Source: Solirubrobacterales bacterium (lineage in GTDB: Bacteria; Actinomycetota; Thermoleophilia; Solirubrobacterales; 70-9). From it: 64,000 nt of DNA. The translations under genes and the position numbers were made by a program. Under the pieces are notes generated by a model that saw only the letters and a list, made by a program, of their open reading frames with translations, had not been told where the DNA came from and did no database searches. Positions 1 through 64,000 of the stretch are shown here, in pieces (positions within the stretch are counted from its first letter, which is position 1; each line of letters begins with the position of its first letter). The stretch spans positions 2,295 to 66,294 of the forward strand of contig DASWQL010000005.1 of assembly GCA_036403715.1 (NCBI GenBank), given 5' to 3'.

Positions 1-473
1 CGGGTGCCGACGGCGAGGCAAGCGACAGTGCCGACCGAAGTCTCTTCGCAGGCGTGCTCGGGCAGCGCCGCCGTGCCGGCGACCTCGACGCTGCGGGGAC
101 CGATCAGCGAGAGGATCGCCCGTTCGCGGCTGACGTCGCTGACGGCGACGTCGCGCCCGACCGAGTACATCTTCAGGTGGCGCAGGACGGCCGGCAGCGC
201 CTCCGCCTCGGTGTCCAGGAGGATCTCGTCCGGCTTGGTGCGGAGGACCCTCAGGTCCCCCTGCATGTGGCCCTTGCGGTCGAGCAGCGCCGCGTACAGT
301 CCCTCGCCCGGCTCGAGCGCCTCGACGTCGTTGGTCAGCTGACCCTGCAGGTACTCGGCGCCATCGGGGCCGCTCACCAGGAGCACCCCGCGGCCGGAGC
401 GGTCGACCAGGCCGCATTCCTCGCGCAGCTGCCGGTACTCCGCATCCAGCTCGACCGGGGTTTCGGTGCTCAT
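1..473 (-). CDS. Folate-binding aminomethyltransferase-family protein (GcvT/YgfZ-like), N-terminal part; gene runs off the window start
   Basis: Absent from the ORF track because it is open at the window edge. Manual minus-strand translation from ATG at 473 gives MSTETPVELDAEYRQLREECGLVDRSGRGVLLVSGPDGAEYLQGQLTNDVEALEPGEGLYAALLDRKGHMQGDL... There is no stop down to nt 1. This is a typical GcvT/YgfZ N-terminus. Confidence 0.6.
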   Translation of the reverse strand, partial: MSTETPVELDAEYRQLREECGLVDRSGRGVLLVSGPDGAEYLQGQLTNDVEALEPGEGLYAALLDRKGHMQGDLRVLRTKPDEILLDTEAEALPAVLRHLKMYSVGRDVAVSDVSRERAILSLIGPRSVEVAGTAALPEHACEETSVGTVACLAVGT

Positions 474-524
474 CGCAGCGATTCTACGAGCGCTGGGTCG
501 CCGGCTGATTTAGATCCATCGAAA

Positions 525-539
525 ACATCTTTTAGATGT
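525..539. promoter_or_regulatory. AT-rich palindrome ACATCT-TTT-AGATGT; candidate metalloregulator operator
   Basis: Perfect 6-bp arms lie 16 nt upstream of the mntR-like start, in the only AT-rich patch of the divergent intergenic region. TTTAGAT also occurs twice (509-515, 531-537). Confidence 0.3.
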
Positions 540-554
540 GTCAAAATCGCCGCC

Positions 555-1031
555 GTGGCAGACCAGACCAGGGATGCACGCGGGCGGCGCGAGCCCGCCA
601 CCGAGGCAATCGAGGACTACGCGAAGGCGATCTACGCGATCTCCCACGAGCGCGACGGCCTCGTCCTCAACGGCGAGGTCGCCCAGCGCCTCGGGGTGAC
701 GCCGGCGACCGCGACCTCGATGCTCAAACGGCTCGCCGGTCTCGGTCTCGTCGATTACTTCCCCTACAAGGGCGTCTCGCTGACGCCGACCGGCGAACGC
801 GTTGCCCTGGAGGTCATCCGCCACCACCGGCTGATCGAGGCCTATCTCTCGGAGGCGCTGGGGATGCCGGACGACCGCGTCCACGAAGAGGCCGAGGTGC
901 TCGAGCACTACATCTCCGAGGAGCTGGAGGAGCTGATCGCGGCGAAGCTCGGCGAACCGAGCCACGACCCGCACGGCACCCCGATCCCCGGTCCCGACCT
1001 GCTGCCGCCCCCCGCCGGAGGCCGAGCTTGA
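555..1031 (+). CDS. mntR: DtxR/MntR-family metal-dependent transcriptional repressor
   Basis: C-terminal 158 aa of track ORF 54..1031. It contains EAIEDYAKAIYAISHE, LGVTPATATSMLKRLAGLGLVDYFPYKGVSLTPTGERVALEVIRHHRLIEAYL (wHTH plus dimerisation helix) and HEEAEVLEHYIS. GTG at 555 is the first in-frame start after the intergenic region. The gene lies directly upstream of an NRAMP gene. Confidence 0.75.
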   Translation: MADQTRDARGRREPATEAIEDYAKAIYAISHERDGLVLNGEVAQRLGVTPATATSMLKRLAGLGLVDYFPYKGVSLTPTGERVALEVIRHHRLIEAYLSEALGMPDDRVHEEAEVLEHYISEELEELIAAKLGEPSHDPHGTPIPGPDLLPPPAGGRA

Positions 1032-2365
1032 AGCCGCCGCCGGAGGGGGCCACCGTCGAGGAGGCCCGGCACGACCAGGTCACGGTCGAAGACGTCCTCC
1101 CGGGCGAGGCGGCGGTCGCCGAAGCCGCCCGCCGCTCGCTCGACGGCGAAAGCCGCGGCCTCGGCCGCGTCTGGCCATTCCTCGGCCCGGCCTTCGTCGC
1201 CGCCGTCGCCTACATCGACCCCGGCAACTTCGCCACCAACATCAGCGGCGGCGCCAAGTTCGGCTACCTGCTGCTGTGGGTCGTCCTCGCCGCCAACCTG
1301 ATCGCGATGCTGGTCCAGACCCAGTCGGCGAAGCTCGGCATCGCCACCGGCAGGAACCTCGCCGAGCTCTGCCGCGAGCGCTTCTCCCGCCGCACCTCGA
1401 TCGGCCTCTGGCTGCAGGCCGAGCTGGTCGCGATGGCGACCGACATCGCCGAGGTCGTCGGCGCTGCGCTCGGCCTCAACCTGCTCTTCGGGATCCCCCT
1501 GTTCCCGGCCGGGATCATCGCCGGCGCCGGCGCCTTCGCGATCCTCGCCCTGCAGCAGATGGGGTTCCGACGGCTGGAGGCCGGGATCTCGGCCCTGGTC
1601 GGCGTCGTCGTCGCCTCCTTCGTCTTCGAGCTCTTCGACGCCGGCCCCGACGGCGGCGAAATCGCCAAGCATTTGGTCATCCCCGGGTTCGCCGGCACCG
1701 AGAGCATCCTGCTCGCCACCGGGATCATCGGCGCGACGGTGATGCCGCACGTCGTCTACCTGCACTCGGCGCTGACCCAGCGGCGGATCGTCGGCCGCAA
1801 CGGCAGCGAGAGAAAGAAGATCCTCGGCTTCGAGAAGGTCGACGTGGTGATCGCCCTCTCGCTCGCCGGCCTGGTCAACCTCTCGATGATGATCGTCGCC
1901 GCCGCCCTCTTCCACAAGAGCGGCCTGACCGGGGTCGACTCGATCGACGGCGCTTACGAAGGCCTGCAGACGCTGGTCTCCGACCGGGCGGCGACGGTCT
2001 TCGGCATCGCCCTGCTGGCCTCCGGTTTCGCCTCCTCCTCGGTCGGGACGATGGCCGGGCAGGTGGTGATGCAGGGGTTCATCCGCCGCCGCATCCCGCT
2101 CTTCCTGCGCCGCGCGATCACCCTGGCGCCGGCGCTGGTGGTGCTGGCGATCGGCCTCGACCCGACCGCGGCCCTGGTCGGCAGCCAGGTCGTCCTCTCC
2201 TTCGGCATCCCCTTCGCGCTGGTGCCGCTGCTGATCATCGCCGCCAACCGGGAGGTGATGGGGGACCTGGTCAACCCGCGCTGGCTGACTGCAGTCGCCG
2301 GCGTTATCGCGAGCATGATCATCGCCCTCAACCTGTTCCTGCTCCAGCAGGTCTTCTTCGGCTGA
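1028..2365 (+). CDS. mntH: NRAMP-family divalent metal (Mn2+)/H+ symporter
   Basis: Part of track ORF 536..2365. It carries the NRAMP signatures AYIDPGNFATNISGGAKFGY and GATVMPHVVYLHS plus about 11 hydrophobic segments. The start is tentatively TTG 1028, overlapping the mntR stop (TTGA). Confidence 0.85.
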   Translation: MKPPPEGATVEEARHDQVTVEDVLPGEAAVAEAARRSLDGESRGLGRVWPFLGPAFVAAVAYIDPGNFATNISGGAKFGYLLLWVVLAANLIAMLVQTQSAKLGIATGRNLAELCRERFSRRTSIGLWLQAELVAMATDIAEVVGAALGLNLLFGIPLFPAGIIAGAGAFAILALQQMGFRRLEAGISALVGVVVASFVFELFDAGPDGGEIAKHLVIPGFAGTESILLATGIIGATVMPHVVYLHSALTQRRIVGRNGSERKKILGFEKVDVVIALSLAGLVNLSMMIVAAALFHKSGLTGVDSIDGAYEGLQTLVSDRAATVFGIALLASGFASSSVGTMAGQVVMQGFIRRRIPLFLRRAITLAPALVVLAIGLDPTAALVGSQVVLSFGIPFALVPLLIIAANREVMGDLVNPRWLTAVAGVIASMIIALNLFLLQQVFFG

Positions 2366-2393
2366 GCGATCTCGTCGCGGTACGCTTGCGCCA

Positions 2394-2756
2394 GTGAGCC
2401 TGGCCGCCGACTTCCAGCTGATCCTCGAGGCGCTGCCGCCCGACTGGACGGACCTCGAGGTCGACCTGCGGATCGACGACGAGAGGCAGTACATCGACTC
2501 GGCGGTGGCGCTGAGCCAGGTCAACGCGCAGGTCTACTCCCGGGCCGACTGGCACTGGCGGCTGCTCGTCGCCCACAGCTTCGGCCACGCAGCCGCGGCG
2601 GAGACGGTGATGGGGGTCCTGGCCAAGCTCGACGGCGACGGCGTCCGCGGCGAGCTGGCGGTCGCCGAGGTCCGCGAGGGCCGCGCCGAGGTCGTGCAGA
2701 TGTGGGGCCGGCCCGAGAGCGTGCGCGAAGAGTTTCGCCAGCGCCGCTCGCTCTAG
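2394..2756 (+). CDS. Hypothetical protein (120 aa)
   Basis: Track ORF with a GTG start and protein-like composition (MSLAADFQLILEALPPDWTDLEVDLRIDDERQYIDSAVAL...). No recognisable domain. Confidence 0.5.
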   Translation: MSLAADFQLILEALPPDWTDLEVDLRIDDERQYIDSAVALSQVNAQVYSRADWHWRLLVAHSFGHAAAAETVMGVLAKLDGDGVRGELAVAEVREGRAEVVQMWGRPESVREEFRQRRSL

Positions 2757-3082
2757 TGGCGCGCGTCCTCAGCATCGCCACCGACCTGATGCTCTCCAGC
2801 CGGGTCGCCGAGACGCTCGGCGCCGCCGGGCACGAGGTGGCGTCGGCGCCCTCGCTGGCCGAGGCGCCACTGGAGGAGATGGACGTCCTCGTCGCCGATC
2901 TCGACGTCGAGAACCCGGAGGCGCTGGTCGGCCTCGGGGTGCCGGTACTCGGCTACTACTCGCACGTCGACGTCGAGACGCGGCAGGCCGCCGAGGCGGC
3001 GGGGGTCGACATGGTGGTGCCGCGCTCACGGATGGCGCGGGAACTGCCGCATCTGATCGAGCGCCTGCTCGACGCCGGCTAA
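2756..3082 (+). CDS. Hypothetical protein (about 108 aa), possibly a flavodoxin/CheY-like fold
   Basis: In-frame GTG at 2756 overlaps the upstream stop (TAGTG). The sequence VARVLSIATDLMLSSRVAETLGAAGHEV...VLVADLD...VLGYYSHVD shows an alternating beta-alpha pattern. Confidence 0.45.
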   Translation: MARVLSIATDLMLSSRVAETLGAAGHEVASAPSLAEAPLEEMDVLVADLDVENPEALVGLGVPVLGYYSHVDVETRQAAEAAGVDMVVPRSRMARELPHLIERLLDAG

Positions 3083-4038
3083 CCCTTCAGGTCGAACGCT
3101 TCCTCGGGGTCCAGCGGACGTTCCAGCACTCCGTGTTCGAGGTCCCAGGCCGCCCATTCCCTGAGGACGGCCGGGTCGAAAGGTCGCGGGGCGAGGTCGG
3201 GGAGGAGGACCCGCAGCTGCGCTGCCTGGTCGTCGCGTTCGAGCGCCGGGTCGGCGGCGAGGAGGTCGCCCAGCGCCTGGTCGGGATGGGCGCGGGTGAA
3301 GGCGTAGCCGCGGCGGGTCGCGGCGACGACCGCTTCGACCAGCTCGGGGTCGCTCTGCAGGGTGCGGCCGGAGGTGGTGAGGATCAGCTCCGGATAGGGG
3401 GGCGCGCCGTAGCGGTCGACCTTGAAGATCCGCACCGGGACGCCCTCGCGTTGCAGCGCCACCCCCTCCGCGTTCCAGAATCCGGTGGCGGCATCGACCT
3501 TGCCGGCGGCGAGGGCGGAGACGGCGTTGAAGCCGATCGTAACCTCGTCGACGCGGCTGGGATCGCCGCCGTCGGCGCTGACCTCGGAGTCGACCACGGC
3601 TTCGTCGGAGGGCAGACCGGTGACTCCGACCGTGCGCCCTTCGAGCTCGCGCGGCCGGTTGATGCCGCGGTCGCCGCGAGCGATCACGGCGGCGAGCGGG
3701 CGCTGGACGATCGGCGCCACCCCGACCAGGTCGAGGCCGCGCTCGCGGGCGATCCCGAGGTCGTGGATGTCGAGGATCGCGAACTCCGTGCGGCCGGCGG
3801 CGAGCAGCTTCGGCGCATCGGTGGATTCGCCGGGCGGCTGGATCGTCAGCTCGACCCCAGCCGCGCGGTAGAAGCCCTCCGCCTGCGCCGAGTAGATCCC
3901 GGAGTGGACTGCGTTGGGCGTAAAATCAAGCACGAGCGACGCGCCTCTCGGCACGCCCGGTTCCGCGCCGCCCCCGCCGCAGCCGCCGAGGCCGCCGAGC
4001 AAAAGGACGGCCGCCAGCAGCGCGACAGCACGTCTCAT
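3079..4038 (-). CDS. ABC-transporter substrate-binding lipoprotein, NMT1/THI5-like (nitrate/sulfonate/HMP type)
   Basis: Signal peptide with lipobox LLGGLGGC. The mature part reads VLDFTPNAVHSGIYSAQAEGFYRAAGVELTI...GRTVGVTGLPSDEAVV, typical of NMT1/SsuA-like binding proteins. Confidence 0.7.
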   Translation of the reverse strand: MRRAVALLAAVLLLGGLGGCGGGGAEPGVPRGASLVLDFTPNAVHSGIYSAQAEGFYRAAGVELTIQPPGESTDAPKLLAAGRTEFAILDIHDLGIARERGLDLVGVAPIVQRPLAAVIARGDRGINRPRELEGRTVGVTGLPSDEAVVDSEVSADGGDPSRVDEVTIGFNAVSALAAGKVDAATGFWNAEGVALQREGVPVRIFKVDRYGAPPYPELILTTSGRTLQSDPELVEAVVAATRRGYAFTRAHPDQALGDLLAADPALERDDQAAQLRVLLPDLAPRPFDPAVLREWAAWDLEHGVLERPLDPEEAFDLKG

Positions 4039-4118
4039 CTGCCCCCGAACCTATTTCATTGAGCAAATATGAGTAGACTGCCGCCGCTTACTCTGAACGC
4101 GGGATCGAGGAGGAAAGA

Positions 4119-4892
4119 GTGCAGGAACGAGGTCTGGCCGCTTACCTTGCCGAGTTGATCGGCACGCTTTTGCTGGTGTTTTTCGTTTGCACCGTCGTCA
4201 TTCTGTTCGTATCGACCGGCAGCCAGGCCCAGTTCGGCTCGGACTTCGCCGTAATCGGACTGGTTCACGCCTTCCTGCTGTTCGGACTGATCGTCATGTT
4301 CGGCGTCGTCAGCGGCGGGCACTTCAACCCGGCGGTGACGATCGCGGCAGCGGCGATCCGGCGGATCGCTCTGCTCGACGCCGTCATCTACATCCTCGCC
4401 CAGCTCTCCGGCGGCGTCCTCGGCGCTCTGCTGGCCAAGGGTCTGCTGTTGGACGAGGGACGAGCGACCCACTACGGCGCCGCTCAGGTGAGCGGCCTGC
4501 TGGCAGGCAACTTCGCCGGCTCGATTGTCGAGGCCGTCGGCACCTTCTGCCTGGTGCTCGTGATCCTCGCCGCCGTCTACTCCGAGAAGAGCTTCAAGGA
4601 GTGGGCACCGCTGGCGATCGGCACCACCCTGGGGTTCATCGTCATGGTCGGTGGCCCCCTGACCGGCGGCTCCTTCAACCCGGCCCGTTGGTTCGGCCCG
4701 GCGCTGGTCGGCAACGAGTGGGGCGGCGTCTGGCCCTACCTCGTCGGCCCGCTCGTCGGCTCCCTTCTGGCCGCGGTGGTGTACCGGTTCGTGCTCGAGG
4801 CCGGTGGCCTGCCGCCGACCGAACCGCCGGAGCACGTGCGGCCGCCGGTCCCCAAACGGGCGACCCCGACCAGCAGCCGCCCCGCCGGCTGA
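4119..4892 (+). CDS. MIP-family channel (aquaporin/glycerol facilitator)
   Basis: Two NPA boxes (SGGHFNPAVT and GGSFNPARW) and six hydrophobic helices. GTG start is preceded by GAGGAGGAAAG. Confidence 0.85.
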   Translation: MQERGLAAYLAELIGTLLLVFFVCTVVILFVSTGSQAQFGSDFAVIGLVHAFLLFGLIVMFGVVSGGHFNPAVTIAAAAIRRIALLDAVIYILAQLSGGVLGALLAKGLLLDEGRATHYGAAQVSGLLAGNFAGSIVEAVGTFCLVLVILAAVYSEKSFKEWAPLAIGTTLGFIVMVGGPLTGGSFNPARWFGPALVGNEWGGVWPYLVGPLVGSLLAAVVYRFVLEAGGLPPTEPPEHVRPPVPKRATPTSSRPAG

Positions 4893-4915
4893 TCAACCAA
4901 TCCTGATGTCCTGAG

Positions 4916-4940
4916 CCGCCGGGTCGAGCCGACCCGGCGG
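4916..4940 (+). terminator. GC-rich hairpin after the aquaporin gene
   Basis: CCGCCGGGTCG-agc-CGACCCGGCGG forms an 11-bp perfect stem, 24 nt after the stop and followed by TT. Confidence 0.5.
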
Positions 4941-4959
4941 TTGCAGTAGCTTTGCCGGC

Positions 4960-7212
4960 GTGCGTCGAATTACCTTTTCGCGGAATTTCACGCTCTCCCT
5001 CTCGCGCACCTGCCAGTGCTACTGCAAGTACTGCGCCTTCGCCACGCACCAGGCGCACATCCACCCTCCTGAGGAGGTCGAGCGCCGGCTCGAGGAGGCG
5101 CTGAAGCGCAACACCAAGGAGCTGCTCGTGCTGACTGGCGAGCGGCCCGAGGTCAATCCCGAGGTCGCCGCGCGGCTGGCCGAGTGGGGGCACGAGGACT
5201 TCACCTCATACGTCGTCTGGGCCTGCGAGCGGGCGCTCGAGCGCGGCATGCTCCCGCACACGAATCTGGGCGTGCTGAGCAAGGAGGACCTTGGGCGGCT
5301 GCGGGAGGTCACCGCGTCCCAGGGGCTGATGTTGGAGTCGATCTCCGAGCGGCTGATGGAGACCGTTCACGCGGGGTCGCCGACCAAGCACCCGGCGAAG
5401 CGACTGGAGACGATCGAAGCAGCCGGAGAGCTGAAGATCCCGTTCACCAGCGGCATCCTGGTCGGCATCGGCGAGACGGAGGACGAGCGCGTCGAATCCC
5501 TCGAAGCGCTGGCGCAGCTGCAGGAGCGCTACGGCCATATCCAGGAGATCATCCTGCAAAACTTCGTTCCGCATCCGCGGTACTACGGGGCCGAGGTCGC
5601 GGACATCGCCGATCAGGCTTCGCGGGCACGGTGGGCGGGCGATGGGGATGCCCCTGCTGGAGCAACAGATGGGGAGGCTCCCCCAGGGTCATCCCCATCG
5701 CCCACGAACGGTGCCGGGGAACCGGCAATGCCGGCGTGGGCTTCTCCGGTCGGCATCGAGGAGATCAAGCGGCTGATCGCGGAGTGCAAGCGGTTGATGC
5801 CGGATGTGGGGGTACAGGTGCCGCCGAACCTGTCGGACTGGTGGCCGGAGCTCGTCGAGGCAGGAGCGACGGATCTCGGTGGGCTTTCGGCCAACGGGGA
5901 CCACATCTCGCCGGAGGAGCCGTTCCCGAGCCCGCATCAGATTCGCAAGGAGCTGGCGCCGCGGGGCTACGCGTTGACCGAGCGGCTCTGCGTCTACCCG
6001 CAGTACATGGACCCCGAGTGGATGGAGCAGGGGGTCCTCGACGTGATCAAGCTCAAGTACTGGAGCTTCATCCCGCGGCGGGGTTCGGGGCGGACCAGCG
6101 AGGAGTCGTTCGAGGCGGGGACCGCGGAGCGGGCGATCGCCAAGGGGCGCGAGGGCGAGGCGCTCTCCGAGGACGAGCTGACGGCGCTCTTCGCCGAGAC
6201 GCGGCCGGAGGTGATCGAGGAGATGCGGATCGCCGCCGACGAGCTGCGGGCGGAGCTGGCGGGCGAGCGGGCCACCTTCGTCGTCAACCGCAACATCAAC
6301 TTCACCAACATCTGCGTCGTCGGCTGCGCCTTCTGCGGCTTCGGCCAGGGCCGGCGCTCGCCCGACGCCTACGAGGTGTCCGAGGGGGACTTCGCCGCGC
6401 GGATCGAGGAGGCGGTCGAGTTCGGCGCCACCGAGCTCTGCATGCAGGGCGGCATCCATCCCGACCTGACCCTCGAGGAGTACGGCAAGTGGCTGCGGCT
6501 GGCCAAGGAGGTCGCACCGCAGCTCCACCTCCACGCCTACTCGCCGATGGAGGTCCACTACATGTGCGAGCGCTCCGGCAAGGCGCCCGAGGCGGTCTTC
6601 GAATACCTGCTCGACTGCGGCCTCGGGTCGACCCCGGGCACCGCGGCCGAGGTGCTCGACGACGGCGTCCGCCAGCGGATCTCGCCGAACAAGCTGCCCG
6701 CCGCGCGCTGGGTGGAGATCATCGAAGCCTCCCACCGCGCGGGCCTGCGCTCGACCTCGACGGTGATGTTCGGCCACATCGAGGAGCCCCGCGAGCTGGC
6801 TCGCCATATGCGGGTGATCCGCGCCCTGCAGGAGCGCACCGGCGGCATCACCGAGTTCGTCCCGCTCAGCTTCATCCCCTTCAACACGATGCTCGGGCGC
6901 ACCCACGGGATCGAGGAGATCTCGATGGCCGACAACCTCAAGCACACCGCCGCCTTCCGTCTCGCTCTGGGCCGGACGATCACCAACCTGCAGGCGAGCT
7001 GGGTGAAGATGGGCCTAGAGGGGGCGACAGAGGCGCTGCGCTGGGGCGTCAACGACCTCGGCGGCACCCTGATGGAGGAGAACATCTCCCGCATGGCCGG
7101 CTCCCAGCACGGGGTGCGGCTCGAGCCCGAGCAGTTGATCGCCGCCGCCCGAGCCGCCGGCCGCGAACCCGCCCAGCGGACGACGCTCTACGAGGTCGTC
7201 GAGACGTACTAG
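4960..7212 (+). CDS. fbiC: FO synthase (7,8-didemethyl-8-hydroxy-5-deazariboflavin synthase), fused CofG-CofH
   Basis: Two radical-SAM cysteine triads are present: SRTCQCYCKYCAF in the CofG half and NICVVGCAFCGF in the CofH half. Length is 750 aa and the gene sits in the F420 locus. Confidence 0.9.
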   Translation: MRRITFSRNFTLSLSRTCQCYCKYCAFATHQAHIHPPEEVERRLEEALKRNTKELLVLTGERPEVNPEVAARLAEWGHEDFTSYVVWACERALERGMLPHTNLGVLSKEDLGRLREVTASQGLMLESISERLMETVHAGSPTKHPAKRLETIEAAGELKIPFTSGILVGIGETEDERVESLEALAQLQERYGHIQEIILQNFVPHPRYYGAEVADIADQASRARWAGDGDAPAGATDGEAPPGSSPSPTNGAGEPAMPAWASPVGIEEIKRLIAECKRLMPDVGVQVPPNLSDWWPELVEAGATDLGGLSANGDHISPEEPFPSPHQIRKELAPRGYALTERLCVYPQYMDPEWMEQGVLDVIKLKYWSFIPRRGSGRTSEESFEAGTAERAIAKGREGEALSEDELTALFAETRPEVIEEMRIAADELRAELAGERATFVVNRNINFTNICVVGCAFCGFGQGRRSPDAYEVSEGDFAARIEEAVEFGATELCMQGGIHPDLTLEEYGKWLRLAKEVAPQLHLHAYSPMEVHYMCERSGKAPEAVFEYLLDCGLGSTPGTAAEVLDDGVRQRISPNKLPAARWVEIIEASHRAGLRSTSTVMFGHIEEPRELARHMRVIRALQERTGGITEFVPLSFIPFNTMLGRTHGIEEISMADNLKHTAAFRLALGRTITNLQASWVKMGLEGATEALRWGVNDLGGTLMEENISRMAGSQHGVRLEPEQLIAAARAAGREPAQRTTLYEVVETY

Positions 7213-7241
7213 TCGGAGGAGGGCCGGCGCCTTCGCATCGC

Positions 7242-7280
7242 GTGGTTCCTTTTGCCTCCCAGGGAGGCAAAAGGAACCAC
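7242..7280. terminator. Perfect 19-bp-stem palindrome downstream of fbiC
   Basis: GTGGTTCCTTTTGCCTCCC-a-GGGAGGCAAAAGGAACCAC. It lies 30 nt after the fbiC stop and just before the ADH start. Confidence 0.55.
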
Positions 7281-7287
7281 GGGATCG

Positions 7288-8337
7288 ATGTCGCGCGATG
7301 ATGGCCCCATGCGGGCGATGGTCTTGGAGCGGCAGCGCGCGCCGCTGAAGGCGGCGGAGCTGCCTGAGCCCACGCCCGGGCTCGGCCAGGTCCTGCTCCG
7401 GGTGCATGCCTGCGCCGTCTGTCGCACCGACCTCCACATCCTCTACGGCGACCTGACCGAGCCGAAGCTGCCGCTGGTCCTCGGCCACCAGATCGTCGGC
7501 ACGGTGGCCGAGGCCGGGGAGGGCGCGGAGCGGTTCGCCCAGGGGGATCGGGTCGGGGTCCCCTGGCTGGGATGGACGGACGGCGATTGCCGCTACTGCC
7601 TCAGCGGCCGCGAGAACCTCTGCGACCGGGCGCGCTTCACCGGCTACGACATCGACGGGGGATACGCCGAGATGACTGTCGCTGACGAGCGCTACTGCTT
7701 CCCGATCCCGGCCGACTATCCCGACCTGCAGGCGGCGCCGCTGCTCTGCGCCGGGTTGATCGGCTATCGGGCGATGCGCCTGGTCGGCGACGCCGAGCGG
7801 ATCGGCTTCTACGGCTTCGGCGCCGCCGCCCACATCCTCTGCCAGGTCGCCGTCCACGAAGGGCGCCGGGTCTTCGCCTTCACCCGCGAGGGCGACAACG
7901 AGACGCAGGCCTTCGCTCGCGAGCTCGGCGCCGAGTGGGCGGGGTCGGCGGACGAGCCGCCGCCGGAGCCGCTCGACGGGGCGATCGTCTTCGCCCCGGT
8001 CGGGGCGCTGATGATCGCCGCCCTGCGGGCGAGCGCGAAGGGAGCCCGCATCATCAGCGCCGGCATCCACATGAGCGATATCCCCTCGTTCCCCTACGAG
8101 AGCCTCTGGGGCGAGCGCGTGCTGGGCTCGGTCGCGAACCTGACCCGCCGCGACGGCGAGGAGTTCCTCGAGATCGCGCCCGAGGTCCCCGTCCGCACTG
8201 AAGTCTCCGTCTATCCGCTGGAGGAGGCGAACCAGGCCCTGTCCGACATACGAGACGGGACGCTGCACGGGGCTGCGGTGTTGCAGATAGAGCCGCAGGG
8301 CGACCTGCCGCCGCATGGCCATTCCCGGTCCGGGTAG
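7288..8337 (+). CDS. Zinc-dependent alcohol dehydrogenase family oxidoreductase
   Basis: Contains HACAVCRTDLH, LGHQIVG and the structural-Zn loop DGDCRYCLSGRENLC, plus a Rossmann motif FYGFGAAAH. The start is either ATG 7288 or ATG 7309. Confidence 0.85.
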   Translation: MSRDDGPMRAMVLERQRAPLKAAELPEPTPGLGQVLLRVHACAVCRTDLHILYGDLTEPKLPLVLGHQIVGTVAEAGEGAERFAQGDRVGVPWLGWTDGDCRYCLSGRENLCDRARFTGYDIDGGYAEMTVADERYCFPIPADYPDLQAAPLLCAGLIGYRAMRLVGDAERIGFYGFGAAAHILCQVAVHEGRRVFAFTREGDNETQAFARELGAEWAGSADEPPPEPLDGAIVFAPVGALMIAALRASAKGARIISAGIHMSDIPSFPYESLWGERVLGSVANLTRRDGEEFLEIAPEVPVRTEVSVYPLEEANQALSDIRDGTLHGAAVLQIEPQGDLPPHGHSRSG

Positions 8338-8360
8338 CTCATTCCCGGTCCGGGTAGCTG
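8321..8360. repeat. Tandem 20-bp duplication spanning the ADH stop codon
   Basis: ATTCCCGGTCCGGGTAGCTC followed by ATTCCCGGTCCGGGTAGCTG (19/20 identical). The TAG stop lies in the first copy. Confidence 0.8.
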
Positions 8361-8448
8361 GGCGAAGAGCGGCATCGAGCGCATGACCGACAGGGTCAAG
8401 GAGGCGATGCGCAGAGACTGACCCCGGCGCGCGGCGCAGAGGCCCGCG

Positions 8449-9195
8449 TCAGCGGAAGAGGTCCTCCTGGCGGGGGCGGCGCAGCGCCGCCGCCCCCGGT
8501 CCGTCAGCGGCGCCGACGTAACGATCGAGGCCGCACACCCGCACCGCCGGGGTGCCGCTGACCTTGTCACGGACGAGGTCGGCGGCCGCGGCGGCCTCGT
8601 CGGCGATGGCGATCAGGGTCGCCTCCAGGCGCCGCTCGCTCGCGTCCTGGCGCCCGCGCCAGTCGTCCAGCGGCATCAGCCCGGCACAGCCGATCGCCAC
8701 CTCGGCCTGGCCGAGGCGCCAGGCGCGCCCGAAGCTGTCGGAGACGACGACGCCCACGGTGGCGCCGGCGGCGGCGGCGATCTCGGCGCGGACCCGCCGC
8801 GCCGAGGCGTCGGGGTCCTCGGGCAGAAGGCAGACCGAGTCCGGGTCGGGCAGGTTGGAGCTGTCGATGCCGGCGTTGGCGCAGACGAAGCCGTGCTTGG
8901 TCTCGACGATGACGACGCTGGGGCCGACCCGCAGCACCTCGTTGCTCTCCTCCAAGATCAGCTCGACGAGCGCGGGCTCTCTGCCCAGTACCGCCGCCAG
9001 CTTCCGCGCGTCCGCGCTCGGCAGCACGGAGGAGAGACGTCGCACCCGCCCCTCGGCCTTGGAGACGATCTTCTGCGAGATCACGACCACGTCGCCGTCG
9101 GCGAGGCCGATCCGCTCGGCGATCAGCTCGCCGACCTTCATCCCCTCGCTCACCTCCGGGATCCCCTCCACGGGGGACACCCGCAGCTCGTTCAT
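8449..9195 (-). CDS. cofE: Coenzyme F420-0:L-glutamate ligase, stand-alone CofE type
   Basis: Contains VVISQKIVSKAEGR, HGFVCANAGIDSSN and VVSDSFGRAWRLGQ, the CofE/FbiB N-domain hallmarks. At 248 aa it has no C-terminal extension. Confidence 0.85.
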   Translation of the reverse strand: MNELRVSPVEGIPEVSEGMKVGELIAERIGLADGDVVVISQKIVSKAEGRVRRLSSVLPSADARKLAAVLGREPALVELILEESNEVLRVGPSVVIVETKHGFVCANAGIDSSNLPDPDSVCLLPEDPDASARRVRAEIAAAAGATVGVVVSDSFGRAWRLGQAEVAIGCAGLMPLDDWRGRQDASERRLEATLIAIADEAAAAADLVRDKVSGTPAVRVCGLDRYVGAADGPGAAALRRPRQEDLFR

Positions 9196-9833
9196 ATCCC
9201 CAGCGCTTTGGCGGTGCGGCGGGCGCCTCCCGGCCGAGCCGCGAGCTCCCGGGTGAGGGCGATGATGTCCGCCGGGGTGTCGAGGTCCAGCGCGAGCGAC
9301 GCCAGCTCCTCGACCCCGAAGGGGATCCCGGCCTCACGCGCGGCGGCGACGTGGCGGGCGCAGCTGCCCTCGCCGAAGGACGGGACGATCGCGTCGGGGG
9401 GGCTGAGGACGAGGGCGTTGGTGCCGGGGCCGTGGCGATCGGGGACGACGCCGACGTAGCGTTCCGGGACGCCGGTCAGCAGGCGGTCGAGCTCGCGCGG
9501 TTCCAGCAGCGGGCAGTCGCCAGGCAGCACCACGACGCAGCGCGCCCCCTCCGCTTCGGCGCGGGCGATTCCCGCCCGGGCGGCCTCGATGTGCCCGCCG
9601 TCGGCGGGATCGGGAACGACCTCGGCGCCCGCTTCGCCGGCCAGTTCCTGGGCGATCGGATCGCCGCTGACGACGATCGTCCGCTCGATCGTCCGCGCCC
9701 GGCCGATCGCCTCGAGCACGTCGGCGACCATCGCCTCGACCAGCTGCCGCCGGCGCTGGTCGTCGATGCCGGTGGCGAGGCGCTGCTTGGCGGCTTCGAA
9801 GCGCTTGACGGGGAGGACCGCGGTGGCGTTCAA
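9192..9833 (-). CDS. cofC: 2-phospho-L-lactate/PEP guanylyltransferase (CofC/FbiD)
   Basis: C-terminal 214 aa of the spurious 857-aa track ORF: AVLPVKRFEAAKQRL...VVLPGDCPLL...VVPDRHGPGTNAL. The TTG start at 9833 overlaps the cofD stop (TTGA). Confidence 0.8.
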   Translation of the reverse strand: MNATAVLPVKRFEAAKQRLATGIDDQRRRQLVEAMVADVLEAIGRARTIERTIVVSGDPIAQELAGEAGAEVVPDPADGGHIEAARAGIARAEAEGARCVVVLPGDCPLLEPRELDRLLTGVPERYVGVVPDRHGPGTNALVLSPPDAIVPSFGEGSCARHVAAAREAGIPFGVEELASLALDLDTPADIIALTRELAARPGGARRTAKALGI

Positions 9834-10756
9834 CTCGCTGCGAGGGTATCGGCGTAGTCGAGCACGCTGCGGGCGACGCGGGCGCGGCCGCTCGCGCCCT
9901 CCATCAGGGTCGGTGCCGCGAGGGTGGGGATATCGGCCGGCGGCGGGTCGGGGTCGCCGTCGTCGACGACCATCGCGTCGATCAACCCGGCGTAGAGGGA
10001 GGCGACGCCGGCGGCGGTCCTCGGCCGTCCCAACCCCTCCATGAAGCGGTCGGTCGGGCCCTTGACCACGGCGCCCGCCACGTACGGGCTGACCGCGACC
10101 ACCGGCGCCGGCGCGGCGGCGATCGCCTCGCGCATCCCCGGCACGGCGAGGATCGGGCCGATGCTGATCACCGGGTTGGAGGGGCCGATCACGATCGCCT
10201 CCGCCGCCCGCAGCGCGTCGAGCACCTCGCGGCTCGGCGCCGCCCGTTCGATCCCCTCCAGCTCGACCCCCTCGACCGCCGGGCGCCCCTCGTCGAGAAT
10301 CAGGTACTCCTGCAGGCCGCGGCGGCCGGCCGCGGTGAGGACGTGGGTGCGGACCGTGTCGTCCGACATCGGCAGGACCCGGGCCTCGACCCCGAGCGCA
10401 CGTCCGATCTGCGCCTGAGCGGCGGTCGGGGTGCCGCCCTCGGCGAGGAACTGGCGGCGGTAGAGGCAGGTGGCAAGGTCGCGGTCGGAGAGGCCGAGCC
10501 AACTCGGCATCCCCAGCCGCTGCAGGCGCTCGAAGGCGGTGAAGGTGTCGTCGCGGATGCCCCACCCGCGCTCCTCGTCGATTTCGCCGCTGAGCCAGTA
10601 GGTGACGAGGTCGGGGTCGGGGGAGACGTGGACGCCGAGGGCCTCGACGTCGTCGCCGGTGTTGACGATGACCGAGAGCTCGGAGCCGATCTCCTCCTGT
10701 ATGCCGGCGGCGAGTTTGGCGCCGCCGGTACCGCCGGCGAGAAGGGCTACCCGCAT
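9830..10756 (-). CDS. cofD: 2-phospho-L-lactate transferase (CofD/FbiA)
   Basis: MRVALLAGGTGGAKLAAG..., IVNTGDD and IVIGPSNPVISIGPIL are CofD signature segments. Confidence 0.9.
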   Translation of the reverse strand: MRVALLAGGTGGAKLAAGIQEEIGSELSVIVNTGDDVEALGVHVSPDPDLVTYWLSGEIDEERGWGIRDDTFTAFERLQRLGMPSWLGLSDRDLATCLYRRQFLAEGGTPTAAQAQIGRALGVEARVLPMSDDTVRTHVLTAAGRRGLQEYLILDEGRPAVEGVELEGIERAAPSREVLDALRAAEAIVIGPSNPVISIGPILAVPGMREAIAAAPAPVVAVSPYVAGAVVKGPTDRFMEGLGRPRTAAGVASLYAGLIDAMVVDDGDPDPPPADIPTLAAPTLMEGASGRARVARSVLDYADTLAAS

Positions 10757-10759
10757 CCC

Positions 10760-11470
10760 CTAAGCCCAGTGGTCGCCGTCGGGCAGGTCGGTGAGGCGGA
10801 TGCCGGCGTGGGTCTTGTAGCGGCTGTTGATCGAGATCAGCATCGGCGTCAGCTGCTCGACGATCCGCGCCATCTCCAGGGGGCCGGCGTTGACCGGCCG
10901 CAGGCCCTCGATCAGCTCGATCAGCCGCGCCACCCGCGCCTTGTCGGCCTTGCGGTCGCCGCAGACGAGGACGTCCTCGCCGAGCTCGACCTCGAGCTCG
11001 GCGAGGGAGGGGGCGCCGACGGTGTGCAGGGCGGCGACCACGGTGACGCCCTCGGGGACCATCTCCTGGGCCTGCTGGGCGGCCGAGCCCTGCCAGACGC
11101 CGAGCGAGCGGGTCGCTTTGCCGCTCACCGCGGCCGCCAGCGGCACCGTGCAGTCGACCAGGATCTGGCCCGGCCGCAGGGCCTCGCGCAGATTGTTGAG
11201 GTTCTCCGACTGGGCGCGGAAGGGAACGGTGAGGAAGACGATCTCGCCGCGGCCTGCGGCCTCGCCGTTCTCCAGCCCGCTGACCTCGGCCTCCGGGAGC
11301 GCCTCGCGCACCTTCGCCGCCGCCTCCTCGGCGCGCTCTGCCGAGCGCGAGCCGAGGACCACCGGGACGCCCGCCTTCGCCCAGCGCTTGGCGAGGCCGG
11401 CGCCGAGGGCGCCGGTGCCGCCGATGATCGGGATCGGTTCGGGCTCTGGGTTCGATTGCTGCGCGCTCAC
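10760..11470 (-). CDS. npdG: NADPH-dependent F420 reductase
   Basis: IPIIGGTGALGAGLAKRWAKAG Rossmann start and an NpdG/Fno-like sequence throughout. It is the first gene of the npdG-cofD-cofC-cofE run. Confidence 0.8.
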   Translation of the reverse strand: MSAQQSNPEPEPIPIIGGTGALGAGLAKRWAKAGVPVVLGSRSAERAEEAAAKVREALPEAEVSGLENGEAAGRGEIVFLTVPFRAQSENLNNLREALRPGQILVDCTVPLAAAVSGKATRSLGVWQGSAAQQAQEMVPEGVTVVAALHTVGAPSLAELEVELGEDVLVCGDRKADKARVARLIELIEGLRPVNAGPLEMARIVEQLTPMLISINSRYKTHAGIRLTDLPDGDHWA

Positions 11471-11496
11471 GGCGCGCCAGTCTATGCTCCCGGCCG

Positions 11497-12231
11497 ATGC
11501 GGCTCGAGGGAAAGAAGGCTCTGGTAACCGGCGGCGCCAGCGGGATCGGCGCCGCGATCGCGGCGCGCCTGGCCGCCGAGGGCGCCGAGGTCTGGGTCGG
11601 TGACATCGACGTCGAGGGCGCGGAGCGGGTGGCGGGCGAGATCGCCGGCCATGCGATCGAGCTCGACGTCACCGAGATCGAGTCCGCCCGCGCCGCCGTC
11701 GCCGCCTCCGGCACGCTCGACGTCCTCGTCAACAACGCCGGCACCGACGAGTTCGGCTTCTTCACCTACACGACGCCCGAGCAGTGGAAGCGGGTGATCG
11801 CGATCAATCTCGGCGGCGTCCTCAACTGCACCCACGCGGCCCTGCCCGGAATGCAGGAGGCGCGCTACGGGCGCATCGTCAGCATCTCGTCCGAGGCGGG
11901 TCGGGTCGGTTCGAAGGGATCCGCCGCCTACTCCGCCGCCAAGGGCGGCGTCATCGCCTTCACCAAGACGATCGCCCGGGAGAACGCCCGCTACGGCGTC
12001 ACCGCCAACGCGATCGCTCCGGGGCCGATCGAGACGCCGCTGCTGATGGGCGCCAAGGAGTTCGGCGAGATCGGCGAGAAAGTGATCGAGACGATGAAAG
12101 CCGCGACCCAGCTCGGCCGCCTCGGGCAGCCGGAGGAGGTGGCCGCCGCGGTCGCCTTCCTCGCCTCCGACGACGCCACCTACGTCACCGGCGAGACCCT
12201 CGGCGTCAGCGGCGGGCTCGGCATGGTCTAA
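11497..12231 (+). CDS. Short-chain dehydrogenase/reductase (FabG-like)
   Basis: Contains TGGASGIGAA, NNAG and the catalytic S...YSAAK, followed by PGPIETPL. Confidence 0.85.
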   Translation: MRLEGKKALVTGGASGIGAAIAARLAAEGAEVWVGDIDVEGAERVAGEIAGHAIELDVTEIESARAAVAASGTLDVLVNNAGTDEFGFFTYTTPEQWKRVIAINLGGVLNCTHAALPGMQEARYGRIVSISSEAGRVGSKGSAAYSAAKGGVIAFTKTIARENARYGVTANAIAPGPIETPLLMGAKEFGEIGEKVIETMKAATQLGRLGQPEEVAAAVAFLASDDATYVTGETLGVSGGLGMV

Positions 12232-12294
12232 CGCCTCCCGCAGCTCGGACGGCCGCCAGGCCTGGGGGGAAGAGATCGCGCCGCGCGATGCATT

Positions 12295-12314
12295 GACCAC
12301 ACGGGGGTGTGGTC
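12295..12314. terminator. Hairpin GACCACAC-gggg-GTGTGGTC between the SDR and DUF559 genes
   Basis: 8-bp perfect stem. It overlaps the first candidate start (GTG 12307) of the next ORF, so that gene may start further downstream, for example at GTG 12343. Confidence 0.3.
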
Positions 12315-13236
12315 GATCGAACGAACGCGAGGGACAGAGGGCGTGGGCACTGGTGTTTGGCGGCTTGCGAAAGAGCAGCACGGAGCTGTTTCGAGGCGAC
12401 AGCTGCTCGACCTTGGCTTCAGCTCGAGGGCGATCGAGCATCGTCTGTCCCGTGGCCGGATCCATCTCGTTGCCCACGGGGTCTATGCGGTCGGGCGACC
12501 GGAGCTGACGCAACGCGGCCGCTGGATGGCGGCCGTTCTCTGTTGCGGTCCGGGGGCGGTGCTGAGTCACGGGAGTGCCGCCGCTCTGTGGGGCGTGGAG
12601 AGCGAGCATCGAGGGATCGAGATCACCGCGCGGATGGCGACGCCTCGACGGCGGCCGGGCCTGCACGTGTATCGGCGTCCGACTCTGGCCGAGGACAATC
12701 TCACGAGCCGAGACGGCGTCCCGGTCACGGGCATAGTGCAGACGGTGGTCGATCTCGCCGCGACTCTGAAGCCACGACTGGTGGAGCGGGCCGTCAACGA
12801 GGCAGATCGACTCGACCTGATCAATCCCCCAGCTCTGCGGGTTGCGTTGGAAGCACATCGCTGCGAGCCTGGGGTCAAACCTCTCCGCACCATGCTCGAC
12901 CGGCGGACCTTCAGGCTCACCCGCTCCGAGCTCGAGCGCCTCTTCCTGCCGATGACGGCGCAGGTCGGACTGCCGCTGCCGCTGACGAAACAGTGGGTCA
13001 ACGGTTTCGAGGTGGACTTCTTCTGGCCGGACCTGGCCTTCGTCGTCGAGACCGACGGCTTGCGTCATCACCGCACCCCCGCTCAGCAGGCGAAGGACCG
13101 GCGGCGCGACCAGGCGCACACCGCCGCAGGGATGATCCAGCTGCGCTTCACACACGAGCAGATCTACTACGAACCCGACTACGTGCGCGGAGTGCTCGCC
13201 GCCACCGTTCGCGCCCATAAGCTTGATCGCCGATGA
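12307..13236 (+). CDS. AbiEi-like N-terminal wHTH plus DUF559 (Vsr-fold endonuclease-like) protein
   Basis: The N-terminus HGAVSRRQLLDLGFSSRAIEHRLSRGRIHLVAHGVYAVG matches the AbiEi_4 pattern. The C-terminus VDFFWPDLAFVVETDGLRHH...D..RD matches the DUF559 pattern. Confidence 0.7.
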   Translation: MWSIERTRGTEGVGTGVWRLAKEQHGAVSRRQLLDLGFSSRAIEHRLSRGRIHLVAHGVYAVGRPELTQRGRWMAAVLCCGPGAVLSHGSAAALWGVESEHRGIEITARMATPRRRPGLHVYRRPTLAEDNLTSRDGVPVTGIVQTVVDLAATLKPRLVERAVNEADRLDLINPPALRVALEAHRCEPGVKPLRTMLDRRTFRLTRSELERLFLPMTAQVGLPLPLTKQWVNGFEVDFFWPDLAFVVETDGLRHHRTPAQQAKDRRRDQAHTAAGMIQLRFTHEQIYYEPDYVRGVLAATVRAHKLDRR

Positions 13237-14153
13237 ATGAGCTCCCCGACAGAGTCCGTATCCGCGAGGTGGGGCCACGGGACGGCTTCCAGAACGAGCC
13301 GGAGACGATCTCCACCGGCGACAAGGTGCGGCTGATCGACATGCTCTCGGCGAGCGGGCTGAAGCGAATCGAGGTCACTGCCTTCGTCCGCCCCGACGTG
13401 ATCCCGCAGCTGTCAGACGCGGCCGAGGTGCTCGGTGCCATGCAGCGGCGCGAGGGCGTCTCCTTCTCGGTCCTGATCCCGAACCAGCGCGGGCTGGAGC
13501 GGGCGCTGGAGATGCGGGATCGATTCGACGAGGTCAGCGTCTTCCTCTCGGCTTCGGAGACCCACAACCGCCACAACGTCAACCGCTCGGTGGAGGAGTC
13601 GATCGCCGGGCTGGAGGCGACGCTCGCGGCCGCCGGCGAGGCCGGGCTGCGGCGGGAGGGCGTGATCGCCACCTCGTTCGGCTGCCCGTACGAGGGAGAG
13701 GTCCCAGTCGAGCATGTGCTCGAGCTCGCCGAGAGCCTCGCCTCCGCCGGTTGCGAGGAGGTCGGGTTCGGCGATACGACCGGGATGGCGAACCCGCGCC
13801 AGGTGCGCGAGTTCTTCGCCGCCGCGCGCGAGCGCCTGACCGGTGTCGAGCTCACCGCCCACTTCCACAACACCCGCGGCCAGGGACTCGCCAACGTCGT
13901 CGCGGCGCTGGAAGAGGGCGTCGAGTCGTTCGAGTCCAGTTTCGGCGAGCTCGGCGGCTGCCCTGTGCCGCCCGGCTCGACCGGCAACGTCTCGACCGAG
14001 GACGTGGTTTCGATGCTGCACGAGATGGGAGTCGACACCGGTATCGACCTGGCGCGCCTGCTCGAGGCCTCACGCGCGGTGCAAGAGGTGTTGGGACGCC
14101 CGCTCGGCGCCCACGTGCTGCGGGCCGGGCCGGTCGACTGGCAGCGTGGGTAG
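13233..14153 (+). CDS. Hydroxymethylglutaryl-CoA lyase
   Basis: VRIREVGPRDGFQNE, FVRPDVIPQ and HFHNTRGQGLANV are HMGL-like TIM-barrel motifs. The start overlaps the upstream stop (ATGA). Confidence 0.85.
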   Translation: MNELPDRVRIREVGPRDGFQNEPETISTGDKVRLIDMLSASGLKRIEVTAFVRPDVIPQLSDAAEVLGAMQRREGVSFSVLIPNQRGLERALEMRDRFDEVSVFLSASETHNRHNVNRSVEESIAGLEATLAAAGEAGLRREGVIATSFGCPYEGEVPVEHVLELAESLASAGCEEVGFGDTTGMANPRQVREFFAAARERLTGVELTAHFHNTRGQGLANVVAALEEGVESFESSFGELGGCPVPPGSTGNVSTEDVVSMLHEMGVDTGIDLARLLEASRAVQEVLGRPLGAHVLRAGPVDWQRG

Positions 14154-14195
14154 GCCGCGCCGGGCTCCGCGGACGGCTGGACCGGGCTCCCCGGA

Positions 14196-16178
14196 CTAGG
14201 CCGGACTCCCGAGCCTCGCCGCCATCTCGACGAAGTAGTCGAGCGCCGCCGGGTTGGCGAGCGCGTCGCGGCTGACCGCCTGCTCCACCGACGTCCCCAT
14301 CAGGATCCGCTTCACCGGCACCTCCAGCGCCTTGCCGCTGAGCGTGCGCGGGACCTCGGCGATCTGGAAGACCTCGTCGGGGACGTGGCGGGGGGAGCAG
14401 CGCTCGCGCACCCGCCGGGCGATCTCCCGCGGCAGCTCGGAATCGAGCTCGGCGCCCTCGCGGAGGACGACGAACAGCGGCATCCAACCGTCGGTGCCCG
14501 GCCGCGGCAGGTCGACCACCAGCGCGTCGACTATCTCCTCGATCGAGAGCACGGCGCGGTAGATCTCGCTGGTGCCCATGCGGATGCCGCCCCGGTTGAT
14601 CGTCGAGTCGGAGCGGCCGTAGATGACCGCGGTGCCGCGCGGCGTCAGTTCGAGCCAGTCGCCGTGGCGCCAGACCCCGGGGAACATCTCGAAATAGCTC
14701 TCGCGGTAGCGGCAGCCGTCCGCGTCGCCCCAGAAGTAGATCGGCATCGAGGGCATCGGCTCGGTGACGACCAGCTCGCCGACCTCGCCGATCACCGACC
14801 GGCCCTCTTCGTCCCAGGCCTCGACGGCGGCGCCCAGCGCCCGCGCTTGGATCTCGCCGCGGTAGACCGGCAGCAGCGGCACGCCGCCGACGAAGGCGGT
14901 GCAGAGGTCGGTGCCGCCGCTGGTCGAGAACAGCCAGGTGTCGGTGCCGATGTGCTCGTAGATCCAGTCGAAGCCCTCGGGGGAGAGGGGGGAGCCGGTC
15001 GAGCCGACCGACTTCAGGGCCCGGAGGTCGCGGCCGGCGCCGGGCTCGACCCCGGCCTTCATGCAGGCGGCGATGTAGGCGGCGCTGGTCCCGAACATGG
15101 TGACGCCGGCGCGCTCGGCGAGGTCCCAGAGCGCGGTCATGTCGGGGAAGCCGGGGTTGCCGTCGTAGAGCACGATCGCCGCCTTGGACAGCAGCCCGGA
15201 GACGAGGAAGTTCCACATCATCCAGCCCGTGGTCGTGAACCAGAAGAGGCGGTCGCCGGGGTGGGCGTCGACGTGGAGGTTCAGCTTCTTCAGGTGCTCG
15301 AGCAGGATTCCGCCCTGCCCCTGGACGATCGCCTTCGGCAGCCCGGTCGTTCCGGAGGAGTAGAGGACCCAGAGCGGGTGGTCGAAGGGGACGCGCTCGA
15401 AGAAGAGCTGGGAGCCGGCGCCCGCGGCGAGGAAGTCGTCCCAGCGGCTGGTGCGGTCGAGCGCCGAGAGGTCCGGCTCGGGGTCGAGGTAGGGGAGGAC
15501 GACCGTCCCAGCGAGGCTGGGCATCGCCTCCTGCAGCGCGGCGACGGTGTCGCGACGGTCGAAATCCTTGCCGCCGTAGCGGTAGCCGTCGACAGCGAGC
15601 AGCACCTTCGGCTCGATCTGGGCGAAGCGGTCGATCACGCTGGCGGGGCCGAAGTCCGGCGAGCACGAGGACCAGACGGCGCCGATCGAGGCGGCGGCGA
15701 GGAAGCCGACGATCGCCTCAGGGATGTTCGGCAGGTAGGCGACGACGCGGTCGCCGCGCTCGACGCCGAGCCCCCGCAGACCGGCTGCGGCGGCCGCGAC
15801 CTGCTCGCGCAGCTCACCCCAGCTGAGCTCGTCGAGCTGGCGCAGCTCGGAGCTGTGCAGGATCGCCGTCTCGGCCTCGTCCTTGCCGGCGAAGACGTGC
15901 TCGGCGTAGTTGAGGCGGGCGCCTGGGAACCAGCTCGCGCCCGGCATCTCACGGGACGCCAGCACCGGGGCCGGGTCGCCGTCGGCCTGGACGTCGAAGA
16001 AATCCCAGATCGCCGACCAGAAGCCGTCGAGGTCGTCGACCGACCAGCGCCAGAGCTCGTCGTAGCCGGCGAAGTCGAGCCCGCGCTGGGCTCGCAGCCA
16101 ATCCATGAACTCGGTAAGGCGCGAACGCTCGACCAGCTCGGCCGATGGCTCCCAGAGCTTGTCGGCAGTCCCGCTCAC
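14196..16178 (-). CDS. Acetoacetate-CoA ligase (acetoacetyl-CoA synthetase)
   Basis: 660 aa. The N-terminus LWEPS...LTEFMDWL...YDELWRWSVDDLDGFWSAIWDFF is typical of AACS. It also has the AMP-binding motif YSSGTTGLPK. Confidence 0.85.
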   Translation of the reverse strand: MSGTADKLWEPSAELVERSRLTEFMDWLRAQRGLDFAGYDELWRWSVDDLDGFWSAIWDFFDVQADGDPAPVLASREMPGASWFPGARLNYAEHVFAGKDEAETAILHSSELRQLDELSWGELREQVAAAAAGLRGLGVERGDRVVAYLPNIPEAIVGFLAAASIGAVWSSCSPDFGPASVIDRFAQIEPKVLLAVDGYRYGGKDFDRRDTVAALQEAMPSLAGTVVLPYLDPEPDLSALDRTSRWDDFLAAGAGSQLFFERVPFDHPLWVLYSSGTTGLPKAIVQGQGGILLEHLKKLNLHVDAHPGDRLFWFTTTGWMMWNFLVSGLLSKAAIVLYDGNPGFPDMTALWDLAERAGVTMFGTSAAYIAACMKAGVEPGAGRDLRALKSVGSTGSPLSPEGFDWIYEHIGTDTWLFSTSGGTDLCTAFVGGVPLLPVYRGEIQARALGAAVEAWDEEGRSVIGEVGELVVTEPMPSMPIYFWGDADGCRYRESYFEMFPGVWRHGDWLELTPRGTAVIYGRSDSTINRGGIRMGTSEIYRAVLSIEEIVDALVVDLPRPGTDGWMPLFVVLREGAELDSELPREIARRVRERCSPRHVPDEVFQIAEVPRTLSGKALEVPVKRILMGTSVEQAVSRDALANPAALDYFVEMAARLGSPA

Positions 16179-16218
16179 GCAGCCAGTCTATTTCGGGCGC
16201 CTCTATGGTTCAGCGGGC

Positions 16219-16302
16219 GCCGGAGTGGCGGAATTGGCATACGCGATCGACTCAAAATCGATTGCCCTTGCGGGCTTGTGGGTTCGAGTCCCACCTCCGG
16301 CA
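16219..16302 (+). tRNA. tRNA-Leu(CAA)
   Basis: Hand-folded cloverleaf. Acceptor GCCGGAG/CTCCGGC, anticodon arm ATCGA-CTCAAAA-TCGAT, long variable arm, T arm GTGGG-TTCGAGT-CCCAC, discriminator A. No CCA is encoded. Confidence 0.9.
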
Positions 16303-16351
16303 TCGCGGCAGTGACGCTCGCCCCGTCGCCGCCGTCTCGAATCGGGCCGGG

Positions 16352-16906
16352 TCAGGCCGGCTGCGGGGCGCCGTCGCCTGGCGCGGCGCCGTAGTCCTCG
16401 CCGGACCCGATCGGCCGCTCCTCCTCGACGTGCCATTCCTGGTTGAAGCCGTAGAGGGCGAAGGCGATGAGGACGATCTGCAGCAGGCCGAGGACGATCA
16501 CAAGCAGTCCGAGCAGCGAGGAGGGCAGGAGCGCTTCGTCGAACCCGGCCTTATCGCGGGCGAACCAGCTATTGGCCCCGACGGCGCAGAAGATCGCCAG
16601 GATCATCGACAGCGCCGCCGCCACCGGCAGGATCCCGCGGCTCCAGCGGGCGACGAGCAAGGCGAAGAAGGCGTAGAGGATCGCGTAGATCGCGCAGACG
16701 GCGCCCATGCCGCTGCCGCCCTTCAGCAGCGACCAGCCGCCGACCGTGATCACGGCCGCCAGCACCGCCGTCGCGAGAAGCAGCAGGACGATCACGAACT
16801 TGGTCGTGATCGACCCGGCCTTCTCCCGGTTCGGCCGCCACAATTCGTAACCCGGCCTCAGCTCTCCTACCGCCACGCATTCGATCATAGAATCCCCTGG
16901 CGACAT
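16352..16906 (-). CDS. Hypothetical integral membrane protein (184 aa, about 5 TM)
   Basis: Track ORF with clear TM segments (FVIVLLLLATAVLAAVITVGGW, AVCAIYAILYAFFALLVA, ...). It lies between two tRNA genes. Confidence 0.6.
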   Translation of the reverse strand: MSPGDSMIECVAVGELRPGYELWRPNREKAGSITTKFVIVLLLLATAVLAAVITVGGWSLLKGGSGMGAVCAIYAILYAFFALLVARWSRGILPVAAALSMILAIFCAVGANSWFARDKAGFDEALLPSSLLGLLVIVLGLLQIVLIAFALYGFNQEWHVEEERPIGSGEDYGAAPGDGAPQPA

Positions 16907-16948
16907 CGCGGCATTTGCCGTGGGTTAAGGCCCGGTCGGGTCAGCCAC

Positions 16949-17032
16949 GCGGGCGTGGCGGAATTGGAATACGCGCCAGGTTTAGGTCCTGGTGGGCTTC
17001 GGCCCGTGGGGGTTCGAGTCCCTCCGCCCGCA
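16949..17032 (+). tRNA. tRNA-Leu(UAG)
   Basis: Acceptor GCGGGCG/CGCCCGC, anticodon arm CCAGG-TTTAGGT-CCTGG, long variable arm, T arm GGGGG-TTCGAGT-CCCTC. Confidence 0.9.
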
Positions 17033-17075
17033 CTGCCGCCGCGCGCCCCCGCCGCTCGTTACGATCCGATTCCTC

Positions 17076-17149
17076 GGGGCAGTGGCCCAACTGGCTAAGG
17101 CACCGGTCTCCAAAACCGGCGATTCCAGGTTCGAGTCCTGGCTGCCCCG
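17076..17149 (+). tRNA. tRNA-Trp(CCA)
   Basis: Acceptor GGGGCAG/CTGCCCC, anticodon arm CCGGT-CTCCAAA-ACCGG, T arm CCAGG-TTCGAGT-CCTGG. Confidence 0.9.
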
Positions 17150-17366
17150 TTCGACTTACCCTTCCATTCGCCCTGGGCAATCCCAATCCCCTGAGATGGT
17201 CGTTGGGACCATCGGTTCGGCCGAGTGCCAAGACCAGCGTCCTCGACCCGGACTCGGCTCTGCGGACGCTTCGAGGTGCTGTTCGAGGCCTCAGGCGAGC
17301 AGCCCCGAGGTGGTCCGTAGTCCGCATGCGTGGACGCGGTGGGCAATCCGGCCTACTCGCAGACTC

Positions 17367-17783
17367 ATGAGGAGTATCGACTCGCCGGGGCGGGTCGCGA
17401 TCGCGGTGGCCGTGGCGGTGGTTCTCAACGGCCTTGTGCTGCTCGGGTTCTCCCAGATGCTGGGGTCGTTCACGCTGGACGGGCCGGGCGCCGCCTTGGG
17501 AACGGCGCTTGTGGTGGGCGTCGTCAACGGAGTGGTGATCTACGCGGCCTCGAGGCTGACGTTGCGGCTCGGCGTCCTCGCCCTCGGCGCCTTCTTGTTC
17601 GCGATCAACGTCGCCGCGATCCTCGTCGCCGGAGCCATCATCCGGGAATCTCACGAGGCCGTGATCGCTGTGGCCTACACCGGGGGTGGGATGGCGCTAG
17701 CCACGGGACTCCTGATCTGGTTCTTCTCGATCGGCGAAGAAGGCGAGTCGGGCGAGCAATCCCATTCCGACCGCACCGGATAG
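17367..17783 (+). CDS. Hypothetical membrane protein (138 aa, 4 TM)
   Basis: In-frame ATG at 17367 within track ORF 16992..17783; the upstream part of that ORF overlaps tRNA genes. Hydrophobic segments are present (VAIAVAVAVVLNGLVLLGF, ...). Confidence 0.55.
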   Translation: MRSIDSPGRVAIAVAVAVVLNGLVLLGFSQMLGSFTLDGPGAALGTALVVGVVNGVVIYAASRLTLRLGVLALGAFLFAINVAAILVAGAIIRESHEAVIAVAYTGGGMALATGLLIWFFSIGEEGESGEQSHSDRTG

Positions 17784-17804
17784 GCGGCGCCGCCGCGTTC
17801 TTCA

Positions 17805-18398
17805 TCACCGTGACTCCATAACGGGAGGCTCGGCGCCGGGCGGCCTGCGGGCTGCCGCGCCACCTTCGCTCTCAGTGTCCGCTCCCAGCCAGCGAGCGGC
17901 CAGCAGCACCGTCACGGGCACCACGGCGGCGGTGCTGAGGGCCAGGAACCACCACTCGGTCGCATCGCTGCCGGCGCCGATCGTGTGGGCGACGGCGAGC
18001 AGCCAGAAGGCAGCGGTGAGGCGGTGGGCACGGCGCCAGAGGGCGGCGCCGATCCGGTTGCGGAGGTAGTAGGAGAGCCCGAGGGCAGCGAGGCCGTAAG
18101 CGGCGACGATTCCCAGTCCGGTCCAAATCGGCCGGTAGGCACCGGCGAAGGGAATCGAGATGCCGGTGAGGCCTGGATGCAGCCAGGCGTCGCCGAGCAG
18201 GGAGACACCATGCAGAGCGACCATCGAGAGGGTGGCGAGCGAAAGTGCCTCGTGGACCGCCCGCAGATCGCGCTTGCTGACGGATTTCGCCCCCGAGGCC
18301 ATCATCAAGCCCAGGGCGACGGCGGCGCTGGAGAGCAGCAGCGCCGCACCGCCGGCGGCGCGGCTGGTGATCCAGAAGAGGTGCGGGGCGGCGTTCAA
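17805..18398 (-). CDS. Ferric-reductase-like transmembrane domain protein (MsrQ-like)
   Basis: Six TM helices with conserved His pairs (VHEALSLATLSMVALHGVS; AFWLLAVAHTIG). It overlaps the ApbE gene by 4 nt. Confidence 0.6.
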   Translation of the reverse strand: MNAAPHLFWITSRAAGGAALLLSSAAVALGLMMASGAKSVSKRDLRAVHEALSLATLSMVALHGVSLLGDAWLHPGLTGISIPFAGAYRPIWTGLGIVAAYGLAALGLSYYLRNRIGAALWRRAHRLTAAFWLLAVAHTIGAGSDATEWWFLALSTAAVVPVTVLLAARWLGADTESEGGAAARRPPGAEPPVMESR

Positions 18399-19357
18399 GT
18401 CGTCGCCGCCGTCGCCGGGGTCGACGTCCGGGCCGGCGTCCGATCGACGACTTCGACGACGCCGTCCGCGAGCACGACGACGCCACCGAACGGGAGTCGA
18501 GCGGGCGCCGACTGCGGTCCGGAGAGCAGCGCCTGCTTGGCGTAGACCTCGGCGAGGAAGGCGCTGGGCGCCTCCGCGGTGACCTGGACGACGCCGGTGA
18601 AGGCGGGTCTGCCGGTGAAGGGATCGAGCAGGTGGTGCGCGTGCTCGCCGTCGGGCCCGAGCCAGCTGCGTCGGTCGATCCCGCTCGTCGCCACGGCGCC
18701 GTCGCTGACCCGAAGCGAGTGAATCGGCGGACCGCCCAAGGGGTCCTCTACGAGCACCTTCCGCGCCCGGCCATCGCTGCCGCCGATGCGGATGTCGCCG
18801 CAGCAGTCGACCGCGTAGCGCGGATGCTCGCGCAGAGCCGCGCCGGCGAGGTCGGCGAGCAGCCCCTTGCCGACGCCGCCGCTGTCGATCCTCACTCCGG
18901 GCGGCCGCGAGACGGTGCCACGGGCGCGATCGACGGAGATTCTGCTCCAGCGGCGAGCCGGGTCCGCTGCGGCCTCTGCGCGGTTGTGCGGCGCCGTCGC
19001 CCGCGGCGACGCCGGCGACCTCGGCCCTGGCGCCATCGAGTCGCGGTAGCCCGCCCGCTCGAGCTCGTCGAGGAGGGTGCCGTCGACCAGCCCCTCGCTG
19101 AGCGAGCCGGCGCGACGCACGGCAGCGGCCAGCTCGAGCATCGTCGCGCTCGCCGGGACCGTGCCCCGCGGGTCGCGATTGAGCCGCGAGAGCTCGCTCT
19201 CCGGCAGAAAGCGGGAGAGGCGGCCGTGCGCCTCGAGCAGGAAGGCCTCAGCACGCGCAATCGCTTGCTCGGGGCCGCGACCGCCGGCGGAGCCGCCGAC
19301 GTGGATCGTCACCGTGCCGCCGAAGCAATCGAAGGCGCGTTTGGCTTCGCCGCTCAC
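18395..19357 (-). CDS. apbE: FAD:protein FMN transferase (ApbE family)
   Basis: Contains RFLPESELSRLN, IDSGGVGKGLLAD, VATSGIDRR and HHLLDPFTGRPA, the ApbE motifs. No N-terminal signal peptide is visible. Confidence 0.8.
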   Translation of the reverse strand: MSGEAKRAFDCFGGTVTIHVGGSAGGRGPEQAIARAEAFLLEAHGRLSRFLPESELSRLNRDPRGTVPASATMLELAAAVRRAGSLSEGLVDGTLLDELERAGYRDSMAPGPRSPASPRATAPHNRAEAAADPARRWSRISVDRARGTVSRPPGVRIDSGGVGKGLLADLAGAALREHPRYAVDCCGDIRIGGSDGRARKVLVEDPLGGPPIHSLRVSDGAVATSGIDRRSWLGPDGEHAHHLLDPFTGRPAFTGVVQVTAEAPSAFLAEVYAKQALLSGPQSAPARLPFGGVVVLADGVVEVVDRTPARTSTPATAATT

Positions 19358-19764
19358 GACTGCCCGGTCGTCACCGCTTCGAGTTCGATCGCTTCGGCTT
19401 CGGCTTGAGCCCGTGCTTCGGCTTCGGCCAGCGCTTCCGCTTCCAGCGCTTCGGCTTCGGCCTCCGCTTCTGGTTCCGTCGCTTCGGCTTCCGCTTCCGT
19501 TGCTTCAGGTTCGGCATCCGTCGCCACGCCTTCGACTTCGCGCGCCCTCGTTGCTTCAGCCCCACGCTTGGCGGCAGCCGAGGTCTGTCCGAGGACGGGG
19601 TCGTTGCCGGTGGCCAGCTGGACGAAGATGACGCACCAAAGCAGCACGAAGGTGGCGATCGTTACGGCGACGACGCGGTTGCGCAGCACCCCCAAGCGGC
19701 GTCGCTGAGCATCGAGGCGATGTTCGGCCAGGCGCTTGCGATCTCGCTTTTCGTGGCTATCCAT
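19354..19764 (-). CDS. Membrane-anchored protein with an (E/A)-repeat tail (136 aa)
   Basis: Basic N-terminus, one TM (VVAVTIATFVLLWCVIFVQL), then EPEATEAEAEATEPEAEAEAEALEAEALAEAEARAQAEAEA. The stop overlaps the apbE start. Confidence 0.5.
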   Translation of the reverse strand: MDSHEKRDRKRLAEHRLDAQRRRLGVLRNRVVAVTIATFVLLWCVIFVQLATGNDPVLGQTSAAAKRGAEATRAREVEGVATDAEPEATEAEAEATEPEAEAEAEALEAEALAEAEARAQAEAEAIELEAVTTGQS

Positions 19765-19820
19765 GCCGCCGACCTTGGCCCAGCTAAGGCAACGGCAGCT
19801 AAGAGCGGAATGAGAATTCT

Positions 19821-20027
19821 CTAAGAGTGCAGGATGGCCCGAATCATCGATTCCACGCCTATCCAGGCGACGATCACAACCAGTACCAACAGCGCGACGA
19901 ATCCGACGATCCCGATTCCGGCGGCGAGAAGGAAGCCAAGGAGGGCTAGCCCGATTGCGGCGAGCAGGTCGGCGAGCAGGGCTCGGCGCGCGGCGGCGGC
20001 CGGCGAAACCTCCCGCGGCGGCCTCAC
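19821..20027 (-). CDS. Small hydrophobic protein (68 aa, 2 TM)
   Basis: GTG at 20027 overlaps the TGA of the upstream gene (GTGA). The sequence is ...LLADLLAAIGLALLGFLLAAGIGIVGFVALLVLVVIVAWIGV..., the C-terminal end of spurious track ORF 19821..21140. Confidence 0.45.
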   Translation of the reverse strand: MRPPREVSPAAAARRALLADLLAAIGLALLGFLLAAGIGIVGFVALLVLVVIVAWIGVESMIRAILHS

Positions 20028-21184
20028 CAGCGGCTCCCGGCGCGGAGGCGGACGGCGAAGAAATCGCGTTCGTCCGGGGTCAAATAGCGTTCGGGCGAGC
20101 GAAACATTTCCGGCAGCAGGTTGCTCGGTTCGACGCCTCCGGGATGGCGGTAGCTGATGAAGCTGGTCCAGTCTTCGTTGATGTCGAGCTCCAGGGCGCG
20201 GACCGCACCGGCTCGCTGCAGGATCTTCGCCAGCGATTCGACGGTCTGATAGTTCGCCGCCGCGTAGATCAGGTTGCCGCGGCGATCGATGCCAAGGCCC
20301 GAGCGCCAGACCCGTATCGCGTTGTTGACGGTGTCTCCCCATTCGGCACCGTCGCTCAGGTTGGGATTGAGGCGGCCTTCGTAGACGATCGGCGGCAGGT
20401 TCTGCTTGGCGAACCAGACGTCGGCCGGGGCGCCGGAGCCGTGATGCCAGCGAACGAGGTCCACCCGTCCGTCGCGGTACTCGACCAGGGTCGCGATCCC
20501 GTTGACCATCGCTTCCCTGACCCTGCCCCGGTATACGAGGCCGGCATTCGAGGTTTCGAGCGGGAAGCCGCCGTTGAAGGTAGCGACCAGGCCTCCGCGC
20601 CGGCTGGGCGGGACCTCCCCGGAGCCACGGTGCGCGAGGGGTTCGGGAGGCTCCACCAGACCAGGCATGTATTCGAGGTGGGTGAGGGAGGAATCGATCC
20701 AGGCGACACCGGCGACGAACTGCGGGTATTCGGGGTCGCTGCGGAAGCTGGTGAGCAGGACCGCTGGTCGCGATCCGGCCCCCGACGCCGCCGGCTTCCA
20801 GACGCCCTCGCCGGGAAGCGCGGGGTGGATGATCGGCGCCACCCTCGGCGGCAGGTACGCGGCCTTCCGCACCAGTTCCCGGGGCCCCTCCGCGGCGGTC
20901 GCTCCGACTCGAGGCAGTGAGCGCAGCGGCGGACCGCCCTTTTCCGGGGCGTTGAGGGTGTAGTACCAATTCTCGATCTGAGAGACCAACGAGTTGCCGC
21001 CGTTCTGGCGCAGCCACTCGACGCTGGAGACCCCGAGGCCGACGTTGTGCTTTTCGGTCATTGCCTGCAGGTAGGAGATCCCGGCCGGCACCAGGCCGAG
21101 AATCGCCGCGAACAACAGGATTCTCCGCGCTCGGCGCCACAGTGGGATCGGCCGGTGACGACGCTCGGTCCGAGCGAGAGCCAT
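20024..21184 (-). CDS. Phosphodiester glycosidase family protein (DUF2233-like), membrane anchored
   Basis: N-terminal TM ILLFAAILGLVPAGISYL. The C-terminal part ATFNGGF...GIATLVEY...AKQNLPPIV...RSGLGIDRRGNLIYAAA...ALELD matches the DUF2233 pattern. The start is taken as ATG 21184, with 21238 as an alternative. Confidence 0.65.
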   Translation of the reverse strand: MALARTERRHRPIPLWRRARRILLFAAILGLVPAGISYLQAMTEKHNVGLGVSSVEWLRQNGGNSLVSQIENWYYTLNAPEKGGPPLRSLPRVGATAAEGPRELVRKAAYLPPRVAPIIHPALPGEGVWKPAASGAGSRPAVLLTSFRSDPEYPQFVAGVAWIDSSLTHLEYMPGLVEPPEPLAHRGSGEVPPSRRGGLVATFNGGFPLETSNAGLVYRGRVREAMVNGIATLVEYRDGRVDLVRWHHGSGAPADVWFAKQNLPPIVYEGRLNPNLSDGAEWGDTVNNAIRVWRSGLGIDRRGNLIYAAANYQTVESLAKILQRAGAVRALELDINEDWTSFISYRHPGGVEPSNLLPEMFRSPERYLTPDERDFFAVRLRAGSRW

Positions 21185-21317
21185 CGGCGAAGCGTCCCAG
21201 GGCTTCCTGAAGAAAAGATGAGAGTCGCGCCCGCGCAAGGCGCGCAGCCTCCTTCGGGCCGGCGATCTCGGCGTGTCAGAGTTATTTCAGGACGTCTCGC
21301 CAGATCGGCCGCATTCA

Positions 21318-22520
21318 ATGCCCCAAAGGAGGTCCGCCGTGTCCGCTCTTCGTCGCATCTCGACCCGAAGGCTGTGGGTCATCTGCGCGCTCACCCTCGC
21401 TGCTGCGATCGGAATCGTGGCCGTCGCGACGGCGACGGAAGGGAGCGGCCCGAAGCCGGCGCCGAAGCCGCTCGCCAACGCCGTCCAGGACGCCCTCGGG
21501 GGGCCGAGCCCGCCGGGCATCAGCGCCCGGATCAAGTTCACCAACCACCTCGTCAGCTCCGCGAGCATCGAAGGCGCCGACCCGCTTCTCGCCGGCGCCT
21601 CGGGTCGCCTCTGGGCCTCTCCCGAAGGCGGCGGCAAGCTCCGCCTCGAGCTGCAGTCCGAAGTCGGCGGCGGCGGCGACACGCAGCTGCTGGTCATCGG
21701 CCGGCACTTCCAGCTCTACGACGGCGGCTCGGAAACCGTCTACGAAGGCACCCTGCCCGAAGAAGGGAAGGGGTCTGCCTCCGGCGACCAGTCCGTCCCT
21801 GGGCTGGGACAGATCGAAGCCGGGATCGCCGAGCTCGAAGAGCACGCCGACCTCAGCGGCGCGACGCCGTCCGACGTCGCCGGCCGGCCGACCTACACCG
21901 TGCGCGTCACGCCGGAGCACGACGGCGGCCTGCTCGGGGCCGCCGAGATCGCCTGGGATGCGGAAAACGGCACGCCGCTTCGCGCCGCGGTCTACTCCAG
22001 CGCCGACAGCTCGCCGGTCCTGCAGCTCGAGGCGACCGAAGTCTCCTTGGAAGCCGTCCCCGCGTCGGTATTCGAAATCTCGCCACCGGAAGGGGCGAAG
22101 GTGGTCGACCTCAGTCCGCCGGGCGAATCCGGCGCCGGGCAGCAGGAGCCGAGCTCGAAGGTGGGACTCGATGCCGTCAAGAGCAGCGTCGACTTCAAGC
22201 TGGTCGCGCCCGAATCGCTCACGGGGTTGCCGCGGGACGAAGTCCGGAGCATCGAAGTCGACGGCAGTAGTGCGGCGCTCGTCACCTACGGCGAAGGGCC
22301 CGGCGGCATCGCGGTGATCGAGTCGGCGAGCGAAGCGGGCGGTCCGCAACCGGCAGAAGGCGGCTTCAGCCTGCCGAAGGTATCGATCGACGGCGCTCAA
22401 GGCGAAGAGCTCGAAACCGCCCTCGGCACCGCGCTGCGGTTCACTCGCGGTGGCGTCGACTACGTCGTCGTCGGGTCGGTGCCTGCGGCCACGGCAGAGG
22501 CCGCGGCGAGGGCGCTCTGA
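21318..22520 (+). CDS. LolA/RseB-fold (DUF4367-like) membrane-anchored protein
   Basis: Signal-anchor LWVICALTLAAAIGIVAVA. This is followed by ARIKFTNHL...GRLWASPEGGGKLRLELQSE...LLVIGRHFQLYDG, typical of LolA-like anti-sigma-associated proteins. Confidence 0.55.
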   Translation: MPQRRSAVSALRRISTRRLWVICALTLAAAIGIVAVATATEGSGPKPAPKPLANAVQDALGGPSPPGISARIKFTNHLVSSASIEGADPLLAGASGRLWASPEGGGKLRLELQSEVGGGGDTQLLVIGRHFQLYDGGSETVYEGTLPEEGKGSASGDQSVPGLGQIEAGIAELEEHADLSGATPSDVAGRPTYTVRVTPEHDGGLLGAAEIAWDAENGTPLRAAVYSSADSSPVLQLEATEVSLEAVPASVFEISPPEGAKVVDLSPPGESGAGQQEPSSKVGLDAVKSSVDFKLVAPESLTGLPRDEVRSIEVDGSSAALVTYGEGPGGIAVIESASEAGGPQPAEGGFSLPKVSIDGAQGEELETALGTALRFTRGGVDYVVVGSVPAATAEAAARAL

Positions 22521-22524
22521 GCCG

Positions 22525-23487
22525 GTGGCGGAGAAGGCACCGATCGAGGTAAGGGGGCTCAGCAAGACCTACGGCGATCTCGTCGCGGTGGACAACGTCG
22601 ACCTGACGGTCGAGCCCGGCGACGTCTTCGGATACCTGGGGCCGAACGGTGCCGGCAAGACGACGTCGCTGCGGATGATGCTGGGATTGATCCGCCCGAG
22701 CGCCGGCAGCGTTCGGCTCTTCGGCCGCGACCCGCAGCTCAGCGTCAGGGCGCTGGAGGGCGTCGCCGGCTTCGTCGAAGCGCCGTCCTTCTATCCGTAT
22801 CTCAGCGGCCGCACCAATCTCGACCTGCTCGCGGCGCTCGACGGGGACGGTGCGGCGGGCAGGATCGAGGAGGCGCTGGAGATCGTCGGCCTCGCCACTC
22901 GCGCCAAGGACCGCGTCGGCACCTACTCCCACGGGATGCGCCAGCGGCTCGGGATCGCCGCGGCGCTGCTGCGCGAGCCGCGTCTGATGCTGCTCGACGA
23001 GCCGGCCACCGGCCTCGATCCGGCGGGGATGCGCGACATGCGCGACCTGATCCGGGACCTCTCCGCCCGCGGCATGACGGTGCTGCTGTCCAGCCACCTG
23101 CTGACCGAGGTCGAAGAGCTCTGCAACCGGGTGGCAATCGTCCGCCAGGGCGGTGTCGCCTACCAGGGCTCGCTTGCCGAGCTGCGGCGCCAGGCGGGCG
23201 GCGGCTACCTGCTGCGAAGCAGCGACGACGAGCTGGCGCGCAGGGTCGCCGAGGCCCAGGCGGGCATCTCGGAGGTCCGCGCCGGCGTCGACGGCGGGCT
23301 GGCCTTCGGCGCCGAGAGCGCGGACACGGTCGGCGCGCTCTCGCTGGCGCTGGTCGAGGCGGGAGCCCTGATCCGCGAGCTCAGTCCCCGTCACGCGACG
23401 CTCGAGGACCTCTTCTTCAGGCTCACCGAGGGGGAGACCTCGGGGGCCCCGCAACCGGTCGACCCGGCGCTCGAGGAGGCGGCGTGA
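22525..23487 (+). CDS. ABC transporter ATP-binding protein (ABC-2/DrrA-like)
   Basis: Walker A GPNGAGKTT, signature YSHGMRQRL, Walker B LMLLDEPATGLD. GTG 22525 lies 5 nt after the upstream stop. Confidence 0.85.
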   Translation: MAEKAPIEVRGLSKTYGDLVAVDNVDLTVEPGDVFGYLGPNGAGKTTSLRMMLGLIRPSAGSVRLFGRDPQLSVRALEGVAGFVEAPSFYPYLSGRTNLDLLAALDGDGAAGRIEEALEIVGLATRAKDRVGTYSHGMRQRLGIAAALLREPRLMLLDEPATGLDPAGMRDMRDLIRDLSARGMTVLLSSHLLTEVEELCNRVAIVRQGGVAYQGSLAELRRQAGGGYLLRSSDDELARRVAEAQAGISEVRAGVDGGLAFGAESADTVGALSLALVEAGALIRELSPRHATLEDLFFRLTEGETSGAPQPVDPALEEAA

Positions 23488-24302
23488 ACCCGGGGACCCT
23501 GACCGTCTACCGCTGGGAGCTGCGCAAGCTGCGCTCCCAGAAGCGCACCTTCCTCGGTCTCGGGGCGGCCGCCCTCGTCCCGATCATCTTCGTCGTCGCC
23601 ATGGTGGTCCGCGGCGAAACTCCAAACGACGTCGCCTTCGGCCGCTATGTCCACGACACCGGGCTGGCGGTGCCGCTGGTCCTGCTGCTGTTCGGCTCGG
23701 TCTGGATGTTTCCCCTGATCACCGCTCTGGTCGCCGGCGACATAGTCGCCGCCGAGGAACGCAACCAGACCCTGAAGACGATCCTCACGCGCTCGGTCGA
23801 GCGGCATCAGATCTTCGCCGGCAAGACCCTGGCGACCTTCACCTACGCGGTGGCGGCGATCGCCCTCTCCGGGATCGTCGCCCTGGTCGCCGGCATCCTC
23901 GCCTCCGGCTTCAATTCGATCGTCAGCCTCTCCGGGACGCGCGTCTCGGCAATGGAAGGCCTGGTCCTGGTCGGCGCCAGCCTCGCGGTCTACCTGATCC
24001 CGATCGCCGCGATCGCCTGCATCGGCCTGCTCTTCTCGACCCTCTTCCGCAACAGCGCCGCGGCGATCGTCGGCACCCTGATGTTCACCCTGCTGATCCA
24101 GCTGATCGCGATCCTGCCGGGACTCGAAGGCCTCGTCCCGTACCTGCTGAGCACGCAGTACAACGCCTGGCAGGGGCTTCTGCGCTCGCCGATCGACTGG
24201 GCTCCGATCGTTCGCGCCGCCTGGGTCTGCGCCATCTACGGAGTGCCGGCGCTGATCGCCGCCGGGCTCGTCTTCCTGCGCCGCGACGTCGCCGGCGACT
24301 GA
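23484..24302 (+). CDS. ABC-2 type transporter permease
   Basis: Six TM segments. The start overlaps the ATPase stop (GTGA). Confidence 0.75.
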   Translation: MNPGTLTVYRWELRKLRSQKRTFLGLGAAALVPIIFVVAMVVRGETPNDVAFGRYVHDTGLAVPLVLLLFGSVWMFPLITALVAGDIVAAEERNQTLKTILTRSVERHQIFAGKTLATFTYAVAAIALSGIVALVAGILASGFNSIVSLSGTRVSAMEGLVLVGASLAVYLIPIAAIACIGLLFSTLFRNSAAAIVGTLMFTLLIQLIAILPGLEGLVPYLLSTQYNAWQGLLRSPIDWAPIVRAAWVCAIYGVPALIAAGLVFLRRDVAGD

Positions 24303-24311
24303 CGAGCCGGC

Positions 24312-24329
24312 TCTCATCTCCGATTTAGC
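24312..24329 (+). promoter_or_regulatory. Candidate OmpR-family response-regulator box (TCTCATC-N4-atttagc), weaker second half
   Basis: It shares GGCTCTCATCT with the boxes at 25610 and 27700 and ends 23 nt upstream of ATG 24353. Confidence 0.35.
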
Positions 24330-24352
24330 GCCGTACAAGACACTGCCGCGCC

Positions 24353-25603
24353 ATGAACCCCGCTCAGACTTCACCGACGCACGTTTCCACGACCGGATCG
24401 GCCAGGTCCGTCGGTCGTCAGATGCTGAACAAGGTCCCGGAGATCACCCTCTACTTCTGGGTGATCAAGATCCTCTGCACGACGGTGGGGGAGACGGCCG
24501 CCGACCTGTTGAACGAAAACCTCGGCCTCGGCCTGACCAACACGACCTACGTGATGGGTGCGCTCCTGATCGCCGTCCTGGTCGTCCAGTTCAGGACCAG
24601 GAGATACATCCCCGGCGTCTACTGGCTCGCCGTCGTTCTGATCAGCGTCGTCGGAACGCTCTTCAGCGACAACCTCGTCGACAACCTCGGGGTCGAACTG
24701 GAAACGACGACGATCGGCTTCGCCGCGATCCTCGCCGTGGTCTTCGCCAGCTGGTACGCGAGCGAGAGGACCCTCTCGATCCACACGATCGTCACCACTC
24801 GGCGCGAGGCCTTCTACTGGCTGGCGATCCTCTTCACCTTCGCCCTCGGCACCTCCGCCGGCGATTTCCTCGCCGAGCAGCTCGAACTCGGCTACCTGCC
24901 GTCGGTCGGCATCTTCGCCGGAGCGATCGCGGTGGTGGCCATCGCCCATTTCGGCCTGCGGATGAACGCGATCCTCTCCTTCTGGCTCGCCTACATCCTC
25001 ACCCGGCCCCTGGGAGCCTCGATCGGCGACTACCTGGCCTCGCCGACTGAAGAAGGAGGCCTCGGCCTCGGCACGGTTCTCACCAGCATCATCTTCCTCA
25101 GCACGATCCTCGCCCTGGTGATCTACCTGGCGGTCACCAAGCGTGACGTGATCCGCTCCGGCCCGCTGGCCGCAGCCCGCCGCGCGCTGCCTGGCGACGG
25201 GGGCGCCATCCTCGTCGTGCCCAACAAGGTCGAGGCGAGCCCGTCGCTGTTGGAGGCGGTGCGGCGCCGAGCGGCCGCCGGGCCCGTGACCTTCTTCGTT
25301 CTCGTTCCCAACCCGGACCACCTGGCATTCGATCGCAACAGCCCCGTTACCAGCGACGGCGACGCCCTGCTGGCGAAGGTGCTGCCACTGATCCAGGGGG
25401 AGGCGGGCGCGTCGGTCACCGGGCGGGTCGCCAACAGCCCCAACGCCTACGACGACATCGTCGAAGAGCTGGAGAGCGGGGACTACGGCGAGATCATCCT
25501 CGAGACTCCGCCGGCTCATTTCTCTCACTGGCTGCACGTCGACCTGCCGCACCGGATCTCCGAATTGGGATATCCGACCGAGGCGGTGCCCGCTACCGCA
25601 TAA
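24353..25603 (+). CDS. COG4705-like integral membrane protein fused to a C-terminal alpha/beta (USP-like) domain
   Basis: The N-terminal half reads KVPEITLYFWVIKILCTTVGETAADLL... with about 8 TM. The C-terminal 140 aa read ILVVPNKVEASPSLLEAV...FFVLVPNPD...YGEIILETPP. Confidence 0.6.
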   Translation: MNPAQTSPTHVSTTGSARSVGRQMLNKVPEITLYFWVIKILCTTVGETAADLLNENLGLGLTNTTYVMGALLIAVLVVQFRTRRYIPGVYWLAVVLISVVGTLFSDNLVDNLGVELETTTIGFAAILAVVFASWYASERTLSIHTIVTTRREAFYWLAILFTFALGTSAGDFLAEQLELGYLPSVGIFAGAIAVVAIAHFGLRMNAILSFWLAYILTRPLGASIGDYLASPTEEGGLGLGTVLTSIIFLSTILALVIYLAVTKRDVIRSGPLAAARRALPGDGGAILVVPNKVEASPSLLEAVRRRAAAGPVTFFVLVPNPDHLAFDRNSPVTSDGDALLAKVLPLIQGEAGASVTGRVANSPNAYDDIVEELESGDYGEIILETPPAHFSHWLHVDLPHRISELGYPTEAVPATA

Positions 25604-25609
25604 CCCGGC

Positions 25610-25627
25610 TCTCATCTGATTTTCATC
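25610..25627 (+). promoter_or_regulatory. Candidate response-regulator box: direct repeat TCTCATC-N4-TTTCATC (11-bp register)
   Basis: It ends 21 nt upstream of the RR start codon. TAATCG lies 7 nt before the ATG, consistent with a -10 element for a leaderless or short-leader mRNA. Confidence 0.45.
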
Positions 25628-25648
25628 TTTGGCGGTAATCGTGTCGGC

Positions 25649-26329
<681 letters not shown>

Positions 26330-26358
26330 GCCGCCTCTCGATCCGCCTCCGCGTCACC

Positions 26359-27696
26359 TTGGTCTTCGCCGCGGTGATGGCGGTGGTCTTGGGCGCCACG
26401 GGAGCGTTCGTCTACGTCCGCTTCAGCGCCGAGCTCGACAACACCATCAACTCGGGCCTGCGTTCCCGTGCAGGCGACCTCGTCGCCCTGGTCAAGGAGG
26501 TGGATTCCGGACTCAGCGAGGGCCGGCAGAAACTCGTCGGCCCGACCGAGAGCTTCGCCGAGGTGCTCTCGCCAAGCGGTCGGGTCTCCGACGCCTCGCC
26601 GGCCATCGGCAACCAGGTCCTGCTCTCGGCCGGCGAGTTGCGGAGGGCGCTGCACGAACCTCTGATCGTCAATCGAGGCCCGCTTCCGGGTCTTCCGGAT
26701 CAGTCCCGCTTGCTGGCCATGCCGGTGCGCGCTCGGGGCCAGGAGCGGGTGGTGGTGGTCGGGACCTCGATCGAAGACCGCAACGAGTCGCTGCAGGACC
26801 TGCTGCAGTTGCTGCTGGTCGGCGGCCCGGTGGCGCTCATCCTCGCCTCGCTGGCCGCCTATGGAGTCGCCGCAGCGGCACTTCACCCGGTCGAGGCGAT
26901 GAGGGCGAGGGCGGCGAAGGTCTCGGCGGCGCGGCCGGACCAACGCCTGCCGGTCCCCCAGACCCACGACGAGGTGGCCCGCTTGGGGATGACGCTCAAC
27001 GAAATGCTGGAGCGTCTGGCCGAGGCGCTCGAGCACGAGCGCTCCTTCGTCGCCGACGCCAGCCACGAGCTGCGAACGCCCCTCGCGATCCTTCGGACCG
27101 AGCTCGAGCTTGCCCTTGGCGAAGGACGTTCCGCCGAGGAGCTGCGGGCGGCTCTGGAGTCGGCGGCGGAGGAGACCGACCGGCTCACCCAGCTCTCCGA
27201 GGATCTCCTCACCATCGCCCAGACCGACCGGGGCGAACTGCCGCTTCGGATCGCACGCGTCGAGCTGACAGAGGCCCTGGAGGGTGTCCGAAGACGCTTT
27301 TCTCGCCGGGCCGAGGTTGAAGGGCGAGCGATCGACGTCGATGGCTCGGCGGTCGTGATCGAAGCCGACCGGCTGCGGCTCGATCAGGCGATCGGGAGCA
27401 TGGTCGACAACGCCCTGCGCTACGGGTCCGGGCGCGTCTCGCTGAGCGCCGCCGTGAGCGACGGAAAGGCCGAGGTCCATGTCGTCGACCAGGGCCCGGG
27501 ATTTCCTCGTGAGTTCCTCGAGCGCGCGTTCGAGCGCTTCAGCCGCGCCGCCTCGGCCCGGCGCGACGGGGGAAGCGGGCTCGGCCTGGCGATCGTGCGG
27601 ACCGTCGCCCGCGCGCATGGCGGCGAGGCCCACGCCGCCAACCGCGAGGAAGGCGGCGCCGACGTCTGGCTGACGCTTCCACCCCGGGGCCACTAG
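26359..27696 (+). CDS. Sensor histidine kinase (HAMP-HisKA-HATPase_c)
   Basis: H-box FVADASHELRTPLA, N-box DNALRYG, G-boxes DQGPGF and GGSGLGLAIV, and two N-terminal TM helices. The first canonical start is TTG 26359. An in-frame CTG at 26326 overlapping the RR stop is an alternative. Confidence 0.85.
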   Translation: MVFAAVMAVVLGATGAFVYVRFSAELDNTINSGLRSRAGDLVALVKEVDSGLSEGRQKLVGPTESFAEVLSPSGRVSDASPAIGNQVLLSAGELRRALHEPLIVNRGPLPGLPDQSRLLAMPVRARGQERVVVVGTSIEDRNESLQDLLQLLLVGGPVALILASLAAYGVAAAALHPVEAMRARAAKVSAARPDQRLPVPQTHDEVARLGMTLNEMLERLAEALEHERSFVADASHELRTPLAILRTELELALGEGRSAEELRAALESAAEETDRLTQLSEDLLTIAQTDRGELPLRIARVELTEALEGVRRRFSRRAEVEGRAIDVDGSAVVIEADRLRLDQAIGSMVDNALRYGSGRVSLSAAVSDGKAEVHVVDQGPGFPREFLERAFERFSRAASARRDGGSGLGLAIVRTVARAHGGEAHAANREEGGADVWLTLPPRGH

Positions 27697-27699
27697 CGC

Positions 27700-27717
27700 T
27701 CTCATCGGGGTCTCATC
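27700..27717 (+). promoter_or_regulatory. Candidate response-regulator box: perfect direct repeat TCTCATC-N4-TCTCATC
   Basis: It starts 4 nt after the HK stop and lies upstream of the lipoprotein/ABC operon. TTACAC at 27726 is a possible -10 element. Confidence 0.45.
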
Positions 27718-27769
27718 TGCGCCCGTTACACCTTCGGGTGGAATGGTGAAACTCGGCGAAGGAGGCTTC

Positions 27770-28411
27770 GTGAAGGCCAGGATGATCGTTGGATTGAGCG
27801 CCCTCGCGGCATTGGTGCTGCTGGTGGCCGGCTGCGGCGGTGGCAATTCGGGTGCGACCGAACAGGGCACGTCCGAAAGCACCCCGAGCAGCGCGGAAAG
27901 CGCGGCGGCCGGGACCGAAGCGGAAGCGGCGCCGAGCGAGGCGCAGTCGGCGGCGACCGGCGACATTCCCGACAACCAGACCTTCCTCGTCTTCAAAGAT
28001 CCGACCTCGGGCTACTCGGTTCGCTATCCCGAGGGCTGGGCGCGCAAGGGGTCGGGGAGCGACGTCACCTTCGAGGAAAAGGCGAACGTGGTCCACATCG
28101 CCGTCGCCAAGGGCCCGGCGCCCAGCAGGGCTTCGACCCTCGCCGGCATCAAACAGATGCACAAGAGCGACCCGACCGTGCACTCGAGCTCGCCGGAACA
28201 GCTGACGATCAACGGCGCTCCCGTGGTGAAAGTCACCTACACGCGGCTCAGCGCTCCCGATCCCGTCACCGGCAAGAGGTTGCAGCTGACGGTCGATCGC
28301 TACCTCTACGGGAAGGGCGGAAAGGTCGCGACCGTGGACCTCGGAACGCCCGTCGGGGTCGACAACGTCGACGCCTACCGGATGATCAGCGAAAGCTTCA
28401 AATGGCAGTAG
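27770..28411 (+). CDS. Secreted lipoprotein, function unknown
   Basis: The GTG at 27770 is preceded by GAAGGAGG. Lipobox LLVAGC. The mature part has a Ser/Ala/Glu-rich linker and then a globular domain. ATG 27743 is an alternative start. Confidence 0.65.
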   Translation: MKARMIVGLSALAALVLLVAGCGGGNSGATEQGTSESTPSSAESAAAGTEAEAAPSEAQSAATGDIPDNQTFLVFKDPTSGYSVRYPEGWARKGSGSDVTFEEKANVVHIAVAKGPAPSRASTLAGIKQMHKSDPTVHSSSPEQLTINGAPVVKVTYTRLSAPDPVTGKRLQLTVDRYLYGKGGKVATVDLGTPVGVDNVDAYRMISESFKWQ

Positions 28412-29121
28412 AGAGCCTCTACCGCGAGCCCGAGCTCGAGCAGGCGCCGCCGCAGTGGCCGGCGTTGGAGATGCACGACGTCTTCAAGATCTACCGCTCC
28501 GGCCCGGTGGAGACGGTCGCCCTGCGCGGGGTCGATCTCGAGGTCCGCGCCGGGCAGACGATCGCGATCCTCGGTCCCTCCGGCTGCGGCAAGAGCACGC
28601 TGCTGGCGCTGGCGGCCGGTCTCGACCGGGCATCGGCCGGCGACGTGCGCAGCCTCGGCTCCTCGCTGGTCACGCAGAGCGAGGCCGAGCTCGCCGACTA
28701 CCGGGCCCGGGGGGTCGGCATCGTCTTTCAGAGCGGCAATCTCTGGCCGACGCTGAGTGCCGAGGAGAACGTCGTCGTGGCGCTGCGGCTGGCAGGGGTC
28801 GAGGCGCCGATTGAGCGCGCCGCCGAGGCGCTGGAGGAGTTCGGGCTGGCAGAGCGTGCCGGCCATCGGGCGAGGGCGCTGTCGGGCGGCGAGCAGCAGC
28901 GGGTCGCGATCGCCGCCGCGGTGGCGCGCCGAGCGCCGCTGATCCTGGCCGACGAGCCGACCGGAGAGCTCGACGCGGCCAACCAGCAGATCGTGCTGAC
29001 GGCGCTGCGAAGGCTTCCCGCCGGCCACGGGTCGGCGGTTGTGGTCGTGACTCATTCCAGCGTCGTGGCGGGATCGGCGGACCAGGTGATCGAGCTGCGC
29101 GATGGGGCGGTGGTGAGGTGA
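28402..29121 (+). CDS. ABC transporter ATP-binding protein (MacB/LolD-type), subunit 1
   Basis: GPSGCGKST, LSGGEQQRVAIA and LILADEPTGELD. The start overlaps the lipoprotein stop. Confidence 0.85.
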   Translation: MAVESLYREPELEQAPPQWPALEMHDVFKIYRSGPVETVALRGVDLEVRAGQTIAILGPSGCGKSTLLALAAGLDRASAGDVRSLGSSLVTQSEAELADYRARGVGIVFQSGNLWPTLSAEENVVVALRLAGVEAPIERAAEALEEFGLAERAGHRARALSGGEQQRVAIAAAVARRAPLILADEPTGELDAANQQIVLTALRRLPAGHGSAVVVVTHSSVVAGSADQVIELRDGAVVR

Positions 29122-29825
29122 GCGTGGTCGGTGCCGACGTCGCCCAGCTCTCGGCCTGCCGCGGCGCCTCGGTCGTCTACGGGTCCGGCGAGGCCGAGGT
29201 CCACGCCCTGCGTGAGGTGGATCTGACGATCGAGTCGGGGGAGGTCCTCGCCCTGCGCGGGCCGTCCGGCTCCGGCAAGACGACGGTGCTGCACCTGCTC
29301 GGCGGCCTCCTCCTTCCCAGCTCCGGCGAGGTGCTCTGGAAGGGCGAGCCGCTGTCGCTGCTGGATGCCGCGGCGCGGGCCAGGGCTAGGGTCGCCGGCA
29401 TCGCCTACGTCCTGCAGGGCTCCAACCTGCTGCCGACCTTCAGCGCCCTGGAGAACGTCGCCTTCGCGGCCTGGCTCGCCCAGCGGGCCGGACTCTCGGT
29501 TCGCAACGGGCCCGAGGAGCTGCTCGAGCTCGTCGGCCTGGCGGACAAGGGCGCCGCGCTGCCGGCCGAGCTCTCGGGTGGCGAGTCGCAGCGGGTGGCG
29601 CTGGCGAGGGCCCTCGCGCAGTCGCCGGAACTGCTGCTCTGCGACGAGCCGACCGGGCACCTCGATTCCGACACCGCGACCCGGGTGCTCGACCTTCTCG
29701 ACGCCCTGCAGGAGCGCTTCGGTTTCGCCGTCGCGATCGCCACGCACGATCGCGGCGTCGCCGCCCGCGCCCGCAGAGAGATCGTCCTCGCCGACGGCCG
29801 CATAGTCGTTCCGGCGGCGGCATGA
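29118..29825 (+). CDS. ABC transporter ATP-binding protein (MacB/LolD-type), subunit 2
   Basis: GPSGSGKTT, LSGGESQRVALA and LLLCDEPTGHLD. It has 4-nt overlaps on both sides. Confidence 0.85.
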   Translation: MSVVGADVAQLSACRGASVVYGSGEAEVHALREVDLTIESGEVLALRGPSGSGKTTVLHLLGGLLLPSSGEVLWKGEPLSLLDAAARARARVAGIAYVLQGSNLLPTFSALENVAFAAWLAQRAGLSVRNGPEELLELVGLADKGAALPAELSGGESQRVALARALAQSPELLLCDEPTGHLDSDTATRVLDLLDALQERFGFAVAIATHDRGVAARARREIVLADGRIVVPAAA

Positions 29826-32524
29826 GCGCGGCCCTGCAGCTCGGGCTCGCCCGCTTGAGGCGGCGGCCGGGGCAGACCCTCACCCAGGCGCTGGTGCTCG
29901 CCGCCGCCGTCGCCCTGCTCGGGGCGATGATCCTCTTCATCGGCCACTCGCTGCGGACGATGACCGCGTCGGCGACGCGCAGCGTCCCACTCGACCTGCA
30001 GGGGCCGGTCGCCGACTACGGCAAGGCGCGAACGCTCGCCGCGGAGATATCCAAGCGGCCCGAAGTCGCCCAGGCGTCGCCCGTCGCCACCGCGCCGTTC
30101 GCCGGCGTCAGCCACAGCGGCGCGGCCGGGATCACCGACGCGGGGGCGGGGGCGATCCTCGCGGTGCCGCCGAACTACCTGTCCCACATCGAAACCTTCC
30201 GCTTCCTGCGGGGCGGTCTGCGGCCGGGCGGGATCGTGCTCGACCAGCAGCTCGCGGCGACCCTGCGCGCCCGCGTCGGGGACACCGTGCGCCTGCGGCT
30301 CGGCGGCGGCCAGAAGCAGACCTTCACGGTGGGCGGCGTCGCCCTGGTCACCGCTCCCGACGTCCTCTTCCAGCCGCTCAACCCGTTGCTCGGGCCGGCA
30401 CCGGCCCAGCCCCCGGCCAACATCGCGATCCTGCCGGTCGGGACCTTCGCCCAGACCCTCGGCGGCCGCCTGCCGACGCTGAGCACCGCCGACGCCGGCG
30501 CCGCCGCGGTCCCGGGGACCGTCTCCGGGGTGCAGTGGCAGGTGCAGGCGCAGATCGACCGCGCCGGCTTCACCGGCAGTCCCAGCGAAGCGTTCAAGCG
30601 CTCCGGTCAGGTCACCAAATCGATCGAAAGCAGCTTCCCGGGGAAGATCCAGTTCGTCGACAACCTCTCCGAAGAGCTCGAAACCGCATCGGGCGACGCG
30701 CTGTATGCAGAGGCCCTGTTCATCATGCTCGCGGTTCCGGGCGCGCTGCTGGCGCTGGGCCTCGCCTACCTCGCAGCCCTCGGAACCGTCGACCGCGACC
30801 GCCAGGAGCTGGCGCTACTGCGCGCTCGCGGCGCCAGCCGCCGCCAGCTGCTGGCGATGGCGCTGACCGAATCGAGCATCGTCGGCCTCTTCGCCGGCCT
30901 GCTGGGAGCGGGGATCGCCTTCGTCGCGGTCGCGACCCTGATCGAAGGGTCGGTCGGCCTCAACGCGTCGCGCGCGGTCGCGGTCGTGCTGATCTCGATC
31001 GTCCTCGCCACCGTCGGCGGGCTGGTGGCGAGGTTGGCCACGGGACTGCGCTCGCTGTCCGAAACGGTGGCCTCCGGCCGCCGCAGCGTCGAGCGCGAGC
31101 GCAAGCCCCTCTGGCAGCGGCTCTATCTGGATTTCATCGCCCTGGCGCTCAGCGGCCTGATCTACTGGCTGACCGCGAGCACCGGATTCTCCGCCGTCGT
31201 CAATCCCGATTCGAATCCGACGCTGTCGCTCTCGATCTACATGTTCTTCGCGCCGGCGCTGCTCTGGATCGGGGCGACCCTGCTGCTGGTCCGGCTCCGC
31301 GGCAAGGCGTTCGGCTGGTTCGCCGCCCGCCTCGCGCGAATCAGCGGGCGCCCGGACCGCCGCACCTTCCTGTTCGCCAGCGCCTCGCGCCGCGGAGCGG
31401 CGATCAACCGCGGCCTGGTCTTCGTCGGCCTGCTGCTCGCCTTCGGCGTCAGCATGAGCGTCTTCGCGGCCACCTACAACCAGCAGGCCGGGATCGACGC
31501 CCAGCTCACCCTGGGCGCCAACGTCAGCGCCACCGCGCCGCCGGGCGTGACCGCCCGGAAAGGGCTGGCGAAGCGGATCGAAGGCGTCCAAGGCGTAACC
31601 ACGACCTCCGCGGTCGACCACTCCTACGCCTACGTCGGCCCCGACCTCCAGGACACCTTCGGGATCGAACCCTCGACGATCGGCTCGGCGACCACGCTCC
31701 GCGACTCCTACTTCATCGGCGGCGGGGCCAAGACGATGATGAGCCGGCTCGAAAGCACCCGGGACGGGATCCTGGTCTCCAAAGAGACGATCACGGATTA
31801 CTCGCTCAACGTCGGCGACCTGCTGAGGCTGAGGATCCTCAACCATCGCAGCGGCAAATTCCGCGTCGTCCCGTTCCACGTCGTCGGCACCGTCCAGGAG
31901 TTCCCGTCGGCGCCGCGCGACTCGTTCATGGTCGCCAACCTCAGCTACCTGCAGCGTGCCGACCAGGCGGGCGGCGCCAACGTCGTCTTCGCCGGCACCT
32001 CGGAAAACCCCGCCGCCGTCGCCGCCAGGGTGAGCAGCGCGACCAGGGGCTTCGGCGTCACCGTCAAAGACATCCGCCGGCAGGCGGTGCAGACGGTCAG
32101 CTCGATCACGACGGTCGACCTGACCGGCATCAGCCACCTCGAGCAGGCCTTCGCGATCGTCCTCGCGGCGGCGGCGATGTGGTTGTTCGTCAACGTCGTC
32201 GTCAACGAGCGCCGCCACGAGTTCGCGACGATGGCCGCCCTCGGCGCCTCCCTGCGGGACATCGGCGCCTTCGTGCGGGCCGAGGCCGTCGCCGTGCTGG
32301 CCGCGGCGGCCGGCCTCGCGGCGGTGCTCGGATGGCTGATGGCCGAGATGCTGATCGCGATGCTCCAGCACGTCTTCGACCCGCCGCCGGACCATCTCGC
32401 GGTTCCCTGGGGCTTCCTGGCTCTGCTCGCTCTCGGGGCCCTTGCCGGTGCTCTGCTCGCCGGCGCCGTCGCGGCCAATTCGCTTCGCCGCCTTCGACTC
32501 GGCTCGATCCTGCGAGAGCAGTAG
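29822..32524 (+). CDS. ABC transporter permease with two FtsX-like modules (900 aa, about 10 TM)
   Basis: An N-terminal TM plus a large extracytoplasmic domain is followed by a 3-4 TM FtsX block, and this unit is repeated. The C-terminus ends LRLGSILREQ, as in FtsX/MacB permeases. Confidence 0.8.
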   Translation: MSAALQLGLARLRRRPGQTLTQALVLAAAVALLGAMILFIGHSLRTMTASATRSVPLDLQGPVADYGKARTLAAEISKRPEVAQASPVATAPFAGVSHSGAAGITDAGAGAILAVPPNYLSHIETFRFLRGGLRPGGIVLDQQLAATLRARVGDTVRLRLGGGQKQTFTVGGVALVTAPDVLFQPLNPLLGPAPAQPPANIAILPVGTFAQTLGGRLPTLSTADAGAAAVPGTVSGVQWQVQAQIDRAGFTGSPSEAFKRSGQVTKSIESSFPGKIQFVDNLSEELETASGDALYAEALFIMLAVPGALLALGLAYLAALGTVDRDRQELALLRARGASRRQLLAMALTESSIVGLFAGLLGAGIAFVAVATLIEGSVGLNASRAVAVVLISIVLATVGGLVARLATGLRSLSETVASGRRSVERERKPLWQRLYLDFIALALSGLIYWLTASTGFSAVVNPDSNPTLSLSIYMFFAPALLWIGATLLLVRLRGKAFGWFAARLARISGRPDRRTFLFASASRRGAAINRGLVFVGLLLAFGVSMSVFAATYNQQAGIDAQLTLGANVSATAPPGVTARKGLAKRIEGVQGVTTTSAVDHSYAYVGPDLQDTFGIEPSTIGSATTLRDSYFIGGGAKTMMSRLESTRDGILVSKETITDYSLNVGDLLRLRILNHRSGKFRVVPFHVVGTVQEFPSAPRDSFMVANLSYLQRADQAGGANVVFAGTSENPAAVAARVSSATRGFGVTVKDIRRQAVQTVSSITTVDLTGISHLEQAFAIVLAAAAMWLFVNVVVNERRHEFATMAALGASLRDIGAFVRAEAVAVLAAAAGLAAVLGWLMAEMLIAMLQHVFDPPPDHLAVPWGFLALLALGALAGALLAGAVAANSLRRLRLGSILREQ

Positions 32525-32653
32525 CCGCTTGGCGGCAGAGCAGCTCTGGCAGTCGTCCTCACAGAAGTTTTAGGCGCTGAGCGCCCTCATTTCATGCCCA
32601 TCCCATCTGCGCCGCGGACCATCGGCGACTCAAACCCAAGGAAAGGGGAAGTC

Positions 32654-32983
32654 ATGAGCAAGTTGAGGAAATTGGCGTTGACCGCCGCAGCGCTGGCGGC
32701 GCTCGCCGTGGGCGGCGCGGCGTTCGCCCAGGCACAGAACGCCGCGGTGGTCACGAAGGTGCCGACGCATCAGGGCATCGGCGAGTCGCCGTCCTCCGGC
32801 GACACCGACAACGTCCAGGCCGGTGACCAGAGCGGGCCCGATCAGGGCGCCGAAGCCGGCTCGAACGAGTCCGACGCCGAGCAGGCGGACGGTCCCGAGT
32901 CGGCCGTCGAAAGCGACGGTCCGGGCGGGCACCATGACGAGCCCGCCGCTGCCCAAGGCGGCCAGGAGACTCAGGAGGACTAG
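32654..32983 (+). CDS. Small secreted acidic low-complexity protein (109 aa)
   Basis: The ATG is preceded by AAGGAAAGGGGA. Signal peptide MSKLRKLALTAAALAALAVGGAAFAQAQ, followed by a D/E/G/S-rich tail. Confidence 0.55.
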   Translation: MSKLRKLALTAAALAALAVGGAAFAQAQNAAVVTKVPTHQGIGESPSSGDTDNVQAGDQSGPDQGAEAGSNESDAEQADGPESAVESDGPGGHHDEPAAAQGGQETQED

Positions 32984-32999
32984 TCGTCTCGACCCGAAG

Positions 33000-33030
33000 C
33001 CCTCCCCCCGGCAGCCGTCCGGGGGGAGGG
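33000..33030. terminator. Bidirectional GC hairpin between convergent genes
   Basis: CCCTCCCCCCGG-cagccgt-CCGGGGGGAGGG, a 12-bp perfect stem. Confidence 0.6.
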
Positions 33031-33080
33031 ATCGCTGGTACATATACGTTCGACCTCCAGCACGGCTGACGACGCAAGAT

Positions 33081-33758
33081 TCAGTGGGCGTGCTCGTGTC
33101 CCCGCACCGTCTCCCACGAATCCCAGGTGATCTTCAGGATCACGGCGGTGATGCCCAGGCCGATCAGCGGATCGGCGATCGGCACGCCGAGGGCGACGAC
33201 GGCGGCGCTGGCGATGACGGCGAGGCTGACGTAGGAGTCGGCGCGGGCATGGTTGCCGTCGGCGACCAGGGCGGGGCTGTCGAGGCGGCGCCCCGCTCGG
33301 GTGCGGATGATCGCCGCGACCCAGTTGCCGCCGAAGCCGATCGCGCCGGCGGCGGCGAGGGCGAGGAGGTGGGTGGGGGTCTGGGGGTGGATCAGGCGGC
33401 CGATCGCCTCGTAGCCGGCGACGCAGGCGGAGACGAAGATCGCCGCGACGACGAAGAGGCCGCTGATCCGCTCGGCGCGTGGGGAGCGGAGCAGGAAGGC
33501 GATCCCCAGCGGAATCGCCGTGGCGGCGTCGCCGAAGTTGTGGATCAGGTCGGCGAGCAGGGCGATGCTGCCGCTGGCGATGAAGATCGCCGTCTGGGCC
33601 AGCGCGGTGAGCCCCAGCACGGCCAGCGAGAGGCCGACCGCCTTCAGTCCGTCGCGCGATCGTTTGATGCTCTCGTCGATCAGGCCATGGGAGTGGCCGT
33701 GCGTGTGCCCGCGGTGATCGTGCCGGTGCGCTCCGGGCGGAAGTGCCTCCTCGGTCAT
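33081..33758 (-). CDS. Cation diffusion facilitator (CDF) family transporter, TM domain only
   Basis: His-rich N-terminus HRHDHRGHTHGHSHG, the CDF motif SIALLADLIHNFGDA, and six TM. At 225 aa it ends in GHEHAH without the usual cytoplasmic C-terminal domain. Confidence 0.75.
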   Translation of the reverse strand: MTEEALPPGAHRHDHRGHTHGHSHGLIDESIKRSRDGLKAVGLSLAVLGLTALAQTAIFIASGSIALLADLIHNFGDAATAIPLGIAFLLRSPRAERISGLFVVAAIFVSACVAGYEAIGRLIHPQTPTHLLALAAAGAIGFGGNWVAAIIRTRAGRRLDSPALVADGNHARADSYVSLAVIASAAVVALGVPIADPLIGLGITAVILKITWDSWETVRGHEHAH

Positions 33759-33799
33759 CCCAGCCAGGCTAGCGATGGCCGGGGCAAGAGCAGCGTGCT

Positions 33800-34066
33800 C
33801 TACGCGGGGTTCTGCCCCGGCGGGCCGGCCCTGAACCGCTCCCAGCCCTCGCTGCTCAGGGCGAGATAGAGCCGCCGGTCGGGCCCGCGCCGTTCGAGCA
33901 CGTATCCGGCTCGGACCGCCCGCGCGATCGCCTTGCGCAGGTCCCGCGCCCCGACCCGGCGGAAGCGGAGCGCGAGGGCGCTGCGCGCGCAGAAGCCGTC
34001 GTCCGCCTCGGCGACGATCGCGGCAAGGATCTCCTCGGGGGTCGGGCTAGCGCTTCGTGGGTTCAA
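33800..34066 (-). CDS. Small hypothetical protein, possible winged-helix
   Basis: Track ORF (88 aa) with RKAIARAVRAGYVLERRG. It overlaps the downstream PQQ-repeat gene by 20 nt. Confidence 0.4.
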   Translation of the reverse strand: MNPRSASPTPEEILAAIVAEADDGFCARSALALRFRRVGARDLRKAIARAVRAGYVLERRGPDRRLYLALSSEGWERFRAGPPGQNPA

Positions 34067-35273
34067 GACCGATCAGCTCGTAATAGCCGACCAGAAAGAG
34101 GCGCTTGCCGTCGGAGACGACCGGGGTATAGCCCGCCTGGCGCAGGTGAAAGGTCTTGCGGTGGGTGCGGGCGTCGATGCCGATCGTTTCGCGGGTCTTG
34201 AAGCTCGAGGTGTAGACGGTGTTGCCGATCACCGTCGCCGTGCCGGGGATCGGCCCGCCGACGTCGTGGTGCCAGCGCGGCTTGCCGGTGCGGGCGTCGA
34301 GCGCGAACAAGCGGCCATTTTCGGAGCCGATGTAGACGCTGGGCGGGGTGCCGGGGACCCGGGCGACCGCGGGGGACCCGTAGACCTGGCCGCCGGTGTC
34401 GAATGACCAGTCGACCTTGCCGGTCTTCTCGTCGAAGGCGAAGACGGTGCCGTCGTCGCGGGCGGCGTAGACGCGGCCGAAGGCGATCGCGGGGGAGGAG
34501 AAGAAGCCCCCGTGGCCATAGGGCGGCACCTTGCTGGTGTTGGTCCGCCAGACCGGCTTGCCGCCGGCCGCGTCGAGCGCGAACATCGCGCTCTGGTAGT
34601 CGGCGACGAAGACCCGGCCATCGTGGTAGCTGGGGCTGGCTTTGATCGCTGCGGGCGAGTTGAACCGCCAGCGGGTCTTGCCGTCGGAGGCGCGCAGGGC
34701 GACGACGTCGGTGGTGTCGGTGCCGAGGTAGAGCATTCCGTCGACGGCGAGGGGAGAGGATTCGAGGTGCGCATCGAGCCTGCGAACCCAGACCCGCTTG
34801 CCGGTCTTGGCGTCCCTCGCGACGACGTCGCCGTCGAGAAAGGCCCCGTAGACGAGCCCCCGGTAGTAGACGGGCGCGGTGACGTCGATCTGCTTGCCCT
34901 TGTTGCTCGGGTGGACGTTGAGTTCCCAGAGCACCTTGTGATCCCGCAGGCGGACCGCCTTGCCGTTGCCGTACTTGTTGACGACGTAGGCGACGCCGTC
35001 GGCGATCGCCGGCGGGAACTCGATCAGCGCGTGCGTGTTGATCGACCAGGCTTCCCTCAGAGGCGGGTCCAGCATCCGCTCGTGGGCAGGGAGGTAGTGC
35101 GTCCGCTCGGGCACGCGGCCGAAGAGAGGCCAGGCGACGTAGCCGCTCGACTGCGAAGCGGGCTGGCTCTTTTCGCCATCGTCCGCGGAGCCCCCGCAAC
35201 CGGCGAAGCCAAGCGCGCCAAGCACCAGAGCAAGGCAGGCGATCGCGATCAGTCTTGCCGGTCCCGTGCGCAT
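34047..35273 (-). CDS. PQQ-like beta-propeller repeat lipoprotein (BamB-like fold)
   Basis: Lipobox LGFAGC. Repeated motifs of the type G.VY.gs.dg.l.AlDa.tGk..W occur about 7 times. Confidence 0.8.
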   Translation of the reverse strand: MRTGPARLIAIACLALVLGALGFAGCGGSADDGEKSQPASQSSGYVAWPLFGRVPERTHYLPAHERMLDPPLREAWSINTHALIEFPPAIADGVAYVVNKYGNGKAVRLRDHKVLWELNVHPSNKGKQIDVTAPVYYRGLVYGAFLDGDVVARDAKTGKRVWVRRLDAHLESSPLAVDGMLYLGTDTTDVVALRASDGKTRWRFNSPAAIKASPSYHDGRVFVADYQSAMFALDAAGGKPVWRTNTSKVPPYGHGGFFSSPAIAFGRVYAARDDGTVFAFDEKTGKVDWSFDTGGQVYGSPAVARVPGTPPSVYIGSENGRLFALDARTGKPRWHHDVGGPIPGTATVIGNTVYTSSFKTRETIGIDARTHRKTFHLRQAGYTPVVSDGKRLFLVGYYELIGLEPTKR

Positions 35274-35337
35274 CGAGTTGTCCTGTATCGGCTGCGAATG
35301 GGGCAGCCTGAATCGCCGTCATGCGCTCGTCCGAGAG

Positions 35338-35408
35338 AGCGGCGGACGAGAATCGAACTCGCGTCATCAGCTTGGAAGGCTGAGGCTCTACCGTTGAGCT
35401 ACCGCCGC
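35338..35408 (-). tRNA. tRNA-Gly(UCC)
   Basis: Minus-strand fold: acceptor GCGGCGG/CCGCCGC, anticodon arm TCAGC-CTTCCAA-GCTGA, T arm GCGAG-TTCGATT-CTCGT. Confidence 0.9.
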
Positions 35409-35462
35409 GACGGAACGCAGGGTACCCGTCGGCGCGCGGATTCGTCAGAATGCAAAGCCCCA

Positions 35463-35536
35463 CGGGGAGTGGCGCAGTCTGGTAGCGCACTCGGCTGGGG
35501 GCCGAGCGGTCGCAGGTTCAAATCCTGTCTCCCCGA
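35463..35536 (+). tRNA. tRNA-Pro(GGG); integration target of the island
   Basis: Acceptor CGGGGAG/CTCCCCG, anticodon arm CTCGG-CTGGGGG-CCGAG, T arm GCAGG-TTCAAAT-CCTGT. Confidence 0.9.
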
Positions 35537-35538
35537 TT
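35491..35538 (+). repeat. attL: 48-bp direct repeat (3' two-thirds of tRNA-Pro plus 2 nt)
   Basis: TCGGCTGGGGGCCGAGCGGTCGCAGGTTCAAATCCTGTCTCCCCGATT is identical to 46047-46094. Confidence 0.9.
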
Positions 35539-35823
35539 TACGAGATCCAGCTTCGAGAGCGGACTTTGGCTCCCGAAGCGATGGCTCGTTTCATTCTCAG
35601 CGCCCCCTTGGTACCGGCCCTGGTACCGATGCCTGGTCGGCAGGCGAGAATTTCTACGTGGCGCGAAAATCTTTCACGAAAGTTTCCCCAAACCCTGAGG
35701 ATCTGCATATAGTCGTGTCGTAAGTCAAACGAGGTCGTCCTCACCGCGGCGCAAAGAGACGCTGCACGAAAGCGGGACGATTGGACTGCTCCAGACGACC
35801 TCATCAATCGAATAGAGGCCGTT

Positions 35824-36087
35824 ATGTCGAGCATTTCGATGCTGTATCCAGTCGAACCCAAGTCTCGGGCGCGTGGCTCAATCCAAGGCTCTGGGTGGGG
35901 GTATTGGCGATCCGTCTGGGCTGCGTGGTGTCCCACCTGCAGGCAGGAGACGATGCCGTTTCCAAGTGGAATGTGCGGATTTTGCGACACCCCCCTCGGA
36001 GGTCAAGCCACCCGATCAGTCGAGGAACCTGTCCTTCGCGGGGACGAGTTTGTGGCAATTGCAACGTCGTCTGAATTGGCTGCTTGA
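35824..36087 (+). CDS. Putative small zinc-ribbon protein (87 aa)
   Basis: WCPTCRQETMPFPSGMCGFCDTPL gives CxxC-N13-CxxC. AGAGG lies 6 nt before the ATG. The ORF ends 27 nt before the GHKL gene. Several ORFs overlap in other frames, so the call is tentative. Confidence 0.4.
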   Translation: MSSISMLYPVEPKSRARGSIQGSGWGYWRSVWAAWCPTCRQETMPFPSGMCGFCDTPLGGQATRSVEEPVLRGDEFVAIATSSELAA

Positions 36088-36114
36088 ATTCTGCGGCCGG
36101 AAAAGGAGAAGATC

Positions 36115-37911
36115 ATGATCGCCAAACTGGATTCTGATGCAGTTCATAAGCGTCAGCAAGAGCTCGTAGATGACATAAGTGAGGCCGGTTTTGATGTTGG
36201 CCTCACCGTCGGTAAAGCGTTCGTGGAGAGCATTCGCGATATCGGATACCGGTCAACGGGCACGGCCGCCAACGAGCTCATCGATAACAGCGCGCAGGCG
36301 GGTGCCGAGAACGTCCATATCTGCTTCGGATACAGCGACGGCTCTCGCAAGCCCAGTTCAGTCGCCGTCATTGATGACGGCATCGGGATGGTTCCAGGTA
36401 TGACCCGAGCGGCACTCTTGTGGGGGGGGACCGATCGCCACAACAACCGGGACCTGTTCGGACGCTTCGGCTACGGATTGCCATCCGCTTCTGTAAGCCA
36501 AGGTCGCCGGGTGGAGGTGTACTCCAAGCCCGGAAAGGGGGGTTTCCATCGAGCCGTGCTCGATCTCGATGACATCGCTAGCGGAAAGAATCTTTCCAAG
36601 GGTCGAGTGAGCATCCCCAAGCCCGAGAAGGCGAAACTTCCCGAGTTTGTCGTCGATTACATCGCCCAGCAGTTTCCGGGTGGATCTGAGGCGGCGAACA
36701 CCGTGGTCGTCTGGAGCTCTCTAGATCGGCTCACCTTTCGTACGACCGATCGGCTCGAGAATCACCTACTGGAGACCTTCGGCGTCACCTATCGAAACCA
36801 TCTGCGGAAAATCGGGGTGGCTGTCAATGGAAAGCCAGCCGAGCCGGTCGATCCTCTCTTTACGACCGAGGGAGCACGATTCTACGACCTAGATGAGGAT
36901 CGAGCGCAACCGGAAGAGCCCCTGTCGTTCGACGTGAGAGATCGCGACACGAAGAAAGTAATCGGCAAAATTCGCGCCCGCTTCTCGGTGATGCCGCCGT
37001 CCTTCGCAAGTATCGATAAGAAGAAGGAAGCACGCGGCGGGAATGCGAACAAGAGGTTCGCGATCATCAAGGACCACAACGGTCTAATCGTCCTCCGGGC
37101 GGGTAGGCAGATCGATGTCGTGACCAACGGACTTCCGACGGTGTTCGTGAACTACGACCGATACGTCGGCCTGGAGATCGATTTCCCTCCTGCTCTTGAC
37201 GAGTATTTTGGGGTGACTACTCACAAGCAGCAGATCACGTTGTCGGAGCGGATCTTGCAATTGCTCGATGAAAACGGGGTGTGGAAGACGCTTGAGCAGC
37301 TGCGAAAGCGATCGCGTGAGATGCGTGCCGACCTCACCGCGGCGTATGACAGTCCACCAAACGAGGACGACAAGCGGCCGTCAGAGATCGCCATGGAGGA
37401 GGCCGTCGAGTTTGATCCGCCCGAGCCCGAGAGTGAGCGAAAGGCCAAGAAAGAAGAGGAGGGACGTGAGGCGGCTATCGACGACCTCGTATCGAAAGGA
37501 GTATCACGTCAGGATGCCGAACAGGTCGTCGAGACGGTCGAGAAGGATAGGCCCTTTCGCGTTGAAGTTGAGAGCAATCCAGAGGGTCCGTTCTACCGTG
37601 CGGAGTTGCGTGGCGGGCAGGTCGTCCTGCTTGTCAACTCGAAACACCGCTTCTATACCGACGTCTATGCTGCGGCGAGTGGGCCGGACGGAGCGCGGTT
37701 CAGGCAGTCGCTTGAGGTCGTGCTCTTTGTGATGGCGAAGGCAGAGGTCGAGGCTTCGGGGGAGCGGGAGCTCTTCTACAAGAGCGAGCGACAGCTCTGG
37801 TCTTCGCGTCTCACTGTTGCGCTCGCAAAGCTCGGGGACGTAATCGATCTTTCTCCGGAAGAGGCGGAGCCGATCGATGCTTCCGGGGCCGAAGGGGCAC
37901 CTGTGGTCTAG
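36115..37911 (+). CDS. GHKL-superfamily ATPase, HATPase_c_3 / MORC-like (598 aa)
   Basis: Strong RBS AAAAGGAGAAGATC-ATG. Bergerat motifs occur in order: ANELIDNSAQAGA (motif I), VAVIDDGIGM (motif II) and FGRFGYGLPSAS (motif III). The long C-terminal region has an acidic K/E-rich segment. Confidence 0.8.
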   Translation: MIAKLDSDAVHKRQQELVDDISEAGFDVGLTVGKAFVESIRDIGYRSTGTAANELIDNSAQAGAENVHICFGYSDGSRKPSSVAVIDDGIGMVPGMTRAALLWGGTDRHNNRDLFGRFGYGLPSASVSQGRRVEVYSKPGKGGFHRAVLDLDDIASGKNLSKGRVSIPKPEKAKLPEFVVDYIAQQFPGGSEAANTVVVWSSLDRLTFRTTDRLENHLLETFGVTYRNHLRKIGVAVNGKPAEPVDPLFTTEGARFYDLDEDRAQPEEPLSFDVRDRDTKKVIGKIRARFSVMPPSFASIDKKKEARGGNANKRFAIIKDHNGLIVLRAGRQIDVVTNGLPTVFVNYDRYVGLEIDFPPALDEYFGVTTHKQQITLSERILQLLDENGVWKTLEQLRKRSREMRADLTAAYDSPPNEDDKRPSEIAMEEAVEFDPPEPESERKAKKEEEGREAAIDDLVSKGVSRQDAEQVVETVEKDRPFRVEVESNPEGPFYRAELRGGQVVLLVNSKHRFYTDVYAAASGPDGARFRQSLEVVLFVMAKAEVEASGERELFYKSERQLWSSRLTVALAKLGDVIDLSPEEAEPIDASGAEGAPVV

Positions 37912-37937
37912 CTCGGATTGCATAGCTCTATACCTTG

Positions 37938-37961
37938 GGAGGGCGGCTTTGGCCGCCCTCC
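37938..37961 (+). terminator. Hairpin GGAGGGCGGC-tttg-GCCGCCCTCC followed by TTT, between the GHKL and DUF4338-like genes
   Basis: 10-bp perfect stem, 27 nt after the GHKL stop. It could be an intrinsic terminator or an attenuator. Confidence 0.5.
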
Positions 37962-38054
37962 TTTGCAGCTGCGACGGTGAGCGAAATTCCTCCTAAACAA
38001 AAATCCCCTGCAGAGCCAGAAGCCAAGCCGTCCAATGGCTTGGAAGGTCGCGTG

Positions 38055-39212
38055 ATGGCGAAGGGCTTGCTGAGGGCTCGCGTGATCGGAGAGCTTCAGA
38101 GGGCCGGCTTTGTTTACGAGGGCGGGCTCCTGCTGCTTCCCGAGGCGGCTGATCCGAAGGATCTGGTCCGGGGCCTTCACGCGATTCATCGCGAAAGCGT
38201 CCTCGCGAAGAATGCCCAGTTCCTTAACGAGTGGGAGGATCGCCTCCTGGAGGACTTTGCATCTGGGGTTGAAGTCGACCCAACGAAGATTCAGCCCGTC
38301 GTCGAACCGGTTGACTCAACGCGCGAGCGAGCTCTATTTCGGTTTGCGAGTCTTCACTGGAGCGTCCCGGTGTCGCAGGGATATGGGCGGCGAAGTCGTT
38401 TTCTCGTGCGTGATCTCGCAACCGAGAAAATGATCGGGATATTTGCGTTGGGAGATCCTGTCTTCAACCTCGGAGTCAGAGATCGTTTAGTTGGGTGGAG
38501 TCAGCAGGATCGACAAGAGCGGCTGTACAACGTCTTCGACGCTTACGTCTTGGGTGCCGTTGACCCCTATCGCCAGATCATTGGGGGAAAGCTCGTCGCC
38601 CTGCTGGCTCTTGCTGACGAGACCAGTGAGTACCTAGTGAAGAAGTATGCAGGGAAGACAACTGAAATTCTCGGCGAGAAAAAGAAGGCCGATCCTGTTC
38701 TTATCACCACCACTTCATCGATGGGACGATCGTCAATTTATAGCCGTCTCAAGTACAACGATCGGTGGGCATACCGGTCTATCGGGTTTACCGAAGGCTT
38801 TGGGCACTTTCACTTTAGTGACGAGCTCTTCGACGGCCTGATACAGCATCTCCGCGACGCTGGACACGATGTTCGTGGAAACGAATACGGGGAAGGCCCC
38901 AATTGGAAAATCCGCACCATCCGTAGGGCCTTGGAGGAGATCGACCTAAACGGTGACCTACTTCGGCATGGAATCCAACGGGAGGTCTTTGTAGCGCCAC
39001 GAGCGCTTGGGTGGCGCGCGTTTCTTAGAGGGGAAACCGACTACCTTCAGTGGTTCGACTATCCACAGGCTGGCCTAAATGACTTTTGGCGGAGTCGCTG
39101 GGGAGTGCCTCGGGCCGAGAGGGACGATCGGTACTTGGCCCATAATCGCGATGCGATGAGGTTGACGCCGATGTTGGAAGCCATGGAGAAGGAAGGAACG
39201 TCGACCTCCTAG
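38055..39212 (+). CDS. DUF4338-like protein (DruA-type domain)
   Basis: The core HWSVPVSQGYGRRSRFLVRD...IGIFALGDPVFNLGVRDRLVGWSQQDRQERLYNVFDAYVLG...IIGGKLVALL parallels the DUF4338 pattern as I recall it (HYLGY..G..L.YLVRD...LLFGSAAWK.A.RD.FIGW....R...L....NN.RFLILP). ATG 38055 has GGAAGG 7 nt upstream. The track ORF starts earlier, at 37935. Confidence 0.65.
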   Translation: MAKGLLRARVIGELQRAGFVYEGGLLLLPEAADPKDLVRGLHAIHRESVLAKNAQFLNEWEDRLLEDFASGVEVDPTKIQPVVEPVDSTRERALFRFASLHWSVPVSQGYGRRSRFLVRDLATEKMIGIFALGDPVFNLGVRDRLVGWSQQDRQERLYNVFDAYVLGAVDPYRQIIGGKLVALLALADETSEYLVKKYAGKTTEILGEKKKADPVLITTTSSMGRSSIYSRLKYNDRWAYRSIGFTEGFGHFHFSDELFDGLIQHLRDAGHDVRGNEYGEGPNWKIRTIRRALEEIDLNGDLLRHGIQREVFVAPRALGWRAFLRGETDYLQWFDYPQAGLNDFWRSRWGVPRAERDDRYLAHNRDAMRLTPMLEAMEKEGTSTS

Positions 39213-39217
39213 GCTGG

Positions 39218-39841
39218 TCATGCGGGTCCAGGGCGCGTCAGCATCAAAACATCCCACACCATTGATGGCTGCCATCTATCGCCGGATCGCGGATGCGCAA
39301 TGGAGTCTCGATTAAGACCATTGGCGATCTTGGCGAGGCTTGATCCTTGAACCCTCTCCCAGATGATTCGCTGGATGATCCCGTCCTCGCCCAGCCGATT
39401 CTCGGAGTAGTTGTCGGCCGGGAGGGGTTCCGGTTCGATTGGTTGCTCAGCGGATCTGCCCCTTTTTGCGTAGCTAGCGAGAGTCCGGGCAAGTACCGCT
39501 CCGGCGGCGGTGTCCGTATCGATCCCGTCCTCCACCGAAACGATTGACCACCGAGCGCAGAGGGAATCGTCCATTGCGACTGCGACTTCATTCAGCGACC
39601 CGCTCAGCCGAGCGAGGTCGGCAACGATAATGCCGTCCGTCGTGCCGTTAGCTGCGAGCTTGAGTGCGCGTCGCATGCCGCTTCGACCGAGAGTGTCGCG
39701 ACTGTCGGTCATGTCAAAGATCCAAGTCAAGCTCCAATCCTGACGGCGAGCCTCGGCGCGGATCAGGGACCGCTGCCGATGGACGTCCTCGCGGTCCTCG
39801 GTCGCCAGTGGGCGGCAGTACCCGATCATCCGTGATCTCAT
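39218..39841 (-). CDS. Serine-recombinase-fold protein with substituted catalytic residues (probably inactive)
   Basis: The resolvase-like N-domain (IGYCRPLATED..., GIIVADLARLSGS, IVSVEDGIDTD) and a partial 'Recombinase'-domain helix (IANGLNRDSIAHPRSGDRWQPSMVWDVL) are both present. However, YxRVS(T) reads YCRPLAT and DRLxR reads ARLSG. Confidence 0.6.
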   Translation of the reverse strand: MRSRMIGYCRPLATEDREDVHRQRSLIRAEARRQDWSLTWIFDMTDSRDTLGRSGMRRALKLAANGTTDGIIVADLARLSGSLNEVAVAMDDSLCARWSIVSVEDGIDTDTAAGAVLARTLASYAKRGRSAEQPIEPEPLPADNYSENRLGEDGIIQRIIWERVQGSSLAKIANGLNRDSIAHPRSGDRWQPSMVWDVLMLTRPGPA

Positions 39842-40094
39842 CGTTTGACCAAGGGGTTTCGGGCCTCTTGGACTCCCCGCCGGGCAGCAGCTTGTATTTC
39901 TGACTCGCGGTCAACGCCTCGGTCATCACGTGTCCTAGGTGTCCCGGCGTCCCCGGGTTCAAGGCTGCACTCGGTCCACGGCCGGGTGATCGCAGGCAGG
40001 CCGTGAATCGCCGCGGGGCGGCTTCGGAGGCGGGTTCTGTGGCTCATTGCAGTGGTATTGAGATAGCTCCCGGTACCAGCGGTGGTACCGAGGA

Positions 40095-41222
40095 CTACTC
40101 CGAGGCCGTCTCTCGCCACCAGTCGGCTGCCCGTGCAGCTGCTTCCCGGTGGGCCTTCTTGTCGGGGTGCCCGTACTGGTCGATCGTCGTCTGGATGTCG
40201 GCGTGGCCGAGTTGCTGCTGGACGAAGTAGATCGACTCTCCGGCGGCGAGCCAGAGGGTTGCAGCGGTGTGCCTGAGGTCGTGGAGGCGGACGAGAGGGG
40301 GGAGGCCAGCATCCTCGAGGGCGTGGTTGTGGCCGCGTCGTCGAACGTTGTGGCGATTCAGCATCAGTCCTTCCGGGCTCCGGAAGACCAGGTTCGTGAT
40401 GCCGCTGATGCTGGCTTGATCGGCGCGGTGTTCGCGCAGAAGGTTGAGGAGGTAGGGCGCCAGGAGCACCGTCCGGGAGCGGTCGCCCTTCGGCGTGCCG
40501 ATCTCGCCGCCGTCCTTCGCTGCACGGGAGATCTGGACAGCGCTGCCGTCCCAGTCGATGTCGCGCCACTCGAGCGCGATGGCCTCGCCGATCCGCAGTC
40601 CGGCCCCGATCAGCATCTCGGCGAGCGGGCGGTACCAGGTCTCGCAGGCGTCGAGATAGTGAACGGCTTCCTCCCGGTTCAGATGCAGCATCGTCGGGCG
40701 CTCGTAGGGAAGCTCCAGCGGGTGATCGCGGTCGTCGTTCTTTGCCGTGTTGCTACCGAGGACGCCTTCGCGTACCGCCGCTCCGAGGATCTGCCGCAGT
40801 GGGATCAGGCTGTCGTTGACGGTCTTGCGACTGAGCTTTGTGTCCTGATCCTGTTCGGCGAGATAAGCCTCGATCTTCGCTCGGGTAATCTGCCGCAGCT
40901 TCAGGGCTCCGAAGGCGGGTTTCAGTCGCTTGCGGAGGTGAATCTCGTAGTCGCGATAGGTCGCAGCCTCGACGCGCGGGCGCTTGCGCTCCAGCCAGCG
41001 ATCCGCGACTTCGTTGAAGGTCTCGGTGCTGGTGGAGCGCTGCGCGCCTCGCTGGACAGCAGCGAGGGCCTCATTGAGCGTTCGCTGGGCCTCCTGCTTC
41101 GAGGGGCCGACTGCCTGCTTGACCTGAGTGCCGTCCGCCGTCCGGTACTTGATGTCGAAGACGACGCCTTTGGTCTTCGTCCTCCGCTTAATGATCGTGC
41201 CGCGAGCCATCGCGTTACCCAC
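40095..41222 (-). CDS. int: Tyrosine-type site-specific integrase
   Basis: Contains R...HDLRHTAATLWLAAGESIYFVQQQLGHADIQTTIDQYGH (R-H-R-Y catalytic region) and a SAM-like N-domain. Confidence 0.9.
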   Translation of the reverse strand: MGNAMARGTIIKRRTKTKGVVFDIKYRTADGTQVKQAVGPSKQEAQRTLNEALAAVQRGAQRSTSTETFNEVADRWLERKRPRVEAATYRDYEIHLRKRLKPAFGALKLRQITRAKIEAYLAEQDQDTKLSRKTVNDSLIPLRQILGAAVREGVLGSNTAKNDDRDHPLELPYERPTMLHLNREEAVHYLDACETWYRPLAEMLIGAGLRIGEAIALEWRDIDWDGSAVQISRAAKDGGEIGTPKGDRSRTVLLAPYLLNLLREHRADQASISGITNLVFRSPEGLMLNRHNVRRRGHNHALEDAGLPPLVRLHDLRHTAATLWLAAGESIYFVQQQLGHADIQTTIDQYGHPDKKAHREAAARAADWWRETASE

Positions 41223-41444
41223 TCACCTGCGGCCGGGGGTCCAGGTCGCCCGTTGTTCCTCCAGCCAGGAGTCGAGATCGGCCCTCACGAACCGCAGTGG
41301 GCCACCGGGACCGCCGAGGCGGATTGACGGTACGCGCCCATCCGCAGCTGCTGCGTAGACCCAGGTGCGAGAGACGGCGAGAAGCTTGCAGACTTCGGCG
41401 GGCTTCATCAGCGTCGGATCGGCGACCAGGCTCATAGCGCGCAC
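41223..41444 (-). CDS. xis: Excisionase / AlpA-type HTH_17 DNA-binding protein
   Basis: LMKPAEVCKLLAVSRTWVYAAAADGRVPSIRLGG..LRFVRADLDSWL. It lies immediately upstream of int. Confidence 0.8.
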   Translation of the reverse strand: MRAMSLVADPTLMKPAEVCKLLAVSRTWVYAAAADGRVPSIRLGGPGGPLRFVRADLDSWLEEQRATWTPGRR

Positions 41445-41538
41445 CAGCCGATCTGGAAGGAGTCTTGACGGAGAGTGTCAACCCCAGAAAAAAAAACACC
41501 TCGGTGGGCGCGGCACAATTTCACGACCTCCGCCACAT

Positions 41539-42834
41539 TCACGAGTCCAGACGTAGGTCGTCGAGGCTTGGTAGGACCCCGCGATCCTGTGGCAAGGGCT
41601 CGCCGACTTTGATCAGGCGGGGCTGTCCACGCTGACTTTCGACCTCCTGGAGGAGATCGAGTTTGATCGCTCCCCTTGTGCGACGAGTGACGGTGGTCCG
41701 GTGAATGCCGAGATGTGCGGCGATTTCAGCGAGTTTCACCGGCTCGCCAGCCACACCGACGTGGTACTGCAGGTGATCGACCGCTTCGACGGTCTCGCGG
41801 ATCTGCGCCGGAACCGCTTGGCCAGAGCTGTAAGCCAATATGTCGGCGACCAGCTCATGGACGGCGGCATAGTCATCCACCGCCGCGACGATCTGGCCGT
41901 CGCGATCCCGCTCGCGCCGGGTTTGGTGGAGCAGGGCGTGAGCTTCCACCAGCCCTAGGACGGCCTGGAAGTCGCGACGCATGCGAGTAGCAGAGTGATC
42001 ACAGGCAGCCGCAACTCGTCCCGCGAAGGGCACTACAACTGTGTGCTCTCCGCTCCCGATCAGGCGGTCGAGCGCGTGGAATTCGCTGAGATCCGGTTCA
42101 AAGGTCTTCCCTTCGGCGGCGCGAGCAACGCTTTCCAGGATCGCCTTGGTCGCCGCAGGTCCGTCGTCGACATTGACAGAGAACAGCCGCGTGCCTAGCT
42201 CGTAGTCGATTCTCCCTGCACTGGAGATGATCAGGCCGGTCGGTCCATCCTTTTCGAGTTTCACGGTGCGACGTCCGCCATCGAAGTCGGTGTACTCGTG
42301 GACGATTTTTCCCTCGCTGAGGAGGCAACGGACCAAATATGCGGTGTTCTTGTTCGCTAGCGCGTCTGCCTCGTAGAGAACGATCATGCGGTGGACGAAC
42401 TCCTCGCCTGAGTAGGCGAGGGCTTTCTCGCTCATCGAGGTCAGGACGTAGGTCGCCTCGGATGAGGCGAAATCGAGTGCCCTCGTAATCGCGTAGCTCT
42501 TCCCCGCCGACGACTCACCCCTGACCGCGACCGACACCGGCTTGGCGAGATGTCTGGTGTAGAGGGCAAGCACCAGGAGCATGACAATGCGAGTGTTGCC
42601 CGCGAACGTCCCGGTCGCCCGAAGCATCTCCGCGACTGCGCCGAGGACGTCGCTCGATTGGAGTAGCTTCGGGCATTGGGCCGCGTGATCTGTCGGGGCT
42701 GGTGACGAGTCACCGTTCTCTTCAACTTCGGTATCGAGCCGCTCATCTTCGTCTCGGCGGAGTTCCTCGCGCCATTCCTGTTCCTTCTGCTTCTTCTTCT
42801 CGTTCATTGTCTGCCTCATTCGGATTAGTGACAT
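41539..42834 (-). CDS. P-loop NTPase, putative replication/helicase protein of the element, with a C-terminal HTH
   Basis: Walker A VRGESSAGKSYA, Walker B HRMIVLYEAD, C-terminal LAEIAAHLGIHRTTVTRR. The start is taken at ATG 42834 (AGGAG 11 nt upstream); the track ORF extends to 42993. Confidence 0.6.
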   Translation of the reverse strand: MSLIRMRQTMNEKKKQKEQEWREELRRDEDERLDTEVEENGDSSPAPTDHAAQCPKLLQSSDVLGAVAEMLRATGTFAGNTRIVMLLVLALYTRHLAKPVSVAVRGESSAGKSYAITRALDFASSEATYVLTSMSEKALAYSGEEFVHRMIVLYEADALANKNTAYLVRCLLSEGKIVHEYTDFDGGRRTVKLEKDGPTGLIISSAGRIDYELGTRLFSVNVDDGPAATKAILESVARAAEGKTFEPDLSEFHALDRLIGSGEHTVVVPFAGRVAAACDHSATRMRRDFQAVLGLVEAHALLHQTRRERDRDGQIVAAVDDYAAVHELVADILAYSSGQAVPAQIRETVEAVDHLQYHVGVAGEPVKLAEIAAHLGIHRTTVTRRTRGAIKLDLLQEVESQRGQPRLIKVGEPLPQDRGVLPSLDDLRLDS

Positions 42835-42854
42835 CGGTATGGCTGCTCCTCTGC

Positions 42855-42908
42855 TGTGCACGCACAGCCGCACACCCGGATTTGGCGCCGTGCGCCTGTG
42901 CGTGCACA
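42855..42908. repeat. 13-bp inverted repeat TGTGCACGCACAG ... CTGTGCGTGCACA just upstream of the replicase gene
   Basis: The arms are at 42855-42867 and 42896-42908, with a 28-nt spacer. The repeat lies 21-74 nt upstream of the proposed start. Confidence 0.7.
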
Positions 42909-43232
42909 TCGGGATAGGGCACCGTTGGCCCTGTCGCCACCGATGTCGATTTCTGGGGTCTTGGTCCTCTTTCTGCGCCGGAGCCGAGCGCATCTAGAGG
43001 CGCCGGCCAGAAATTCCTGGAATTTGCGGGAGAAGGGAGCGCTACAGAGGTCCGTAGCTAGACCCGTGAGTCACTTTCCGTTTGACGGCAAGGGACGAGT
43101 TGGGCCGAGAAAATGAGGCGTGTTCACGACAGGACTTGCCACGGCAGGCGGCACCAAAGGATGGCGGTGGCTGGCGAACTGGCCGAAATCACCGGAGCAC
43201 CTAGGTCCTATAGACACCGATGGCTCCGGGCC

Positions 43233-43331
43233 TCTCCGTGACCTTCGGAGGGTCTGTGACTATGCCGATCTTCGCGGGATCAAAAGAATCCGCGGGAAGG
43301 CCGCGCGTGCCTCCGAGATATATGACGGGAC
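43233..43331 (+). repeat. R1: 99-nt module homologous to R2 (44167-44265)
   Basis: The shared blocks are TCTCCGT.A.CTTCGG.GGGTCTG.G.CTAT and GCGCGTG..CT.C.GAGATATATG.CGGGAC. They are separated by a diverged spacer of equal total length. Confidence 0.7.
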
Positions 43332-43644
43332 GGGGCACTGCCCTATCCGAGGTTCGGACGGACCCGCGCTGTAGAACGGCAGAATCCGCGACCGTGATGT
43401 TGTCGCTAGCCCTTTCTTTTTGAGGCGCCGCCGCCAGCGTCTTCTCTTTGAGGAGCGGCCCTAGTCCGAGGCCGGGCGCTTCCGGCTCATGTGGAGAGTC
43501 TTCCGCCTGGCGTAGACGGATCAGCGCCTTTATGCGTCTCGCCGTCCCCGCACCCCGTTAGTGGCTGGGCTACTCCAATATTCGGAGACCCCGAGGAACC
43601 CGACGGAGGCTCTTCCGTGAACTCGGAGATATGTATCCGCGCGA

Positions 43645-43752
43645 ACCCGATGTCAGAGGGCACGGCGCGGGGTTGCCATTGGCCTACCCGAGCATTACGG
43701 GTGCAACCAGGCATCCCAACGTGGCCTGAAGCCGTGCCCTCTGACATCGGGT
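43645..43752. repeat. 22-bp perfect inverted repeat with a 64-nt structured spacer
   Basis: ACCCGATGTCAGAGGGCACGGC (43645-43666) pairs with GCCGTGCCCTCTGACATCGGGT (43731-43752). The spacer contains nested stems GGTTGC/GCAACC and ACCCG/CGGGT. Confidence 0.8.
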
Positions 43753-43759
43753 CGGTACC

Positions 43760-44044
43760 TCAGGACTCGTTGCCGCCGTTGAGCTCGTTGAAGCGAAGGG
43801 AGGGCCGCGTCGGCAGTACGAGTCCCTCGCAGCGGAACAGCAGTCCCGTTCTAATTAGGTCTCGTACCGCCCGTTCAATCTGATCCTTCTCGCGGAAGTC
43901 GTCGCTGTCTCTGGCCAGTTCACGGATCAGGTCCGATAGCCGAAGCTGGGTTGGGTAGGTGCTGATTACGTGGACTAAGACCGCCTCTTGATCCCGCTGG
44001 TCTTCAGCGTCGGGGGACCGATCTTGCTTAGAGTTGTCATGCAT
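43760..44044 (-). CDS. Hypothetical protein (94 aa), possible winged-helix regulator
   Basis: Track ORF with an acidic N-terminus, then LRLSDLIRELARDSDDFREKDQIERAVRDLIRTGLLFRCEGLVLPT. Confidence 0.5.
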   Translation of the reverse strand: MHDNSKQDRSPDAEDQRDQEAVLVHVISTYPTQLRLSDLIRELARDSDDFREKDQIERAVRDLIRTGLLFRCEGLVLPTRPSLRFNELNGGNES

Positions 44045-44166
44045 TGGAGTTCGTGCTCCTTTGCCGGGCCGGGGGCTGTTCGAGCAGCGCCCCGGCCATT
44101 TGCGTTGTCAACGTCAGTAGCGAGTGGTGGATCTGCTCCTTCGAGATTGCTTGGCCGCTCCGCGTC

Positions 44167-44265
44167 TCTCCGTCATCTTCGGTGGGTCTGCGGCTATCCG
44201 GGCCTTTACGAGTCCGAGGAACCCACGGGAATGCTGCGCGTGGCTTCTGAGATATATGTCGGGAC
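44167..44265 (+). repeat. R2: second copy of the 99-nt module
   Basis: See R1. It lies in the intergenic region between the lipoprotein gene stop and the 94-aa ORF start. Confidence 0.7.
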
Positions 44266-44297
44266 AAGGCAGAGCAGCAGCATGCGTGCCGAGAGGG

Positions 44298-44708
44298 TCA
44301 TCGGAATCCTTGCCGTTCGCAACGGTAGGCGACCTGGGCCAAATGACCATTGCCAGGCAGGACGTTGGGGATCTGGAGGACGCGCTCGCACATTTGTCCG
44401 TGAAGAGTGGCGGCACGTTGCTGAGCCTTCCGATTCAGGTGAATCAGAGATACAGCCTTTTTGTGCTCTTCTTTACTTGGATATTCCTCGCCCCTGTTGT
44501 ATGCATCCCGAGTTATCTGCATAGTTTGTCGGAGATAATTCTGAGCCATTTGGTGTTGAACGGCGGCTTCGTGCTCAAGTTGGCTGATCGATACGGGGCT
44601 GGGGGTGACGGTGGACTGGGCCGTAGTTGATTGCGATCCTCCGCCACCACATCCAGCGACAGCCAGGGCGACGACGATTGCGAGCGATGCAGCAAGCTTC
44701 ATATTCAC
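44298..44708 (-). CDS. Island-encoded lipoprotein (136 aa)
   Basis: Signal peptide with lipobox MNMKLAASLAIVVALAVAGC. The mature region is helical and Q/E/K-rich. Confidence 0.65.
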   Translation of the reverse strand: MNMKLAASLAIVVALAVAGCGGGGSQSTTAQSTVTPSPVSISQLEHEAAVQHQMAQNYLRQTMQITRDAYNRGEEYPSKEEHKKAVSLIHLNRKAQQRAATLHGQMCERVLQIPNVLPGNGHLAQVAYRCERQGFR

Positions 44709-44983
44709 GGCCTCCTACTGGTCTGATGCATCGATTTTTCATGGGGTTCCCAGCGACCTAGCGCTTTTATGAGGTCCGGCTGTTGGCGCAGCGCCCTGGT
44801 GGCCGACGAAACTTATTGTCTGCGAGAGGAAATCAGTTCTTGACGTTTCCTGTCAAGTACCACCCAGATGACTCGATCCCCTTGAATGTCCGTCTACGGA
44901 TTGACCTGGCTGCGACAATGAGAGCCCTGATGGTCGGCGCCCTGTCTCGTCACCCTGATAGGCGCTGATGGCTATCCTCCGTT

Positions 44984-45226
44984 TTGAAAGGCAGCTTGAT
45001 GACGGCTAAATCCCACGAGTTCGAGGTCGTGTTGCAGCCCGAAGAGGAGGGCGGCTTCAGCGTGTCTGTCCCGGCCCTGCCGGGCTGCCATACCCAGGGC
45101 GAGACTCACGATGAAGCCTTGGCGATGGCCAAGGACGCCATCGAGGGCTATCTCGAGGTGCTGGAGCAAGAGGGGCGTCCCCTGCCTCAACCAGCGTTGA
45201 TCGAGCGGGTTACCGTCGCCGCGTGA
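44984..45226 (+). CDS. hicB: HicB-family antitoxin
   Basis: FEVVLQPEEEGGFSVSVPALPGCHTQGETHDEALAMAKDAIEGYLE is the classic HicB N-domain. The start may instead be ATG 44999. Confidence 0.85.
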   Translation: MKGSLMTAKSHEFEVVLQPEEEGGFSVSVPALPGCHTQGETHDEALAMAKDAIEGYLEVLEQEGRPLPQPALIERVTVAA

Positions 45227-45453
45227 GCAGTCGGCTGCCGTCGGTTCGACCCCGGCAGCTGATTCGGGTTCTGGAGCAGAAGGGCTGGCGCCTTGCTCGT
45301 TCGAAGGGCAGCCATCATCACTTCACCCATCCCGATAGCCGCAACATCGTCACGGTTGCGGTTCACGCCAAGGACATCAAGCGTGGGACGCTCAGCGGCA
45401 TTCTCGCCGACGCGGGCATCGATCGCGATGAATTCCTCAGCTTGCTGAAGTAG
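45223..45453 (+). CDS. hicA: HicA-family mRNA interferase toxin
   Basis: RQLIRVLEQKGWRLARSKGSHHHFTHPD...VTVAVHAKDIKRGTLSGIL. The GTG start overlaps the hicB stop (GTGA). Confidence 0.85.
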   Translation: MSSRLPSVRPRQLIRVLEQKGWRLARSKGSHHHFTHPDSRNIVTVAVHAKDIKRGTLSGILADAGIDRDEFLSLLK

Positions 45454-45619
45454 CAAGAGCGCGGTACCGCTTCTGGTACCGAACGCATCGTCCGATGGCT
45501 CCGATGTGGCTGACGCCGGGGACGCGGGGACGCCTGGGACGCGCCCGGACGTAGATCACACTCCCACTTGGTCGGCTGCGGAGCTACAGCCGTTCCACGG
45601 AAGAGCCGGACGCCGCGAC

Positions 45620-45880
45620 CTAGCCCAGTTCATCTTCGCCCCAACGAGCTTCTGCCCGTGCCAGTTTGCGAGTGCCGTAGAAATGACGCGCCCACCAGGA
45701 TTCGGGCTTGGCAAGCCTGAACGCCGCGATCCACCAGGTGATCCCCAGCGTGAAATAACCGGCGCCCACAAGAATCTCATTGCCCTTCATTTCGGCAACC
45801 GTCACTGGGCCAAGGAACAGCACGACCACCAGGCCGACGACGTACGCGATTTGGATCCCAGTCGATACCGCGAGCGGCAT
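45620..45880 (-). CDS. Small membrane protein (about 86 aa, 2-3 TM)
   Basis: ATG at 45880: MPLAVSTGIQIAYVVGLVVVLFLGPV...GAGYFTLGITWWIAAF. It lies between the two copies of the attR-arm duplication. Confidence 0.45.
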   Translation of the reverse strand: MPLAVSTGIQIAYVVGLVVVLFLGPVTVAEMKGNEILVGAGYFTLGITWWIAAFRLAKPESWWARHFYGTRKLARAEARWGEDELG

Positions 45881-46046
45881 GGGCAAGAGCCTACGCGGCG
45901 CTGCTCTGTGAGGACTGCATTCTCGAATATGCAACCTGGTACCGCTCGTGGTACCGGATGCATCGTCCAATGGCTCCGTCGATTCCGTTCACGGGGACGC
46001 GGGGACGCGTGGGGACGCGGCCGGAAGCATCTGGCGCTCGCCTCGG

Positions 46047-46094
46047 TCGGCTGGGGGCCGAGCGGTCGCAGGTTCAAATCCTGTCTCCCCGATT
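46047..46094 (+). repeat. attR: second copy of the 48-bp tRNA-Pro 3' segment
   Basis: Identical to 35491-35538. No 5' half of a tRNA precedes it. Confidence 0.9.
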
Positions 46095-46204
46095 GCAAAT
46101 TTTTCTCGCATGGCTTCGCATGGCCACGCGGGCGGCGGATCAAGTCCGGCTCGCGGGCCCGGCCTCCCTGTTTACGGGTGCAGCGCTTCGACTTTGATGG
46201 CGTT

Positions 46205-46224
46205 GATCTGCGCCGTCGCAGATC
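46205..46224. terminator. Hairpin GATCTGCG-ccgt-CGCAGATC 15 nt downstream of the nucleotidyltransferase gene (minus strand)
   Basis: 8-bp perfect stem with no clear U-tract. Confidence 0.3.
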
Positions 46225-46238
46225 GCGACCTCAAAGAA

Positions 46239-46715
46239 TCAGTCGGTGGCGGCGTCCAGATCCTCTATGTCAGCGAGATCTCGAGTCCGTCCGGCCGCTC
46301 GCTTCATCTCCCTCAGATCGTTGCGCGAGCAGACCCACACCGTCGATCCGAGGATCTCGGCCTCGACGGCCCGCGACCGCAGCTCCTCGAAGTCCGGTAC
46401 GCCGTCTAGGCCTTGGACCACATCGAGTCTCCCGAGGTCGGTCTCAATGGCGACCTGATCGCCATCGGCCAGTGCCGCCGCGATCGAGAACGGAGTACCG
46501 AGCAATGCTTCGCCCCGCTGAACATGTCCGCCGGCGGCCACTGCGACCTCGGCGACTCGCTTGATGTTCCCGGAGGCCGTGGCAATAACGACGTCGACGT
46601 CCTTGGTGCCCCGCACGACCCCCCAAGCATTGAGGGCGAGTCCGCCCACTACGACGAATTCAACGTCTGCCTCGGCCAAGCGCCGCAGCAGCTCGTCGAA
46701 GGCCGGCTCGGTCAA
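46239..46715 (-). CDS. Minimal nucleotidyltransferase-fold protein (DUF6036/AbiEii-like)
   Basis: FDELLRRLAEADVEFVVVGGLALNAWGVVRGTKDVDVVI contains the GG...G..R.T.DxD NTase motif. The TTG start at 46715 overlaps the stop of the upstream small ORF (TTGA). The N-terminal part of track ORF 46239..46955 looks non-coding. Confidence 0.6.
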   Translation of the reverse strand: MTEPAFDELLRRLAEADVEFVVVGGLALNAWGVVRGTKDVDVVIATASGNIKRVAEVAVAAGGHVQRGEALLGTPFSIAAALADGDQVAIETDLGRLDVVQGLDGVPDFEELRSRAVEAEILGSTVWVCSRNDLREMKRAAGRTRDLADIEDLDAATD

Positions 46716-46879
46716 TTCTTGAGCGCGGCGCCGGTGAATCGCAGCAGCTTGTGGCTGAGCGCGATGCCTTCGGAGAGGTTCGTACTGAGAGAGCGCCGGG
46801 CGTCTTCGCGCAGCCTCTGGACCCGCAAGGCCTCGGCCTCCGCCGCAGGTGATGGACTGCTCTTCTTGCGCCGGTCCAT
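46712..46879 (-). CDS. Small upstream partner ORF (55 aa), antitoxin-like
   Basis: MDRRKKSSPSPAAEAEALRVQRLREDARRSLSTNLSEGIALSHKLLRFTGAALKN. It is translationally coupled to the NTase gene. The start at ATG 46879 is chosen within track ORF 46712..46981. Confidence 0.45.
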   Translation of the reverse strand: MDRRKKSSPSPAAEAEALRVQRLREDARRSLSTNLSEGIALSHKLLRFTGAALKN

Positions 46880-47013
46880 ACGGATTGATGCTAGCGCTGG
46901 TCGGGTCGCGAAACCGGACAGCCCGATGACGAGGCCGAGCAGTTGGTTCAAACACCGTCCAGTTAAGGCGATCTCAGACAATAAGTTCCGACGCGTTTGC
47001 CATCCTCCGAGAG

Positions 47014-47500
47014 ATGGCAGATCGTGAGCAAAAGGCGGCCTCGCTCGAGATGATCGCAGCGCCCGCGATCGAGAAACGGATCTACGTCATCCCGCGGGCG
47101 CCAGGTGATGCTCGATGAGGACTTAGCCGATCTCTACAGCGTCGAGACGAAGCGGTTGATCGAGCAGGTGAAGCGCAACCTGGAACGCTTTCCGGACGAC
47201 TTCATGTTTCAGCTCCGCAAAGACGAGGCAGCGGCTTTGAGGTCGCGGATTGCGACCTCAAACGTAGGTCGCGGCGGGCGCCGCTATGCCCCCTACGTCT
47301 TCACCGAGCAGGGCGTGCCCATGCTTTCCTCCGTCCTGCGGAGCAAGACGGCTATCGCCGTGAACATCGAGATCATGCGGGCGTTTGTCGAGCTACGCCG
47401 TGTCGCCAGCTCCTACGCAGCGATCGAGAAGAGGCTGGAGCAGATCGAACGTGGGATGGGCGAGCACGACGAGGAGCCAAAGCCTCGGTCAACAGCGTGA
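47014..47500 (+). pseudogene. ORF6N (KilA-N-like) domain gene, copy 1, with an apparent +1 frameshift
   Basis: ATG 47014 gives MADREQKAASLEMIAAPAIEKRIYVIPRAPGDAR*. Deleting one C in ATCCCGCGGG (about 47089) restores IEKRIYVIRGRQVMLDEDLADLYSVE..., which is colinear with copy 2. The downstream frame is track ORF 47105..47500. Confidence 0.6.
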
Positions 47501-47591
47501 CGCGGTTCAAATACCGTCTGGTTAAGGCGATGTAGACAAAAGCTTCCGGCCTGTTTGCGTCCCCGAGAAGGCGATCGAGAAGCGGATCTTT

Positions 47592-48089
47592 GTGGTCCGC
47601 GAACGGCAGGTCATGCTTGACGAAGATCTGGCGGCTCTCTACGGCGTTGAGACCAGAGTCCTGGTTCAGCAGGTCAAACGAAACGCAAAGCGCTTCCCGG
47701 CGGACTTCATGTTCCAGCTGACGAAGGCCGAGGCTGAGGCTTTGAGATCACAATTTGTGATGTCAAACGAGGGCCGGGGTGGCCGCCGGTATGCCCCCTA
47801 TGTCTTCACGGAGCAAGGTGTCGCGATGCTCTCGGGGGTGCTCCGGAGCGATCGGGCAATTGCGGTAAATATCGAGATCATGCGTGCGTTCGTCGAGCTG
47901 CGCCGCGTCGCCGGCTCCTTCCAGGAGCTCCAGAAGCGGCTCGATCAGATGGAACTGGACATCGGCGCCCGCCTGAGCGAGCACGATGAGCAGTTGCGCC
48001 TGATCTTCGAGGCGCTGCGGCAGCTCATCGCGCCGCCGCCTCGTGCGAAGCGCCCCGTTGGCTTCAGGGTTCGCCCGGGCGACGAGTAG
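47592..48089 (+). CDS. ORF6N (KilA-N-like) domain protein, copy 2
   Basis: VMLDEDLAALYGVETRVLVQQVKRNAKRFPADFMFQLTKAEAEAL...RRYAPYVFTEQGVAMLSGVLRS..AIAVNIEIMRAF. The conserved IEKRIF segment lies upstream of the first available start (GTG 47592), so the N-terminus may be truncated. Confidence 0.7.
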   Translation: MVRERQVMLDEDLAALYGVETRVLVQQVKRNAKRFPADFMFQLTKAEAEALRSQFVMSNEGRGGRRYAPYVFTEQGVAMLSGVLRSDRAIAVNIEIMRAFVELRRVAGSFQELQKRLDQMELDIGARLSEHDEQLRLIFEALRQLIAPPPRAKRPVGFRVRPGDE

Positions 48090-48192
48090 TCCGGCAGCCA
48101 GCAAGAGTCTTGACGCGGTTCAAATACCGTCCAGTCAGGCCGATTTATCGCTGATCGCCATTTCCGATCGACGGTGTCCTCGAGTCCACGGT

Positions 48193-48666
48193 TCAGTTCG
48201 GGGTCGAGGGGTCTTCCTCGACGAGTGCGGCGAGGTTGTCGAGGGCCATGCGGGTGCCGATGTCGTTGTCTTGAGCGGATACGCCGCTGGGAATTCCCTC
48301 GTGGACGATGACCACATCGGTTCCACCATCGGCATCGGTGAGAGTCGTGGTGATCGTCATCTCCCCTTGGAACTCGGAATCGGCGGTCTCGAACTCGATC
48401 ACCTCGACCACCTTTCGATCGGGGACGAGCTGGGCGAAGTGGCCCCCGTAGGTGTCGGTTCGCGGCGAGCTCTTGCCGGCTGCGGTTGGCATTTCGTAAC
48501 TGAGAGACACCCGGAAGGTGCCGCCCTCGCGGGCGTCGAGGTGGTGGACGACGCAGCTCATGCCGTCGGGAAACCTCCATTCGGCAATCGCCTCTGGGTC
48601 AAGGAGCGCTCGGTAGAGCGCCGACCGGGGAGCGCGGATGTGTCGGGCGGTCCGGGTGGAAGACAC
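48193..48666 (-). CDS. SRPBCC-superfamily protein (AHSA1/START-like)
   Basis: RHIRAPRSALYRALLDPEAIAEWRFPDGM...GGTFRVSL...GGHFAQLVPDRKVVEVIEFE. Confidence 0.7.
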   Translation of the reverse strand: MSSTRTARHIRAPRSALYRALLDPEAIAEWRFPDGMSCVVHHLDAREGGTFRVSLSYEMPTAAGKSSPRTDTYGGHFAQLVPDRKVVEVIEFETADSEFQGEMTITTTLTDADGGTDVVIVHEGIPSGVSAQDNDIGTRMALDNLAALVEEDPSTPN

Positions 48667-48795
48667 GTCCGCAGGCTAGCTGGCAAAAGCGCCGGTTCAA
48701 AGGAGGCCATTGAGCTGGATCGGGAGAGCGCGAAGGGCCCTCGAGCACCAGCGGGAGGGAGCTGTCCCCGGCGAATTCGTCGCGCTGTATCTATT

Positions 48796-49116
48796 TCAGC
48801 TGCCCGGCGGCCGATAGCCGGCTGAGCGTTCCGTCGCGGCGTCAACTTCCTCGGGCGTAAGCAACTGGACCGTCTTGACCGTGGCACCGCCCGATCCGTT
48901 TACGGCAAGAGCGACGGCCGTGGCGGCCTCGTTGTCAGGGAGCTCCACAGTCACATAGGAGTCGACGTCACCGAAGGCGAAATAGAAGCTCTCGAGCTTG
49001 CCACCAAGGCCCTCGGCCATATCGGCTATCGCGTCGCGCCTACTACTCCCACCTTTGCTGCTGATGCCCTCAACGCCCTCCGGCGTATACGCAGCCTCGA
49101 ACAGGTACTTGGGCAT
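48796..49116 (-). CDS. GYD-domain protein
   Basis: MPKYLFEAAYTPEGVEGI...GGKLESFYFAFGDVDSYV...ATVKTVQLLTPEE is the typical GYD family layout. Confidence 0.7.
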   Translation of the reverse strand: MPKYLFEAAYTPEGVEGISSKGGSSRRDAIADMAEGLGGKLESFYFAFGDVDSYVTVELPDNEAATAVALAVNGSGGATVKTVQLLTPEEVDAATERSAGYRPPGS

Positions 49117-49256
49117 GACAATCTCCTTCCGTTAGGCGGCTCTGCACGAGCATCCCATCCGCTGACGGCAGGCGCAAGCGGAGACTCTCGCTGCATAGGG
49201 TCCCGAGAAGAGGAGGGTGGAGCGGGAGCGAAGTCTCGTCTGTGCCCGCCACTCGG

Positions 49257-49748
49257 TCAGGGCTCTCGTGCGGTGCCCCTCCGCAGTAGATAAATGGCGG
49301 CGCCGAAGGCGAGCGCAAGGCCGGCCAGCACCCCCAACTCCAGCAGCAGGCCATTAGGGGGCGGGCCGGGTGCCTGCTCGATATGGGCGGTGACGACGAC
49401 CACCCGCCTCACCACCGCGATCAGGCCGACGAGCAGGAATGGCTCGGCGGATATCTCCCCCTCATAGAGCACGATCGACAAGGTGTGCAGCAGCTCCGCG
49501 ACGATCAGCAGCAGGAGCACGCGATCAAGTAGGCGTAGCCCCATCTGAATCGCGCCTTCCCCGTCCAAGACCCCTTCGACGAGCTCCTTCGTGGTCCCGT
49601 AGATCACGCCGAACGCCGCCAGGCCGAGCAGCACGGCGACAATCAGGTAGACGAGCTGCTGGAACCTCTTCAGGATTCCCATCGAAATCTCCGGGTGGGG
49701 GCCGCCGCTCTGGCGCGGCTCCGACCCGGATGGGTGGGCATCGGTCAC
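49257..49748 (-). CDS. PsiE-like (phosphate-starvation-inducible E family) membrane protein
   Basis: Four TM segments, with LLLLIVAELLHTL and LVGLIAVVRRVVV patterns. The start may be the internal ATG at 49682. Confidence 0.55.
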   Translation of the reverse strand: MTDAHPSGSEPRQSGGPHPEISMGILKRFQQLVYLIVAVLLGLAAFGVIYGTTKELVEGVLDGEGAIQMGLRLLDRVLLLLIVAELLHTLSIVLYEGEISAEPFLLVGLIAVVRRVVVVTAHIEQAPGPPPNGLLLELGVLAGLALAFGAAIYLLRRGTAREP

Positions 49749-50075
49749 CGATACCTGCCGGCCGTGCCGCTGTCTATGGACATTCCAAGCCGGCGATCTC
49801 CGTTGGAGCCGGCGGCAGCGCCTCCATGCGGACTCTCTCTTGCGCCTCGACGGGCATGGCTCGCTCTCGTTCGCCTACCTCGGGGACGTCCGGCGTGCTG
49901 TCTTCGCTCTACCCTGCGGTCGCGAGCCCAACCTCCGGTCGGGTGGCACATCCGACATTGACCCCGGCGGGGTGGGGAAGAGGTCGGAAGGGACGGCAGA
50001 GCTCACTCATGGCAAAGGGGTGCAAGGGGCGGGCCGCCCGGCGGGCGGCCAAGAGCCTTCGGCTGTTGTCGTCAG

Positions 50076-50351
50076 TTAGCGCTTGACTATGTTGTGGATC
50101 TCCAAGATTTCTGGCTCCCCGGGGTCGATGCCGACCTCAGCGAGGACAGGCATCAGCCGCTCGCCGAATGCCTCGAGCTGCTGCCGGGAATCCCAGACCT
50201 CGCTGACGCGAAGGCTTCCCTCGCTGCCGAAACAGACGTGGTAGTCGAGTCCATCGGGAGGGAAGTGACCAGCGGCTTCGAGCTTGCGGATGGACTCGTC
50301 GTACTGGGCGGCCGTCAGGGCAGAGGGGACAAAACGGATAAGTACGCTCAT
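50076..50351 (-). CDS. Small cytoplasmic protein (91 aa), ferredoxin-like/ABM-type fold suspected
   Basis: Track ORF with protein-like composition (MSVLIRFVPSALTAAQYDESIRKLEAAGHFPPDGLDYHVCFG...). Confidence 0.5.
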   Translation of the reverse strand: MSVLIRFVPSALTAAQYDESIRKLEAAGHFPPDGLDYHVCFGSEGSLRVSEVWDSRQQLEAFGERLMPVLAEVGIDPGEPEILEIHNIVKR

Positions 50352-50453
50352 CGAGCTCCTCCTTGATTGGGTCTACTGACCTTATCCACGGAGTCGCGAT
50401 TCGGCCAGGCCTCGCTGGGTTGGGCGCCGGGTGTGTCATCAGAATGAAGCGCG

Positions 50454-51062
50454 ATGCGGCCCAACCCGTTATTTGCCAGCGACGATCCCGACGTCGTTCG
50501 CCAACTCATCCGCGACAACCCTTGGGCCGTTCTGGTCAGCCAGACCGATGGCGACCTCGTCGCCTCCCACTACCCGATCCTGCTCGACGACGAGGCGCCG
50601 GAGTTGACGATCGTGACGCACCTTGGCAAGCCCGACGACCAGATCCACAGGCTGACCGACGGAGAGCTTCTGGTCATCGTGCAGGGGCGGCACGGCTGTA
50701 TCTCGCCGAGTTGGTACCGGCCCGACCCGCGGAATGTGCCCACCTGGAACTTCAGCGTTGCGCACTGCTATGGAGCGCCCGAGATACTCGACCACGAGGA
50801 GAATCTCGAAGTCCTGACCAGGTTGGTCGAGCGTTTCGAGCGCGATGTCGATGAGCCGGCGCACCTCGATCGGCACGATGGCGCCAAGATCGCCGCGGGA
50901 ACCGTCGGCATACGACTGCCGGTCTCTCGCTTCATCTGCAAGCGCAAGCTGAGTCAGAACAAGGACCCGGCCACCCGGCGACAGGTCATCGATGCGCTGC
51001 GCAAACCGGGGCCGTACAACCATCCCCAGCTCGCCGAGGAAATGGAGCAGGCGCTGGACTGA
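50454..51062 (+). CDS. PaiB-family FMN-binding negative transcriptional regulator
   Basis: NPWAVLVS...LVASHYPILLD...TIVTHLGKPD...WNFSVAHCYG...FICKRKLSQNK. Confidence 0.75.
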   Translation: MRPNPLFASDDPDVVRQLIRDNPWAVLVSQTDGDLVASHYPILLDDEAPELTIVTHLGKPDDQIHRLTDGELLVIVQGRHGCISPSWYRPDPRNVPTWNFSVAHCYGAPEILDHEENLEVLTRLVERFERDVDEPAHLDRHDGAKIAAGTVGIRLPVSRFICKRKLSQNKDPATRRQVIDALRKPGPYNHPQLAEEMEQALD

Positions 51063-51087
51063 AAATCCGCCACCATCCTGCGGGTAG

Positions 51088-52113
51088 CTACTTGTACGCG
51101 ATGGCCGCGCTCGCCGGTCCCGCGAGCGGCACGACTTCTATCTCCCTGAACCCCACCTCTTCGCACCACCCGGCAAAGTCGCCGCCGGTGAAGTCGAAGG
51201 CGTCGCCGAACTCGATCAGCATGTTGAGCGACATCAGCAGCCCGAAGGCGTTCTCGCGTCGGGCGTCGTCGATGAGGTTCTCCACCACGATGTAGGCCCC
51301 GCCGTCTGGCAGGGCGTCGTACACGTTCCTGATCAAGTGCATCTTGCGGTCGAGGTTCCAGTCGTGGAGGATCATTCCCATCGTGATCACGTCGGCCTCG
51401 GGTAGGGGGTCGCTGAAGAAGTCACCGGCGGTTGCCGTCACCCGATCGCCCAGGCCGGCGGCCTCGATCGTCCGCCTGGCGATCGGCTCGACGACCGGCA
51501 GGTCGAAGCTGGTGCAGCGCATGTGGGGAACGCGGTCGGCGACGGTGATCGACAGCTGACCGGTTGCGCCGCCCACGTCGCAGAGGGTCTCGTACTTCGA
51601 GAAGTCGAACTTCTGCGCCAGCGCGTTGAACGGGCCCTGGGAGATTCCGGCCATCGCGTTCATGAACTGCTCGAGCCTCGCCGGGTCGCTGTACAGCCCC
51701 TCGAACATCGAGGTGCCGGTGCGCTTGATCTCGTTCTGGGGCTCCCCGCTCTGCAGAGCCTCGGTGAGATCGGCCCAGAACGGATACAGCCGTGCATTTG
51801 CCATCTCGAGGATCCCGCCGATGTAGGCGGGGCTCGCCTTGTCGAGAAAGACGGCGGTCGCGTCCGTGTTGCGGTAGGCGGCACCGCTCCCCTCGCCGTC
51901 GCGATCGAGCAGGCCGAGGGCGACGAGCGCGTCGGGGAAGTCCGGGATCGCGCGAGCATGCAGACCCAGCGCCTCGCCCAACTGCGGACCGGTCATCGAC
52001 TCGCGCCCCAGCTTGGTGAACAGCTCCAGCTCGACCGCCGACAGCAGGGTCTTCGAGCCCCAGAACCCCATACCGACCTGCATGATCTGTGAAGGATCGA
52101 CCTGCTCCGACAT
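51088..52113 (-). CDS. Class I SAM-dependent O-methyltransferase with an N-terminal dimerisation domain
   Basis: The N-terminus GFWGSKTLLSAVELELFTKL is a wHTH dimerisation domain. It also has the SAM motif LCDVGGATGQLS and HILHDW-like MILHDW. Confidence 0.8.
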   Translation of the reverse strand: MSEQVDPSQIMQVGMGFWGSKTLLSAVELELFTKLGRESMTGPQLGEALGLHARAIPDFPDALVALGLLDRDGEGSGAAYRNTDATAVFLDKASPAYIGGILEMANARLYPFWADLTEALQSGEPQNEIKRTGTSMFEGLYSDPARLEQFMNAMAGISQGPFNALAQKFDFSKYETLCDVGGATGQLSITVADRVPHMRCTSFDLPVVEPIARRTIEAAGLGDRVTATAGDFFSDPLPEADVITMGMILHDWNLDRKMHLIRNVYDALPDGGAYIVVENLIDDARRENAFGLLMSLNMLIEFGDAFDFTGGDFAGWCEEVGFREIEVVPLAGPASAAIAYK

Positions 52114-52246
52114 TCTCGCCGCCCCCGTCCCTTGTTGGCCCTGCGTCGACCGACACTAGCCGAGAGGGGGCGCGGCAACCACTTGTCGCGCCCACGGCGC
52201 GGCCTATTTGCGGATGCAGACCCCGAACATCGAGGAGGGCAACTTG

Positions 52247-52495
52247 TCAGCTCCGGCGTTTCCGCCGGCGCAGAGCTCGCGCCAACCGCAAGGGGAAGAG
52301 AGCGACAAGCGGGGCGCGCTTGCCGAGGTCCTCTCGATCCTCGCGGTCGAACGCGCGCGCATAACGGGCCGCGTCGTCCTCGGAGGCATAGCGTTTCGAG
52401 CCCCCGGCGCCGCAGCCCCGCTGACATTCCCAGCGCATCGTCTCCCCTTCACTCCGGAAGCGGAATCGATGGCCGATCAGACGGCAGCGAACCAC
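52247..52495 (-). CDS. Small Cys/His-containing conserved hypothetical protein (82 aa)
   Basis: MVRCRLIGHRFRFRSEGETMRWECQRGCG...DDAARYARAFDRED has C-x4-H...C-x3-C spacing. It is antisense to a non-coding-looking stretch of a longer + ORF. Confidence 0.45.
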   Translation of the reverse strand: MVRCRLIGHRFRFRSEGETMRWECQRGCGAGGSKRYASEDDAARYARAFDREDREDLGKRAPLVALFPLRLARALRRRKRRS

Positions 52496-52527
52496 GCCTG
52501 CCGAGCCTACCCGACCGCCCGCCTGGC

Positions 52528-54423
52528 ATGAGCGACGCGGCCGCGCAGCAGCTGCGGACGATTCGGACCGACATCCCGGCCCGGCTGGACCGGCTGCCGT
52601 GGTCGAGGTTCCACTGGAGGATCGTCTTCGGCCTCGGCACCGTGTGGATCCTCGACGGGCTCGAGGTCACCATCGTCGGCGCCGTGGCGTCGCGGCTGAC
52701 CGAAGCCGGCAGCGGCATCAACATCAGCTCGGCCGACATCGGGACGGCCGCGGCGCTGTACGTGGCCGGGGCCTGCGTGGGCGCCCTGTTGTTCGGCCAG
52801 CTCACCGACCGCTACGGGCGCAAGAAACTCTTCATGGTCACGCTCGGCATCTACATCCTCGCCACCGTGGCGACCGCCTTCGCCTTCTCCGCCTGGTACC
52901 TCTTCCTCGCCAGGTTCGTGACCGGGATGGGGATCGGCGGCGAGTACTCGGCGATCAACTCGGCGATCGACGAGCTGATCCCCGCTCGCAACCGCGGTCA
53001 GGTCGACCTGACGATCAACGGCAGCTACTGGGTCGGGGCCGCGCTCGGCAGCGTCGCCGCGCTCCTCCTCCTCGACACCAGCATCTTCGCCCCCGACGTC
53101 GGCTGGCGCCTCGCCTTCGGGCTGGGCGCGATCCTCGGCCTCGGCATCCTGCTCGTGCGCCGGAACGTCCCCGAGAGCCCCCGCTGGCTGTTCATCCACG
53201 GTCACGAGGAGCAGGCCGAGCGCATCGTCGACCAGATCGAAGCCGAGGTGAAAGCGGAGACCGGCAAAGAGCTTCCCGAGCCCGAAGGGAGCATCGTCGT
53301 CCGTCAGCGCGAGGCGATCCCTTTCCGCGAGATCGGCAGGGTCGCCCTCCAGCGCTACCGCACGCGGGCGCTGCTCGGCTTGGCGCTGTTCATCGGGCAG
53401 GCGTTCATCTACAACGCGGTCACCTTCGACCTGGGAACGATCCTCCACGACTTCTTCGCCGTCAGCTCGAGCTCGGTGCCGATCTTCTTCATCGTCTTCG
53501 CCTTCGGCAACTTCCTCGGCCCGCTGCTGCTCGGACGCCTCTTCGACACGGTCGGGCGCAAACCGATGATCGCCGGAACCTACCTCGGCTCGGCGGCCCT
53601 GGTCGCGCTGCTCGCGATCCTCTTCCTCACCGACTCGCTGACCAAGATCTCCTTCATCGCCCTGGTTTGCCTCGCCTTCTTCTTCGCCTCGGCCGGAGCC
53701 AGCTCTGCCTATCTGACGGTCAGCGAGATCTTCCCGATGGAGACGAGGGCCCTCGCCATCGCCCTGTTCTTCGCGGTCGGCACCGCGGTCGGCGGCATCA
53801 CCGGACCGGCCCTCTTCGGCCAGTTCATCGACAGCGGAAACGCCAATCTGGTCGCTATCGGTTTCCTGATCGGCGCCGGCGCGATGGCACTCGGAGGCAT
53901 CGCTGAGCTGCTGTTCGGCGTTCAAGCCGAGCGACAGTCGCTGGAGGCGATCGCCAAGCCGTTGACCGCCGAGGAGGCGGAGGAGGCATGGGAGCGCGAG
54001 CGCGCGGGCCTGCCCCCGCCCGAGCGTCCGCCGGAGACGCCGACCGACAGGCGGATCCGCATGCGCCGTGAGGCCGACCAAGCCCGCGAAGGGGAAGGCC
54101 TGCGGCGTTTCCGCCCGGGGCCGGCGCCTTCGTTCTACTCGCCGGGCATGTTCGGGACGGCCGGCACCGCCGGCCGTGACGCGGCAGCCGCAGAACGCGA
54201 CCTCGACGCCGAGATCGAGGCGATCGCGCGCGCGCTCAGCGAGCGCGGCGCGATCGATCGCGCCGCGCTCGCCGAGCTGGTCGGCGGGCCCGGCTGGGGC
54301 CCTGGTCGCTTCCGCGACGCCCTCGCCGCCTCGCTGCGCGAGGGCCGGGCCAGGCAGCTGTCGGGGGGAACCTACGGCCCGCCGGGAGCCTCAGCGAGTG
54401 ATCGCTCACCGACGGCGGAATAG
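52528..54423 (+). CDS. MFS transporter (sugar-porter-like) with a long C-terminal cytoplasmic tail
   Basis: ATG 52528 within track ORF 52132..54423. Contains RLDRLPWSRFHW, LTDRYGRKKLFMV and 12 TM, followed by a roughly 170-aa charged tail. Confidence 0.8.
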   Translation: MSDAAAQQLRTIRTDIPARLDRLPWSRFHWRIVFGLGTVWILDGLEVTIVGAVASRLTEAGSGINISSADIGTAAALYVAGACVGALLFGQLTDRYGRKKLFMVTLGIYILATVATAFAFSAWYLFLARFVTGMGIGGEYSAINSAIDELIPARNRGQVDLTINGSYWVGAALGSVAALLLLDTSIFAPDVGWRLAFGLGAILGLGILLVRRNVPESPRWLFIHGHEEQAERIVDQIEAEVKAETGKELPEPEGSIVVRQREAIPFREIGRVALQRYRTRALLGLALFIGQAFIYNAVTFDLGTILHDFFAVSSSSVPIFFIVFAFGNFLGPLLLGRLFDTVGRKPMIAGTYLGSAALVALLAILFLTDSLTKISFIALVCLAFFFASAGASSAYLTVSEIFPMETRALAIALFFAVGTAVGGITGPALFGQFIDSGNANLVAIGFLIGAGAMALGGIAELLFGVQAERQSLEAIAKPLTAEEAEEAWERERAGLPPPERPPETPTDRRIRMRREADQAREGEGLRRFRPGPAPSFYSPGMFGTAGTAGRDAAAAERDLDAEIEAIARALSERGAIDRAALAELVGGPGWGPGRFRDALAASLREGRARQLSGGTYGPPGASASDRSPTAE

Positions 54424-54508
54424 GGATTCGAGATCCAACGCATCCGACGCGGCGCGAGCTCGGCGCCGGCGCCAGGTCGAACTCGTACAGCAGTTCAGCC
54501 GGCGGGCG

Positions 54509-55330
54509 GTGAAGCGAGCGCGAATCGAGTCGCTCCTGCTGCTTGCGGCGCTGATCGGAGTGCTCGTCGTCTACAACTTCCGCGACGCGTTGTTCGGCCC
54601 GGAGTGGGACACCCTCGTGCGGACCGTCACCGCGGTCGCGCTGGTCGCCCTTGGCTGGCAATTCGCCCGCGCCGTCGGGCACGCTGTCGGCCCGCCGCTG
54701 TTCCGGCGCATGGACCCGGGGACCGCGGGCACGGTCGGGTTCGTCATCCGCCTCTCCACGCTGCTCGTCGCCGTCATCATCGCCCTGCGGGTTGCCGGAC
54801 TCTCGCCTCGCACCCTGGCGCTGGGTGGAGCGGTCACGGCGGTCGTCGTCGGCCTCGCCGCCCAGCAGACGATCGGCAACCTGATCGCCGGCACGGTGTT
54901 GATCAGCGCCCGCTCCTTCCGCGTCGGAGAGCGGGTGCGCTTCCAGGGCGGGGGGCTGGCCGGCGCGGTCGAAGGGGTCGTCAGCGGGCAGGGCCTGCTC
55001 TACACGACGCTGGCCAGCGGCGACGACGTGATCATGGTCCCGAACTCGATCGTCCTCAACGTCGCCGTGGTACCCCTGCGCGAGCCTGAGGCGGTCAACC
55101 TGCGGGTGCGGCTGCGACGCGGAGTGCCACCCGCCGAGGTCGAGCGACTCCTCGGCGAGTCGATCCAGACGCCGATCCGTGGCAGCGCCCAGGTCCATGT
55201 CGAAGAGCTGAGCGCCGATGAAGTGATCGCCCGCATCACCGCGACCCCGAGATATGCGGCCGACGGGGCCCAGCTGGCCGGCGAAGTGCTCGACGCGGTG
55301 GTCCCGCTCACCGCCGGGGCGAAGGCATGA
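54509..55330 (+). CDS. Small-conductance mechanosensitive channel (MscS family)
   Basis: GTG 54509. Three TM, then AAQQTIGNLIAGTVLISARSFRVGERV...VMVPNS. Confidence 0.75.
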   Translation: MKRARIESLLLLAALIGVLVVYNFRDALFGPEWDTLVRTVTAVALVALGWQFARAVGHAVGPPLFRRMDPGTAGTVGFVIRLSTLLVAVIIALRVAGLSPRTLALGGAVTAVVVGLAAQQTIGNLIAGTVLISARSFRVGERVRFQGGGLAGAVEGVVSGQGLLYTTLASGDDVIMVPNSIVLNVAVVPLREPEAVNLRVRLRRGVPPAEVERLLGESIQTPIRGSAQVHVEELSADEVIARITATPRYAADGAQLAGEVLDAVVPLTAGAKA

Positions 55331-55336
55331 GCGCGC

Positions 55337-55543
55337 TCACGAGGGCGGCGGTGGCGGGGGCGGCTGCTGGGGCACTGTCGGCCCCCGGATCACGAAATAC
55401 AGCCCGAGCAGCAGCCCGAGGCCCCCGACGATCATCAGAATCAATCCGGCGACGTGGATGTTCACCCCCGCGACGTGGGCCGTCACCGCGTACTTCAGAA
55501 TCGCCCCGACCGCGATCAGGAAAAGGCTCGTCCCTATCGTCAT
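55337..55543 (-). CDS. Small membrane protein (68 aa, 2 TM) with a poly-Pro tail
   Basis: MTIGTSLFLIAVGAILKYAV...GLILMIVGGLGLLLGLYFVI...QQPPPPPPPS. Confidence 0.5.
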   Translation of the reverse strand: MTIGTSLFLIAVGAILKYAVTAHVAGVNIHVAGLILMIVGGLGLLLGLYFVIRGPTVPQQPPPPPPPS

Positions 55544-55662
55544 GGTCTTGCTAATAGTCCGCAGTCGCGCGCGGTCAACCGTCGACGCGCGGAGCCCTGT
55601 TGACCCACCCTATGCACGCGGCTACAGTCAGCAGTGGCCCATTCCCCTCTCGAGGAGGCAAT

Positions 55663-56265
55663 ATGCCCTGGAACCTGGCCGGCTCGTATTTCGAGACCTG
55701 TTCTTGTGACGTCATCTGTCCCTGCACCGCCTCGCTTTCTCTCGGCGCGACCAGGGACCGCTGCAAGGTCGTCTTGGTCTTCAACGTCAAGAGCGGCGAG
55801 GTGGACGGCACCGACGTCAGCGGACTCACGGTCGCCGCCGTCGGCGACACGCCGAAGGTGATGAGCGACGGGAACTGGCGCCTCGGCGTCGTCATCGACG
55901 CGGCGGCGTCAGACGAGCAGGCGGAGAGGCTCGGCGGCGTCTTCTCCGGGGCGCTGGGCGGTCCGATGGAGGCGCTGGGACCGCTGATCGGCGAGAACCT
56001 GGGCGTCGAACGTCTGCCGATCGAGGTGCGCGAGGATGGCCTCAAGCACTCGGTCCGGATCGGCGAGGAGGTCGACTTCGAGATCGAGGACGTCGTGCCC
56101 TTCGGGGTGGAGACCGGCGAACCCGCGAGGATCACCGGGATCTTCCATCCCGTCGGCTCAGAGCTCACGGTCTCGCGGGCGACGCGCTCACAGATCAACG
56201 CCTTTGGAATTCAGTACGAGGCGAGGGCCGGCTTCTCGGCGTCCGAGTTCGCCTGGGCAGCCTGA
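55663..56265 (+). CDS. DUF1326-domain protein
   Basis: The ATG is preceded by GAGGAGG. MPWNLAGSYFETCSCDVICPCT is the hallmark N-terminus of DUF1326. Confidence 0.7.
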   Translation: MPWNLAGSYFETCSCDVICPCTASLSLGATRDRCKVVLVFNVKSGEVDGTDVSGLTVAAVGDTPKVMSDGNWRLGVVIDAAASDEQAERLGGVFSGALGGPMEALGPLIGENLGVERLPIEVREDGLKHSVRIGEEVDFEIEDVVPFGVETGEPARITGIFHPVGSELTVSRATRSQINAFGIQYEARAGFSASEFAWAA

Positions 56266-56304
56266 GGACGGCTCCCGATCTCGGCGGTCGATTCTGCCCG
56301 GGGC

Positions 56305-57147
56305 ATGGAATCGGCGGCCGGCCCACGCCGCTTCCCGCCGCTTCCGGGCCTGATCCAGCTCGGTCTCATCGGCCTGCTCGTGGTCCTCGCCGCGGCGGCA
56401 TGGGCGCTCGCCAACGAGCAGATGGCGGGAATGGACGCCGGGCCGGGCACCGACCCCGGAGCGCTCGGGTTCTTCGTCGGCGTCTGGGTGCTGATGATGG
56501 CGGCGATGATGTTCCCCTCGATCGCCCCGATGGTCTTGATGCACGTGCGAATCCAGGAGGGCCGGCGGGAGCAGGGCCGAGCGGGGACGACCGGCGCGAC
56601 CGCCTTCTTCGTCGCCGGCTACCTGATCGCCTGGGCGGCGGGGGGCCTGGTGGGCTACGGGATCTACCGGCTCGGCAAGGAGGCGACGGGCAACGTGTTC
56701 TCGTGGGAGGGGGCGGGCCCGTACCTGGCCGGAGGCATCCTCCTCGCGGCGGCGGTCTACCAACTCACTCCACTGAAGGACGTCTGCCTGCGTCACTGCC
56801 GCAGCCCGTTGATGTTCCTGATGTCGCACTGGCGACCGGGCAGACTGGGCAGCCTGCGGATGGGCGTCGTCCATGGCGGCTGGTGCATCGGCTGTTGCTG
56901 GGCTCTGATGGCCGCGCTGTTCGCGCTCGGCGTGATGAGCCTCGGGTGGATGGCCCTGATCGCGGCCCTGATCGCGGGCGAGAAGCTGCTGCCATGGAAG
57001 CGGTTCGCGAATCGCGGGATCGCGGTGCTGCTGCTGGTTCTCGGCCTGGCCGTGGCAGTTGCGCCGGCGAGTGTTCCCGGACTCACCCTGCCGGGATCGG
57101 CGAAGGCGATGCACGGCATGCCGCTACAGCAGTCCCGTGACGAGTAG
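56305..57147 (+). CDS. DUF2182-domain integral membrane (putative metal-binding) protein
   Basis: FFVGVWVLMMAAMMFPSIAPMV and C..HCRSPL...GVVHGGWCIGCCWALM motifs. It is the classic partner of DUF1326. Confidence 0.7.
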   Translation: MESAAGPRRFPPLPGLIQLGLIGLLVVLAAAAWALANEQMAGMDAGPGTDPGALGFFVGVWVLMMAAMMFPSIAPMVLMHVRIQEGRREQGRAGTTGATAFFVAGYLIAWAAGGLVGYGIYRLGKEATGNVFSWEGAGPYLAGGILLAAAVYQLTPLKDVCLRHCRSPLMFLMSHWRPGRLGSLRMGVVHGGWCIGCCWALMAALFALGVMSLGWMALIAALIAGEKLLPWKRFANRGIAVLLLVLGLAVAVAPASVPGLTLPGSAKAMHGMPLQQSRDE

Positions 57148-57198
57148 CGAAGCGCGAGGGGAGATAGGTCGAATCGAGGCCCGTCATCCGACGAGCAC

Positions 57199-58755
57199 CT
57201 ACCGAAGCGGCTCGGCCGGGGATGGGCGGCCGAGGTGGAAACCCTGGCCGTAGTCGACGCCGAATTCCTTCACGATCTCGACCGACTCGGCATCGTCCAC
57301 CCCCTCGGCAATCGTCTGGCAGTCGAAGTCCTCGGCCAACCCGACGATCGCCTTGACCAGATATTGGTTGGCCGGATTGGACTCGAGGTCGTGGACGAAG
57401 TCGGTGTCGATCTTGAGGAAAGCGATCGGCATCTTCTTGAGGTAGGTGAAGCTGCCGAAACCGGTCCCGAAATCGTCGAGTGCCACCTCGCACCCGGTCT
57501 CGGTCAGGCCGCGGACGAATGCCTCTCCTTCGGTCAGGTTGTCGACCAACGTGGTCTCGGTGATCTCGAAGACGAGGTTGGACGGGTCCGCACCGTTTTC
57601 TCGAAGTTCCTTCTCGATCAGCGCCAGGAAGTCGGCGCTGCGCAGCGACCTCGCCGAGAGATTGACGTTGATCCTGCGGCCCGGCGCCGCCCGCCGCGCC
57701 GCCGCGGCCACGACTCGTTCGTCGATCTCGGCGATCAGCCCGTACCGCTCGGCGATCGGCAGGAAGCTCCCGGGCAGGATCACCTCGCCGCTGCGGCTGA
57801 CCATCCGCAGCAACAGCTCCTCCCGCTCGGGGCCGCCGGTCAGCGGCACGATCGGCTGTGAGTAGAGGACGAGCCGATTCTCGTCGAGGGCCTCTCGAAT
57901 CCGCCCGATCCAGGTCAGGGTGTCGAGTTCGCGGCGCACCCGCTTCTGCTCGGTCCGTTCCTGTGTCGTGTCGCGAAAGACGACGACGACGCCCGGCTCG
58001 GTGGCGCCGAGGTGCAGCGGCGCCGCCGAGTAGGCGACTTCGAGGATCCTCCCGTCCTTCGCGGTGAACGCGTCGTCGCCCATGCGCAGGGTCCGGCCTT
58101 CGCGAGGGACTCGCAGCAACGGGCATTCCTCGGCGGGATAGGGCGAGCCGTCGGCGTGCTGGAAATGGATCGCCTCGTGGGCGAGCTGCCCGTGCAACTC
58201 CTCTTCGCTCCAGCCGAGCATCCGTTCGGCCGCCGAGTTCATGTAGCTCAGGCGCCCCTCGCCGTCCATCGCATAGAGGCCCTCGGCCATCGTGTCCATC
58301 ACCACGTCACGGAATTCCTCGACGATCCGCCGGTCGCTGATGTCGTGAAAAAGGCCGAGGATGTGCCTGGACGGCGCCCCTTCGCGTTCGAACAGGGTCG
58401 GGGCAGCGCGGAGGTGCCGCAAGGAGCTGTCCGGGCGGACGATCCGGAACTCGAGCGCCCGCAGATCGCCCTCCGTCAGCGCCCGGCCTACCTCCCGTTC
58501 GACGTAACCGCGGTCGTCGTAGTGGACTCGCTCGAAGAGGGACTCGACGGTCGGGGTGAACGATTGCGGCTCGAACCCGAAGAGGCGGAAGACGTTGTCC
58601 GACCAGGCCATCTCCCGGCTGTCGCGGTCGAGGTCCCAACTGCCGAACTCGGCGATCTGCTCTGCCCGCTCCAGCACGATCGCCTCCCGGTCCGGCTCGG
58701 CCTCTATGGGCTTGGCGACTTCACGCTCAATGTCAGGATGATCGCTCATGCGCAC
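57199..58755 (-). CDS. PAS-PAS-EAL cyclic-di-GMP phosphodiesterase
   Basis: Two PAS modules are followed by an EAL domain (YSQPIV...EELLLRM, NVNLSARSL, EITET, DDFGTGFGSFTYLKKMPIAFLKID). Confidence 0.8.
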   Translation of the reverse strand: MRMSDHPDIEREVAKPIEAEPDREAIVLERAEQIAEFGSWDLDRDSREMAWSDNVFRLFGFEPQSFTPTVESLFERVHYDDRGYVEREVGRALTEGDLRALEFRIVRPDSSLRHLRAAPTLFEREGAPSRHILGLFHDISDRRIVEEFRDVVMDTMAEGLYAMDGEGRLSYMNSAAERMLGWSEEELHGQLAHEAIHFQHADGSPYPAEECPLLRVPREGRTLRMGDDAFTAKDGRILEVAYSAAPLHLGATEPGVVVVFRDTTQERTEQKRVRRELDTLTWIGRIREALDENRLVLYSQPIVPLTGGPEREELLLRMVSRSGEVILPGSFLPIAERYGLIAEIDERVVAAAARRAAPGRRINVNLSARSLRSADFLALIEKELRENGADPSNLVFEITETTLVDNLTEGEAFVRGLTETGCEVALDDFGTGFGSFTYLKKMPIAFLKIDTDFVHDLESNPANQYLVKAIVGLAEDFDCQTIAEGVDDAESVEIVKEFGVDYGQGFHLGRPSPAEPLR

Positions 58756-58840
58756 CTCGACGCTTGGGGTTACGAGTGTCCTCCTTTTGCGCGGGCAGAA
58801 AGCGGGTAAATGACCTAATTCGAGGCGTTAAGGAGGAGAC

Positions 58841-59695
58841 GTGACCCGGTGCCTTGTCTGGCTTGGCGTGATGGTTGCGATCTGGGCGATCGCCGCGCCG
58901 GCCGCGCTTGCGAACCCACTCGGCGCGGTCGAAGAAACGGCCGGATCCGTCGTCGAATCGACGACGCCGGCCGAAGTGACCTCGCCGTCGCCGCCGGTTG
59001 TCGACCTTCCCCCGGCGCCCCAGGTTTCACCTGCTCCGACGCCGACCGTCTCCCCACCCCAGACCTCTTCAGGCGGAGCGGCGGCGGCGGACGATGGCGT
59101 GGGCCAGGCCTCGAACTCTGCAGCCGAACTGCCGAGTCAGCCTGGAATGAGCGATGTGGCAACACCATCTGCGCCCGACCCGGCCTCGGGGCCGCCCCGA
59201 GCTTCCGCGGGCGGGCTCGGTGGCGTGACGCCCGACGCCCGCCCCGGCGCCTGGCCGCCTGTCCACCCCGGCACTTCTTCGCCCTCCCCGCAGAGAGACC
59301 GACGTGCGTTCGACGTCAGATCGCCCATCCCCCGGTGGCTCGCGTACGTGTGGCCGGCGATCGCCCTGGGGCCGGGTCGAGCCATTATCGGGACGCTGGC
59401 TCTCTTCGTCGGACCTGGCGCCGGGAGTCCGCTCGGGATCTCGGCACCGTTGGCACTCCTCGGGCTGAGAGATGCCCTGCGGGCGCAGGGCGCTGCCCTG
59501 GCCCCGGCGGAAGCCGTTGCTGCAGCCGATACGAAGAAGCCGCTCAAGAAGAAGCCGCTCAACGCGCCCTTCAACGACTTCGGACCCGGCGCGCTGAAGA
59601 TGCTGCTGTTCATTGCGACGCTCCTGCTTCTCTCCTACTTCGTCATCCGCTCCGAGGGCGGGGGCGCAGGGGGCAAGCAGCATCCCCGGGGGTGA
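58841..59695 (+). CDS. Secreted Pro/Ser/Ala-rich protein with C-terminal TM segments
   Basis: GTG start, signal peptide LVWLGVMVAIWAIAAPAALA, a proline-rich linker and C-terminal hydrophobic helices. Confidence 0.5.
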   Translation: MTRCLVWLGVMVAIWAIAAPAALANPLGAVEETAGSVVESTTPAEVTSPSPPVVDLPPAPQVSPAPTPTVSPPQTSSGGAAAADDGVGQASNSAAELPSQPGMSDVATPSAPDPASGPPRASAGGLGGVTPDARPGAWPPVHPGTSSPSPQRDRRAFDVRSPIPRWLAYVWPAIALGPGRAIIGTLALFVGPGAGSPLGISAPLALLGLRDALRAQGAALAPAEAVAAADTKKPLKKKPLNAPFNDFGPGALKMLLFIATLLLLSYFVIRSEGGGAGGKQHPRG

Positions 59696-59772
59696 CGTCG
59701 GACGCCCGGCCGCGGTTGCCGTTGTACGACCTGCGGTCGCCTGATACAAAAGAGGTGCATGGTGGGGGAACG

Positions 59773-60153
59773 ATGAGGAGCTGGGACCTGAAGAGCGTCG
59801 AGGCGGAGCCGCATCGGCCGCAGATCCTCGCCTCGGCCGACGACGCCCGGACCGTCCTGCTGCAGCTTCCGTCGGGGGAGTCCCTGCAGGAGCACGAGGT
59901 GCACGAGCGGGCGCGGATCGTCGTCGTCGAGGGCGACGTCGAGGTGACCACCCCCGCTGGGGACTTCCAGTCGGCCTCCGCCGGCCACCTCTTCGAGTTC
60001 GAACCGGGCGAGCGTCACACGATCGCCGCCCGATCCGACGCCCGCCTGCTGCTGATCCTCAGCCCCTGGCCGGGAGACGGCCACCCCGGAGCGATGACGC
60101 TCGACGAGAAGTCAGAAGCGCGCGAGCGCGCCGCTCAACACCAATCGGATTGA
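59773..60153 (+). CDS. Cupin-domain protein (126 aa)
   Basis: ATG 59773 within a longer spurious ORF. LQLPSGESLQEHEVHERARIVVVEGDVEV......GHLFEFEPGERHTIAA fits the cupin motifs. Confidence 0.65.
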   Translation: MRSWDLKSVEAEPHRPQILASADDARTVLLQLPSGESLQEHEVHERARIVVVEGDVEVTTPAGDFQSASAGHLFEFEPGERHTIAARSDARLLLILSPWPGDGHPGAMTLDEKSEARERAAQHQSD

Positions 60154-60156
60154 TTC

Positions 60157-60174
60157 GGCCTCCGGCCGGAGGCC
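60157..60174. terminator. Perfect 18-nt palindrome GGCCTCCGGCCGGAGGCC after the cupin gene
   Basis: It starts 4 nt after the stop codon. No U-tract is present. Confidence 0.4.
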
Positions 60175-60227
60175 GGAAGGATCTGAAAGTTTGACCGAGC
60201 GGCGGCCGGGGCAGAGTGGGGACGTCC

Positions 60228-61871
60228 ATGGCTGACCTCGTCCTCGGTCCCCTGCTGCGCTACGTCGGCGAGACCGAGGCGACGGTCTGGGTCGAGACCG
60301 ACTCGCCCTGCGAGGTCGAGATCCTCGGACGCACCGAGCCGACCTTCACGGTCGAAGAGCACCACTACGCCCTGGTCAGGCTCGAAGGGCTCGAGCCTGC
60401 CGGGTTCTACGAGTACGAGGTCACGCTCGACGGCGAGCGCCGATGGCCGCAAGCCGACTCGGAGCTGCCGCCGAGCGTCATCCGCACCCTCGGCGGCGAC
60501 AAGCCGCTCGACATCTGCTTCGGCTCCTGCCGGGTCGCGCTGCCCGACCGCGAGCCCTATGTCGACAGCAAGGACCGCCGGGAAGAGGGCCACGAGTTCG
60601 ACGCGCTGTACGTCCTGGCGACGGAAATGAGGCGGACCGAACGCCACAAGTGGCCGGAGCTGCTGTTCCTGATCGGCGACCAGGTCTACGTCGACGAGGG
60701 CTCGCCGCGCACGCGCGAAAGGATCCGCGAACGGCGCGGCGTCGAGACGCCCCCTTATGAAGAGGTGACCGACTACGAGGAGTACTCCTGGCTCTACGAG
60801 GAGTCGTGGAGCGAGCCGCTGATCCGCTGGCTGTTCTCCACCGTCTCGGTCTCGATGCAGTGGGACGACCACGACATGAGCGACGACTGGAACATCTCCG
60901 AGAGCTGGCTCGAGGAGCGCCGGCGGACGTCGTGGTGGCACCGGCGGGCGGTCTCCGGAATCATCAGCTACTGGGTCTACCAGCACCTCGGCAACCTGGC
61001 GCCCGAGGCGCTCGACGAAGACGACCTCTACGGGCGGGTGCGAGGCAACGTCCACGCGAGCAAGGATCTGCGCGAGTTCGCGGCCAAGGTCGAATCGATT
61101 GGCCACGGCAGCCGCTGGAGCTTCTGCCGCGACCTCGGCGGCACCCGGGTGCTCTTCGTCGACTCCCGGGCGGGGCGCGTACTCGAGCCGGGCAACCGGT
61201 CGATGGTCGACGAGGACGAGTGGGGCTGGGTCACCGAGCACAGCCGCGGCGACTTCGACCATCTGCTGATCGCGACCACGGTGCCCTACCTGCTCTCGCC
61301 CGGCTTCCACCATCTCGAGGCCTGGAGCGAGCGGGTCTGCGACGGCGCCTGGGGCCGGCCGGCCGTCAAGCTGGGGGAGAAGGTGCGCCGTGCCGCCGAC
61401 TTCGACCACTGGGCCTCGTTCGACAGGTCGTTCCAGTTGCTGCGGGAGCTGCTCGAGAAGGTCGGGTCGGGCAAGCGCGGCAGGGCGCCGGCCTCGATCG
61501 TGATCCTTTCCGGCGACGTCCACCACGCTTACCTGGCCGAGATCGGCTTCAAGCCCGAGGTCGAGATGGCCAGCAACGTGTACCAGGCGGTCTGCTCGCC
61601 CTACCGCAACCCGCTCGACGAGAAGGAGCGATTGGCGATCAGGGCCGGCTTCACCCGCCCCTTCATCGCCGCGGTTCGCCGTTTGGGGAAGGCCGCGGGA
61701 GTCCCCGACCCGGGCATCCGCTGGCGTCTGACCGAGGGTCCCTACTTCGACAACCAGGTAGCGACGCTGCGCATCGATGGGCGCAAAGCGCTGCTCCAGC
61801 TCGACAAGACCGTCCCCGGCGACGAGGACGAGCGCCGCCTGGAGTGCGTCTTCGAGCGCCGCCTGGCCTAA
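60228..61871 (+). CDS. PhoD-like alkaline phosphatase/metallophosphoesterase
   Basis: The N-terminus LGPLLRYVGETEATVWVETD resembles a PhoD N-terminal beta-sandwich. Also present are FGSCR, GDQVYVD, WDDHD and SGDVHH metallophosphatase motifs. Confidence 0.65.
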   Translation: MADLVLGPLLRYVGETEATVWVETDSPCEVEILGRTEPTFTVEEHHYALVRLEGLEPAGFYEYEVTLDGERRWPQADSELPPSVIRTLGGDKPLDICFGSCRVALPDREPYVDSKDRREEGHEFDALYVLATEMRRTERHKWPELLFLIGDQVYVDEGSPRTRERIRERRGVETPPYEEVTDYEEYSWLYEESWSEPLIRWLFSTVSVSMQWDDHDMSDDWNISESWLEERRRTSWWHRRAVSGIISYWVYQHLGNLAPEALDEDDLYGRVRGNVHASKDLREFAAKVESIGHGSRWSFCRDLGGTRVLFVDSRAGRVLEPGNRSMVDEDEWGWVTEHSRGDFDHLLIATTVPYLLSPGFHHLEAWSERVCDGAWGRPAVKLGEKVRRAADFDHWASFDRSFQLLRELLEKVGSGKRGRAPASIVILSGDVHHAYLAEIGFKPEVEMASNVYQAVCSPYRNPLDEKERLAIRAGFTRPFIAAVRRLGKAAGVPDPGIRWRLTEGPYFDNQVATLRIDGRKALLQLDKTVPGDEDERRLECVFERRLA

Positions 61872-61894
61872 ACCGCGCTGTTTGATCAGGTAAT

Positions 61895-61923
61895 TTGGCG
61901 AAGCTAAGGAATGGTGTTATGCT
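61895..61923 (+). promoter_or_regulatory. Sigma-70-type promoter for tRNA-Thr
   Basis: TTGGCG, a 17-nt spacer and TATGCT, with TGT immediately 5' of the -10 element. It lies in an AT-rich patch 54 nt upstream of the tRNA. Confidence 0.45.
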
Positions 61924-61976
61924 CGCGCGGAATTCGATCAGTCAGGGTTACTGATTCGAAGGCAGGGCCATAGCCA

Positions 61977-62049
61977 GCACCAGTGCCTTAATCGGTTAAA
62001 GGGACGGCGTTGTAAGCCGTAGATCCGGGTTCGAGCCCCGGCTGGTGCA
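61977..62049 (+). tRNA. tRNA-Thr(UGU)
   Basis: Acceptor GCACCAG/CTGGTGC, D arm CCTT/AAGG, anticodon arm ACGGC-GTTGTAA-GCCGT, T arm CCGGG-TTCGAGC-CCCGG. Confidence 0.8.
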
Positions 62050-62076
62050 TCCGAAGCAGGCAAACCAGACGGGGCT

Positions 62077-63774
62077 ATGGGCGCAAACCTTTTCGACAAC
62101 TTGGACGAGATCGCCGTGCGGGGGGACGGGCAGGTTCTCTGGGCCGCGCGGGCCCCGTACCGGCCCGAGGAGTCCTACGACCTGATGATGGTGCCGCGGG
62201 TCCGGGAGTGGCGCGCCAACCCCGACTCGGTCGCGGCGCTGGAGCGGATCGAGGCCGAGCCCTGGGTCGAGGCCGTCGTCCGCGACGGCGACGAGGTGCG
62301 GGTGCGGCTCGCCGACGACTGGATCGAGCACACGGGGGAGGCGCTCGAGGCCGGCGAGGGTGTGGCCGCCGGTTGCGCCGACCTCGCCGCCGGCGAGGAC
62401 TACGCCGTCTACTTCTGGGGCGCCAACACGACCAAGGCGCTGCACATCGGCCACCTCCGCAACCTCGCGGTCGGCAACGCAATCGGAGCCTCGCTGGCGC
62501 AGGCCGGCGGCATCGTCGAGCACCGCAGCCTGATCTGCGACGTCGGCCGCAGCATGGGGGAGGCGATGGCGGGCGTGGTGGGAAGTGGCGGCGACCAGAG
62601 CGCCTGGCCGGAAGGGGGAGAGAAGAGCGACCACTTCGTCGGCTACTGCTATGCCGACTACGTCAAGTCGGGGCGCACCAACGGCGACCGCGACGGCGAC
62701 GACGGCGCCGAGGACTCGGTGGCGCGCGAGTCCTCGATCTACAACGACAAAGCCGACGAGCTGATGATGCGGGTGCTCGGCGGCGAGCAGCCGGCGCTCG
62801 AACTGTGGTCGAAGACGCGCGCCTGGGTGATCTCCGGCCAGCGCAAGACCCTGTCCCGGCTCGGCATCTCCTTCGACAAGGTGATCTTCGAGTCCGACTT
62901 CCTGCCCGAGGTCGCCGAACTGATGAACCTCGGCCTCAGCGAGGGGACGCTGACCCGCCGCTACGGCGACGACATGGTGATGTACGAGACCGAACGCGAG
63001 GAGCTGGAGGAGATGCCGCTGGTTCGCTCCGACGGACTTCCGACCCAGCACATGCGGGCGCTGGCCTACTGGGCGGCGGCGCCGGAGCTCGACGGCGTCA
63101 CCTCGCTGCAGGTCTGCGGCAACGAGTGGGTCGCCCACGTCACCTGCCGGCGCCAGCTGATCGACGCGCTCGGGGTCACCAACGGCAACGGCAACGGCAG
63201 CGCCAGGGGCGGCGGCCCGCCGACCCACGACATCTTCCACGGGATGGTCGCGCGCGAGAACCGCTCGATCAGCTCCAGCAAGGAAGGGGCGCTGCTGATC
63301 GACGACCTGACCGAGTGGCTGGAGGGCGAGGTGGAGTCCCGGCCCGAGTGCGCCGAGGTGCGCGCCGCCCATCCGGCGCCGGACCGCATCCCCGCCCAGG
63401 TCGCCCTCGGCTACTTCCTCCTCCAGCCCACCACCAAGCAGATCGACTTCGACCCGGAGCGACTCTTGCGGCCGCAGAAAGAGAGTCTTGGCTGGGATCT
63501 GGCCCGGGCGCAGGCGCATCGCGGCGGCTCGGTGCCGCTCAAGGGCGAGCGGCCGGCGGAGGACCCTGACTATCGCTTTGCGGTGGTGCAGTCGGAGATG
63601 TACCGGCGGCATCTGGGCAGCGCCGTCGCCAACTACGACGTCCTCCCGCTCGCCCGCTACCTCTCCCACTTCGCTCGCTGGTACCGGCAGAGCGAGCGGG
63701 CGCCGCAGGTCGAGCGGGCGGTGCAGGTGGTGCTCGAGCGGGGGTCACGCGGCCTCGGGTTGGAGGGGGTGTGA
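62077..63774 (+). CDS. Arginyl-tRNA-synthetase-like class I aaRS (divergent; housekeeping or paralogue unresolved)
   Basis: The HIGH region WGANTTKALHIGHLRNLAVGNAIGASLAQAGGIVEHRSLICDVGRSMG is colinear with ArgRS (ANPTGPLHxGHxR..xxGDAxxRxL..xGxxV.....xxDxGxQ). ISSSKEGALLIDDL stands in the MSTRKG/KMSKS position. Length is 565 aa. Confidence 0.6.
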   Translation: MGANLFDNLDEIAVRGDGQVLWAARAPYRPEESYDLMMVPRVREWRANPDSVAALERIEAEPWVEAVVRDGDEVRVRLADDWIEHTGEALEAGEGVAAGCADLAAGEDYAVYFWGANTTKALHIGHLRNLAVGNAIGASLAQAGGIVEHRSLICDVGRSMGEAMAGVVGSGGDQSAWPEGGEKSDHFVGYCYADYVKSGRTNGDRDGDDGAEDSVARESSIYNDKADELMMRVLGGEQPALELWSKTRAWVISGQRKTLSRLGISFDKVIFESDFLPEVAELMNLGLSEGTLTRRYGDDMVMYETEREELEEMPLVRSDGLPTQHMRALAYWAAAPELDGVTSLQVCGNEWVAHVTCRRQLIDALGVTNGNGNGSARGGGPPTHDIFHGMVARENRSISSSKEGALLIDDLTEWLEGEVESRPECAEVRAAHPAPDRIPAQVALGYFLLQPTTKQIDFDPERLLRPQKESLGWDLARAQAHRGGSVPLKGERPAEDPDYRFAVVQSEMYRRHLGSAVANYDVLPLARYLSHFARWYRQSERAPQVERAVQVVLERGSRGLGLEGV

Positions 63775-64000
63775 TGAGGACGCTGCTGATCGACAACCAC
63801 GACTCCTACAGCTACAACGTCTTCCACCTGCTCGCCGCCGCCTCCGGCGAGGAGCCGGTCGTGGTCAACAACGACGCGGTGTCCTGGCGCGTGCTCTCGC
63901 GCTCGGACTTCGACGCGATCGTCCTCTCGCCCGGGCCGGGACGGCCGGAACGCTGGCACGACTTCGGCGTCTGCCGCGACATCCTCCGCTACAGCGAGAT
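63774..64000 (+). CDS. Glutamine amidotransferase (PabA/TrpG-type; aminodeoxychorismate/anthranilate synthase component II or fused PabAB), 5' part
   Basis: Manual translation gives MRTLLIDNHDSYSYNVFHLLAAASGEEPVVVNNDAVSWRVLSRSDFDAIVLSPGPGRPE... The ATG overlaps the upstream TGA (ATGA). The gene runs off the window end. Confidence 0.7.
   Translation, partial: MRTLLIDNHDSYSYNVFHLLAAASGEEPVVVNNDAVSWRVLSRSDFDAIVLSPGPGRPERWHDFGVCRDILRYSE

Follow-up and report, generated by a model that had tools for sequence, protein, structure and literature searches.

A MORC-like GHKL ATPase–DruA gene pair on an actinobacterial island resembles a helicase-less offshoot of the Druantia system

Druantia type I, reportedly described by Doron and colleagues in 2018 and covered by PADLOC and DefenseFinder models, consists of DruABCDE. 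Enzymes of the GNAT fold also act in genetic conflict, with phage Mu Mom acylating DNA adenine and toxins of the TacT/AtaT type acetylating charged tRNA. Prokaryotic MORC GHKL ATPases, in turn, have been described in restriction-modification contexts (Iyer, Abhiman and Aravind 2008, PMC2292703); that paper gives them SF2 helicases, endonucleases and methylases for partners and does not contain the word acetyltransferase. Here, we describe a MORC-like GHKL gene followed by a DruA gene; judged by sequence, the pair looks like a previously unnamed offshoot, without helicase, of the Druantia anti-phage system.

The pair lies in the window, that is, the whole 64-kb stretch of Solirubrobacterales DNA that was analysed, where it forms cargo at the attL edge of an integrative element of about 10.5 kb inserted at tRNA-Pro. 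The element comprises the following features:

35463..35536 (+): tRNA-Pro (GGG), integration target (ARAGORN; Rfam tRNA, 63.3 bits)
35491..35538: attL, 48-nt direct repeat formed by the 3' part of tRNA-Pro (repeat family D5)
35610..35627, 40072-40089, 45463-45480 and 45938-45955: GGTACC-N6-GGTACC motif, four exact matches
35824..36087 (+): small CxxC-N11-CxxC (Zn-ribbon-like) protein, 87 aa, first gene of the operon
36115..37911 (+): MORC/Hsp90-like GHKL ATPase, 598 aa (HATPase_c_3, E=4.3e-15)
38055..39212 (+): DruA-family (DUF4338) protein, 385 aa (PF14236, E=1.5e-73; PADLOC DruA1, E=1e-119)
39218..39841 (-): catalytically inactive serine-recombinase-like protein, 207 aa (Resolvase, E=7.8e-15; Recombinase fragment, E=1.3e-4)
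40095..41222 (-): tyrosine integrase of the island (Phage_integrase, E=1.8e-23; SAM-like N-terminal domains)
41223..41444 (-): excisionase-type HTH protein (HTH_17, E=1.1e-11; TIGR01764 excisionase, 37.5 bits versus a cut-off of 28.8)
41539..42993 (-): 484-aa protein with a Walker-A-like GESSAGKS motif and a C-terminal HTH
44984..45453 (+): HicB-HicA toxin-antitoxin pair (HicB_lk_antitox, E=6.7e-14; HicA_toxin in the public gene call)
46047..46094: attR, second copy of the 48-nt repeat (family D5)

All four open reading frames that the preliminary description had placed in the block were present (35824-36087, 36115-37911 and 37935-39212 on the forward strand, 39218-39841 on the reverse strand). 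The third frame spans 425 aa; the start shared by homologues and public gene calls is the ATG at 38055, resulting in the 385-aa protein listed. The proposed tRNA-Pro attL bordering the block was likewise borne out, as the 3' 48 nt of the tRNA recur without mismatch at 46047-46094, indicating that the attL reading is right and that the island measures about 10.5 kb. GC content was 56-59% per kb over 36-39 kb versus about 70% in the flanks, and the minimum of the window (0.560) fell at 38-39 kb, in agreement with the block having been called its most AT-shifted part.

The HATPase_c_3 match supports the earlier GHKL/Bergerat assignment of the 598-aa protein, and its motifs ELIDNSAQAGA, DDGIGM and GRFGYGLPSAS were all found in the translation. 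The family profile matched MORC2, its best PDB sequence match, at 6e-11. A Foldseek search with the AF2 model (pLDDT 90) retrieved TRAP1/Hsp90 and MORC2/3/4 at E values of about 1e-13, with 405-469 alignment columns for MORC2/3/4 and a full-length structural alignment for Hsp90/TRAP1. Across 116 homologues, D57, N58, D87, G89, G91, G116, R117, G119, G121 and K371 were invariant and E54 was retained in 98%, leaving ATPase motifs I-III and the transducer-type lysine (K371) invariant or nearly so. As in prokaryotic MORC/paraMORC proteins and MORC2-4, the Bergerat fold is followed by a transducer-like middle domain; in contrast to them, the protein ends in a domain of about 220 aa that occurs in no other family, and has a partner of predicted GNAT fold. 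The Pfam search gave no match in this C-terminal domain, where the preliminary description could name none either, and among 296 representative clusters the domain was confined to the C-terminus of this GHKL family. The N-terminal ATPase also resembles MzaB (PADLOC E=3.3e-13; NCBIfam E=4e-20), but the match reached 71.6 bits where the equivalog cut-off is 850, covered the first ~220 residues, and was accompanied by no further Mza component in the PADLOC search of the window.

The third gene encodes a full-length DruA, with the PF14236 match covering profile positions 4-297 of 297. Together with the PADLOC DruA1 match, this upholds the DUF4338 assignment, and the motifs GRRSRFLVRD, FALGDPVFNLGVRDRLVGW and GGKLVALL all occur in the translation. 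GNAT and histone acetyltransferases dominated the 50 PDB matches listed by Foldseek for the AF2 model (pLDDT 90), all of them weak (best E=4e-3), and DUF4338 has been called a GNAT domain (PMC10853773), which together suggest a GNAT-like acyltransferase fold. A loop, R173-x3-G177-G178-K179, is conserved at the beta4-alpha3 position, although this putative cofactor motif departs from the canonical Q/RxxGxG/A. By analogy, DruA resembles Mom and the TacT/AtaT toxins as a GNAT-like fold in a mobile-element or defence setting, but it has no detected sequence similarity to them and is much larger, its 385 aa including N- and C-terminal extensions.

The two genes proved to be conserved neighbours, as had been proposed. 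A GHKL gene of this family was carried by 13 of 80 DruA genome loci; at DruA identities of at least 55%, it lay immediately upstream on the same strand in all ten of ten. Conversely, 16 of 17 metagenome loci found via GHKL (at least 35% identity, at least 4 kb of downstream sequence) had a DUF4338 gene downstream, and for 38 of the best 73 GHKL matches the longest contig was of the same size as that of a top DruA match, a hand-counted proxy for location on the same contig. GHKL and DruA identities co-varied from locus to locus, the genes overlapped by 4-8 nt in four loci, and in the window AAGGAG precedes the GHKL start codon. Each gene showed dN/dS values of 0.05-0.19 against orthologues, with saturated dS. 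By these comparisons, GHKL and DruA are a conserved operon under purifying selection.

The genes on either side of the pair are less constant. The small upstream frame was described earlier with a CxxC-N13-CxxC pattern; the spacing is N11. It is a genuine frame with two CxxC motifs, and DZR_2 (E=0.06) was its sole Pfam match, so the Zn-ribbon label rests on the cysteine pattern. In four related loci, orthologues with 58-74% identity immediately precede the GHKL gene and retain all four cysteines, and dN/dS against them (0.09-0.16, dS saturated) argues for a real gene. The family comprises 11 clusters in total among 5.8 billion proteins, several of them on contigs equal in size to those of GHKL matches, and in most relatives a sigma-70-like gene occupies its position. 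On this distribution, the gene is a lineage-specific accessory of the operon. The recombinase-like gene converges on druA and is indeed degenerate: leucine replaces the catalytic serine (YCRPL versus YARVS), and glycine the second arginine of the RLSR motif. The same Ser-to-Leu change occurs in 39-40%-identical orthologues from three related loci. As the gene accompanies GHKL-DruA solely in Solirubrobacterales islands, it fits an island-lineage feature better than a core component.

Compared with Druantia type I, the locus shares the full-length DruA, and related GHKL-DruA loci are linked to DruE and DruB/C-like genes. In contrast, neither the island nor the window as a whole contains DruB, DruC, DruD or the helicase that defines the system, DruE, and the MORC-like GHKL protein, the constant DruA partner here, was found in no published Druantia definition. 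A PADLOC search of the window returned DruA and the weak MzaB-like N-terminus, nothing else, and the DruE profile was absent throughout, consistent with the earlier observation that DruB-E, helicase and methylase are lacking. Mza, Tiamat, Dazbog and the other PADLOC models were considered as identities for the pair, and none fitted, nor was DUF4338/PF14236 mentioned together with HATPase_c_3/PF13589 in the searchable literature. The combination is therefore unrecognised in the sense claimed at the outset, but not without kin: as the same GHKL family and DruA adjoin DruE and DruB/C-like genes in other lineages, the cassette represents a reduced Druantia type I branch.

Related loci follow the order sigma-GHKL-(GHKL2)-DruA, and some also have DruB/C-like genes and DruE. 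DruE lies near GHKL and a long-form DruA in five related loci (L114, L124, L125, L130 and L140) and near GHKL and a truncated frame of the DruA cluster in L127; L030 reads DruA, sigma, GHKL, DruE, and L103 runs on into DruB- and DruC-like genes. On the Leisingera sp. S132 plasmid NZ_CP083555, the order is GHKL, GHKL, long DUF4338 protein, DruE, NERD helicase. Such GHKL-containing Druantia-like loci (for example, this plasmid and metagenome loci L103, L114 and L124) share with the window the GHKL family (40-47% identity), its C-terminal domain and the order of GHKL before DUF4338. They differ in having a long DruA (~670 aa), often a second GHKL (~500 aa) plus a sigma-70-like gene, and DruE nearby, whereas in the window DruA is short, GHKL is single, the Zn-ribbon gene is present and a helicase is missing. 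In a rough NJ tree, the actinobacterial DruA proteins linked to GHKL formed a clade that was sister to one linked to DruE and a PD-(D/E)xK protein. The actinobacterial clade of the window has kept just GHKL and DruA, lost DruB-E and placed the Zn-ribbon gene in the usual sigma-like position.

On balance, we think it probable that the pair is a Druantia-related conflict module, belonging to a broad branch of the systems related to Druantia type I and combining an ATP-driven, MORC-like clamp with a transferase of the GNAT fold. Its genomic context suggests that it most likely acts in conflict with other mobile DNA, as anti-phage or anti-plasmid defence benefiting both island and host: GHKL-DruA occurs in a Streptomyces AICE adjoining a ScoMcrA-like gene, in ICE-like elements, in a serine-integrase island and a prophage-like island, and beside DruE and the NERD helicase on the Leisingera plasmid. 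Against this reading, several neighbourhoods hold nothing but housekeeping or toxin-antitoxin genes, and the frequent sigma-factor partner might point to a transcriptional function instead. ATP binding would dimerise the GHKL protein, which would clamp or compact a nucleic-acid or protein client in the manner of MORC2 and Hsp90. The family-specific C-terminal domain could serve as the docking site for DruA, and DruA might then acylate what has been trapped, which could be the DNA of the invader or else a protein or tRNA that the invader needs to replicate. Where the system is fuller, the DruE helicase and the nucleases that go with it would be coupled to this step of sensing or marking. The module of the window showed no recognisable effector such as a nuclease or toxin, and in the reduced form the mark or clamp alone may be the inhibitory act.

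In a rather unlikely alternative, the pair controls island biology or rivalry with elements resident in the same cell (silencing, copy control, exclusion, neutralising host defences) rather than protecting the host against phages. Such a role would suit a pair that is always located inside integrative or conjugative elements or plasmids, or at their margins, with a sigma-70-like gene upstream in many lineages; eukaryotic MORCs are reported to silence DNA through compaction. However, the carriers are of unrelated kinds, from elements with tyrosine integrases or a serine integrase to AICE, ICE and plasmid, indicating that the module behaves as exchangeable cargo and not as a core element function. 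In the same line, islands whose integrases share just ~30% identity have GHKL and DruA proteins that are 68-74% identical, and relatives form part of Druantia operons, which serve host defence.

Somewhat less likely still, the pair could be one half, responsible for sensing or marking, of a split Druantia-like system, inert alone and dependent on a DruE helicase (with nuclease) elsewhere in the genome. GHKL and DruA do adjoin DruE in relatives, and other Solirubrobacterales genomes (four loci) carry DruE, a PD-(D/E)xK protein and a DruA of the sister clade. Yet those DruE loci already own a DruA, no DruE was found in the window or within 10 kb in L166-L171, and the pair moves on self-mobile islands of 10-20 kb that would rarely meet a matching DruE.

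A non-functional leftover of a Druantia type I operon after druB-E loss is already disfavoured and highly improbable: the missing DruB-E, the adjoining dead recombinase and a GC content marking foreign DNA would fit decay, but both frames are intact with all catalytic motifs retained, dN/dS is low at saturated dS, and the pair is found again, likewise without helicase, in at least ten genomes of several actinobacterial orders. We give equally little credence to a stress or transcription module outside genetic conflict, in which a sigma-like or Zn-ribbon factor, a chaperone-like GHKL and an acetyltransferase would modify host proteins; the full-length alignment to Hsp90/TRAP1, the frequent sigma-like partners and the fact that GNAT enzymes often acetylate proteins are countered by a patchy, horizontally transferred distribution on mobile elements and by the direct homology and linkage of DruA to Druantia components.

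Among the remaining observations, a Mom-family gene adjoins the pair in L170. The 484-aa island protein, with weak HTH matches and a weak MTBMA_p00010_2nd match recorded in the public gene call, possibly serves replication or maintenance. Finally, all four exact GGTACC-N6-GGTACC copies fall within the island, as compared with none in 100 shuffles; they are candidate integrase arm-type or regulatory sites.

All four open reading frames that the preliminary description had placed downstream of the tRNA-Pro gene were recovered in the ORF listing:

35824-36087, + strand: Zn-ribbon-like protein, 87 aa (ORF listing)
36115-37911, + strand: GHKL ATPase, 598 aa (Pfam HATPase_c_3, E=4.3e-15)
37935-39212, + strand: DruA ORF, 425 aa (Pfam PF14236)
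39218-39841, - strand: serine-recombinase-like protein, 207 aa (Pfam Resolvase, E=7.8e-15, plus a Recombinase fragment)

In homologs and public gene calls, DruA starts at the ATG at 38055, giving a protein of 385 aa. The block is AT-shifted, as had been noted by eye, with a GC content of 56-59% over 36-39 kb versus about 70% in the flanking sequence. The cysteine motif of the small ORF had been misread as CxxC-N13-CxxC and is CxxC-N11-CxxC. The proposed attL held up as well: the final 48 nt of tRNA-Pro(GGG) (35463-35536) recur exactly at 46047-46094, and this repeat bounds a 10.5-kb integrative element. Alongside the direct repeat, the element carries a tyrosine integrase and an excisionase-type HTH protein, as expected of a tRNA-targeting element, in the order Zn-ribbon gene, GHKL, druA, dead recombinase, tyrosine integrase, excisionase, 484-aa P-loop/HTH protein, small ORFs and HicAB. 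The GHKL protein is 100% identical to P0121, and on this basis the window comes from a Solirubrobacterales metagenome-assembled genome.

GHKL-DruA is a conserved operon. A DruA profile scan of 185,579 species genomes yielded 80 loci, and in all ten with a DruA identity of at least 55% the gene directly upstream, in the same orientation, encodes a homolog of the 598-aa ATPase, which answers in the affirmative the earlier question of whether the two genes are conserved neighbors. These ten loci come from Solirubrobacterales, other Actinomycetes, Streptomyces, Nitriliruptorales and Acidimicrobiia; three Chloroflexota loci among the 80 also encode the ATPase. Scanning metagenomes in reverse with the GHKL profile, and keeping loci with a GHKL identity of at least 35% and 4 kb or more of sequence downstream, we found a DUF4338 ORF downstream of GHKL in 16 of 17 loci. 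GHKL and DruA identities co-vary across loci, several lineages show a 4-8 nt overlap between the genes, and dN/dS against four orthologs is 0.05-0.19 for both proteins, with dS saturated.

The helicase-less pair recurs in diverse mobile contexts: a Streptomyces pseudogriseolus AICE (FtsK/SpdB/RepSA/Xis/Int), where it adjoins a ScoMcrA-like restriction gene, an integrase/Replic_Relax/methylase element, a TraG/Replic_Relax ICE-like contig, an island with a large serine integrase at its boundary and a tRNA-Met gene alongside, and a prophage-like block. At an acidimicrobial locus (L170, 12944-16209), its neighbors are a Mom-family gene and, on the other strand, a second GHKL gene that is divergent. 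Islands whose GHKL and DruA proteins are 68-74% identical encode integrases only about 30% identical to one another, so the pair behaves as exchangeable cargo. Against this background, we consider it rather unlikely that the pair serves the mobile element itself. Nor is it typically a phage gene, since a search for a phage-borne origin returned just two remote GHKL matches in IMG/VR and two in GenBank phages. Separately, a neighbor of the pair in another Solirubrobacterales genome (L166, 5692-8190) encodes an 832-aa protein with DCD/dUTPase-like domains.

The downstream gene had been recognized as DUF4338, the signature domain of DruA in Druantia type I, and the profiles agree: PF14236 matches over positions 4-297 of 297 (E=1.5e-73; 248 bits against a Pfam cut-off of 27), and the PADLOC DruA1 model matches with E=1e-119. 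The remaining Druantia type I components, and any helicase or methylase, are lacking from the island by Pfam and PADLOC, as first described. DruE, a large YprA-family helicase with a DUF1998/MZB domain, gave no match in the 64-kb window in tblastn searches with two DruE proteins and no PADLOC hit among island proteins; DruB, DruC and DruD were not found by PADLOC among seven island ORFs, all long ones included, while the same models do detect DruB and DruD in control loci. Six further loci of the window's clade likewise show no DruE within 10 kb. Most other DruA homologs in the 80-locus scan sit in operons with DruE, and across the genome loci (L004-L083) at least seven distinct DruA arrangements occur:

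1: canonical DruA-B-C-D-E
2: DruA, 955-aa protein, DruD, DruE
3: DruA, 387-aa protein, 684-aa protein
4: DruE, DruA, 520-aa protein, 850-aa protein
5: DruE, PD-(D/E)xK protein, DruA (other Solirubrobacterales)
6: 410-aa and 550-aa proteins, then DruA (Chloroflexota and candidate-phyla bacteria)
7: GHKL, DruA

In a neighbor-joining tree, GHKL-linked actinobacterial DruA proteins form one clade, sister to the Solirubrobacterales clade linked to DruE and the PD-(D/E)xK protein. The two neighborhoods also meet within single loci: one genome locus (L030) has the order DruA, sigma, GHKL, DruE; a metagenome locus (L103) runs on into DruB- and DruC-like genes; and the Leisingera plasmid NZ_CP083555 carries two GHKL genes and a long DUF4338 gene, followed by DruE (E=0) and a NERD helicase. 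GHKL and DruE are separated by no more than a few kilobases at L114, L124, L125, L127, L130 and L140, with a full long-form DruA in all but L127. The PADLOC model for long DruA (PDLC00001) covers the long-form proteins end to end, and the adjoining ATPase has no model of its own. A dependence of the pair on a DruE encoded at another site of the genome strikes us as quite improbable.

The predicted ATP-binding fold of the upstream protein was upheld by the HATPase_c_3 match, and all three Bergerat motifs (ExxxN, DxGxG and a glycine-rich ATP lid) are present. E54 is found in 98% of 116 GHKL homologs, and N58, D87, G89, G91, G116, G119 and G121 in 100%; taken together, motif I (E54, N58), motif II (D87, G89, G91), the ATP lid (G116, R117, G119, G121) and K371, an invariant residue within a TTxKQQ motif and a candidate for the phosphate-sensing Lys of an S5-fold transducer, are kept in 98-100%, and because of this conservation the enzyme should be active. 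In Foldseek (E about 1e-13), its predicted structure (pLDDT 90) aligns along its entire length with Hsp90/TRAP1 and across the ATPase-transducer module with MORC2/3/4, the MORC alignments spanning 405-469 columns with target-normalized TM-scores of 0.49-0.56, and the family profile finds MORC2 among PDB sequences (6e-11). The C-terminal region is as featureless by name as had been reported: Pfam recognizes nothing in the last approximately 220 residues, nor, at E up to 5, in four diverse C-terminal segments. Among 1.84 billion representatives searched with phmmer, this domain occurs solely at the C-terminus of the same family (296 clusters), so its context gives no hint of its role. A His-Me finger, suggested by the conserved N508 and H511 of a beta-beta-alpha element, was dropped because the first strand carries no conserved His or Asp.

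The view that the locus is not a named system stands. PADLOC gave a partial, MzaB-like match to the ATPase, which scores 71.6 bits against an NCBIfam MzaB equivalog cut-off of 850 and aligns over residues 37-256 only; across the PADLOC v2 models, those of Tiamat, Dazbog and other named single- or two-gene systems included, the only further matches of the GHKL and Zn-ribbon proteins were partial ones to PDC-S42 (E=0.0029) and REase_II (E=0.0043). The PADLOC and NCBIfam scores rule out Mza, Tiamat, Dazbog and the PDC candidates as identities. The island also differs from the restriction-modification context of MORC/paraMORC proteins in having no SF2 helicase, endonuclease or methylase, and DruE adjoins GHKL in distant relatives only. 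More distant GHKL relatives (26-32% identity; L134, L141, L144, L150-L165) are flanked by a PbeA-like helicase on one side and a DrmC/PLD-like protein on the other, with an SspC-like gene adjoining, and these neighbors place a sister ATPase family in phosphorothioate-associated restriction clusters.

DruA, also modeled with a pLDDT of 90, has no relatives or solved structure by PDB sequence search. Foldseek against the PDB returned mostly GNAT/histone acetyltransferases among the 50 matches listed, all of them weak (E from 4e-3, TMt 0.4-0.55), and GNAT entries also appeared in a BFVD structure search. In its canonical form, the GNAT loop that binds the acyl-CoA pyrophosphate reads Q/R-x-x-G-x-G/A. 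At the corresponding beta4-alpha3 position, the DruA model carries a conserved loop, R173-Q-[IL]-I-G177-G178-K179, whose R-x3-G-G-K pattern departs from that form; any acyltransferase activity is putative. The Foldseek matches agree with a published statement that DUF4338 is a GNAT domain (PMC10853773). Far better matches to the DruA model than any solved structure came from uncharacterized giant-virus proteins in BFVD (E=1e-15, TMq 0.64), namely A0A3G4ZXG3 (Faunusvirus), A0A5K0UAJ3 (Yasminevirus) and A0A3G4ZRA1 (Dasosvirus), two of them being domains within proteins about 1,200 aa long; we had not expected DUF4338-like proteins in viruses of the Klosneuvirus type. One DruA homolog (P0046, 701 aa, on a JGI contig of 27,926 nt) is extended at its C-terminus by about 280 aa that bear a nucleotidyltransferase-like GS...DxD motif; the extension is either a genuine fusion or the product of run-through into an adjacent MNT/HEPN-type gene.

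The accessory genes vary. The Zn-ribbon ORF is a real gene, being under the same constraint as the pair (dN/dS 0.09-0.16), and is restricted to the closest clade (11 protein clusters). Outside that clade, the gene upstream of GHKL is sigma-70-like, with regions 2 and 4; it encodes 190-250 aa and precedes GHKL in many non-Solirubrobacterales loci (L084-L111, L020, L054, L010, L030). A sigma-like factor of its own is a puzzling member of a Druantia-related operon, and reading the Zn-ribbon protein as a degenerate sigma factor failed for want of similarity in Pfam, NCBIfam and a protein-cluster search. The serine recombinase is catalytically dead, as originally proposed: the Ser of the Y-x-R-V-S motif is Leu, the second Arg of RLxR is Gly, and the protein ends after the Recombinase-domain fragment. 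Three orthologs share the Leu (L004, 11077-11883; L005, 11116-11787; L011, 11137-11850), and because it is common to all four copies despite their divergence (39-40% identity), the sequences suggest a domesticated, non-catalytic DNA-binding role rather than a fresh pseudogene. This dead recombinase lies beside the pair only in the window and three other Solirubrobacterales islands; missing from most GHKL-DruA loci, it was rejected as a core component.

The best-supported reading of the pair is a conflict module related to Druantia and cut down to two proteins. The ATPase would act, on the model of MORC2 and Hsp90, as an ATP-gated dimeric clamp, with its private C-terminal domain docking DruA, which might then transfer acyl groups onto the trapped target; no effector nuclease or toxin was found in the window's module. 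A more far-reaching version, which we hold to be decidedly doubtful, makes GHKL-DruA a self-sufficient immunity system needing neither nuclease nor helicase, in which the sigma-like or Zn-ribbon protein would serve as the adaptor that targets the MORC-like clamp, invading DNA or a phage takeover protein would be trapped, and the GNAT-fold enzyme would acylate it, so that the invader is silenced or marked, not cut. If true, bacteria would have an equivalent of MORC-based transposon silencing, and a biochemical function could be assigned to DruA, the so far unexplained signature protein of Druantia type I. A decaying remnant is scarcely credible, contradicted as it is by purifying selection and the recurrence of the pair, and a regulatory role outside conflict is very improbable.

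DruA and MORC-like GHKL ATPases were already known separately. The pairing, its sigma or Zn-ribbon accessory and the helicase-less form were not found in PADLOC v2, NCBIfam and open-access full text or bioRxiv; in the same literature, we found no publication on the mechanism of Druantia type I or the function of DruA, the recent mechanistic Druantia papers retrieved being on type III DruH-DruE. A second partner of DruA emerges from these loci, and a very common one: a dedicated MORC/Hsp90-like ATPase, in some cases joined by a sigma-like factor. A pair maintained under purifying selection without any helicase offers a minimal, two-gene handle on the role of DruA. The GHKL domain family comprises about 300 representative clusters (50% identity) from Actinomycetota, Chloroflexota, Planctomycetota and alphaproteobacterial plasmids, a widespread candidate system that would escape the annotation tools now in use, and the link between MORC-type ATPases and genome defense is extended from restriction-modification to an acyltransferase context.

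Several smaller observations concern variants and surroundings. At a sigma-GHKL-GHKL2-long DruA locus (L168), the gene right after druA (15425-16231) has a weak HNH_5 match (E=6.7e-4) and might provide the nuclease that is missing, at least for some variants. Rfam returned just the two tRNAs in a search for regulatory RNA, and promoter-like and terminator-like sites were at or near chance level. GGTACC-N6-GGTACC occurs four times, all within the island (by attL at 35610-35627, just downstream of int at 40072-40089, and by attR at 45463-45480 and 45938-45955) and in none of 100 shuffles; the copies are candidate arm-type sites for the integrase or binding sites for a regulator. The island also contains a HicB-HicA toxin-antitoxin pair near attR (44984-45453). 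Beyond attR, GC is still low (61-66%) over 46100-52200, which encodes a DUF6036 nucleotidyltransferase and two tandem ORF6N-domain genes (300-nt repeat, 47092/47597) and contains three copies (46939, 47498 and 48111) of a 37-nt repeat whose GGTTCAAAT core resembles a tRNA T-arm; this stretch possibly derives from a second insertion, older than the island, at this tRNA hotspot.
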